Origin: an uncultured Methanosarcinaceae archaeon
GTDB taxonomy: Archaea; Halobacteriota; Methanosarcinia; Methanosarcinales; Methanosarcinaceae
Length of the DNA stretch: 24,000 nucleotides
Assembly: GCA_963847185.1 (NCBI GenBank)
Contig: CAWJYV010000009.1
Coordinates: 20,647-44,646, forward strand
Reading direction: 5' to 3'
A program made the position numbers and the translations under genes. Every line of letters begins with the position of its first letter. Within the stretch, counting starts at the first letter, position 1. The notes under the pieces were generated by a model. That model saw only the letters and a program-made list of their open reading frames with translations, was not told the DNA's origin and did not search any database. This document shows positions 1-24,000 of this stretch, piece after piece.

Positions 1-515
1 TCTCTCTGGCTAACATCAAGGGCAAGGTCATGGTCAGCCGTTCTAAGGGCTCTGATCGCATCTTTTTGCATGGACCCTGCAATAAGGAACATTCTATGTA
101 CCCCTTTTTTGATAGGAAGCTCATTCGGGTTCAGAAGATCCTGGATAACTACGAAGTTTGAGCTCTCTTCAATAATTTCAGGGCCTATCAGTTTGTAGCA
201 AACTTTCCTGATTATCTGCTTTTGTTCTGCCAGTATTCTTTTTGACGAAAACTCGATTCTGTCATATCCATAAAGGTATGCCGCGATAATATCTCTCTCT
301 AATGCATTTACTTCATAACCGGTAACATCCATTCTCTTGGTTTTAATTTCCCGTTCTTCCAGAATCGGGTCTATCAATAGTTTTCCGTCTGGCTGTGCAT
401 AAAGAGCAACCCTAACGCCTGTTTTGATACCGACTTTCTCAGCCCATTGTTTAGGAAGAGAAATAATATAAGTAGATCCACCTGTCTGCTGTACTTTTCT
501 GGTCTCTATATCGAT
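1..515 (-). CDS. PhoU-family regulator with N-terminal SpoVT/AbrB domain (partial; C-terminus lies beyond left edge)
   Basis: Not in the ORF track because it runs off the window. Manual minus-strand translation gives IDIETRKVQQTGGSTYIISLPKQWAEKVGIKTGVRVALYAQPDGKLLIDP...SKRILAEQKQIIRKVCYKLIGPEIIEESSNFVVIQDLLNPNELPIKKGVHRMFLIAGSMQKDAIRALRTADHDLALDVSQR. This is an AbrB-type motif followed by PhoU-like helices. The 5' end is unresolved because there is no canonical start codon. Confidence 0.7.
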   Translation of the reverse strand, partial: MDIETRKVQQTGGSTYIISLPKQWAEKVGIKTGVRVALYAQPDGKLLIDPILEEREIKTKRMDVTGYEVNALERDIIAAYLYGYDRIEFSSKRILAEQKQIIRKVCYKLIGPEIIEESSNFVVIQDLLNPNELPIKKGVHRMFLIAGSMQKDAIRALRTADHDLALDVSQR

Positions 516-751
516 TCCCCGTTTTTGGTTAATAAGCGTAAATCTGAAACAATTAATATATAGAATTACTTATATTGGATATTCATTAATATATAGATAC
601 GCCTATTCTATATATTGAACTCAACTTTTTTATTTATATCCACGAGTTTATTCTTTTTTATAGATAAGTTTCAGAGATCTTTACCGGAGCACGTTGGGGC
701 CTGCTTCGGAAGGAGGTCGCAAAAATTATTAAATAGCAAAACGTTCTGGAC

Positions 752-1636
752 GTGATGACATTTGAAGGGTACGCCTGCGCGTCGGGGGCAGGAACCATAA
801 TAAATGCTATTGCTACCTGGAAAGGTGCAGCATTCGGGATAGATTTGAAGACCTTTGCAAAAGTTAAACTTTCAGAAAGTGAAACCGGAATTTCAGGTTT
901 TATTGAAGAGATGCCTGAAGGAGATACCCATCTTATAGAGCGCTGTGTTGAACTGGCCCTTGAGAAATTCGGAATTGAGCTTGGTGGTACAATAAAGACC
1001 AGAAGTGAAATCCCTCTTGCAGGCGGGCTCAAGAGTAGCAGTGCCGCAGCAAATGCTTCAGTCCTTGCAACCCTCAAAGCAATTGATGAGACTCTCCCTC
1101 CTCTTGAGATAGTTAAACTTGGGGTGAAAGCTGCAAAAGAAGTGGGAGTCACTGTAACAGGTGCCTTTGATGATGCTTGTGCTTCTTTTTTCGGAGGAAT
1201 TGTTGTCACTGATAACCGGGAAATGCAGCTTATCAGACGCGAAGAATTCGACTCGAAAGTCCTGATATTTGCCCCTTCCAGAAAAGCTTTCAGTGCAGAT
1301 ACGAATGTGAAAAGATCTCGATTGATTGCTCCGTATATAGAAATAGCCTACGAGCTTGCCCTGAAAGGTGACTACGAACGGGCCATGACGCTAAATGGTT
1401 TCCTTTACTGTGGAGCCCTTGGATTTGAGACTGAGCCCATACTTCGAGCTCTTGAATGTGAGGTAAAAGGAGTGAGCCTTTCTGGAACAGGTCCCTCCTA
1501 TGCAGCACTTGTGAAAGCTGATCAGATAAAGGAGCTGAAATCTGCCTGGGAAAGCTGCGGAGTTGAAGGTAAAGTCATAGAAACCACTATAACCAATAGA
1601 GATGCAATATCTTTACAAAGGGAGGGTTCTGCTTGA
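752..1636 (+). CDS. aroK: shikimate kinase, archaeal GHMP-kinase type
   Basis: 294-aa ORF with N-terminal ACASGAGTIINAIATWKGAAFGIDL and GHMP motif PLAGGLKSSSAAANA, typical of the archaeal (MJ1440-type) shikimate kinase. GTG at 752 and ATG at 755 are both possible starts. The stop overlaps the next gene by 4 nt. Confidence 0.85.
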   Translation: MMTFEGYACASGAGTIINAIATWKGAAFGIDLKTFAKVKLSESETGISGFIEEMPEGDTHLIERCVELALEKFGIELGGTIKTRSEIPLAGGLKSSSAAANASVLATLKAIDETLPPLEIVKLGVKAAKEVGVTVTGAFDDACASFFGGIVVTDNREMQLIRREEFDSKVLIFAPSRKAFSADTNVKRSRLIAPYIEIAYELALKGDYERAMTLNGFLYCGALGFETEPILRALECEVKGVSLSGTGPSYAALVKADQIKELKSAWESCGVEGKVIETTITNRDAISLQREGSA

Positions 1637-1920
1637 GCGAACTTGAAGCTGTCCGCAAAGAAATTGAAGAAATTGATAGGGAAATCCTTGCCCTCATTGA
1701 TAGAAGAGTCAATCTGGCTGAAAAGGTGCTTGAATCAAAAAGAATAAATGGAACTTCGATAAATGACCAGAAGCAAAATGAGATTGTAGTCAACAGGGCC
1801 CTAAATGCCGCAACCGAACTCAATCTTGATGTGGGGTCCGTGAAGGCCATTTTTGAAATTCTTATCAGGATGAGTATCGAACGTCAGAATGAGCTGAGTG
1901 GCAAAGGAAACCTGCCCTGA
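1633..1920 (+). CDS. chorismate mutase (AroQ-type, monofunctional)
   Basis: 95-aa all-helical [32 protein letters not shown]...[36 protein letters not shown] start overlaps the aroK stop (TTGA), consistent with an aromatic amino-acid operon. Confidence 0.8.
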
Positions 1921-1939
1921 CGTCCAAGAGGAACAAAAA

Positions 1940-2332
1940 ATGGTCGACATCTCAATAATTATGGGTTCTGAATCCGACAGATCAATTGCCAATCGTGCAA
2001 TATCCGTACTTGAAAAAAACAAATATACTTTCGAAGTAATGGTTATTTCCGCTCACAGGAACCCGGAAGAACTCGACAATTACGTTAAAAACACCGATGC
2101 AAAGGTTTTTATCACAATTGCAGGTTTATCGGCAGCCCTCCCGGGCGTTGTGGCTTCAAGAACAAAAAAGCCTGTAGTAGGAGTCCCTGTAAGCGCAAAG
2201 CTTGGAGGACTCGATGCCCTCCTTTCTATAGCCCAGATGCCACCCGGAGTACCCGTAGGTAGCGTAGGAATCGACAACGGGGCAAATGGTGCATACTTTG
2301 CCCTCAGAATTCTGGATTTAATTGATAGCTAA
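1940..2332 (+). CDS. purE: PurE-family protein (AIR carboxylase / N5-CAIR mutase fold), divergent
   Basis: [24 protein letters not shown] and PVVGVPV match PurE hallmarks. ATG 1940 is chosen over the track's GTG 1898 because 1898-1920 overlaps the chorismate mutase 3' end and AAGAGGAA precedes 1940. The usual GGAAHLPG block reads AGLSAALPG here. Confidence 0.7.
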
Positions 2333-2343
2333 TACGTTTAAAA

Positions 2344-2440
2344 AAACCAAAGTTTTCTAATAAACTTAAAGAAACCAAAGTTTTCTAATAAACTTAAAGA
2401 AACCAAAGTTTTCTAATAAACTTAAAGAAACCAAAGTTTT
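2344..2440. repeat. 28-bp tandem repeat, 3 full copies plus a 13-nt partial copy
   Basis: AAACCAAAGTTTTCTAATAAACTTAAAG repeats exactly at 2344, 2372 and 2400, with a partial copy at 2428-2440. It starts immediately 3' of the purE-like stop. Confidence 0.95.
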
Positions 2441-2451
2441 TTCTTTTCTCG

Positions 2452-2479
2452 CCGGATTAGATTCCGGAGATTCTTTTTT
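2452..2479 (+). terminator. short hairpin followed by a T6 tract
   Basis: CCGGA-ttagat-TCCGG (2452-2467) is followed by agattcTTTTTTg. It lies downstream of the purE-like gene and the tandem repeat. Confidence 0.4.
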
Positions 2480-2661
2480 GAACCGGCTCCCAAAGTATTC
2501 CTTATTCGGGTTAATTCCTTACTCAAGCTTTTTTATTCAGGATATTCTTTTTCTCTCAGGTTGAGTTCGATATAAAAGGGTGAATAAATTGAGCTTCGTG
2601 CTAGAGAAGGGGATTATCTTTTAAAAAAGGAAATGAGATAAGGCATCTGAGTATTGGGAGT

Positions 2662-2673
2662 GGGGGGGGGGGG
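2662..2673. repeat. G12 homopolymer, followed by G5 at 2678-2682
   Basis: A direct count of 12 consecutive G in an otherwise AT-rich intergenic region. Confidence 0.9.
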
Positions 2674-3119
2674 AATAGGGGGTAAAGGATTGTCTGAGGT
2701 TTACAATAGAAGAGGGTTTCTCAGATGCCATATCCATTAATATGGCACAAGATATATAAAAATAAAGGTATACTGTTATTTAGTGGGTGTATTAAACAGT
2801 ACCCTTATTTTTTAAAGAAGAGATTTGAAAAGCAAACTGTAAGATATCTTGAAATAGCTTCTTCTTAATGAAAAAGAGCTTTCATAATAGAATTAGACAT
2901 GTGAAAAGTAAATGAAAACGAGTAATTAGAATGTGAAATAGAAAAAAAATTAAAACCCATATCCTGCAGTATTTTTTTGAAAATCACTGTTTTTTCTGAT
3001 ATATTTTTTGAAAAATATTAAAATCATTTAAAATCAAAATGAAACTCGATGAAAATTAAATACTATAATTTATATTATTGCAAGTTTTAAAAAAGGAGTG
3101 TAAAAACCCTAATTTGAAA

Positions 3120-3151
3120 ATGAGTGGAAAATGGAGGCTAGATCCACTCAT
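3120..3151 (-). terminator. hairpin just 3' of the nifK-like gene
   Basis: ATGAGTGGA (3120-3128) and TCCACTCAT (3143-3151) form a perfect 9-bp stem with a 14-nt loop, 12 nt past the stop at 3163-3165. T-rich sequence follows on the minus strand. Confidence 0.4.
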
Positions 3152-3162
3152 AGAGGTAATAA

Positions 3163-4512
3163 TCACAGAGGCCCTGCATATTTACTCATAATATCTTCCA
3201 GCAAAGTAAGCCCTCCGCTGAACCCTGCGTAACTGTGCTCCAGCACAACACGGTCATATGAAGGGAATGAAACCGTCAGATGTATGGCATTGAATTCAGG
3301 ACCGGCTATATTACTTTCGAGAGAACTCGCAAGCAGGAATAAGAAATTCCTGTCTTTTAAATTCTGCCGAATACGATAGGCATCAACTTCATAAATTATC
3401 TCGGGCCATGCAGGAGTTTCAAGGCCAGTTGTCAGCTCCTCATTTATTAATTCACGGGCTTCTTCAGGTGGATTATCCGTTATCTGGACAATGTCAGGTA
3501 GATATCCCACCTCATTTGCAAGGTATTTTGTGATGCTTACAGCCGAATTACTGTCGGCAACAACTGCGAGATACGGATGTGGTCTGACGATCAAAAGTAT
3601 GTCGCCAATATATTCTGCAAATCTGTACGCCCGCCTTTCCTCTCTGGCAATCAGATCTTCAATAATATCTGCTGAAACATCTAACCTTTCTCCGACTACT
3701 CTCAGAAACTCTGAGGTTTGCTTGGGTCCGACCGGAACTCCAGGGAAGGAGATATAGGGAGTATCAAATTTTTCCTCAAGTTTTCTTGCAGTCTTGTGAC
3801 CAATCCAGCTTGAAAGAACAATATTATATTCGGCAGCAGGAATTTTTTTCAGGTTCTCAAGAGCATCAAACTCTCCTACGATCAGATTTGCCTTCAAGCC
3901 TATTTTTTCAAGAAGCGTTTTTATCTCTCTTGCTTCCCCTTTCCAGAATATATGCTGGGAAGGGACTAGACCGAATACATTTACCAGCCCTTTCTCTTTC
4001 GGAGCCTTTTCAAGGAGCTGATCGATTACAGCGTCGAAAAAGTATTCGTAGCCATCGTACGAGGTCCCTGCAAACCCTGAGGTATTCACATGTATGATCG
4101 GGACTTCAGGGTTCTTTTCTTTATACCCTCTGATAACCGACCCCACGTCATCTCCGATAAGTGAAGGGACACAGCCGGAGATCACTGCAAATAACTCTCC
4201 ATTTACAAGTTCTACCGTTGACTCAATAAGCTTTTCAAGTTTTTTCTCGCCGCCGAAAATCACATGCTCCTCGACTAAAGAGGAACAGGGTGTGCTTGTT
4301 CCTCCGTAAGGGCCTCCGGCATTCTGGCCGCCGCCGTAAAATTGGCCAAAAAGCTGCCCGATCCCACATCCTGCCCCGGAATGGAGGATAGGAACAACTC
4401 CAAATATGCCGACGGCAGTTGAATACGCCCCTCCGAGTGCGCAGGAGTAACGCGGCGCTTCGATCGCGCCTGAAATAAGATTGGCTGTCTGTAAAGATTC
4501 ATCAATTACCAT
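3163..4512 (-). CDS. nitrogenase component-1 beta-type subunit homolog (NifK/NifN-like)
   Basis: 449 aa. RYSCALGGAY, LHSGAGCGIG and VISGCVPSLIGDD align by eye with NifK C70, C95 and C153. NTSGFAGT aligns with the S188 region. AGGTG lies upstream of the ATG, 13 nt after the D-like stop. Confidence 0.8.
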   Translation of the reverse strand: MVIDESLQTANLISGAIEAPRYSCALGGAYSTAVGIFGVVPILHSGAGCGIGQLFGQFYGGGQNAGGPYGGTSTPCSSLVEEHVIFGGEKKLEKLIESTVELVNGELFAVISGCVPSLIGDDVGSVIRGYKEKNPEVPIIHVNTSGFAGTSYDGYEYFFDAVIDQLLEKAPKEKGLVNVFGLVPSQHIFWKGEAREIKTLLEKIGLKANLIVGEFDALENLKKIPAAEYNIVLSSWIGHKTARKLEEKFDTPYISFPGVPVGPKQTSEFLRVVGERLDVSADIIEDLIAREERRAYRFAEYIGDILLIVRPHPYLAVVADSNSAVSITKYLANEVGYLPDIVQITDNPPEEARELINEELTTGLETPAWPEIIYEVDAYRIRQNLKDRNFLFLLASSLESNIAGPEFNAIHLTVSFPSYDRVVLEHSYAGFSGGLTLLEDIMSKYAGPL

Positions 4513-4525
4513 GATTACACCTGAT

Positions 4526-6071
4526 TCAGTCCTCTGCTTGAAGATAATAAAGCGAATTAGGCTGTTTGTACCACCAGTCCTTGTATGTACTCTGGGTCTT
4601 TTCTTTCATAGTTCTCTGGTACGAATGACTTTTCAATGACTGTAAAAGGAAGTTTCCAAATGCAATCGCTCCCGTATAACCGCTCTGGGCACTCCAGGGA
4701 TGTGGATCTGACCTCAGGGCATGTACCCTTGTAACACCCTTGTCGCGCTTGAATGCACCTCCCTGGAACGGGCAGGTCATTGCAATATCGGGATCTCTCT
4801 GGTTTGTTATGTGGGTCTGTTCTGCAGCCTGGAAGGTATTTACCAGAATGTCAAAGTCCCCCATCTGGGTGATCAGTTTCTCAAGATCCCTGAGTATTAG
4901 GTTGTCAAAGTCCTGGCACATTGCGGCTGAAGATTTAAGGCCGAGTTCGTCAAAGTACGGGACCTGAGCCAGAAGCCTTCCCTGTCCAAGTGCGCCCAGC
5001 ACTTCTATCTTCTCTCCATTGCCTTTGAAATTTTCAAATTCACTTCTGATTGCTTTCAGCTTCGGAAGCCACTTTTCATGTTCCTCTTTGATAAGGGCTT
5101 CTACTTCCTTTTCTTTTCCAGTATGTCTTGCAATCTCCCTCAGCCATTCATCCGTATGTGCAACTCCCATCGGAGAGGGATATAGGAAATAGGGAACTCC
5201 ATATTCCTGTTCAAGCCCGCGGGCGAGATAGTCAGTATAAGTCGGGCACAGTGGTGCAGTAACTGCAGCTTCGGAAAGTTGCTCAAACTGCTCCACAGAT
5301 GCAAATTCGGGAATGAAGTTAACTCTTAGACCTACTTTTTCCAGCAGGCGTTTTATTTCCAGCCTATCCTGCCATGTATAGGAAAGCATACTTGCTACAT
5401 TTACGAGATCTTTCTGTTTCTTTTCCGGTTTTTTGACCAGGTACTTTCAGGACGGCGTGCCAGAAGGCATCATAGCCGGTCTGGACAAGCCTTGAGCGTG
5501 AGCCCTCACAATGGATAGGGACGATTGTTGCTTTTACCTGCGGCTGGTATTTTGCAACAACTCCTTCAATGTCCTCTCCGATTATTCCTGAGGTACAGGA
5601 TGTAAGTATGAAGATTGCTTTTGGATTGTACCGTTTCTCAGCCTCGAGGATTGCTGCGCCGAGTTTTTCTCCGGCACCGTAGACGACATCTTTTTCTCCT
5701 ATGTTTGTCGTAATCCAGTGAAGATCGTAATTGGCAGGGCGCCCAAGTTCAACAGGCACGTGCCTGTAGAGTTCACGGTATCCGAGAGCTGAAGACGAGC
5801 AGCCTACAGGTGCATGATATATAGCTACAGCATCACGGATTGTTCCGATCCTTACTGAAAGGTAGAAGTTCAGAACACAACCACTGGACTGCTGAAAATT
5901 CCTTCCTCTCTGCCTCAGGCAGCCTGTACGGGCTTCTTTTACAAGGTCACTTGCTTTTCCATACCAGACATTTATGCCGTTTGCCCTCTGTTCTCTGTTG
6001 GGACATGTGGCCCGTGATAGGTCGATTTTTTCTTCGATAAGTTCATTTTCAGTAAGTTCTGTTTCTGACAT
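4526..6071 (-). pseudogene. nitrogenase component-1 alpha-type subunit homolog (NifD-like), interrupted by a 1-nt frameshift near 5444-5448
   Basis: Track ORFs 5364..6326 and 4526..5389 are the N- and C-terminal halves of one NifD-like protein. The span of 1546 nt equals 3n+1. GGAG lies 9 nt upstream of ATG 6071 (MSETELTENELIEEK...). Joining at CTG AAA G TAC restores ...FWHAVLK/YLVKKPEKKQKDLVNVASMLSYTWQD... It could be a true pseudogene, a sequencing error or a recoding site. Confidence 0.75.
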
Positions 6072-6164
6072 CAATATTACTCCGTAAGATACCCGGTTTC
6101 CGTAATGAATTCGTCTCCATTTTATTCTGCTCCTGGCATCACTACGTCTAATTGAAATCAGTGG

Positions 6165-6232
6165 ATATATAAATCGGGAATTCAGCAAAAATGTGACCTT
6201 GTTTCTCATTATCCGAAATTTTGCGGCAAAAA
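6165..6232 (-). promoter_or_regulatory. nifD-like promoter: palindromic motif, 24 nt, second motif, 7 nt, TATA
   Basis: On the minus strand the order is TTTTTGCCGCAAAATT (6217-6232), 24 nt, ATTTTTGCTGAA (6181-6192), 7 nt, TTTATATAT (6165-6173). The same arrangement occurs at 12023-12090. Confidence 0.55.
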
Positions 6233-6470
6233 CCAATACCCTAACTTCCGTCTTTTTAGGCGCATATATTCTTTTCCGCATCTCTGAGAGGTCAGATGAT
6301 TGCTGTTTGGAAATTTTACCTTGCATCTGATGTGCTTAAGTTTAAGCGCATTAGTTGATATCAGGTGACATTTATGTGCTTAAAAATGCGGAACCAAGGC
6401 CAATATAGGAGAAATTCAAGAAAATTTACTAAAATTCATAAATCCCAGAAGAAGTTAGGGAGGAAATAAA

Positions 6471-6590
6471 ATGACCAAGATAACCGATGAATTAGTGATT
6501 CGTGGAAACCACATTAAAAACAGAATTGTAATGGCTCGTATGGTTACTTTTTCCTTTCATGGAGATTGCCCGACAAGAAATGATGAGTAA
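6471..6590 (+). pseudogene. 39-codon stub resembling the N-terminus of an Old-Yellow-Enzyme-type NADH:flavin oxidoreductase
   Basis: GGGAGG, 7 nt, then ATG. MTKITDELVIRGNHIKNRIVMARMVTFSFHGDCPTRNDE* contains the OYE-like LKNRIVMAPM-type block, then stops 25 nt before the HepT gene end. It is below the ORF-track size cut-off. Confidence 0.35.
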
Positions 6591-6614
6591 AATTAAGAGT
6601 CTTAAAGGGAGATT

Positions 6615-6965
6615 TTATTCGAAGTTTTTTTCTTCCAGTATCTTTTGAATATCCCTTTTCAATTCAGGCAATCTTTCATTTGCAGTATTCCAGACAACAC
6701 TCAAATTTACACCAAAATAAGCGTGGATTATAACATCCCTGATTCCTGCCATTTTTCTCCAGGGAACGAATGGATATTTCTTTCTTACCTCTTCAGGAAT
6801 ATGTTTTGTTGCTTCCCCAATAATTTCAAGTGCATGGTTTACAGCAAAAATTGTTTTTTCATCGGAAACAAATTGATCGAAGTCCATTCCTTCAATAAAA
6901 TGTTCACAACTTTCAATAGTTTCAAGGATATCTTGCAGATAATTTTCGACATCACGCTCAATCAT
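6615..6965 (-). CDS. hepT: HepT-like (DUF86) ribonuclease toxin
   Basis: 116 aa with an Rx4HxY motif (IRDVIIHAYF). It overlaps the upstream nucleotidyltransferase gene by 4 nt. Confidence 0.85.
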   Translation of the reverse strand: MIERDVENYLQDILETIESCEHFIEGMDFDQFVSDEKTIFAVNHALEIIGEATKHIPEEVRKKYPFVPWRKMAGIRDVIIHAYFGVNLSVVWNTANERLPELKRDIQKILEEKNFE

Positions 6966-7294
6966 ACCTGCACGACCTCTTCAAGAATCCTTTTCCCAAT
7001 CCTCGGTTTTAACGCGCTTTTCATTACGAGATCCACTTCCAGGCCAAGTATTTCCGAAAGCTCCTGTTTGAGCCCGATGAATTCTAGGAGGTCAGGTTCT
7101 TTAGAGAATTCTACAAGAATATCAAGATCGCTTTCTTCTTTTTGTTCTCCGCGAACGTAAGAACCAAAAATTCCCAGATAGCTGACGTTATATTCCTGTG
7201 TAAGTTTTGGAAGATGCTGACTAATAATTTTCGAGAAATATGCTGCATCCTTTGCTTTTTTGTCACTTGACTTGGTGATGGTATTAACTGTCAT
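6962..7294 (-). CDS. mntA: MntA-type minimal nucleotidyltransferase antitoxin
   Basis: 110 aa with LGIFGSYVRGEQKEESDLDILVEF (the GSxxRGx5SDxDxxV motif). It forms a type VII toxin-antitoxin arrangement with HepT. Confidence 0.85.
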   Translation of the reverse strand: MTVNTITKSSDKKAKDAAYFSKIISQHLPKLTQEYNVSYLGIFGSYVRGEQKEESDLDILVEFSKEPDLLEFIGLKQELSEILGLEVDLVMKSALKPRIGKRILEEVVQV

Positions 7295-7501
7295 GCATCC
7301 TCATAGTCTTGAGTTTAGGTTATTACTCGTGAAATTAGTCCTGTAATATATTTTTGTGTTCAGTATTTAAAAGTAAGGCTTAATTTACCTCTGAATTTTA
7401 GTCATATAACTTGCTAATCCTCTTCTGTGATTATACAGGATTTCATAATTTCGAGCTCTTGATATCTGATATTACCTTATTTTGATCCATTCATGAAACG
7501 G

Positions 7502-7897
7502 CTATGTTATATAGTCGAATAATACATTTTCGAGTTTTCTCTCAAATCTTGGACTCATTTTGCGTAGAGGAGTTTTAAGCGGCTCATAGAATCTGCCAAA
7601 TATTTTATAATAATCATTGAAAATAGGTTGAAGTTCCGAACTTATTTTATTATAAGGAGTTTTAAATGGTTCATAGAATCTGCGAGTTGTTCTACAGTTT
7701 TCACTGAAATTAAGTCTATAAACACCTATTTTGCTGATAAATTCGATATTTTCTTCGCGGAAAAATCCAATCTGCCTGTAGCCTACTTTGCCGTCGTCAT
7801 CATTTATAGTGAATTCTTCGTCATATAGTGAATTTTCAATTTCAGATTTATTTTCAAAAAAATTAGGATCAAATGAAGGGCTATCATTATTAAACAA
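7502..7897 (-). CDS. hypothetical protein with an internal RFYEPxKTPxxKxS duplication
   Basis: 131-aa ORF with a TTG start and no family I recognise. It has an acidic N-terminal half and two copies of RFYEP(F/L)KTP(Y/L)(N/R)K(I/M)S. Confidence 0.4.
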   Translation of the reverse strand: MFNNDSPSFDPNFFENKSEIENSLYDEEFTINDDDGKVGYRQIGFFREENIEFISKIGVYRLNFSENCRTTRRFYEPFKTPYNKISSELQPIFNDYYKIFGRFYEPLKTPLRKMSPRFERKLENVLFDYIT

Positions 7898-8200
7898 TAT
7901 TATTAATGGATATTCTAAAGGAATTTTTCCATTCCCGACATCATTTTGAAGATTCTTTAACTGCCCTCTTAATTTTTTTTCTACTGCGTTCTTTATTTTA
8001 TATCCTCTGCTCCCTTTACCTCCTGGAAAACGTATCTGAGCTTCTCAGTTTGGATCCATATGGCTTTCGTAATCATAAAGCAATGTAGCTATTTCAATTA
8101 AGACTTTTTCTACACTACACTTATCTTCGATTAATAAATCCAAATTTGATTTATAATCTTCAACGTAACTTATTACACGTATTAACACCTATCTACTTAT

Positions 8201-8713
8201 ATGATGGGGAAAGAACGCATTCCAATTGATCAAAAATTAGTTCTTGATGAAATCAACGTTTTAATCAAACATGAAACCAATTCAAGAGTGCTTAAAAGGC
8301 TCTATTTTGTAAAATTTAGATTTTTAGGGGATTCAGTAGAAGAAGCCGCTACTAAAGTTGGAGTTACTAAGAAAACAGGATATTACTGGCAAGATGCCTG
8401 GAATAAAGGCGGCTATGCCGCCTTAATACCAAATTTTGGTGGGGGTAGAAAATCCAAGCTTACCGATGATCAAATAAAAGAGTTAAGAATCTTGCTGGAA
8501 AAAAAAGATCATTGGACTACAAGAGAAGCTTTGGAGTTAATAAAGGAAAAATATGGGGTAGAGTATTCACAGAAACAAGTAGGAGTTATACTGCATAGTT
8601 TTAACATGTATCATTCAAAACCATATACTCTTGACTACAGAAGACCTAAAAATGCTGAGGAAATTTTAAAAAAAGTTAATAGAAGCAATTCCAGCATATA
8701 TTGGTCCAGATGA
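8201..8713 (+). CDS. IS630-family transposase, N-terminal HTH part (orfA)
   Basis: 170 aa with HTH-like segments (VEEAATKVGVTKKTGYYWQDAWNKGG; WTTREALELIKEKYGVEYSQKQVGVIL), typical of IS630 N-terminal regions. Confidence 0.8.
   Translation: MMGKERIPIDQKLVLDEINVLIKHETNSRVLKRLYFVKFRFLGDSVEEAATKVGVTKKTGYYWQDAWNKGGYAALIPNFGGGRKSKLTDDQIKELRILLEKKDHWTTREALELIKEKYGVEYSQKQVGVILHSFNMYHSKPYTLDYRRPKNAEEILKKVNRSNSSIYWSR
8668..8675 (+). other. A7G slippery run at the orfA/orfB frame junction
   Basis: The sequence is TTA AAA AAA GTT in the orfA frame. A -1 slip gives ...EEILKKK-LIEAIPAYIGPDD..., a contiguous transposase of about 345 aa. Confidence 0.5.
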
Positions 8714-8732
8714 TCAATATCTTATAGGTTTT

Positions 8733-9239
8733 TTGGATGAATCCTCACCACAAACAAAAGCAAATACGCAACGATTATGGTCATTTAAAAAGCCTTTGAT
8801 AACAAAAAATACAGATTATATAAAAGCAAATGCGTTTGCATTCTATTCGATTAATGGTAGAAATCTCATCGATTTTATGGAAAGTTCAAAAGCAGAAAAT
8901 GTATGTGAATTCCTTGAGAAAATTGTGGAACAGAATTTAGGGAAAAGAATAATTCTTGTTCTGGATAATTCGAGGTCACATCATGCTGATAAAACGGTAA
9001 GGAAAGCAAGAGAATTAAATATAACACTTGTGTTTCTTCCTCCTTATTCACCAGATCTAAATCCTGTAGAATTTGTATGGAAAACGATTAAGAGAGAAGT
9101 ATCTGTTAGATTTATTCAATCAAAAGAACATTTAAAAAAGATTATCAAAAATGAATTTATGAAAGTGGAAAACTCATTATCATTTGCAAAGAAATGGATG
9201 GAAACATTCAATCCACAAATAAAAAGTGTAATTTGTTGA
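8733..9239 (+). CDS. IS630-family transposase, DDE catalytic part (orfB, -1 frame relative to orfA)
   Basis: FLDESSPQ..., ILVLDNSRSHH and PPYSPDLNPVEFVWKTIKRE match the DDE triad context of IS630. This frame is already open from about 8672 (KLIEAIPAYIGPDDQYLIGFLDES). Confidence 0.8.
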   Translation: MDESSPQTKANTQRLWSFKKPLITKNTDYIKANAFAFYSINGRNLIDFMESSKAENVCEFLEKIVEQNLGKRIILVLDNSRSHHADKTVRKARELNITLVFLPPYSPDLNPVEFVWKTIKREVSVRFIQSKEHLKKIIKNEFMKVENSLSFAKKWMETFNPQIKSVIC

Positions 9240-9339
9240 GTCAGGAACTATAGATTGAGATATGGGGTATTCCGGTGTTATTTCAAAATAAGGTGCTAGT
9301 TTAGCGGCTACTTCAATTTCTGCCAGTGTAGGTAAATCT

Positions 9340-9609
9340 TTATCGGGATTTAATAGATTCGTTTAACTTCCTAGTAGGTTTAGGATACTCTATCTGATAA
9401 CACATTATAGTTCTGAATAGACTTTCTAGGTAACATTGATACTGATACTCTGGGATGCAAAATGTATTTGCTATAATGCCTGGATTTTCTTGATTTAACC
9501 GAGCTTTCTTGATTATATTGTCGTAACCAATAGTATTACACAAGCAAGGAGCTCTTTTTAGATTTGACTCTAAATTTTTAATGTTGAATTCAATTTCAGT
9601 AGATGACAT
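9340..9609 (-). CDS. hypothetical protein, possibly the 5' part of a frameshifted gene
   Basis: 89-aa ORF with no recognisable family. A second frame, open 9362-9251, reads TNLLNPDKDLPTLAEIEVAAKLAPYFEITPEYPISQSI and runs into the IS630 end. Confidence 0.35.
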   Translation of the reverse strand: MSSTEIEFNIKNLESNLKRAPCLCNTIGYDNIIKKARLNQENPGIIANTFCIPEYQYQCYLESLFRTIMCYQIEYPKPTRKLNESIKSR

Positions 9610-9707
9610 TTATACAGACGTACCGAACGTCTACGTTTTCATGCTTTAAGGCAAATCTGCTCCAGTGGACTCGACGAGTCGAGAAACAAAAATACTTTTG
9701 CTCAAGT

Positions 9708-9989
9708 TCATCTTGATCCTTTCAAGGCAGAAATCCGTTCTTGAATTGATTTTTGATGTTCTTCTTCACTTAAGGAAGGATCCTTTAAAGAAACCCAGAT
9801 TTCGCAGGGGATTTGCGGGCAATCGCCGCAATTTAGATAACTTTTTTCCTTAACGCATTTATAAACAGGGCAAATATCAGCACCAATATACTGAGTCCAG
9901 TAAACTTTGCCTTCAAGTGCGTCACAACCGGCACAGTCATTATTCAGATGAGGACATCCGTCACAGTTTACTCCACATACACAGATCAT
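9708..9989 (-). CDS. cysteine-rich DUF3795-like protein
   Basis: 93 aa with 11 Cys in the pattern CVCGVNCDGCP...CAGC...CPVYKC...CGDCPQIPC, which I recognise as the DUF3795 layout. Confidence 0.65.
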   Translation of the reverse strand: MICVCGVNCDGCPHLNNDCAGCDALEGKVYWTQYIGADICPVYKCVKEKSYLNCGDCPQIPCEIWVSLKDPSLSEEEHQKSIQERISALKGSR

Positions 9990-10105
9990 CTTATACCTTC
10001 CTTAAACAACTTCAGCAAATATAATCAAATTTTGACGTTTAAGGTGAATAACTGTTTTAGTTATTTAAAGTACTATTTTTGAAACTGATATCAGCCGAAA
10101 AGTGG

Positions 10106-10142
10106 AGAATGACCAAATTTGGTCTTTAACTGTAGTCATTCT
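10106..10142 (-). terminator. hairpin cluster 3' of hgcB
   Basis: AGAATGAC (10106-10113) pairs with GTCATTCT (10135-10142). These arms enclose the perfect 14-nt palindrome GACCAAATTTGGTC (10111-10124). A further palindrome, CTGATATCAG, lies at 10085-10094. Confidence 0.4.
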
Positions 10143-10170
10143 TTAGCTTTCTAATGCAGATATTTTTTCA

Positions 10171-10506
10171 TTACTTTTCACTACAGGACTGTTTCTCTGT
10201 ATTTCCACCGCAGCAAGATCCAGCTTCTCCTCCGCAGCCGCACTCACCACTATCCATATCCTTTCCTCTAAGTGCTGCACCGATCATTGCCCATGCACAG
10301 CCAACCCCACTCTGCACTTCAATTGCCTGAACCGGGCAATTCAAAGCACACGCTCCGCATTCCATACATGCAGACGGCTGTAAAAGTTCAACACGTTCTT
10401 TTCCTTCGGAAAAAACTCCATGTGGACAGACCTGTGTACAGCGCCTGCAGTTGATACATCTGTCAGGATAATACTTGAGTGTGTTCTCAAGATAAGAATT
10501 AAACAT
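10171..10506 (-). CDS. hgcB: HgcB, 2x[4Fe-4S] ferredoxin of the mercury-methylation pair
   Basis: CINCRRCTQVCP and CMECGACALNCP (two CX2CX2CX3CP motifs), conserved GVGC, and a C-terminal vicinal pair in GSCCGG. The ATG abuts the hgcA stop with 0 nt between them. Confidence 0.85.
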   Translation of the reverse strand: MFNSYLENTLKYYPDRCINCRRCTQVCPHGVFSEGKERVELLQPSACMECGACALNCPVQAIEVQSGVGCAWAMIGAALRGKDMDSGECGCGGEAGSCCGGNTEKQSCSEK

Positions 10507-11580
10507 TTAGATCCACCTCATTAATACGATTATTCCAAGCAGAATTGAGAGTATAATTCCAGAACCTGCCATAAGTGCCATAACAGGTGTGTATCTGAAA
10601 ATTTCTTTTTTAACGCCAGTCCTTGAAGTAAAAGTCGTACATCCAGTGAAGTTAAGGGCCAGGTATGCTGTCAAAGCTGGCATAATAAGAAGAAATGCAA
10701 GTGACATTGAGGCATTTTCCCAGAAGGACAATACTAAATTTGTCGTAAAAGAAAAAACTGCGAAAGGAATGGCAACGATCTCTCCAAGAATGAGCCCTTT
10801 TGTACTGAAGTCATGTGTAGGGATAAACGGAAGCAGAGCTGGGAAGAGTACAGTTCCCGCAAGAACTGCTGTGACTGCAGCCAGGGCTGCAAGAGAGCCT
10901 GCAAGGAAATAAAGAATAATGCTGGCAACGATTGTCGGCAATGCTACGTGAACAAATTCCACAGGGGTCAGTACCAGCCGATCTTTTAATGGGAATTGAA
11001 CTCTGCGCATCTCAGGTGTTGCTTTTCGCATTTTGAGGTATTCTGGAAGGTCGCTGGCACGAACAGGGCCATATTCCACCGTAAATCCAGACATTCGTTT
11101 AACTTCGTATGCAGATATTCCCGGAGCTGACAACTGGGGAAGGATGAGAGTGCGATGCTTGACAACACTGGCAAGGCCTGTAGATGCTATACGCCGCACA
11201 AGTTCGTCTGTTCCAAATGTACCCTTACCCGCAGCACACCAGACATTAATTCCCTTTGTGTCCAGAACAAGAATATAACAGTCATTACCCGCAAGTGCGG
11301 AGCGAACAGCGTCAAAGCTTAGCGTATAGTTTGCTGAAACGAAGACCATTGAATCAGGCGTCGGAATCCCAAGCCTGTAAAGACCGGGCTTTACAATATG
11401 CCCCATCCTGTTTACTCCCCAACTGGCAAGGAAATGATCAAGCCGATTGGCAAATGTGATTGTGCTTGTGGTCGTACTGATCTCAGATACCGGTATATTT
11501 TCAGTCAACCGATTTAATGGTTTTATCTCCAATCTCTGTGTGCATGAGCACGATGAATCAGCAGTTTTTTTATTTTCCAT
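10507..11580 (-). CDS. hgcA: HgcA, corrinoid protein of the mercury-methylation pair
   Basis: 357 aa. It carries the diagnostic cap-helix motif LVLDTKGINVWCAAGKGTFGTDELVRR, flanked by VSANYTLSFDAVR and ILPQLSAPGI. The C-terminal ~150 aa form about 4-5 hydrophobic helices. Confidence 0.9.
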   Translation of the reverse strand: MENKKTADSSCSCTQRLEIKPLNRLTENIPVSEISTTTSTITFANRLDHFLASWGVNRMGHIVKPGLYRLGIPTPDSMVFVSANYTLSFDAVRSALAGNDCYILVLDTKGINVWCAAGKGTFGTDELVRRIASTGLASVVKHRTLILPQLSAPGISAYEVKRMSGFTVEYGPVRASDLPEYLKMRKATPEMRRVQFPLKDRLVLTPVEFVHVALPTIVASIILYFLAGSLAALAAVTAVLAGTVLFPALLPFIPTHDFSTKGLILGEIVAIPFAVFSFTTNLVLSFWENASMSLAFLLIMPALTAYLALNFTGCTTFTSRTGVKKEIFRYTPVMALMAGSGIILSILLGIIVLMRWI

Positions 11581-11598
11581 GTGGTCCCAACTCTCTTT

Positions 11599-11901
11599 TT
11601 AATCCTGATTTTGCATCAAGGGGTCTAACACTCCTTTTACCATTCCGCTAAGAGCCTCGACCTTTATGAGAGCGAGGCAGCAAATACTACCGTCCTTTTC
11701 CCAGCTGATCAAAGCAAGTTTATTCCCGGTATTAATGCCAGCTTTCTCCCTTACGTCTTTTGGAAGTACCATCTGCCCTCTCTCATCCACACTGAGAACT
11801 GCCTCAACCTTACATCCTGAACCCTGATTACATCCACATGACAATCCATTAGAATTACAACATTCATCAATTATTTTCTTATTAGCCATTAGAATCCTCA
11901 T
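11599..11901 (-). CDS. cysteine-rich SpoVT/AbrB-domain protein, first gene of the hgcAB operon
   Basis: VDERGQMVLPKDVREKAGINTGNKLALI is an AbrB/SpoVT signature. The N-terminus is ECCNSNGLSCGCNQGSGC and there is an internal ICC. The stop lies 18 nt before the hgcA ATG. An alternative start at ATG 11889 is preceded by GAGGA. Confidence 0.75.
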   Translation of the reverse strand: MRILMANKKIIDECCNSNGLSCGCNQGSGCKVEAVLSVDERGQMVLPKDVREKAGINTGNKLALISWEKDGSICCLALIKVEALSGMVKGVLDPLMQNQD

Positions 11902-11921
11902 AACAATAAGGTTTTTCCGCT

Positions 11922-11959
11922 AATTTATACTTTTCTGATTAATAAGAAAAATCAGAAAA
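11922..11959 (-). promoter_or_regulatory. TATA box abutted by a 10-bp perfect inverted repeat (candidate operator of the AbrB-like/hgcAB operon)
   Basis: On the minus strand, TTTTCTGATT-N9-AATCAGAAAA (arms at 11931-11940 and 11950-11959) is followed after 1 nt by TATAAATT (11922-11929). The TATA box lies 20 nt upstream of ATG 11901. Confidence 0.5.
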
Positions 11960-12022
11960 ATTATCAGAGTAATCTTTTAATTAGCCAGATAAGAAATGGA
12001 AATTCAATAAAATAGCAGGGAA

Positions 12023-12090
12023 TTTTTGCCGCAAAATTAAGAAAAACAGAATTTCAATGTCAATTTTTGCTGAAGTCTAAGCTTATAAAT
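12023..12090 (+). promoter_or_regulatory. nifH-like promoter: palindromic motif, 24 nt, second motif, 8 nt, TATA
   Basis: TTTTTGCCGCAAAATT (12023-12038), 24 nt, ATTTTTGCTGAA (12063-12074), 8 nt, TTATAAAT (12083-12090). ATG follows at 12123. Confidence 0.55.
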
Positions 12091-12122
12091 TGTATCTGTT
12101 TGTTTCTCCGTATGGTGATGAA

Positions 12123-13031
12123 ATGGCAAAAGCACGAAACATCGCAATCTACGGAAAAGGAGGTATCGGAAAATCGACTACCTCATCAAATCTTTCAGCA
12201 GCTCTTTCGGATCTTGGACTTACAGTAATGCAGATTGGCTGTGATCCTAAGAGCGACTCTACAAATAACCTGAGGGGAGGAAAATCGATTCCTTCAGTTC
12301 TTGATGCTTTAAGGAGTGGGAAAAGAATTGAAACCAGCGACATTGTCTATGAGGGCTTCAATGGGATCCTCTGTGTGGAAGCGGGAGGACCGGAGCCAGG
12401 AGTGGGATGCGCTGGCAGAGGTATTATTACTGCAATTGAACTCCTTAGGCAAAAAAATGTCTTTGAGGAGTTCAAACCTGATGTTGTAATCTATGATGTC
12501 CTCGGAGATGTCGTCTGTGGAGGGTTTTCAATCCCTATCCGTGAAGGTGTTGCAGAACAGGTCTACACTGTCGCATCCTCGGATTTCATGGCAATATATG
12601 CAGCTAACAATCTCTTTAAGGGAATAAGGAAATATGCAAACAACGGCGGTGCGCTGTTCAGTGGCATAATTGCAAATTCAATGAACCAGCAGATTCAAAA
12701 AGAGATAATAAATGATTTTGCAAATCAGACAAAGACAACGATTGCAGGATATGTACCCCGTTCGCTTGACGTTACGAGAAGTGAACTCAGAGGGCAAACT
12801 GTGGTCGAACATGCACCTGACTCTGAGCAGGCTGAACTGTACAGAGAACTTGCAAGGGGCATTTTGCACAATGATAAGAAATACGTTCCTGCTCCGCTGG
12901 AGTCCGAAGAACTCAAAGTATGGGCTGAAAGCTGGTCAGATATACTCCTCAGGGAGCGTGAACAGGTACATACAGGAGAAGTGAAAAGAAGCAATGTGGA
13001 AGGAAGAACGCTGGTAAGCTCGGAAGCATGA
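12123..13031 (+). CDS. NifH-family Fe-protein homolog (nitrogenase-like reductase ATPase)
   Basis: [14 protein letters not shown] (P-loop), CDPKSDST, and the cluster ligands in GVGCAGRG and [11 protein letters not shown] 12123 with GGTGA upstream is preferred over the track's TTG 12090. The protein is 302 aa with an extended C-terminus. Confidence 0.9.
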
Positions 13032-13035
13032 AACA

Positions 13036-13101
13036 CTTAAGTTTCGTCCTTTAAACTTCTGTTGTAAACTATTCCTGCAACAGAAGTTTTCGAACTTAAA
13101 G
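13036..13101 (+). terminator. long compound hairpin directly 3' of the nifH-like stop
   Basis: AAACTTCTGTTG (13053-13064) pairs perfectly with CAACAGAAGTTT (13078-13089), giving a 12-bp stem and 13-nt loop. It is extended imperfectly by CTTAAGTTTCG (13036-13046) and CGAACTTAAAG (13091-13101). A T5 tract follows. Confidence 0.45.
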
Positions 13102-13210
13102 GTAATTCTATGAACTATACTTTTTATCTGTGCATAGAGGCATTTCATCCACTTCTTTGAAGCTAATAATTTTTTATTCCAAATAATTTTTATTGGAATT
13201 TCTTTTTAGA

Positions 13211-13350
13211 ATATGAGCTCATCCCAAAACTTAGAATTGCTCCTCCTAAGTTCGAATTATGTATAATCAACAGAGTTCCAGATCCTGATAAGAAGTCCTG
13301 AAACCTTTATTGACACGAGGACAAAATTGATTTTGGAATGAGCTCTATAT
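13211..13350. repeat. MITE-like element bounded by ~19-nt imperfect terminal inverted repeats
   Basis: TATGAGCTCATCCCAAAAC (left, from 13212) versus the reverse complement of the right end, TATAGAGCTCATTCCAAAAT (core 13331-13345). The 15-nt cores differ at one position. The element is about 135 bp and non-coding. Confidence 0.4.
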
Positions 13351-13530
13351 GTATTCCATAAACTTTGATCTGTTTTGAGGTCAGGTAGTCTACAGATTTA
13401 AATTTTGTATTTTGCTTTCTCCGGATATTCTGAGAAATTAAACTCTAATAATGCCTAAGCTTGAAAAAGGGCATCATTTTTATCCTTATAGCTGGACACA
13501 ATATTTTTATAACTTGAGAATATTGTATCT

Positions 13531-13571
13531 TCACAATTGTGATTGAAGATATTGATTGTTCACAATTGTGA
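13531..13571 (+). promoter_or_regulatory. two copies of the 12-bp palindrome TCACAATTGTGA upstream of ORF 13609
   Basis: Exact copies at 13531-13542 and 13560-13571, 29 nt centre to centre, lying 38-78 nt upstream of the ATG. Confidence 0.5.
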
Positions 13572-13608
13572 ATAATGATGTTATTAAATCATACTCTGCG
13601 GTAAAATA

Positions 13609-13896
13609 ATGGAATTAAGTGACCGAAATCTGAAGCAAAACAAGAGTTACCGAATTATGATTGATTCGGAGGGAGCGGGACATATTAGAATAATCAGACG
13701 TATCAACCTGAAGACTCTAATAGAAATTTTTAGGGAACTTTATCTTGAGCTTAAAAAAAATCCTGACAAAAGGCCCCATATAACAATATACGTTTCCCAT
13801 TCGATCTATGAGGAGATGTCGGATAATATGAAACACTTCCATGAATTTGCAGTCTCATGTATGGATGGGACATTTGATCTTACAATTATTAGCTAA
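13609..13896 (+). CDS. hypothetical protein (95 aa)
   Basis: ORF from the track with no family I recognise. It is preceded by the paired palindromes. Confidence 0.45.
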   Translation: MELSDRNLKQNKSYRIMIDSEGAGHIRIIRRINLKTLIEIFRELYLELKKNPDKRPHITIYVSHSIYEEMSDNMKHFHEFAVSCMDGTFDLTIIS

Positions 13897-14003
13897 CTGA
13901 TCATCCTCAATTAACTAATTCATCAGGGATTTTTACTGCTAAATTTGAAGGGGAAAGCAAAATTATAGTTTTTCCAGGAATTTTCCCATGCTGGATACTG
14001 AAA

Positions 14004-14017
14004 GGTACAATTGTACC
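14004..14017 (+). promoter_or_regulatory. 14-bp perfect palindrome GGTACAATTGTACC with the same ACAATTGT core
   Basis: It lies 163 nt upstream of the wHTH gene. A half-site, CTCACAATG, lies about 30 nt upstream of ATG 14180. Confidence 0.4.
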
Positions 14018-14179
14018 AGGCATTTATTAAAGCAAATGTTTATTTTAGCCATATCCGGCCTTTCAGATATCCTTTTTGTACCCATTTGCATAATTTGAAC
14101 CAACAGGTTTAAAAATAAAGACAGCTTCTATGAAAATGGTGACTCACAATGAGGGATCGTTTTTGTTGTTAATGAACCA

Positions 14180-14446
14180 ATGAATAGCAGTCTGAATGAA
14201 ATTGATTATGAAAAGCTTGAAAAGCTGCCTCCATCTGCAAAGCTTGTGTTTAAAACTCTTGAAGCAAACGGACAAATGACACAGAAAGATTTAATTCGTG
14301 AAACAATTCTTCCTTCACGCACAGTAAGATATGCACTAAACAGGCTAAAGGAAGAAAAGATTCTGATGGAACGTTTTTATTTCCTTGACTCACGCCAGAG
14401 CCTTTACGAAATAAAGAGGCAGGTGAGTAATGCTCTTGCAGTCTGA
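14180..14446 (+). CDS. small winged-helix (MarR/TrmB-like) DNA-binding protein
   Basis: 88 aa. LPPSAKLVFKTLEANGQMTQKDLIRETILPSRTVRYALNRLKEEKILMERF is a typical archaeal wHTH layout. Confidence 0.7.
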   Translation: MNSSLNEIDYEKLEKLPPSAKLVFKTLEANGQMTQKDLIRETILPSRTVRYALNRLKEEKILMERFYFLDSRQSLYEIKRQVSNALAV

Positions 14447-14509
14447 GTAAAAAATGTGGCATTGTTAATTAAATATATCTAACTCTTTATTTCTGTATTT
14501 CATTAAGAG

Positions 14510-15037
14510 AAGAACCGAGTACTTTAGCGTTTCAGGACTCTTCGTATTCTTCTCTAATTTTTCCCAGAGTTGTTGTCCTGTTTCCGTTCCTCTGCTGCCA
14601 AAAGATCAGTCGATGAACTTTTTTCCAACTCTATCAACAGCAATCCAGATCCAGCAATACTTTTTTGTTACCGATGTAAGTATGCATCTCATCGAGTTCA
14701 ACAATAGAGATCTCATTTTCGCTTTTTAGGTCCTCTAACTCCTGACCAAATTTCTTTATCCATTTTTGGACAGAAACATGACTTTCTCCCAAAAAACGCC
14801 CTATTTAGCGAAATCCTAATCCTTCAAGATAGAGTTGTAAAGCTGTCTTTTAACAGAAGGGGAGCTAGCAGTTGATTTTATCTCTACTGAATAGTTATAT
14901 CCACAAGAATGACATTTGTAGCGTTGACGTCCATCAACTATACCGTTCTTTTTATGATTGGAATTCTTACATCTTGGACAGTTCATACAGAAATATAATT
15001 TCTCATAAAAAAATAAATAACTATATTTAATTACCAA
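14510..15037 (-). mobile_element. decayed, 3'-truncated IS1-family transposase relic
   Basis: Zn-finger N-terminus MNCPRCKNSNHKKNGIVDGRQRYKCHSCGY (track ORF 14816..15037). Shifted frames then read LQLYLEGLGFR*IGRFLGESHVSVQKWIKKFGQELEDLKSENEISIVELDEMHTYIGNKK and KKYCWIWIAVDRVGKKFID*SFGSRGTETGQQLWEKL. I count at least 2 frameshifts and in-frame TAA and TGA stops. Confidence 0.65.
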
Positions 15038-15041
15038 TGCA

Positions 15042-15092
15042 GTTGTTTTTACTTCTATGTTGTTTTTATTTCTATGTTGTTTTTACTTCTGT
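15042..15092. repeat. 17-bp tandem repeat x3
   Basis: GTTGTTTTTACTTCTAT / GTTGTTTTTATTTCTAT / GTTGTTTTTACTTCTGT at 15042, 15059 and 15076. The third copy covers the stop and last codons of the flavoprotein gene. Confidence 0.9.
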
Positions 15093-15781
15093 GCCTCTAG
15101 GGCCTTCTGTCGCTTTACTAACCTGGCCCCTATCTCAAAAGCTTTCTGACAGTCTTGTGGAAAAACTTCTTCGCGCCTTTTTGCTTTTTCTTTGGGATCA
15201 ACTATATCTGCGACATACTTTGAATAGTCATCGAACTGATATGTATCGGTACTGCACAGTGATTCGGAATATCCAAAAATTCTCGTTGCAATTCCTTCAT
15301 TTAATTCAATAGTTTTATTAAGTCCAAAAAAATCAAAGTGTTCTTCTTTTGCACCCATGGTGTAAATGTACCCCACAGAGATGTTTTTCGGGTACAGTGA
15401 TACTGGATTAGCAGAGTAAACTAGATATGGAAATATATACCGCTCCATGAATGATCTCATCTCGCCTGTGGAATTTCCAAGGTAGATGGGTGATCCAAGT
15501 ATAACTGCATCAGCATCTTTCAGCCTTTCCAGCACAGGTGTCAGTTCATCCTTCATTGCGCATTTTCCATAGCTTTTTCCATCTTTTACTTTGCAGGCAA
15601 AACAACTTGTGCATCCTTTAAAATTGAGGTCATAGAGATGGATTATTTCTGTTTCTGCACCTTCCGAAGCTGCACCTTCAAGAGCTTTCTCAAGCAGAGT
15701 TGCCGTATTCCATTTCTTCCTGGGGCTTCCATTTATTGCTATTACTTTCAAATTTTTGCCTCCATTTTTTCTCCTGATCAT
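15083..15781 (-). CDS. flavodoxin-fold NAD(P)H-dependent FMN reductase / iron-sulfur-flavoprotein-like protein
   Basis: KVIAINGSPRKKWNT and ILGSPIY are FMN_red hallmarks. CTSCFAC-x10-C is a compact Cys cluster as in Isf-type proteins. The true start may be TTG at 15751, which has GGAGG 7 nt upstream. Confidence 0.8.
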   Translation of the reverse strand: MIRRKNGGKNLKVIAINGSPRKKWNTATLLEKALEGAASEGAETEIIHLYDLNFKGCTSCFACKVKDGKSYGKCAMKDELTPVLERLKDADAVILGSPIYLGNSTGEMRSFMERYIFPYLVYSANPVSLYPKNISVGYIYTMGAKEEHFDFFGLNKTIELNEGIATRIFGYSESLCSTDTYQFDDYSKYVADIVDPKEKAKRREEVFPQDCQKAFEIGARLVKRQKALEAQK

Positions 15782-16115
15782 TTCTCCTTATTTTGGATGT
15801 GTTTGATAAATCTATCTGAATAATTTCGGCAAAATAATCATCATTTTTTCATTCTTTCAGGCGTTTAAGAGGCAGGACCATTTAGTCAACCTGGACCTGA
15901 TGATCATTCTGATTGATGTTTAATTTTTATACAAACCATCAAAGGGATGCAGATTTTCGTCAGCGAAAGGCGATTACAGAATTATTTGGCTTAAGTCCGG
16001 GAAATTCAAGACAGGAACTCTGAAATAGGAGTAACTAAAAATATATAATATGTTGAACAACTTGTTATAAAATTGAATTCAGTGATCCTCACAAAAACTG
16101 CAGGCTAATGACAAT

Positions 16116-17795
16116 ATGATACGTAAAAGACTTCATCGCTATGCCATGCTGAAAAGATATGGCCAGATAATTGAGGTTCTCCAGAAATATGGTTTTGGAT
16201 ACATTGTTGACCAGATAGGGTTGAGCAGTATCAGAGATCTGACTTACAAGTTTAAGAATAAAGATAAGGCGAACAAGCTCAATACTTCAGGTCCGGTCAG
16301 AGTACGTAAGATACTTGAAGAACTCGGTCCGACTTACATAAAGTTAGGTCAGCTACTGAGCATGAGACATGACCTTGTGCCTCTGGAATATGCTAAAGAG
16401 TTCGAAAAACTTCAGGACGAAACACCCTCTTTTGAATTTGAAGAAGTTGAGATGATTGTAAGTGAAGAACTAGGACATTCCATCGAGGAATTGTTCGATT
16501 ATTTTGAGATAAAACCACTTGCCTGTGCTTCTATCGGGCAGGTGCATAGGGCAAAAATAAAAAATGGTGATGAAGTCGTCGTGAAAGTTCAGCGCCCTGG
16601 CATAAAGGAAGTAATCGAATCCGATCTGGACATTATGTACAGTATAGCCAGGCTTGTTGATGAGCACATGCCAGAGGCGAGACTGTACAGACCAATAGAG
16701 ATCGTTGACGAGTTATCGCGCAGTATTCTTGCAGAAATAGATTATACTCAGGAAGGCTGGAACACCGATCGTTTTGCAGGAAATTTCAGGGACAACAGTC
16801 AGGTTCATATCCCAAAAGTTTACTGGGACTATACAAATACACGGGTGCTGACGCTGGAATATATCAAAGGCGTAAAAGGCAGCCGTATGGATGTATTGGA
16901 AACGCGCGGGTTTGACAGGGGTAATATAGCTCTTGTCGTGGGGAGAGCTTTCATGCAGCAGGTATTTGAAGATGGTTTTTTCCATGCAGACCTGCATCCA
17001 GGAAACATCCTAATTATGGAAGGCGGAACCGTAGCATTTCTTGATTTTGGGATGACGGGTCACCTCTCCCCGGAAATAAGCGATACTTTCCTTGACGGGA
17101 TAGTGGCTTTAGTTAAGGGAGATAGTTCGACATTTATAGAGCTGCTCCGAGATATGGGTTGTGTAGAGTCTCATGCAGACACAAGATCATTGAAAGTGGA
17201 CATTGAATCTTTTCGCTCAAAATACTATGGCAAGTCTTTGAAAAAGCTTGATGCTTCCATAATAATTGAAGAGTTAATAGGTACTTTAAGGGAACATAAG
17301 GTTACAATACCTCATAACATAGCCTTATTAGTAAGAGGTATAGTCGCTGTTGAAAGCTTTGGACTTATAATTGATCCGGGTTTTAATTTTAACAAGATTC
17401 TCGAGCCTTATGCAAAAAATGAAATGAAAGAACGCTTTTATCCGCAAAACCTGGCTCGCAGAACCTATTGCAGTATTTCAAGCTGGTCGCGTCTGTTACA
17501 GAAAGCACCAATTAAAATCTCACATATACTTGACCACGCTGAAAACGGCTATTTAAGAATAAGATTCGAATCCGAAGATGCCAATCGAGTGATATCCGAG
17601 ATTGACGCTGCAAGTAACCGTCTATCTTTCAGTCTGGTTATCTCTGCTATGATTATCGCTTCCTCTCTGGTTATTCAGACAGATATGAAACCTTCCGTTT
17701 GGGGTGTGCCTCTTCTTGGTACATTCAGTTTCTTTATTGCCAGCGTCTTTGGAATGTGGCTTGTATATAATATATTCAGGACAGGTAGAATATAA
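16116..17795 (+). CDS. ABC1/UbiB (AarF) atypical kinase family protein with C-terminal TM helices
   Basis: 559 aa. LGPTYIKLGQLLSMRHDLVP, ASIGQVHRA, VVVKVQRPG and FFHADLHPGNIL are ABC1-family blocks. The C-terminus is hydrophobic. Confidence 0.85.
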   Translation: MIRKRLHRYAMLKRYGQIIEVLQKYGFGYIVDQIGLSSIRDLTYKFKNKDKANKLNTSGPVRVRKILEELGPTYIKLGQLLSMRHDLVPLEYAKEFEKLQDETPSFEFEEVEMIVSEELGHSIEELFDYFEIKPLACASIGQVHRAKIKNGDEVVVKVQRPGIKEVIESDLDIMYSIARLVDEHMPEARLYRPIEIVDELSRSILAEIDYTQEGWNTDRFAGNFRDNSQVHIPKVYWDYTNTRVLTLEYIKGVKGSRMDVLETRGFDRGNIALVVGRAFMQQVFEDGFFHADLHPGNILIMEGGTVAFLDFGMTGHLSPEISDTFLDGIVALVKGDSSTFIELLRDMGCVESHADTRSLKVDIESFRSKYYGKSLKKLDASIIIEELIGTLREHKVTIPHNIALLVRGIVAVESFGLIIDPGFNFNKILEPYAKNEMKERFYPQNLARRTYCSISSWSRLLQKAPIKISHILDHAENGYLRIRFESEDANRVISEIDAASNRLSFSLVISAMIIASSLVIQTDMKPSVWGVPLLGTFSFFIASVFGMWLVYNIFRTGRI

Positions 17796-17932
17796 CTCTC
17801 AAAAATGAAAGTTACAGAAAAATTACGCCTAATTAAATATAGAAATAAAGTCTAAAAATATCTCATAAATCTCTCAGGAGTAAGCAAAATAAATTAAGCC
17901 AAGAATTTGACTTGATGACGCAAAAAACTGAA

Positions 17933-18020
17933 AAAGGAGCCCTGAGCTTTACTTTAAAGCTTTTTTCTATTTTGGGGATAAAGGAACCCTGAGTTCTATT
18001 TTAGATCTTTGTCTATTTGG
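17933..18020. repeat. imperfect ~47-bp direct repeat x2 in a convergent intergenic region
   Basis: AAAGGAGCCCTGAGCTTTACTTTAAAGCTTTTTTCTATTTTGG versus AAAGGAACCCTGAGTTCTATTTTAGATCTTTGTCTATTTGG, about 80% identical by eye. Confidence 0.5.
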
Positions 18021-18160
18021 AGTTTGACCTCAGTTTTGAGTATAAAAATGGAGTATAAGGATGGGCTATGGATTTGTAAGGCCATAAATCAATCCATCTT
18101 ATACCGCTTGAATCTTTCCTGGTACCTGTGGGCGTCCAAATTTTTTGCACCTATGGACGT

Positions 18161-20545
18161 TTAAAGACTGTGCATGGGCGCAAAACTATTTCCTGAGTAT
18201 GTTACTGCCGATCCTGGCAGGTCAATACCCAGGGCTTCTTTCAAGACCTCTTCAATGGTCTCTACAGGTACGAATTTAAGTTCGTTTCTGACATCTTCAG
18301 GCACATCCTCAAGATCTCTCTCGTTTTCTTTTGGCAGGATTACCTTCTTTATGCCTGCTCTGTGGGCTGCAAGAACTTTTTCTTTTATGCCGCCAACAGG
18401 CAATACGGCACCGCTTAATGTAATCTCTCCTGTCATGGCAAGTTTGGGATCAACCGTTTTGCCGGTAATGAGAGATGTCAGGGCAGTGAAGAGTGTTACA
18501 CCTGCTGAAGGGCCGTCCTTTGGAGTTGCACCTGAGGGTACATGGATATGAATGTCTCTTGAAGTGAAGTCAAAGCTGTTTGCATTTGCAAGCCTGGACC
18601 TTACAAGGCTCTGGGATATCTTTGCAGACTCTTTCATCACGTCCCCGAGCTGGCCTGTAAGCGTAAGCTTTCCGCTGCCCGGCATAAATGTGCCTTCTAT
18701 GAAGAGAATGTCTCCACCTACAGGGGTCCATGCAAGGCCTGTGACTACGCCAGGGACATTCTCTTTTCTGGCCTCTTCCTGCCGGATCAGTTCTTTTCCG
18801 ATGACCTCTTTGAGCATATCCGGCTTCACCACATAAGGAAGGTCAGCCTTTCCTGACACGATTTTCTCGGATACAAATCTTGCAGTCTTTGCAAGCTGTT
18901 TCTTAAGCCCTCGGACTCCTGCTTCACGGGTATATTTGTCGATGATTACCTTCAAGGCTTCGTCTTCAATTTTGAGTTTATCTGCATCAAGTCCATGCTC
19001 TTCCAGTACGTAGGGAAGCAGATGGTCTTTTGCAATTGAAAGCTTCTCGTTTTTAGTGTAGCCTGAGATCTCGATCATTTCCATTCTGTCAAGGAGAGGC
19101 CAGGGGATGCTTGCAAGGGAATTGGCAGTGGCTATGAACAATACGTCAGACAGATCATAAGGGACTTCCAGATAGTGATCTGAGAACGAGCCATTCTGTT
19201 CGGGATCAAGGACTTCGAGAAGAGCACTTGCCGGATCTCCTGCATAGGAAGCTGAAAGCTTATCGACTTCGTCGAGGATAAACACCGGGTTCTTAGTGCC
19301 TGCTTTTCTCATACCCTGTATGATTCTTCCCGGGAGAGCTCCTACGTATGTCCGCCTGTGTCCTCTGATCTCGGCTTCGTCTTTGACACCACCAAAGCTG
19401 ACTCTTACGTATTTCCTGCCAAGGGCATCTGCAATACTTTTTCCCAGACTTGTTTTACCTGTGCCCGGAGGTCCTATGAAGAGCAGGATTGAGCCCTGTT
19501 TCTCGCGTTTCAATTTCATTACCGCCAGATGCTGGATTATTCTCTCCTTAACCTTTTCAAGTCCGTTGTGATTACTCTCAAGCACACGGCGGGCTTCTGC
19601 GATATCAATACTCTTTTTCTCTTCTGTTACCCAGGGGAGATCAAGCAAGAGGTCCAGATAATTTCTGATAACATGGCTTTCAGGGTTATGGTTTCCTCCC
19701 ATCTCGAGTTTCTTTAACTCTGCCAGTGCCTTTTTCTTTACCTCATCAGACATCTTCGAGTTTTCAATTCTCTCCCTGTATCCAATCTCCTCGGAATCGG
19801 AACCCTCACTTTCATTGAGTTCATCCTGGATTACTTTGAGCTGCTCCCGCAGCAGAGCTTCTCTATGAGACTTACTTATTTTATCGGACACTTTTTTTGC
19901 CACTTCTACCTGGATGTTGATATTTTCTTTTTGCTTTGTCAGGATGTAAAGAAACGTCAAATAACGCTCACGAACAGAAATGATCTCCAGAAGGTTCTGT
20001 TTTTCTGCAAGATTTATCGGCATAAAGGGCATAACATATCCCATCACCTGGTCAATGGAATCCATCTTCTCTAGTGGCCGGGTAAACTGTTCAGAGCCCT
20101 GGAAACGGTTGCTGATATCACGAACTGTCTTTTTTACATCCGCCATGATTTCTTCCTGGAAATCTTCATCTAGATCAGGAATATCAGACACAGGTTCATA
20201 TTCAGCATAGAATATTCCATCTCTTTTGTTCAGGGAAACAGCCTCAACTCTCTGAGTAGCCTTTGCAGAAATCAGATATCCATCATCAGCAGGCTGCACA
20301 AATGTTACTTTAAGCAAATTTCCGATCTTATACAGATCGTCTTCTGATAGATCTGAGAGTTTTATCCCGCTTTTTACTGTCAGTCCTATTGCATATGTGG
20401 ATTCACCGTTCTCCATTTCAGTTAAGAGTAATTCTCCTGTGGTTTTGTCAGCCAGGAATTTTGTCCGGCTTTTGGGGTAAATCACTATGTCAAAGAGCGG
20501 TATTATGAGACTATCCCGGTTATCATGAGTTTGTTTTGAATACAT
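18161..20545 (-). CDS. lon: ATP-dependent Lon protease, LonA (bacterial) type
   Basis: 794 aa with a LON N-domain, Walker [10 protein letters not shown], Walker B FILDEVDK, and the protease Ser in PKDGPSAG. No membrane insertion is seen in the AAA+ module. Confidence 0.9.
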
Positions 20546-20628
20546 TGTTAGCCTTCTCGATTATTCTTTCAATCTTTGTGTCGATTATTTAGTTTTAATT
20601 GACCTAACTATTTGGCCGGACAAAAAAA

Positions 20629-21048
20629 TTACCTTATTTTCCCTAGAATATCAATAAGGGCGTCCATATCGTCGTCGTCCAGAGAGTCTGCAACCTTCTC
20701 GATAAGTTTCATCAGAGCTCTATTTTCGGCACGTGCTATCATCTGCCCTTTTTCGGTTAGACGAATGTAATAGATTCTTCCGTCATCTGGAGATTTTTCT
20801 CTACACACACAATCCATTTTGACGAATTTATTAATCATCTCTGTAATTGTGGGTTTTGAGTTTCTGGTGATCCTGGCAAGCCTGCTGAATGTTACTTCTT
20901 CGTATTCATCAATGGCTTTTAGATATCCGATTTGCTTTACGGTAATATCCGACAACCCGCACTCAGAAAAGATCTCACAAGAGCATTCGCTTTTGATTTT
21001 AACCAGCTTTTCAAAAACTATGAATAAATGCTCTTTTTTCTCCATCAT
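20629..21048 (-). CDS. MarR-family transcriptional regulator
   Basis: 139 aa. ITVKQIGYLKAIDEYEEVTFSRLARITRNSKPTITEMINKFVKMDCVCREKSPDDGRIYYIRLTEKG is a wHTH plus wing. Confidence 0.8.
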   Translation of the reverse strand: MMEKKEHLFIVFEKLVKIKSECSCEIFSECGLSDITVKQIGYLKAIDEYEEVTFSRLARITRNSKPTITEMINKFVKMDCVCREKSPDDGRIYYIRLTEKGQMIARAENRALMKLIEKVADSLDDDDMDALIDILGKIR

Positions 21049-21320
21049 TTTTAGTCCCTATTCAGTTACACCCGTTAGTTAGGGTTTACCTAAGTATATA
21101 GTTTTCGGTGGTATCGAGTCTTAATACTTATCAAATTTTTCAGATTCCCTTATTCCCCTAATTCTTCTGTTTCCCCTATTCGTTTCCTGATTTTTTCCAT
21201 TCTTTTGCTTCTCCTGCGTTTTTTGCTGAATTCTGGGTTTTAAGAAAAAGAATTTTTCGACAGGTTTGAGTTTCAGAAGTTGGCGATTATTTTAATAATA
21301 TCAGTGTATAATACAAGCGC

Positions 21321-21947
21321 ATGCCCTCCGAGTCTCAAAGGGACGAGGATGATTACGAGTCTCGATATATAGACAAGTACCTGAGCGAATATGCAAGTAT
21401 TTCGTCAATTGTACGCGAGGCGTTGCCTTTTGAACTTATTGCTACTGTGGGAGGAGTCTTTGCAGGAGTTATTTTTGCAGGGATGACAAAAGAACTTGAG
21501 ATGATTCCCGGACTGATTGTGATTTATCCCGGAGTGCTTGGGCTCAGGGGTAACATTTCCTCAACTCTTGGCTCAAGGCTTGGCAGTGCAATCCATATGG
21601 GCCTTATTACCGGATTCGACAGGCACAACCCGGAACTTACCAATAATATCTCAGGTTCTCTTATTCTTAGTTTCATAACGGCTATCCTGCTCGGATTTCT
21701 AGGGCATTTCATGACCCTTGCTTTCGGCTTTGAAAGTGCAGGAGCGTTTAAACTTATCCTTATCTGCGTAATTTCAGCGATGTCGTCTGCAGTAATCCTC
21801 TCTTTTGTTGCAGTCCTGCTCGCTATAGGGATGTTCAGATTTGGTTTTGATCCCGATAACGTTGTTACTCCCTCTATTGCCACAATTGGAGACATTGTTT
21901 CCATGCTTATGCTTTTTCTCTCGGCAAAACTGGTGGTGATGTTTTGA
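21321..21947 (+). CDS. MgtE-type divalent-cation transporter membrane-domain protein (half-size, copy 1)
   Basis: 208 aa, polytopic. PGLIVIYPGVLGLRGNISSTLGSRLGSAIHMG and DPDNVVTPSIATIGDIVS match the MgtE/SLC41 membrane-domain pattern. Confidence 0.75.
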   Translation: MPSESQRDEDDYESRYIDKYLSEYASISSIVREALPFELIATVGGVFAGVIFAGMTKELEMIPGLIVIYPGVLGLRGNISSTLGSRLGSAIHMGLITGFDRHNPELTNNISGSLILSFITAILLGFLGHFMTLAFGFESAGAFKLILICVISAMSSAVILSFVAVLLAIGMFRFGFDPDNVVTPSIATIGDIVSMLMLFLSAKLVVMF

Positions 21948-22522
21948 AAAAGACTGGAAGTCAGACTTCATACTATACAGTTAATGGGATTGTACGGCGT
22001 GGACTTCCTGTACTTTTGATCACCTGTGTAATGGGGATTTTTGTTGGACAGATTCTGAACACAAGAGAAAGTAGCCTTATTTCCATGCCTGCAATACTGA
22101 TCCTTATTCCTTCACTTATCAAGATTGGAGGAGATACCGGAAGTATGCTTGGCGCAAGACTTTCTTCGGCTTTCCATATGGGGCTTGTAGACAACTTTCG
22201 AAGGAACCCGGTTGTAAACAACAGTGTTATTGCGGCTTCAATCGTGGGTTTCGTTTCATCGATTTCTGTCAGCATCCTGGTCTTTCTGGCAAGCAAAATT
22301 CTGGGATTCGGGATGCCTTTCCTGATCCTTTTGAAAATCAGTCTTATAGCTGTTATTATAGAACTTTCCTTTGTATACTCTGCAACAATTGCGATTTCCT
22401 TTGCTTCTCACCGCTTCGGGATAGACCCCGATGATACTGTTATCCCTTTAATAGCGAGCCTTGGAGACCTTGTAGGAGTTAGTGGAATTCTCGTAGCTCT
22501 ACATCTACTGCATATCTTATAA
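21944..22522 (+). CDS. MgtE-type divalent-cation transporter membrane-domain protein (half-size, copy 2)
   Basis: 192 aa. It is a paralog of the preceding gene (IPSLIKIGGDTGSMLGARLSSAFHMG; DPDDTVIPLIASLGDLVG), with a 4-nt start/stop overlap. Confidence 0.75.
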   Translation: MKKTGSQTSYYTVNGIVRRGLPVLLITCVMGIFVGQILNTRESSLISMPAILILIPSLIKIGGDTGSMLGARLSSAFHMGLVDNFRRNPVVNNSVIAASIVGFVSSISVSILVFLASKILGFGMPFLILLKISLIAVIIELSFVYSATIAISFASHRFGIDPDDTVIPLIASLGDLVGVSGILVALHLLHIL

Positions 22523-22655
22523 GTAATATCAGCATTGGAAATCAAACTTAGTAATTCCTGAAAGCTCTTAAATTTCGGAATAATTCAAAAATCAATAATT
22601 ACTATGAAGTATATACTCATACGCACCGACATAAGGTAGAGTTGATCTAGAGACC

Positions 22656-23855
22656 ATGTTCCCTAAAGAATTCAGATACAGTCCAAGAAACCTCAAGGAT
22701 CTTTTGACTGAGATGAAGGATACTTCCGAACTCATGGTAGACCTTGCATACTCTGCAGTGATCTATGATGACGAGGACATTGCAGAAGAAGTACTTAATC
22801 TTGAAGACAAGATGGATACCCTTGATTATCATATGAAGATGGCCGCGATGTTAACAACGCGCAGGGTTGACGAAGCTGAAGGACTTCTTGGAGTTTTGGG
22901 AGTTGCGGCGTCTTCGGAAAACATCGCAAATGCCGCAGGGGATATCGCCAAAATAGTTCTTATGAATATGGGCATCCCGATGGAATTGAAGGTAGCTCTC
23001 AGGGAAGCGGAAGAAACCGTAGTCAGGGCAACAGTTGCTTCAGAATCCTTAATGGTAGGGCGCACCCTTGGAGACCTCGAACTCGATATCGAAACTGGTA
23101 TGTGGGTTATTGCTATCCGGAGAAATGAAGATTGGATTTATGACCCTGACCAGGAAACCCGTCTCCGCCAGGGAGATGTTTTGATTGCCAGAGGACACGA
23201 TGAGGGAGTTCCGCTGTTTTTCGAAATGGCCACGACAAGAAAATTCATTCCAAAAGAAATAGAGCACAATAAAGTCCTGAAAGACCTTCAACATGCTGTG
23301 GATATCATCGTGGACATGAAGAATATGTCCGAACTATCCGTAGGGCTTGCATACTCTGCTATCCTTTTTGATAACGAGGATATTGCCTATGAGGTCAGTG
23401 CTCTTGAGTCGGAAATGGACTCAATGAAGTATGAACTTCAGCATTGGGTGCTTGAGACTGCAAAACATGTAGAAGATGTAAACATGCTAAGGGGAATCCT
23501 GCACCTTGCAAGTGCCTCTGAAGCTATTTCCGATGCAGCCTACGGAATTGCAGATACCGTGCTCAGAGATATCGAACTCCACCCGATTATCACTCTTGCA
23601 GTCCGAAATTCCGAAGAGGTTATCACAAGGCTCCAGGTTGAAAAGTGTTCTCCGATAGTCGGGAAAAACTTTTCCGAGCTTAAGCTTGAGACTGAAACAG
23701 GGTTGCATGTGATGGCAATCAAGAGGGCTGAGCGGTGGGTATATGCTCCCAAGGGCAATACAATTGTCCAGGCAGGAGATACGCTTATTGCACGCGGTTC
23801 GCGGATCGGAGAAGGGGCACTTATAGAGCTATGCGAATGCAAACTACGTGAGTAA
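22656..23855 (+). CDS. duplicated PhoU-like plus TrkA-C (RCK_C) domain regulatory protein
   Basis: 399 aa made of two homologous halves. Each half has a helical PhoU-like segment (SELMVDLAYSAVIYDDEDIAEEV / SELSVGLAYSAILFDNEDIAYEV) followed by a TrkA-C-like segment (GRTLGDLELDIETGMWVIAIRR / GKNFSELKLETETGLHVMAIKR). Confidence 0.75.
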   Translation: MFPKEFRYSPRNLKDLLTEMKDTSELMVDLAYSAVIYDDEDIAEEVLNLEDKMDTLDYHMKMAAMLTTRRVDEAEGLLGVLGVAASSENIANAAGDIAKIVLMNMGIPMELKVALREAEETVVRATVASESLMVGRTLGDLELDIETGMWVIAIRRNEDWIYDPDQETRLRQGDVLIARGHDEGVPLFFEMATTRKFIPKEIEHNKVLKDLQHAVDIIVDMKNMSELSVGLAYSAILFDNEDIAYEVSALESEMDSMKYELQHWVLETAKHVEDVNMLRGILHLASASEAISDAAYGIADTVLRDIELHPIITLAVRNSEEVITRLQVEKCSPIVGKNFSELKLETETGLHVMAIKRAERWVYAPKGNTIVQAGDTLIARGSRIGEGALIELCECKLRE

Positions 23856-24000
23856 ATCACGTAAATAAAACCATAGAACTCGTATTTTGCTTCCGTAACT
23901 GATCGTTCTTCCTTTTTACTTTAGCTAAAACATAGGTTAATTTTCTGTAAATAGGCTACCTCTTCATGAAAAATACGATCCTGCATAAGGCGGTATGTAA

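Follow-up and report, generated by a model that had tools for sequence, protein, structure and literature searches.

In a 24,000-nucleotide stretch of DNA from an uncultured Methanosarcinaceae archaeon (the window), the mercury-methylation genes hgcCAB sit between nflH and nflDK and split a three-gene nitrogenase-like cluster in two. Judged by their sequences, H, D and K together make up a single biochemically uncharacterised, widespread Group-IV nitrogenase-like reductase, and its neighbours in other genomes suggest that its role is probably sulfur salvage and not nitrogen fixation. On balance, we lean towards a reading in which this enzyme is an organosulfur-cleaving reductase and its linkage to hgc reflects insertion and co-inheritance, the two systems presumably being uncoupled. 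Published hgcAB neighbourhoods report ars genes and an AbrB/PrlF-like gene, whereas nitrogenase-like genes are not mentioned as hgcAB neighbours in the literature we searched, and we found no prior report of them.

Sequence relationships of the Nfl proteins

The minus strand of the window carries nflK (3163-4512; 449 aa, intact) and nflD (4526-6071; 514 aa after repair of a frameshift), both matching Pfam Oxidored_nitro (E = 1.4e-70 and 2.6e-68, respectively), and the plus strand carries nflH (12123-13031), whose 302-aa product is a NifH-type Fe protein, an ATP-dependent reductase (Fer4_NifH, 1.5e-100); the window holds no second NifH-like sequence. The coordinates in an earlier note, which had described D/K and H genes split around hgcAB, were confirmed, but its NifD-like gene is not a single ORF. 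Among solved structures, the best match of each subunit is a protein of Rhodospirillum rubrum methylthio-alkane reductase (Mar), the nearest relative that has been characterised: MarK for NflK (9d9u_C, 287 bits; runner-up 99 bits), MarD for NflD (9fmg_A, 251 bits; runner-up 111 bits) and MarH for NflH (9fmg_D, 403 bits; runner-up a NifH, 293 bits). The identities of NflH and NflD to the window proteins co-vary across relatives (95/96% in M. hadiensis, 90/87% in M. chelungpuianus and 75/75% in Methanoculleus), and in most other methanogens the genes are colinear, as nflHDK or nflDKH. These three observations argue that nflH and nflDK encode one enzyme.

In keeping with the earlier note's view that this is not a known system, the Nfl proteins group with no clade whose function is established. 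NflK scores under every NCBIfam cut-off (nifK, 79 bits against 427), NflD reaches 138 bits for nifD (cut-off 654), and scores for CfbD reach 36-49 bits where 268 are required. NflH stays under the cut-offs for nifH (387 bits, cut-off 394) and for CfbC (353 bits, cut-off 402), the latter still a strong secondary match, and passes that of the nitrogenase reductase-like family PRK13230 (351 bits, cut-off 350). With nifB, nifEN and nifI not found in the window, these scores bear out the proposals that the locus is neither a standard nif operon nor CfbCD. Cfb resembles Nfl in being nitrogenase-like, found in methanogens and equipped with a NifH-type reductase, yet it has one D-type subunit where Nfl has separate D and K. 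With NifHDK and Group IV-A Nfa (the latter likened by description, not by sequence) Nfl shares the superfamily, the subunit plan and the conserved P-cluster cysteines, but the neighbours of the Nfl family are sulfur genes, not nitrogen genes.

Nfl shares with MarBHDK (Group IV-C, R. rubrum, PDB 9FMG, 9D9U) the H plus D/K architecture and the cluster ligands. C24, C49 and C114 of NflK, invariant in 30 homologues, align to Cys32, Cys56 and Cys121 of MarK, and C65, C91, C159 and C275 of NflD align to Cys66, Cys91, Cys158 and Cys270 of MarD, so that all six P-cluster cysteines and the equivalent of the cofactor ligand Cys270 are invariant in the Nfl family. A further likeness is that relatives have sulfur-assimilation genes as neighbours, O-acetylhomoserine sulfhydrylase among them, and R. 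palustris likewise has split H and DK loci (marKD2 and marHB2). However, identity to Mar is only ~41-42% for NflD (residues 3-345) and 37% for NflK, other paralogues in the compared loci are nearer to Mar than Nfl is, the window has no marB-like radical SAM gene, and NflD has Arg, Ile, Leu, Val and Tyr in place of the MarD pocket residues Cys73, Gln74, His194, Trp195 and Phe199, with a C-terminal domain that does not align to MarD. Isethionate reductase, IsrBHDK (Group IV-F), is similarly a nitrogenase-like enzyme of anaerobic sulfur assimilation, and neighbourhoods of the Nfl family hold a taurine/sulfonate-type ABC transporter. In Isr the conserved ligands of P-cluster and cofactor are missing and the predicted cluster is [4Fe-4S] (PMC13474568), whereas the Nfl family keeps these ligands, which sets the two apart by description.

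Sulfur context and a proposed reaction

Among 81 related nfl loci, the recurrent neighbours are the taurine/sulfonate-type transporter (24 loci), O-acetylhomoserine sulfhydrylase (19), CysK (16), a NifX-like protein (15), CysE (11) and a NifS-like protein (8); none of the sulfur-assimilation neighbours occurs in the window. We propose that electrons would pass from NflH to a P-type cluster where D and K meet and then to a large cluster, of a type that we infer, held in D by Cys275 and, as the likeliest candidate for second ligand, the invariant His450, a tentative assignment because the C-terminal domain of NflD does not align to MarD. The large cluster would reductively cleave an imported organosulfur compound, and the released sulfur would enter cysteine or methionine synthesis. 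On the plus strand 3' of nflH lie a conserved 95-aa ORF with no assigned role (13609-13896) and a gene for an 88-aa winged-helix protein (14180-14446; HTH_24, 3.6e-06), possible candidates for an accessory protein and a regulator. DNA homology extends across 13609-14446 in M. hadiensis, UBA5 and L013, and 3' of nflH in M. chelungpuianus it covers only the part with the 95-aa ORF (window 13605-13907).

Promoters, hgc cassette and spacer

The two nfl transcription units are divergent, and each has its own copy of one promoter and operator. Upstream of nflD on the minus strand (6163-6232), TTTTTGCCGCAAAATT (6217-6232) is followed after 25 nt by TTTTTGCTGAA (6181-6191) and a TATA-like box (6163-6174); upstream of nflH on the plus strand (12023-12090), TTTTTGCCGCAAAATT (12023-12038) is again followed after 25 nt by TTTTTGCTGAA (12064-12074) and a TATA box (12079-12090). 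The 16-nt elements are perfect inverted copies, and downstream order and spacing are identical. The 11-mer core lies 149-171 nt 5' of nflD in 14 related loci, and 20 of the 21 core-motif copies in 1.2 Mb stand at fixed distances 5' of nflH or nflD; the nflH promoter is kept in relatives without hgc (L003, L010, L013), and the core TTGCCGCAAA is found 5' of nflH in Methanoculleus too. Such near-identical promoters probably mean that nflH and nflDK are jointly regulated, as one regulon despite the gap.

Between these promoters, hgcC, hgcA and hgcB form a cassette that is complete in itself and has a separate promoter. All three minus-strand genes pass their NCBIfam equivalog cut-offs: the AbrB/MazE-like HgcAB-associated hgcC (11599-11901; near_HgcAB (HgcC), 121 bits, cut-off 70), the corrinoid protein gene hgcA (10507-11580; HgcA_corrinoid, 444.8 bits, cut-off 275) and the ferredoxin gene hgcB (10171-10506; HgcB_ferredoxin, 118.6 bits, cut-off 99). 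The HgcA motif GINVWCAAGKGTF is invariant in our HgcA alignment (A2), the hgcC-hgcA-hgcB order is the archaeal arrangement, and the AbrB-like gene described 5' of archaeal hgcA is hgcC (PMC10349881). The hgcC promoter on the minus strand (11923-11957), a palindrome TTCTGAT...ATCAGAA followed by TATAAAT, is kept at loci with and without nfl, Methanoculleus included; hgcC and nflH form a divergent pair with a gap of 221 bp.

The remaining spacer has the character of a slot that gathers insertions. In the window it seems to have gained a gene for a DUF3795 cysteine-rich small protein (9708-9989, minus; Pfam 6.9e-10), found beside hgc or nfl in no other locus compared; an IS630-type transposase in two plus-strand ORFs (8201-8713, HTH part, HTH_32 and related HTH families; 8733-9239, DDE part, DDE_3), a fragment related to which lies 3' of nflK in L010; a 131-aa ORF (7502-7897, minus) with no Pfam match, which holds the 76-nt direct repeat D1 (7553-7628 and 7640-7715) and has no homologue among the nfl/hgc loci compared; and a toxin-antitoxin pair of an MNT nucleotidyltransferase (6962-7294, minus; NTP_transf_2, 3.4e-16) and HepT (6615-6965, minus; HepT-like, 6.7e-31), which also occurs 5' of nflD in L006 and is not present in M. 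hadiensis or M. chelungpuianus. This cargo takes the position where other Methanosarcina have an HdrD-like gene and orf311. Spacer content comes in six different versions among close relatives, and in L003 nflH directly faces away from nflDK, the promoter elements being ~95 bp apart. A spacer of this kind points to insertion and co-inheritance as the source of the physical linkage, and of the three readings offered by the earlier note, the third fits best, an island insertion into one locus whose two halves diverge.

Recurrence and meaning of the linkage

The window shares the divergent hgcC-nflH junction with seven other loci, and the holders are spread over Methanosarcina (four genomes or contigs), Methanolobus-like lineages (L004 and L167), L084 and one Methanoculleus (L043), with M. 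hadiensis and Methanolobus chelungpuianus among the seven. Association with hgcAB thus recurs and, the proteins lying outside any clade of known function, this is the opposite of the outcome that the earlier note said would refute it. On the HgcA tree the junction occurs in three Methanosarcinaceae subclades. It is nevertheless infrequent: only 3 of ~79 other nfl loci carry hgc, nflH accompanies just 1 of 80 sampled metagenome hgcA loci and none of the ~28 with at least 3 kb upstream, and nfl is absent from 4 of 7 hgcA contigs looked up. Relative to M. hadiensis, dS is similar for the hgc genes (0.33-0.43) and the nfl genes (0.35-0.43), which indicates co-inheritance. The cassette would have been present by the common ancestor of the window organism and M. 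hadiensis, and in Methanosarcinaceae probably earlier still, so the insertion looks old and looks to have travelled with the nfl cluster. In one Methanoculleus the junction comes from a separate, clean 2.2-kb insertion 5' of a native nflHDK operon. In a genome of a few Mb, landing within a few kb by chance would be expected at ~0.1-0.2% per genome, and the hgcC-nflH adjacency is more persistent than neutral insertion predicts, which counts against insertion as the whole explanation.

That persistence would be explained by a functional link in which hgcCAB and Nfl shared one physiological setting, the handling of thiols, methyl-sulfur or metal(loid)s, and selection kept them close, for example if the Nfl reaction released or consumed a methylated sulfur compound or thiol, a natural partner of the HgcA methyl-corrinoid. 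The recurrence of the junction across genera, its scatter over the HgcA tree of Methanosarcinaceae, suggesting that it was long retained, the tight same-strand hgcCAB-nflDK arrangement of M. chelungpuianus, the HdrD-like CCG protein gene that separates hgcB from nflD in three Methanosarcina, the nflH operator only ~120 bp from the hgcC start, and unlinked hgc loci that likewise lie among sulfur-relay, thioredoxin and arsenic genes are all consistent with it. We nonetheless hold it to be unlikely: each system is found without the other at most of its loci, the promoters are separate with differing motifs, sister genomes have unrelated cargo in the slot, and a Methanoculleus-like contig has hgcCAB in place of the nfl segment and not joined to it. 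That NflH itself doubles as an ATP-driven low-potential donor, as the earlier note had ventured, and restores the Co(I) state of the HgcA corrinoid either directly or through HgcB, would account for the gene adjoining hgcC always being nflH and not nflDK (L167 keeps the junction with no nflDK within 2.5 kb) and for nflDK without a nearby nflH at L001, L006, L012, L015 and L016, five Methanosarcina-type loci whose upstream sequence extends for 6 kb or more, which mean that H and DK are often unlinked. It is improbable, however, because NflH is simply orthologous to the H of colinear nflHDK operons, tracks NflD, has MarH as its best solved match, keeps its C-terminal tail unchanged in relatives without hgc and is found in most genomes that have no hgc, because a homologue of RACo, which belongs to the RACo/RamA type of the known corrinoid activators, adjoins nflK in Methanoculleus whether or not hgc is present, and because the vast majority of organisms with hgcAB lack an nflH beside it. 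Scarcely credible is the related suggestion that Nfl has a corrinoid or another tetrapyrrole as its substrate, in the manner of DPOR, COR and CfbCD, and produces or alters the cofactor of HgcA. Characterised relatives do reduce tetrapyrroles, and the cluster flanks a corrinoid protein gene, but those relatives have [4Fe-4S] clusters and miss the full P-cluster cysteine set (PMC13474568), whereas the Nfl family retains all six and the cofactor cysteine, scores far under the NCBIfam cut-offs for CfbD, BchN/B and BchZ, neighbours sulfur-assimilation and not tetrapyrrole genes, and occurs in most genomes without hgc.

State of the locus in the window organism

A further reading concerns the status of the enzyme and not its identity, and is compatible with any of the others. 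As sequenced, nflD consists of two ORFs (6071-5445 and 5443-4526) caused by one extra base at ~5444, where the window has CTGAAAGTAC and six relatives have CTGAA[A/G]TAC. Neither the frameshift nor the mobile-element cargo between hgcB and nflD appears in the earlier note. If genuine, the insertion, together with the IS630 element and toxin-antitoxin pair in the spacer and the loss of the hdrD-like/orf311 pair that three other Methanosarcina loci (M. hadiensis L017, L163 and L164) have between hgcB and nflD, could reflect a decaying locus, with the enzyme inactive here and mobile elements as signs of ongoing erosion. We regard this as possible but doubtful. D, K and H are otherwise free of lesions, the window source is a metagenome-assembled contig, and a related such contig, L018, has several breaks in its nfl genes. 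Without the extra base, the 514-aa NflD agrees with the family consensus along its entire length, and dN/dS against M. hadiensis is 0.03-0.06 either side of the break and 0.028 downstream, so that the frameshift would be either very recent or an assembly error. Should it prove true, the Nfl enzyme would be dead in the window organism.

Gene content of the locus and the state of nflD

The genes listed in the earlier note are all present in the window, with an intact nflK (3163-4512) and a frame-broken nflD (4526-6071) on the minus strand and nflH (12123-13031), the sole NifH-like gene within the window, on the plus strand. The minus-strand genes hgcC (11599-11901), hgcA (10507-11580) and hgcB (10171-10506) are located between nflDK and nflH, and each exceeds its NCBIfam equivalog cut-off (121.1 bits against 70, 444.8 against 275 and 118.6 against 99, respectively). 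These scores, together with the invariant cap-helix motif of HgcA, N(V/I)WCA(A/G)GK, which reads NVWCAAGK here, predict an HgcAB(C) mercury-methylation system. The 4-kb interval between hgcB and nflD, left undescribed in the earlier note, additionally carries the gene of a DUF3795 protein (9708-9989), two ORFs of an IS630-type transposase (8201-9239), an ORF without an assigned family (7502-7897) and an MNT/HepT toxin-antitoxin pair (6615-7294). The transposase is divided into an HTH part and a DDE part about 20 nt apart, which could be due to a programmed frameshift, to decay or to an assembly error, and a related fragmented copy is found 3' of nflK in Methanosarcina sp. UBA5. Within the 131-aa ORF at 7502-7897, a 76-nt sequence is directly repeated (7553-7628 and 7640-7715, 71% identical), both copies encoding a FYEP.KTP..K motif, and none of the fetched loci has a homologue of this ORF. 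No tRNA was found at the borders of the nfl/hgc block, and no integrase ORF was seen there.

The NifD-like gene had been described as a single ORF, a view that we had to revise, as its reading frame shifts at ~5444, where the window has CTGAAAGTAC and six relatives have CTGAAATAC or CTGAAGTAC. With one base removed, NflD becomes a 514-aa protein that matches the family consensus gap-free, and its dN/dS relative to Methanosarcina hadiensis is 0.06 upstream of the break and 0.03 downstream. The fit to the consensus and the low dN/dS on both sides thus indicate that the lesion is either very recent or an assembly error, the window being part of a 57-kb metagenome-assembled contig. On another contig, L018, nflD and nflK are split into several frames (707-3624); it is labelled Acidobacteriota, but given that its NflK is 94% identical to that of the window, it is probably mis-binned. 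The breaks in L018 indicate that frameshifts in nflD and nflK can be assembly artefacts.

NflHDK is a nitrogenase-like system related to methylthio-alkane reductase

NflH is a NifH-type Fe protein (Pfam Fer4_NifH, 1.5e-100), in whose translation the P-loop and the two [4Fe-4S] cysteines were found, with a 14-residue stretch and VCGGF readable; its NCBIfam scores are 387 for nifH (cut-off 394), 353 for CfbC (cut-off 402) and 351 for nitrogenase reductase-like proteins (cut-off 350). The sole Pfam match of NflD and NflK is the general family Oxidored_nitro; the two are encoded in tandem and, at a mutual identity of 27-30%, are distinct subunits. Both score far under the NCBIfam cut-offs for NifD/K, VnfD/K, AnfD/K, NifE/N, BchN/B, BchZ and CfbD. 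A Mo, V or Fe nitrogenase can thus be rejected from the NifD/K scores and the absence of nifB, nifE and nifN from the window, bearing out the earlier claim that this is not a standard N2-fixation operon; a gene for a NifB/MarB-type radical SAM maturase was likewise not found within the window. The same holds for the claim that the system is not CfbCD, the coenzyme F430 enzymes, which use one homomeric D-type subunit whereas the nfl genes encode two distinct ones, and for which not only the CfbC score but also the CfbD scores (49 and 36, cut-off 268) fall short.

When compared with all solved structures, the three proteins consistently matched the methylthio-alkane reductase Mar of Rhodospirillum rubrum (9FMG/9D9U) best, at 251 bits for NflD (runner-up 111), 287 for NflK (runner-up 99) and 403 for NflH (runner-up 293). 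Cysteines in the matched chain are numbered as in the published descriptions of the MarD and MarK ligands, and the identity of the structure entry is thereby confirmed. The P-cluster cysteines are retained, with C65, C91 and C159 of NflD aligning with MarD Cys66/91/158 and C24, C49 and C114 of NflK with MarK Cys32/56/121, as is C275 of NflD, the equivalent of MarD Cys270, which anchors the [Fe8S9C] cluster; none of these cysteines varies within the family. Neither phmmer nor a 17-sequence profile could align the C-terminal domain of NflD to MarD, including the region of the Arg428-His429 hallmark in the extended Loop I of Mar; a candidate for the histidine that would be the second ligand of a large (L-type) cluster is H450, which is invariant and part of TR-x-H. 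NflD is about 41-42% identical to its Mar counterpart (over residues 3-345) and NflK 37%, and the paralogues in loci L032, L025 and L059 outscore the window's Nfl proteins against Mar, so that we do not consider NflD and NflK orthologous to R. rubrum MarDK. In the alignment to 9fmg_A, the Mar pocket residues Cys73, Gln74, His194, Trp195 and Phe199 correspond to Arg, Ile, Leu, Val and Tyr of NflD. Judged against the NCBIfam models and the solved structures, NflHDK is a separate Group IV clade; Groups IV-D and IV-E are still listed as of unknown function in a 2026 review (PMC13474568).

NflK homologues are common, at 57-95% identity. Among archaea they occur in Methanosarcina, Methanolobus, Methanothrix, Methanospirillum, Methanoculleus, Methanoregula, Methanocella, Methanobacterium and Methanobrevibacter, and among bacteria in some Bacillota and Sporomusa and in MAGs labelled Geobacteraceae, Polyangiaceae, Myxococcales and Chloroflexales. 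Column identity of NflD averages ~79% across archaea and bacteria. A selenocysteine in the NflD of the Geobacteraceae locus (L032) was considered and dismissed, since the in-frame TAA falls upstream of the true start. Paralogous nfl D/K sets, two or three per contig and 25-75% identical to one another, are found on several contigs (L020, L046, L049, L059, L066, L025 and L032), with three inside 16 kb on one Methanoregula contig, which suggests a multi-enzyme family with different substrates.

The genomic context of nfl loci supports a proposed role in sulfur salvage

To characterize the surroundings of the family, the ORFs of 81 non-redundant nfl loci were clustered, giving neighbour counts that are lower bounds because many of the contigs are short. 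A taurine/sulfonate-type ABC transporter was found at 24 of the 81 loci, O-acetylhomoserine sulfhydrylase/homocysteine synthase at 19, CysK at 16, a NifX-like protein at 15, CysE at 11 and a NifS-like desulfurase at 8, and none of these neighbours lies within the window. This context resembles that of Mar and of the isethionate reductase Isr, the characterized sulfur-salvage enzymes among the nitrogenase-like proteins, and thus supports a role in which Nfl would release assimilable sulfur from an imported organosulfur compound, as judged from the neighbours in other genomes. A corrinoid substrate, entertained in the earlier note, or another tetrapyrrole is disfavoured by both the cluster-ligand pattern and the gene neighbours.

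Other genes recur near nfl in smaller sets of genomes. Three Methanosarcina genomes have an HdrD-like CCG/4Fe-4S protein and a 311-aa ORF in the interval from hgcB to nflD (L017, 5964-8175; L163, 8809-10380; L164, 8902-12528), and M. baikalica has them downstream of nflK (L008, 6433-8176), with more distant homologues near nfl genes in L046 and L068; the window is without them, and they could have an accessory role in the nfl system. A RACo-type corrinoid reductive activator is located just 3' of nflK in two Methanoculleus loci (L043, 12167-13669; L044, 12566-14062), one with and the other without hgcCAB.

nflH and nflDK share a promoter element

Although H is separated from DK in the window, most other methanogens have a colinear nflHDK or nflDKH arrangement, and NflH and NflD identities to the window co-vary across genomes (95% and 96% in M. 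hadiensis, 90% and 87% in Methanolobus chelungpuianus, 75% and 75% in Methanoculleus); judged from sequence, H and DK are one system. A similar separation is known from Rhodopseudomonas palustris, where marKD2 and marHB2 likewise set H apart from DK. A 16-nt element, TTTTTGCCGCAAAATT, is present in perfect copies at 6217-6232 (-) and 12023-12038 (+), and both nfl promoters consist of TTTTTGCCGCAAAATT, 25 nt, TTTTTGCTGAA, 7-8 nt and a TATA box. Across 1.2 Mb of related loci there are 21 copies of the element's 11-mer core, all but one of these (20/21) either 87-103 nt 5' of nflH or 149-171 nt 5' of nflD, and it is found upstream of nflH in Methanoculleus too. The paired promoters indicate that regulation of the split halves is probably still coupled. 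Downstream of nflH (13609-14446) are a 95-aa ORF without a family match and an 88-aa winged-helix protein (14180-14446), the latter a candidate for binding the shared 16-nt element. DNA homology to this segment covers both genes in M. hadiensis, UBA5 and L013, and the 13605-13907 part alone, with the 95-aa ORF, in M. chelungpuianus.

hgcCAB occupies a spacer with variable cargo

In a synteny comparison with relatives that lack hgcAB, as proposed in the earlier note, the spacer between the nfl promoters is empty (~95 bp) in L003 and holds other genes elsewhere, namely a 473-aa and a 130-aa gene in UBA5 (L010) and small ORFs in L013. It contains hgcCAB alone in M. chelungpuianus (L004), hgcCAB with the HdrD-like CCG protein and orf311 in M. 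hadiensis (L017), Methanosarcina GCA_033485115 (L163) and ERZ25039495 (L164), and hgcCAB with DUF3795, IS630, the extra ORF and MNT/HepT in the window. Homology relative to the window ends at both nfl promoter elements. The hgc cassette has a promoter of its own upstream of hgcC (11923-11957), consisting of a palindrome, TTCTGAT...ATCAGAA, followed by TATAAAT, and this palindrome is kept in loci both with and without nfl genes. Relative to M. hadiensis, the window's hgc genes have a dS of 0.33-0.43 and its nfl genes one of 0.35-0.43; these equal values imply that the block was inherited as a unit, while the flanks outside it differ between the two genomes. In Methanosarcinaceae, cargo boundaries lie 0-7 bp from the 16-nt element, which could be taken as site-specific insertion; in Methanoculleus, however, homology to L044 runs ~180 bp past the element, and ordinary insertion into an unconstrained spacer therefore explains the pattern. 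Also in the window, 5-8 kb from nflH, is a Lon protease and MarR pair (18161-21048) that adjoins hgcCAB in Methanomethylovorans (L168, 3042-5929), which could be either an older synteny remnant or a coincidence.

Most hgc and nfl loci are unlinked

The neighbourhood survey suggested in the earlier note showed that hgcAB recurs beside nfl genes in several methanogens, but the majority of hgc loci have no nfl genes nearby and the majority of nfl loci no hgc. An hgc cassette was found in 3 of ~79 other nfl loci (M. hadiensis, M. chelungpuianus and Methanoculleus sp. ZNE14_Bin75), and nflH in 1 of 80 metagenome HgcA loci (56-83% identity; L084) and in none of the ~28 metagenome HgcA loci with at least 3 kb of upstream sequence. 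Seven further HgcA look-ups on longer contigs gave two nfl-linked loci (L163 and L164), one in which nflH adjoins hgc and nflDK is not within 2.5 kb (L167), and four unlinked ones (L165, L166, Methanomethylovorans and Methanolobus psychrotolerans). In a neighbour-joining tree of HgcA, built like our other trees from a small sample, linked loci fall into three Methanosarcinaceae subclades with unlinked loci interleaved; several of the linked genomes are close kin and are thus not independent events, and several contigs carry too little sequence to be informative. What all linked loci share is the divergent hgcC-nflH junction. L165 and L166, along with L087 and L089, belong to a sister HgcA group (77-83% identical) without nfl neighbours, in which HgcA is instead surrounded by DsrE/DsrH sulfur-relay, PF04060 FeS, CMD, DGC, thioredoxin and arsenic-resistance genes.

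In Methanoculleus, L043 differs from L052 and L044 by a clean 2.2-kb hgc insertion 5' of the native nflHDK operon. In the related, Methanoculleus-like contig L103, hgcCAB adjoins the region's NifS-like gene, and the entire nfl segment is absent. Specifically, L103 (1-12875) has hgcCAB and ~8 kb of other genes where L052 has ~14 kb that include nflHDK, homocysteine synthase and a SepSecS-like gene. From these comparisons, the Methanoculleus region acts like a variable island that can carry one cargo or another.

Discussion

The best-supported reading of the locus has three parts: the nfl genes would constitute a two-promoter regulon for a sulfur-salvage reductase, hgcCAB would be an autonomous cassette placed in the nfl promoter spacer before the Methanosarcina lineages compared here split, and the window's copy would have gained further mobile cargo. 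A functional link between hgcCAB and nfl seems to us unlikely, yet we keep it as a rival, since the hgcC-nflH junction, seen in two orders, in at least two configurations and with one separate insertion event, persists beyond what neutral insertion would lead one to expect. That hgc and nfl mostly occur apart from each other, that the two sets of genes have separate promoters, and that the spacer slot takes unrelated cargo all count against a general partnership.

One could speculate on two forms that a working partnership might take. The NifH-like ATPase could supply low-potential electrons to HgcB/HgcA, or the nitrogenase-like C-S reductase and the methyl-corrinoid of HgcA could share one methylated sulfur or thiol compound. 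We regard it as improbable that the placement of hgcCAB reflects a partnership of either form, and the specific proposal that the Fe protein NflH reduces HgcAB, raised in the earlier note, as very improbable indeed.

Published analyses of archaeal hgcAB neighbourhoods report an AbrB/PrlF-like gene and ars genes, without nitrogenase-like neighbours, and our literature search found no prior report of hgcA beside nitrogenase-like genes; the enzyme family belongs to an already known superfamily, and its nesting with hgcCAB appears to be unreported. The natural function of HgcAB is a long-standing question, for which a conserved neighbour beyond ars and hgcC provides a concrete hypothesis, and either form of the partnership, if true, would be the first hint from genomics as to what these proteins natively do. 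Methanosarcina hadiensis TD41E1-1, which is cultured and has a complete genome, offers an organism in which the hypothesis can be tested. Should there be no coupling, the locus would be a clear case of a divergent promoter pair serving as a recurrent landing site for accessory genes. The conserved nitrogenase-like family itself, with its nitrogenase-type cluster ligands and accompanying sulfur genes, suggests an additional reaction by which methanogens salvage sulfur anaerobically.

Follow-up and report, generated by a model that had tools for sequence, protein, structure and literature searches.

What kind of enzyme is specified by a pair of genes that resemble the catalytic subunits of nitrogenase and lie outside a nif cluster? 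The pair is found at positions 3163-6071 of the window, that is, the whole 24,000-nucleotide stretch of DNA analysed, from an uncultured archaeon of the Methanosarcinaceae. The answer favored here, with a probability of about 0.7, is that the two genes specify subunits D and K of a nitrogenase-like (NFL) reductase of Group IV that acts by the mechanism proposed below; this uncharacterised enzyme is probably a reductase of organosulfur C-S bonds. The parts of the two genes are these:

3163-4512, minus strand: K-like subunit gene, an intact single ORF of 449 aa
4443-4441, 4368-4366 and 4173-4171, minus strand: codons (checked) for the K P-cluster cysteines C24, C49 and C114
4526-6071, minus strand: D-like subunit gene, 514 aa with the extra base taken out, in two PF00148 halves
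5444, minus strand: insertion of one G (plus-strand C) between D codons K209 and Y210, a +1 frameshift
5879-5877, 5801-5799, 5597-5595 and 5248-5246, minus strand: codons (checked) for the D ligand candidates C65, C91, C159 and C275
4774-4772, 4723-4721 and 4702-4700, minus strand: codons (checked) for the D C-terminal candidates C433, H450 and H457

The D gene is not one ORF. A preliminary description treated the D-like protein as a single product and did not mention a frameshift; the gene consists of two overlapping minus-strand ORFs in different frames, 5364-6071 and 4526-5389, split because of the one extra G at 5444. In a DNA alignment with nine relatives (85-93% nt identity), this G is absent from all nine and is the sole indel of the window copy; its context is CTGAAA-G-TACCTG, outside any run of G. 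Orthologs of 514 aa, up to 98% identical in amino acids, lack the extra base, and the repaired protein is 97% identical to one of them (P0001). The D gene of the window is either broken or mis-sequenced. An old pseudogene is ruled out by dN/dS values as low as in intact relatives: 0.03-0.05 for repaired D against its relatives, the same as among the relatives themselves, and 0.06-0.09 for K, indistinguishable from functional relatives.

Both proteins belong to the nitrogenase superfamily. Against PF00148 (Oxidored_nitro; cutoff 28.6 bits), K reaches 238.7 bits (E 1.4e-70) and the two halves of D reach 106.4 and 101.6. The closest solved structure is the methylthio-alkane reductase (MAR) of Rhodospirillum rubrum, MarDK (9FMG), and the best PDB sequence matches are MarD and MarK of 9FMG/9D9U: with HMMER, D matches MarD 9fmg_A at E 1.8e-73 as a single sequence and 1.8e-81 as a profile, and K matches MarK 9d9u_C over its full length (E 1.7e-84; 37.7% identity). 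The AF2 model of D (pLDDT 81, pTM 0.87) likewise has 9fmg_A as its best fold match (TM 0.82/0.90, rmsd 2.9 A), followed by NifD (TM about 0.70/0.75). NCBIfam profiles give D 135.5 bits for nifD (TIGR01282; cutoff 653.6), 152.5 for TIGR01862 (cutoff 486) and a weak 48.8 for CfbD (cutoff 268); BchN, BchB and BchZ are likewise weak. The tetrapyrrole reductases CfbD, BchNB and BchYZ, and the isethionate reductase IsrDK, whose mark is a smaller Cys set ([4Fe-4S] only) that lacks a ligand of Cys275 type, are ruled out by the full Cys set of the window proteins; sequences with the Cys88 equivalent only, a pattern reported for IsrD (PMC13474568), form a distant clade in the superfamily alignment and neighbor-joining tree. 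That tree, a rough distance tree with no support values, groups window D with P0241-P0243, as sister to P0244 and apart from the Mar clade with its RH motif.

Do the ligands of the metal clusters survive? The eight motifs quoted in the preliminary description are all present in the translations at their places, and its assignment of seven cysteines was borne out. HMMER against PDB and a 98-sequence superfamily MAFFT alignment both place D C65, C91, C159 and C275 on C62, C88, C154 and C275 of Azotobacter NifD (AvNifD) and on C66, C91, C158 and C270 of MarD; hhalign against a profile of the MarD clade gives the same four pairings with MarD, and C275 falls in the NifD 275/MarD 270 column in every alignment. 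All four are invariant in 83 of 83 D orthologs. On the K side, C24, C49 and C114 align with the ligand cysteines C32, C56 and C121 of MarK and are invariant in 78 of 78 K orthologs, so that HMMER, hhalign and MAFFT together find all six Cys at the NifD 62/88/154 and NifK 70/95/153 positions. Global hhalign of the family profile against AvNifD as a single sequence wrongly paired C65 with Cys45 of the NifD N-terminus; for this reason the Cys columns were taken from local HMMER and the superfamily MAFFT. Read from these alignments, the D/K pair keeps candidates for seven of the eight metal-cluster ligands of nitrogenase.

The eighth is another matter. H457 had been put forward as the equivalent of His442 of NifD. 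That pairing occurs in an ungapped hhalign alignment at zero confidence, and position 457 varies among the 83 orthologs (26 Asp, 22 His, 11 Leu, 8 Arg, 7 Asn); with His in just 22, it is not a conserved ligand in the window D/K clade, and the proposal fails on ortholog conservation. The candidate far ligands conserved in this clade are C433 and H450, both invariant in the 83 orthologs. The C433 column of the superfamily alignment contains the MarD ligand H429; among the 53 sequences there that retain all four D-subunit Cys, 19 have His in this column, and Cys occurs in it only in the window D/K clade. In the superfamily MAFFT, the spacing between PD motif and beta14 Gly is 17 residues in the window D family and in MarD alike, so no insertion is needed in loop I. 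Alignments of this loop conflict: profile-profile hhalign and a family-heavy MAFFT open a nine-residue insertion (CPFQGGAFK), with R442 opposite MarD R428, so that C433 leaves the ligand column. The position of MarD His429 (with Arg428) is then C433 or, under the hhalign alternative, the variable residue 443; no alignment puts a His of window D there.

H450 lies two residues before the spot expected for His442, counting from the beta14 Gly. It is kept more widely than C433, including in a paralogous subclade with Ala433, and might be the real ligand. In this subclade Ala433 and His457 occur together in 17 of 17 members; members with C433 have a variable residue 457. The complementary pattern, which represents one evolutionary split only, suggests that the far ligand may switch between positions 433 and 457. 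The AF2 model is poor at residues 431-450 (pLDDT 57-60), and a PDB search with the D C-terminal domain alone (residues 362-514) returned chance matches only, with E of at least 1.

The surroundings of the two genes include the following:

6615-9989, mixed content: replacement segment upstream of D, where the closest relatives have a CCG (HdrB-like) gene and a gene for a 310-aa protein
6615-7294: HepT/MNT toxin-antitoxin pair (Pfam)
7502-7897: ORF of 131 aa
8201-9239: IS630-type transposase, split (Pfam)
9708-9989: DUF3795 (Pfam)
10171-11901, minus strand: hgcC-hgcA-hgcB mercury-methylation cluster, divergent from the nifH-like gene and between it and D/K
12123-13031, plus strand: nifH-like gene for an ATP-dependent reductase (Fe protein), PF00142 E 1.7e-100
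14634-15037: further IS fragments

A P-loop, GKGGIGKS, and the two Cys motifs for [4Fe-4S] binding are present in the nifH-like protein; it scores 351 bits as ‘nitrogenase reductase-like protein’ (NCBIfam cutoff 350) and 387 as nifH (cutoff 394). It is the probable partner of D/K, 6 kb away, with hgcCAB, the IS element and the toxin-antitoxin pair in between. The claim that complex P- and M-type clusters occur here outside a nif context needs amending for the presence of this nifH-like gene; its core, an enzyme predicted to have P-type and M/L-type clusters, holds, with the seven invariant Cys, the MAR structure and the AF2 fold in its favor. The 24-kb window contains no nifEN, nifB or nifV, nor any nifB-like, NifX-like or sulfur-assimilation genes. 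In the closest relatives (L004, for example), the CCG and 310-aa genes stand upstream of D; neither protein has a tblastn match in the window. No convincing terminal inverted repeats were found for the IS630-type element. The hgc genes score above their NCBIfam cutoffs (HgcA 444.8 against 275, HgcB 118.6 against 99, HgcC 121.1 against 70), and HgcA has the cap-helix motif NVWCAAGK at residue 112.

The window D/K clade is widespread in methanogens of many orders and occurs also in Geobacteraceae and Bacillota, with D subunits 65-98% identical; cultured strains include Methanosarcina hadiensis, Methanospirillum lacunae, Methanoculleus palmolei, Geotalea toluenoxydans and Sporomusa aerivorans. 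Of 77 related loci, 49 have a NifH homolog, in many of them next to D or K (H-D-K or D-K-H). The same 77 loci carry an NMT1-type ABC binding protein (25 loci), ABC ATPase (22), permease (19), Cys/Met PLP enzyme (19), PALP protein of cysteine-synthase type (16), NifX-like protein (12) and ThiS (8): the neighbourhood is one of sulfur assimilation, not nitrogen. Methanosarcina builds [Fe8S9C] clusters for core enzymes irrespective of nif genes (bioRxiv 10.64898/2026.07.03.736320; PMC13474568).

A mechanism can be proposed in which cluster identity, far ligand, substrate and reaction are drawn from homology, fold, ligand conservation and gene neighbourhood. That is, the NifH-like dimer (12123-13031) would hydrolyse ATP and reduce a P-type [Fe8S7] cluster between D and K, with D C65/C91/C159 and K C24/C49/C114 as its ligands; from there electrons would move on to an L/M-type [Fe8S9C]-like cluster buried within D, its near end on C275; the far end would most likely sit on C433, in the column of MarD His429, with the invariant H450 as an alternative far anchor or a second-shell residue; the reaction would most likely be reductive C-S cleavage of an imported organosulfur compound, serving sulfur assimilation. 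MAR itself holds a P-cluster and an [Fe8S9C] cluster, with homologous Cys plus His429 as ligands (PMC12552129). A bolder version is offered tentatively, with the odds somewhat against it: two Cys, C275 and C433, would hold the [Fe8S9C]-type cluster; the far ligand of the sister subclade would have shifted to the opposite loop, onto a His like that of nitrogenase (Ala433/His457); and the organosulfur-cleaving reaction would be a new one. In nitrogenases, as in those MAR homologs that have been compared so far, the cluster is held by a Cys/His pair. No description of the Cys433/His450 pattern, with a paralog switch to His457, was found in the literature searched.

Several other perspectives must be weighed. 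The pair might be a true, divergent N2-reducing nitrogenase, as proposed for Nfa of Endomicrobium, with His457 as the His442-type ligand of a FeMo-co-like cofactor. In its favor stands the complete set of six P-cluster Cys plus the equivalent of Cys275; the ungapped alignment also pairs H457, W459 and Y465 with His442, W444 and Y450, and V73 follows the first Cys by eight residues, like Val70 of NifD. The remainder of the evidence runs the other way: the nifD score of 135 bits against a cutoff of 653, the Gln191/His195 columns of NifD occupied by invariant-type Val196/Tyr200, a residue 457 that is seldom His, a window devoid of nifEN, nifB and nifV, relatives placed among genes for sulfur rather than nitrogen, and a nearest structure, MAR, that cannot fix N2 (PMC12552129). 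This makes nitrogenase very improbable, and the ligand pattern does not point to nitrogenase activity. An ordinary MarDK ortholog (Group IV-C), using DMS, methylthioethanol and ethyl methyl sulfide, would account for the MarD and MarK matches, the top ones in PDB by far, for the common subunit set and seven Cys, and for a PLP enzyme of O-acetylhomoserine-sulfhydrylase type in the neighbourhood, which could use methanethiol. It does not sit well with the separate clade of window D in the tree, with the replacement of the Mar-invariant His429 and of the pocket residues H194/W195/F199/H375, or with the true Mar-type paralogs, RH motif included, beside the window family in three loci (L042, L052 and L060); moreover, an ABC importer is often encoded nearby, which hints at a substrate that is not volatile. 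An ordinary MarDK is therefore unlikely.

The adjacent mercury-methylation genes raise the idea that D/K works with HgcAB, for example in methyl-mercury or methyl-thiol chemistry. In the window, as in M. hadiensis and a JGI contig, H and D/K are separated by hgcCAB; a Methanoculleus MAG has the cluster diverging from an H-D-K set, and one inversion relates the two layouts. However, neither H nor D nor K occurs in the sequence available around any of 80 metagenomic hgcA loci (54-80% identity), some 25 of which have a flank of at least 5 kb; hgc is lacking in most of the 77 D/K loci, and in L005 and L011 within Methanosarcina, and no hgc-D/K link was found in the literature searched. A general link is ruled out by the 80 hgcA loci, adjacency being confined to Methanosarcina and the one Methanoculleus MAG; the partnership is already largely refuted by these neighbourhood counts, and its probability is minimal. 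A weightier objection, which falls only a little short of an even chance, is that the locus here is a decaying, functionless pseudogene remnant whose ligand conservation reflects recent inactivation only. The frameshift at 5444 fits this, as do the loss of the CCG and 310-aa genes in favor of an IS630 transposase, a toxin-antitoxin pair and small ORFs, the 6 kb between H and D/K, and the additional IS fragments at 14634-15037. Yet there is one lesion only, with K and H intact; the dN/dS values are those of functional relatives; a single-base insertion is possibly an assembly error; and the objection covers the window copy, not the family, which is clearly under selection. Frameshift and mobile elements that break up the operon together mean that the enzyme may be inactive in the present genome, unless the extra base is a sequencing error.

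The Group IV reductase favored here matters at two levels. The message of the window itself is the more modest: its genes specify probable cluster-bearing NFL subunits, with D broken or mis-sequenced. The clade bears on the two main problems that a 2026 review (PMC13474568) names as open: what the rest of the Group IV clades do, and which residue served as second cluster ligand in the common ancestor. NFL enzymes with nitrogenase-type clusters and other chemistry were established only recently, by the 2025 MAR structures, and ancestral reconstruction in the MAR structure paper could not resolve the step of far-ligand migration. If the bolder version is true, the clade pair would be a natural experiment on the movement of that ligand between its MAR-type place in loop I and its nitrogenase-type place in loop II, and a new organosulfur-cleaving reaction of methanogens could release small hydrocarbons independently of MCR. 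Both a possible new C-S-cleaving activity and the evolution of cluster ligation can be put to the test in this clade.

Among known systems, MarHDK of R. rubrum (Group IV-C; 9FMG/9D9U) has the same layout, a NifH-like reductase with a D/K heterotetramer. Homologous positions in the two hold the six P-cluster Cys and a ligand of Cys270/Cys275 type; also shared are an N-terminal REQR motif in D and, for relatives of the window system, the sulfur-assimilation neighbourhood. They differ in that window D and K are 34% and 38% identical to MarD and MarK, against at least 73% inside the Mar clade; the far ligand His429 is replaced by Cys433/Pro434; the MarD-invariant H194, W195, F199, H375 and Q74 become L195, V196, Y200, D387 and R74, all of them fixed or almost fixed in the window family; loop II of window D is five residues longer, with an invariant H450-x-L-R-G-D motif; no marB adjoins D/K in the window; and the hosts of the window clade are mainly archaeal, often with an ABC importer. 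AvNifDK (1M1N) is alike in fold, in the equivalents of its seven cluster Cys and, in the ungapped zero-confidence alignment, in a His (H457, variable among orthologs) opposite His442; it differs in sequence (23% identity with NifD), in Gln191/His195 and in its nif partner genes.

The paralogous subclade with Ala433, the ‘LQAPFKGG’ NFL subclade (P0391-P0407), is nearer, at 50-52% identity to window D, and has the P-cluster Cys, C275, the invariant H450 motif and the same loop lengths. Its hosts are Geobacter/Geotalea, Methanoperedenaceae and Methanotrichaceae, and one member is annotated ‘VnfE-related oxidoreductase subunit’. At positions 433 and 457 it is the reverse of the window family; in addition, C188 is Thr in its bacterial members and its C-terminus is longer. 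NifEN, for its part, has an incomplete set of the six P-cluster Cys, and Asn takes the place of His442. Together with the MCR activation complex and Mtr, it illustrates that methanogens make and use L-type clusters for purposes other than nitrogen fixation. The latter two have folds unrelated to window D/K; in the MCR activation complex, one [Fe8S9C]-type cluster is held by two Cys (PMC13474568).

Two adjoining nitrogenase component-1 genes (PF00148) occupy window positions 3163-6071 on the minus strand:

3163-4512, minus: K-like subunit gene, intact, 449 aa, downstream of D
4526-5389, minus: second ORF of the D-like gene, in another frame
5364-6326, minus: first ORF of the D-like gene, which lies upstream of K and is split into two ORFs; the true start (MSETEL) is at 6071

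The window copy of D carries a frameshift. Translation across the junction (...FWHAVLK|YLVKKPEKKQKDLVNVASMLSYTWQD) exactly matches orthologs of 514 aa, which are up to 98% identical, and DNA alignment with nine relatives identifies an extra G at 5444 as the sole indel, directly after CTGAAA and not within a run of G. Once that base is taken out, D gives a dN/dS of 0.03-0.05 against relatives and K one of 0.06-0.09, equal to the values the relatives show among themselves, so the lesion either arose very recently or stems from a sequencing error.

The cluster ligands are best understood by comparison with the methylthio-alkane reductase (MAR) of Rhodospirillum rubrum. PDB profile searches, with a single D sequence, a 35-sequence D profile and the K sequence, return MarD and MarK (9FMG, 9D9U) as best matches: E is 1.8e-73 (single sequence) and 1.8e-81 (profile) for D, and 1.7e-84, full length, for K. 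Residue numbering in 9fmg_A agrees with the published one (C66, C91, C73/Q74, H194/W195, H375, R428/H429; PMC12552129). A superfamily alignment was built from 95 full-length representatives plus P0001 (a reference 97% identical to window D), MarD and Azotobacter vinelandii NifD, the last being 100% identical to PDB entry u430. In it, D C65/C91/C159/C275 share columns with MarD C66/C91/C158/C270 and NifD C62/C88/C154/C275. On the K side, C24/C49/C114 align with MarK C32/C56/C121. All seven ligand-position cysteines are invariant in the orthologs from 77 genome loci (83/83 D, 78/78 K). Seven of the nine D cysteines are invariant or nearly so, four of them in known ligand columns. The agreement at the P-cluster positions and at the Cys275-type ligand, read from the aligned sequences, is thus solid and far beyond chance. 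The preliminary description had proposed both, from motifs that are all found in the window translations, and its inference of complex clusters is supported: such clusters were established by experiment in MAR, the closest relative, in 2025 (PMC12552129), and the literature predicts them for most clades of Group IV.

Its further proposal, a His442 equivalent, is not supported as a conserved ligand. The residue meant is H457 (DPH457PW), and a gap-free alignment to NifD does set H457 on His442, W459 on W444 and Y465 on Y450, with no aligner confidence there. Conservation among orthologs had been named as a check, and position 457 is variable: Asp in 26 of the 83, His in 22, Leu in 11, Arg in 8 and Asn in 7. 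Two residues of the same 40-residue stretch, C433 (LTC433PFQGG) and H450 (TRxH450ALRGD), are invariant and become the conserved candidates for the far ligand. Further invariant D residues have no MarD or NifD counterpart: C23 (window 6005-6003; in an N-terminal TCPNREQR motif, where MarD has Val), R74, R442, R448, R453 and D455. Invariant Arg and Asp residues cluster around H450.

MAR uses His429 as its far ligand, a residue that follows strand beta13 on 'loop I' rather than lying on the nitrogenase loop (PMC12552129). Almost every Group IV system conserves Cys270, Arg428 and His429, and MarD His450, on the nitrogenase-type loop, can be mutated without effect (PMC13474568). C433 falls in the His429 column of the superfamily alignment. 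Of the 53 sequences there that keep all four D-subunit cysteines, 19 have His in this column, and Cys occurs in it in the window D clade only; a sister representative, P0244, reads LVLA-HPGG in place of IAMT-CPFQGG. The PD motif and the Gly at the start of beta14 (G-[IV]-[PT]) lie 17 residues apart in the window family as well as in MarD, and 16 apart in NifD, so that loop I can be aligned with no insertion. Counted from the PD motif, C433 stands at D+5, and MarD has R428 at D+5 and H429 at D+6. However, hhalign of the two clade profiles and a family-heavy MAFFT alignment introduce a nine-residue insertion that sets R442 opposite R428, and the AF2 model is weakest at the C433/H450 stretch (pLDDT 57-60). 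Loop II (Gly to GY.G) has 20 residues in the window family versus 15, and the extra five carry H450.

A paralog subclade sharpens the choice. A search seeded with a Methanotrichaceae paralog of 51% identity yielded 17 clusters, whose named members are from Geobacter/Geotalea and Methanoperedenaceae; all have the motif LQAPFKGG...TIH[FWY]LRG[DH]xH: Ala433, H450 and His457 (the gap-free His442 equivalent) are each present in 17/17. In the same alignment, only 4 of 32 C433-bearing sequences have His457. The simplest reading would make C433 the far ligand in the window family and a nitrogenase-like His457 that of the paralogs; H450 would then have a role common to both subclades, or might instead be the ligand in both. 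Either suggestion is only that, as the 433/457 pattern reflects one evolutionary split. The Cys-for-His swap at the MAR ligand column, with its reciprocal paralog pattern, appears to be undescribed in the literature searched.

Elsewhere in the window:

6615-7294, minus: MNT (nucleotidyltransferase)/HepT (RNase) toxin-antitoxin pair, overlapping stop/start codons
7502-7897, minus: 131-aa ORF without family match
8201-9239, plus: IS630-type transposase (HTH_32 + DDE_3), two ORFs in differing frames (8201-8713, 8733-9239)
10171-11901, minus: hgcC-hgcA-hgcB, complete mercury-methylation cluster, passing NCBIfam cutoffs
14634-15037, minus: two short ORFs, apparent IS1/IS1595-type transposase fragments, with a zinc-ribbon (CPRCKN...CHSCGYNY) and the peptide ELDEMHTYIGNKK
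15083-15781, minus: flavodoxin-like FMN reductase (PF03358/PF02525)
21321-22522, plus: two adjacent MgtE-domain ORFs, 208 and 192 aa, with an ATGA overlap; probably a genuine two-gene pair, not a frameshift

The nifH-like gene (12123-13031; P-loop intact, both cluster cysteines present) diverges from hgcC-hgcA-hgcB across a shared 220-bp intergenic region. HgcA scores 444.8 bits (cutoff 275) and has the NVWCAAGK motif, and the HgcB C-terminus is Cys-rich; this Methanosarcina is thus a predicted mercury methylator. DNA identity reaches 92.6% in the closest relative and is 91% in M. hadiensis. Both M. hadiensis and a JGI contig are arranged as H | hgcC hgcA (hgcB) CCG-protein 310-aa-protein D K; the CCG-domain (HdrB-like) and 310-aa proteins precede D/K in the closest Methanosarcina relatives (loci L004, 7864-9730, and L001, 503-2318; JGI contig). 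Both genes are absent from the window, their place being taken by a DUF3795 gene, the split transposase, the 131-aa ORF and MNT/HepT. They occur in only 5/77 loci, the 310-aa protein has no family match, and together they may be a disulfide-reducing accessory module. In a Methanoculleus MAG, hgcBAC diverges from H-D-K, and a single inversion links the two layouts. A general hgc-D/K adjacency is rejected: none of 80 metagenomic hgcA loci has H, D or K nearby in its available flanks, which reach 5 kb or more on a side in about 25 of them.

Mobile-element debris is plentiful around the nifH-like gene, and MNT/HepT lies directly upstream of D. The IS630-type element shows no clear terminal inverted repeats. 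The 131-aa ORF contains a 76-nt imperfect tandem duplication (7553-7628 and 7640-7715, 71% identity) encoding the repeated peptide RFYEPFKTPYNKIS / RFYEPLKTPLRKMS. Two loci binned as Planctomycetota (L009) and Acidobacteriota (L013) carry D proteins 93% and 97% identical to the reconstructed Methanosarcina D, apparently a case of mis-binning; L013 additionally has two private single-base indels in D.

An H-D-K or D-K-H operon is found in many of the 77 loci. The commonest neighbours of D/K are NifH-like (49/77), an NMT1-type ABC binding protein (25), ABC ATPase (22), permease (19), a Cys/Met-metabolism PLP enzyme (19), a PALP enzyme of cysteine-synthase type (16), a NifX-like protein (12), hexapeptide transferase (9) and ThiS (8). 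These fit the 'tantalizing association with sulfur metabolism' that PMC13474568 describes in Group IV, and they argue for reductive cleavage of a C-S bond in an imported organosulfur compound as the likeliest reaction. Encoded 2 kb away from nifH-like, the FMN reductase is a possible electron donor, since the same domain pair is encoded within a Geotalea nitrogenase-like gene cluster (L080, 14689-15282). A nif cluster is not required for cofactor supply, as methanogens equip the MCR activation complex (PMC13474568) and, in Methanosarcina mazei, Mtr (bioRxiv 10.64898/2026.07.03.736320) with [Fe8S9C] clusters of their own making.

Five single methanogen or Bacillota contigs (L025, L027, L037, L040, L060) carry two or three differing D/K pairs within 20 kb, some Mar-type (RH motif) and some of the Ala433/His457 type, with D 28-79% identical to window D.

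The D/K pair belongs to an uncharacterised clade. N2 reduction is unlikely, to judge from sequence, because NifD Gln191 and His195 are missing and the proteins score far below the NCBIfam nitrogenase cutoffs. By fold, the AF2 model of P0001 (pLDDT 81, pTM 0.87) is closest to 9fmg_A (TM 0.82/0.90, rmsd 2.9 A, 32% identity), followed by NifD (TM about 0.70/0.75). Identity with MAR itself is nevertheless rejected: the window family is 34% (D) and 38% (K) identical to it, whereas members of the Mar clade share at least 73%; in a rough distance tree without support values it forms its own clade with homologs P0241-P0243, apart from Mar; Mar-type paralogs (RH motif) adjoin its genes in the same loci; and the Mar-invariant pocket residues Q74, H194, W195, F199 and H375 are replaced by other invariant-type residues, R74, L195, V196, Y200 and D387.

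Follow-up and report, generated by a model that had tools for sequence, protein, structure and literature searches.

The window, a 24,000-nucleotide stretch of DNA from an uncultured Methanosarcinaceae archaeon, contains the genes of a nitrogenase-like system in two separate units. A NifH-like (MarH-like) Fe-protein gene lies on the plus strand (12123-13031; TIGR01287, 3.4e-116, 387 bits, just under the cut-off), and its orthologues are 91-96% identical across Methanosarcina loci. The NifD-like (MarD-like) and NifK-like (MarK-like) genes lie on the minus strand at 4526-6071 and 3163-4512, respectively. A +1 nt insertion near 5444 splits the D-like gene into open reading frames at 6071-5364 and 5389-4526; the corresponding protein is intact in relatives, where it spans 514 aa. 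As the D-like gene is frameshifted, the regulon described below may be decaying in this genome. The DNA between the two units carries a HepT/MntA-like pair, an IS630-like element, a DUF3795 gene, hgcB, hgcA, and hgcC. Downstream of the H-like gene, on the plus strand, are orf95, a conserved hypothetical gene (13609-13896), and a gene for a winged-helix regulator (Pfam HTH_24; 14153-14446).

Searches against all PDB structures placed the K-like protein closest to MarK of Rhodospirillum rubrum (9D9U/9FMG; 1.7e-84), with the next family at 2.9e-27. An intact D-like orthologue likewise had R. rubrum MarD as its best PDB match (2e-75), and the next families for D and K, NifE and NifD, scored between 1e-27 and 1e-29. 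The identities of the PDB entries behind the Mar matches were confirmed. Since D and K are closest to MarD and MarK, far above NifE and NifD, we refer to the system as Mar-like. By these similarities, the enzyme is closest to methylthio-alkane reductase (MarHDK) and probably functions in sulfur scavenging. No gene for MarB, a NifB-like radical SAM protein, was found among the window ORFs scanned with Pfam and NCBIfam or among conserved neighbours, and MarB/NifB may be encoded elsewhere. Among related loci, a NifX-like small gene lies near the cluster in L010 and L019, and metX/metY-like genes adjoin it in L007, L010, and L019.

The original prediction held that the H-like and D-like units share one promoter layout of two motifs and a TATA box. 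Direct reading of the window confirmed the coordinates of the 16-mer, the 24-nt spacer, the 12-mer, and the TATA boxes to the base. The 16-mer, TTTTTGCCGCAAAATT, is read directly at 12023-12038 of the plus strand and in reverse complement at 6217-6232. At the H promoter, this distal site (site 1) reads ATTTTTGCCGCAAAATT (12022-12038, plus strand) and is built around a TTGC-C-GCAA core. A 24-nt spacer (12039-12062 at H, 6193-6216 at D) separates it from the proximal site 2, the 12-mer ATTTTTGCTGAA, which lies at 12063-12074 on the plus strand for H and at 6181-6192 on the minus strand for D. Both D sites were assigned by direct reading and by orthologue alignment. The TATA box follows 8 nt after site 2 at the H promoter (TTATAAAT, 12083-12090, plus strand) and 7 nt after it at the D promoter (TTTATATAT, 6165-6173, minus strand); both were read directly.

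Start signals complete the two promoter regions. The H gene has a Shine-Dalgarno (SD) sequence, GGTGAT, at 12114-12119 before the ATG at 12123 (plus strand), and the D gene has GGAG at 6080-6083 before the ATG at 6071 (minus strand). Transcripts are predicted to start ~11 nt (H) and ~80 nt (D) before the start codons, and the predicted D 5' UTR of ~80 nt is conserved in part. A GGAGAC...GTCTCT hairpin ahead of the SD in this UTR was considered as a structured RNA and rejected, having six predicted pairs, no compensatory change, and several breaks. No Rfam family matched in the window.

Both motif pairs were also recovered independently, as inverted pairs, in a repeat search of the window. Within these 24 kb, exact copies of TTTTGCNGCAAAA and ATTTTTGCTGAA occur at these two places only. 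By analytic estimate, a 16-mer and a 12-mer with identical spacing would be expected with a chance of ~1e-8 in 24 kb of this composition, in keeping with the initial view that the shared arrangement is unlikely to be coincidental. A stretch at 21219-21240 that resembles D site 2 and its flank was considered as a third copy; as it has neither a site 1 nor a TATA box, it was treated as a chance likeness. The motif had further been described as distinct from the NrpR operator. Indeed, GGAA-N6-TTCC has no match in either promoter: allowing up to one mismatch, none was found in 6072-6330 or 11902-12122, and window-wide counts were at chance level.

When aligned, site 1 (ATTTTTGCCGCAA) and site 2 (ATTTTTGCTGAAG) prove to be two direct copies of a single element, ATTTTTGCYGMA. 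The TTGC cores of the two copies start 41 bp apart, or about four helical turns, which puts both copies on one face of the helix. Between the end of the proximal copy and the TATA box there are 7-8 bp, so that this copy stops just short of the expected BRE. In Methanosarcina the distal copy is additionally palindromic (TTGC-C-GCAA). This palindromy is not kept in Methanoregula, and loss of the right arm of the palindrome outside Methanosarcina (TTGCCGATA, TTGCCACAT) supports the direct-repeat reading. The geometry is fixed across 45 distinct promoters, which show no indel, with a 41-bp offset between sites and 8 nt (H) or 7 nt (D) from site 2 to the TATA box.

A protein-anchored scan of one genome per species revealed 46 loci. 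Seventeen of these were Methanosarcina-type, with K-like proteins 86-95% identical, and the closest was that of M. hadiensis. Our first alignments contained 17 sequences upstream of the D-like start and six upstream of the H-like start. In both, unalignable upstream DNA was followed by a sharp onset of similarity at the first motif, which continued through the spacer, motif 2, and the TATA box. Identity was then measured on 19 D-type and 8 H-type promoters, located by protein homology and including complete genomes added later. Mean pairwise identity rose from 0.28-0.35 over the 80 nt preceding site 1 to 0.89-0.94 within site 1, and was 0.83-0.88 across the spacer and 0.91-0.93 across site 2. 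The site 1 core is invariant in 19 distinct H promoters, as are TTGCTGA in the H set and TATAAAT in the H-promoter alignment. The motifs are thus kept upstream of orthologous H-like and D-like genes at every Methanosarcina-type locus with an upstream region. The strong conservation of the spacer within each promoter type suggests that the functional unit may exceed the two sites or involve more than one protein.

The motif pair was also highly specific. In ~230 kb of Methanosarcina flanks, exact copies of TTTTGCNGCAAAA were present at these promoters only. A scan of 241 million metagenome records for TTTGCCGCAAAA-N(29-31)-TTGCTGA gave 25 matches at a gap of 29 nt, 49 at 30 nt, and 24 at 31 nt. 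Matches at gaps of 29 and 31 nt were all unrelated sequence, mostly coding. The excess of 24 at a gap of 30 nt consisted of H-type (15) and D-type (9) promoters adjoining the expected genes, and no third gene type with the motif pair was found in Methanosarcina with this strict pattern. As the excess is purely H and D, the pair is not a promoter element of general use, nor does it belong to a repeat family. The concern raised at the outset, that it might be common upstream of unrelated genes, was not borne out by the metagenome scan, in which such genes lack it. Nor was the second concern, absence upstream of orthologues in related genomes, borne out by the alignments. This specificity covers the locus flanks and the strict metagenome pattern, and looser or single-site members of the regulon are possible.

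The organisation of related loci places the 6-kb separation of the units in context. The complete genomes of M. thermophila and several MAGs have H and DK side by side in divergent orientation, with 300-400 bp between them. The existence of relatives with back-to-back divergent promoters indicates that the 6-kb split is secondary. Each unit keeps its own module in these compact loci, where the site-1 centres are 54, 84, or 108 bp apart; as these distances vary, they give no indication of a joint complex on the two site-1 palindromes. In other loci, an OYE-like flavoprotein gene is divergent from D. In the window, positions 6471-6566 are a 32-codon remnant of an OYE-like flavoprotein gene.

Six loci have hgcCAB divergent from H, and the original prediction had allowed that the palindrome might also influence the hgcC/hgcAB promoter. 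This was not upheld. The module stays with H whatever gene adjoins, and likewise always stays with its own gene. The hgcC side has a separate conserved block, which contains a TATA box together with an inverted repeat, TTTTCTGAT...ATCAGAAAA, and the distance from this block to the H module varies by ~120 nt. Given this separate block and variable distance, the palindrome was rejected as part of the hgcC promoter.

To look beyond Methanosarcina, 478 kb of loci from other methanogens were searched for TTGCC and TTGCT at offsets of 30-52. An offset of 41 gave seven matches and an offset of 40 gave three, with zero to four at each of the other offsets. Eight of the ten matches at these two offsets precede genes by 97-201 nt, and in each case a TATA-like box comes next. 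The layout TTGCC-(41, once 40)-TTGCT-TATA is found in Methanoregula before H, before two D genes, and before an ABC transporter operon directly 3' of K, as well as in Methanolobus chelungpuianus before an ABC transporter. The intergenic region between H and the winged-helix gene in Methanothrix contains TTGCCGCAA. Judged from these sequences, the layout is older than the genus Methanosarcina and extends to transport genes in other genera. Methanogens of at least two orders would then keep a dedicated control circuit for the Mar-like system.

The module is conserved, specific, and at a fixed distance from the TATA box in both promoters. We propose that the two ATTTTTGCYGMA copies form one cis-regulatory module, placed before the H unit and before the D/K unit, and that one sequence-specific factor occupies both copies in both promoters. 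Such a shared factor would couple expression of the reductase (H) to that of the catalytic components (D, K) despite the kilobases between their genes. This coupling has good support as a shared cis architecture, with binding of the factor inferred from the sites themselves, and in that form it sustains the dedicated co-regulation of both halves that had been predicted. The factor would most probably be an activator that aids TBP/TFB recruitment, as the sites lie upstream of the BRE/TATA and not over or after it; this position gives activation moderate support. Sulfur or cysteine limitation is the likely signal. A sulfur-related signal is moderately supported by the Mar-like identity of the enzyme, by the metX/metY and wider sulfur-gene context, and by the control of bacterial Mar through sulfate limitation. 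The best candidate for the factor would be the small winged-helix protein whose gene is the second one downstream of H. Taken as a whole, with one module, one factor, activation, H-DK coupling, a sulfur signal, and the winged-helix candidate, we consider this explanation probable.

A site adjoining the BRE can also repress. The two copies might accordingly be repressor operators, where a factor on the proximal copy, cooperating with the distal copy, blocks TBP/TFB until an inducing signal is received. Site 2 ends close enough to the TATA box (7-8 bp) that a bound protein could occlude the BRE, and two sites on one helical face, separated by 41 bp, would lend themselves to cooperative binding or looping. 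Repressors are indeed common among archaeal regulators of nitrogen and sulfur genes. However, most archaeal repressors act over the TATA box or the start, and both sites lie clear of the TATA box and of the predicted start. Upstream activation is also the better fit for a distal copy that is strongly conserved ~55 bp upstream of the TATA box. On balance, repression is plausible but unlikely.

Alternatively, the two promoters could descend from one duplicated promoter and be kept for promoter strength, through an extended BRE or A/T-tract curvature, with no specific factor involved. Both are A/T-rich, with T-tracts around a GC core, and a 70-nt block including the spacer is conserved within each promoter type. 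Between types, however, the pattern differs: H and D have 14 of 18 conserved positions in common in site 1 and 9 of 14 in site 2, but 5 of 21 in the spacer. With near-identical sites and unrelated spacers, the promoters share two short sites at fixed spacing rather than a duplicated block. In addition, the spacing recurs in Methanoregula and Methanolobus in unrelated sequence and at a third gene type. A general element would also be expected at many genes, whereas the pair is confined to H and D. We consider common descent without a specific factor very unlikely. Finally, a chance likeness, dispersed repeat, or mobile-element remnant upstream of both genes, to which the IS630-like element and HepT/MntA pair between the units in the window might point, has a negligible probability and is effectively refuted by the orthologue alignments, the metagenome scan, and the compact loci, given the expectation of ~1e-8, the two copies in the window with others at H and D promoters only, and the presence of the module in genomes that lack the inserted DNA.

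Activation by one factor at paired upstream sites has parallels among known systems. Lrp-type activators, such as Ptr2 of Methanocaldococcus jannaschii, bind sites just upstream of the BRE/TATA and aid TBP/TFB recruitment. As with Ptr2, two sites for one proposed factor are located immediately upstream of the BRE/TATA, and the candidate has a small winged-helix domain. In contrast to Ptr2, the site sequence of the module is unrelated, and the sites are direct repeats 41 bp apart instead of paired palindromes. The candidate protein, whose binding to the module is a proposal, also has HTH_24 only, with no RAM/ACT ligand domain. In methanogens, NrpR and NrpA control nif promoters via promoter-proximal sites. 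The module resembles these systems of Methanosarcina and Methanococcus in its dedicated control of nitrogenase-family genes through promoter-proximal sites. It differs from NrpR control in that GGAA-N6-TTCC is missing, the enzyme is Mar-like and not a nitrogenase, and the gene context is sulfur and not nitrogen.

A bacterial counterpart is found in R. rubrum, where marBHDK is SalR-dependent and controlled by sulfate limitation (PMC13474568). Bacterial Mar is induced by sulfate limitation (PMC13474568). In both cases a Mar-type system is under a dedicated factor (here proposed) and separated nitrogenase-like loci are co-regulated. SalR itself is apparently under a second layer of control, which we count as a further likeness. 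However, SalR is a bacterial LysR-type regulator, whereas the promoters described here are archaeal BRE/TATA promoters with a different factor, and their response to sulfur is suggested by gene context. Unlike in marBHDK, no MarB-like gene adjoins the genes of the window.

A full-text search for TTGCCGCAA or TTGCGGCAA returned unrelated primers and sites only, and literature searches on the regulation of Methanosarcina nitrogenase-like or methanogen Mar-like systems yielded no description of the promoter module. On this basis we consider the module new, within the familiar class of factor sites that lie ahead of archaeal promoters. Nitrogenase-like enzymes that do not fix nitrogen are widespread. 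Among the greatest challenges of the field, a review of 2026 counts the function of many uncharacterised nitrogenase-like systems, and it sees a key barrier in the shortage of genetically tractable hosts (PMC13474568). The module would tie the H and DK units, plus ABC transporter operons in other genera, into one regulon, and it points to sulfur metabolism via gene context. It also occurs in cultured Methanosarcina whose genomes are complete, such as M. thermophila and M. hadiensis, making it testable. Its value is practical, as it delineates the regulon of an enzyme family that is still uncharacterised, in methanogens that can be cultivated, and supplies precise probes.

ORF clustering across 35 Methanosarcina-type loci identified the winged-helix protein as the only DNA-binding protein consistently nearby. 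The gene order H, orf95, winged-helix is syntenic in at least 11 Methanosarcina loci. In L019 and L040, which keep the module, no winged-helix gene was found in the retrieved flank. The gene is linked to nitrogenase-like and/or sulfur genes in five genera. For example, its neighbours in Methanoregula are genes for nitrogenase-like HDK, TusA, DsrE, NMT1-type ABC, and PALP proteins. In Methanothrix it is divergent from an H-D-K operon, which is followed by cysteine-synthase-like and acetyltransferase genes. Its neighbours are SepCysS-like, O-acetylhomoserine-sulfhydrylase-like, and PALP genes in Methanomethylovorans, and those for ThiF, ThiS, MoaE, cysteine desulfurase, and rhodanese in Methanolobus. 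Based on these neighbourhoods, the winged-helix protein is likely a sulfur-linked regulator and is the best local candidate. A structure model had a generic likeness to MarR, Lrp, or TFE-alpha, with no significant match.

The conserved orf95, always located between the H-like and winged-helix genes by synteny, is restricted to Methanosarcinaceae. The idea that it supplies the ligand domain that a split Lrp would otherwise lack was rejected, as a confident model had no RAM-like or other significant PDB match.

A second palindrome, TCACAATTGTGA, occurs in two copies upstream of orf95 (13531-13542 and 13560-13571), and a related palindrome, GTACAATTGTAC, is located at 14005-14016 before the winged-helix gene. 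Palindromes with the ACAATTGT core are also found upstream of the metX/metY-like genes in L007, L010, and L019, and at or near the winged-helix promoter in four genera, including Methanolobus, Methanomethylovorans, and Methanoregula. As an operator candidate for the winged-helix protein, the ACAATTGT-core palindrome is at least as good. If it is the operator, the TTGCY repeat would be read by another factor, perhaps encoded elsewhere. The assignment of the winged-helix protein as the factor for the module is thus weakly supported.

The reading frame of the regulator gene is itself unusual. A short upstream ORF, ATG AGG GAT CGT TTT TGT TGT TAA (MRDRFCC; 14149-14172, plus strand), has its own perfect SD and overlaps the start of the winged-helix reading frame, which is in the +1 frame relative to it. 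Among the 12 distinct Methanosarcina sequences, the nucleotides of this ORF do not differ at any position up to and including ATGAGGGATCGTTTTTGTTG. The regulator frame opens at the TGA inside the A-TGA-G of the SD-preceded ATG in 17 of 17 distinct sequences, which come from five genera. The stretch from this TGA to the winged-helix core is conserved as protein, with in-frame indels (92, 93, 97, or 105 codons), and so behaves like a coding region, although it has no consistent start codon. The first ATG, GTG, or TTG in the regulator frame is at codon 10, 14, 21, 32, or 38 depending on the species, and a start at codon 38 lies inside the DNA-binding domain (L008, L088). The linked regulator therefore seems untranslatable from a normal start codon in most species. 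Methanoregula departs from this pattern: there the TGA is directly followed by a GTG in frame, which suggests that ordinary initiation may be ancestral.

Our leading hypothesis, to which we assign slightly less than an even chance, is programmed +1 frameshifting promoted by a cysteine codon that would be decoded slowly; near-cognate initiation or truncated forms of the regulator are also possible. In the zero frame, four genera have CGU UUU UGU and Methanothrix has CUA CUU UGC. A +1 slip of the P-site tRNA gives UUU in both contexts, and the next zero-frame codon encodes cysteine. As in the +1 frameshifts of bacterial prfB and eukaryotic antizyme, the short zero-frame ORF stops shortly past a putative slippery codon (UUU_U or CUU_U) that would permit perfect re-pairing in +1, with an SD-like stretch close ahead of it, and the main +1 ORF has no start codon of its own in most species. 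In contrast to prfB, the slow codon would be a sense codon for cysteine and not a stop. In contrast to both, the gene encodes a transcription regulator, and the frameshift is predicted from sequence.

Methanogens make cysteine on tRNA-Cys, such that low sulfur would starve the cysteine codon. We can thus envisage a circuit in which stalling at the cysteine codon of the six- to seven-codon MRDRFC leader causes the +1 slip on the U-run, the regulator is made only through this slip, and the regulator acts on the module to activate both halves of the Mar-like enzyme, which would release sulfur from organosulfur compounds. This full sequence of events is speculative and, in our estimation, rather improbable. 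If true, it would constitute a complete sulfur-starvation circuit based on a frameshift that senses a sense codon, and the first cellular +1 frameshift in archaea. A 2021 review lists a single proven frameshift in archaea, which is of the -1 type, and no cellular +1 example (PMC8211752). If recoding holds, the regulator gene would matter for archaeal translation in its own right. In the window, the winged-helix protein is annotated as 88 aa from an ATG at 14180 (14180-14446). Database gene calls for the regulator range from 56 to 96 aa, some with ATC or ATA as the start.

The promoter module of the NifH- and NifD-like genes, in which two direct site copies lie upstream of a TATA box, has counterparts outside Methanosarcina. 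ABC transporter operons in Methanoregula and Methanolobus are preceded by the same TTGCC-41-TTGCT-TATA layout, found at position 1774 (minus strand) of the related locus L015, which corresponds to 13302 of L154, and at 12295 of L153. The Methanoregula operon contains an NMT1-type substrate-binding gene. The occurrence of this layout ahead of transporters suggests that the regulon includes uptake of the substrate of the Mar-like enzyme. Within the window, TTTTTTGCTGAATTCTGGGTTT (21219-21240), upstream of an MgtE-like gene, matches site 2 of the D promoter and its flank at 18 of 21 positions. As neither a site 1 nor a TATA box was present there, the resemblance is probably due to chance.

The winged-helix regulator gene, the candidate to encode the factor acting on this module, lies downstream of the NifH-like gene and orf95 and has an unusual beginning. 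It is overlapped by an SD-preceded leader ORF of 6-7 codons (14149-14172), encoding MRDRFC(C), relative to which the regulator ORF occupies the +1 frame (from 14153, with the region ending at 14446). Five genera contributed 17 distinct sequences, and in every one of them the TGA within the leader's ATGA is the point from which the regulator frame is open. In most species this frame lacks a canonical start codon ahead of the DNA-binding domain. The leader also conserves a slippery codon, UUU_U or CUU_U, followed by a Cys codon. Judged from these sequence features, the overlap may be a cysteine-sensing programmed +1 frameshift.

Upstream of both orf95 and the winged-helix gene is a second conserved palindrome, distinct from the H/D promoter module, with the core ACAATTGT and the forms TCACAATTGTGA and GTACAATTGTAC. 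It occurs at 13531-13542, 13560-13571, and 14005-14016 in the window, and in related loci at L007 16325, L010 18320 and 18533, L019 6412, L012 6037, and L040 3802. In Methanolobus, Methanomethylovorans, and Methanoregula, the palindrome is present at the promoter of the winged-helix gene, and in three loci it lies upstream of metX/metY-like methionine genes. It looks like an operator, serving either a distinct regulon linked to sulfur or methionine or the regulator itself. The conserved 95-aa protein encoded by orf95 (13609-13896) is restricted to Methanosarcinaceae, its gene always being paired with the winged-helix gene. Its fold was confidently predicted as beta-beta-beta-alpha-beta-alpha-beta (pLDDT 88), and comparison of this model with solved structures returned no match.

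In six Methanosarcina-type loci, the hgcC-hgcA-hgcB unit is divergent from the NifH-like gene. A separate conserved promoter block, which includes a TATA box, belongs to this unit and lies on its hgcC side (11902-11969). Directly upstream within this block is an inverted repeat, TTTTCTGAT...ATCAGAAAA (arms at 11931-11939 and 11951-11959), a possible operator of the mercury-methylation genes.

The NifD-like gene (minus strand, 6071-4526) is frameshifted by one extra base at approximately 5444, where the window reads GAAAGTACC versus GAAATACC in its relatives. Orthologues are intact at 514 aa, and the extra base either marks a pseudogene or is an error in sequencing. Beside this gene is a 32-codon remnant (6471-6566) of an OYE-like flavin oxidoreductase gene, which is whole and divergent from D in related loci including L003 and L014. 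The copy in the window is truncated by an insertion (6615-9239) that contains a toxin-antitoxin pair resembling HepT/MntA and, in two ORFs, an IS630-like transposase.

Two tandem arrays were also observed. Approximately four copies of the 28-nt unit CTAATAAACTTAAAGAAACCAAAGTTTT (2329-2440) separate purE from the end of the K-like gene, which in eight related loci is followed by a methyltransferase gene instead. Three copies of the 17-nt unit GTTGTTTTTACTTCTATG (15042-15093) span the 3' end of the FMN-reductase-like gene (15083-15781, minus strand) and the adjoining DNA past it.
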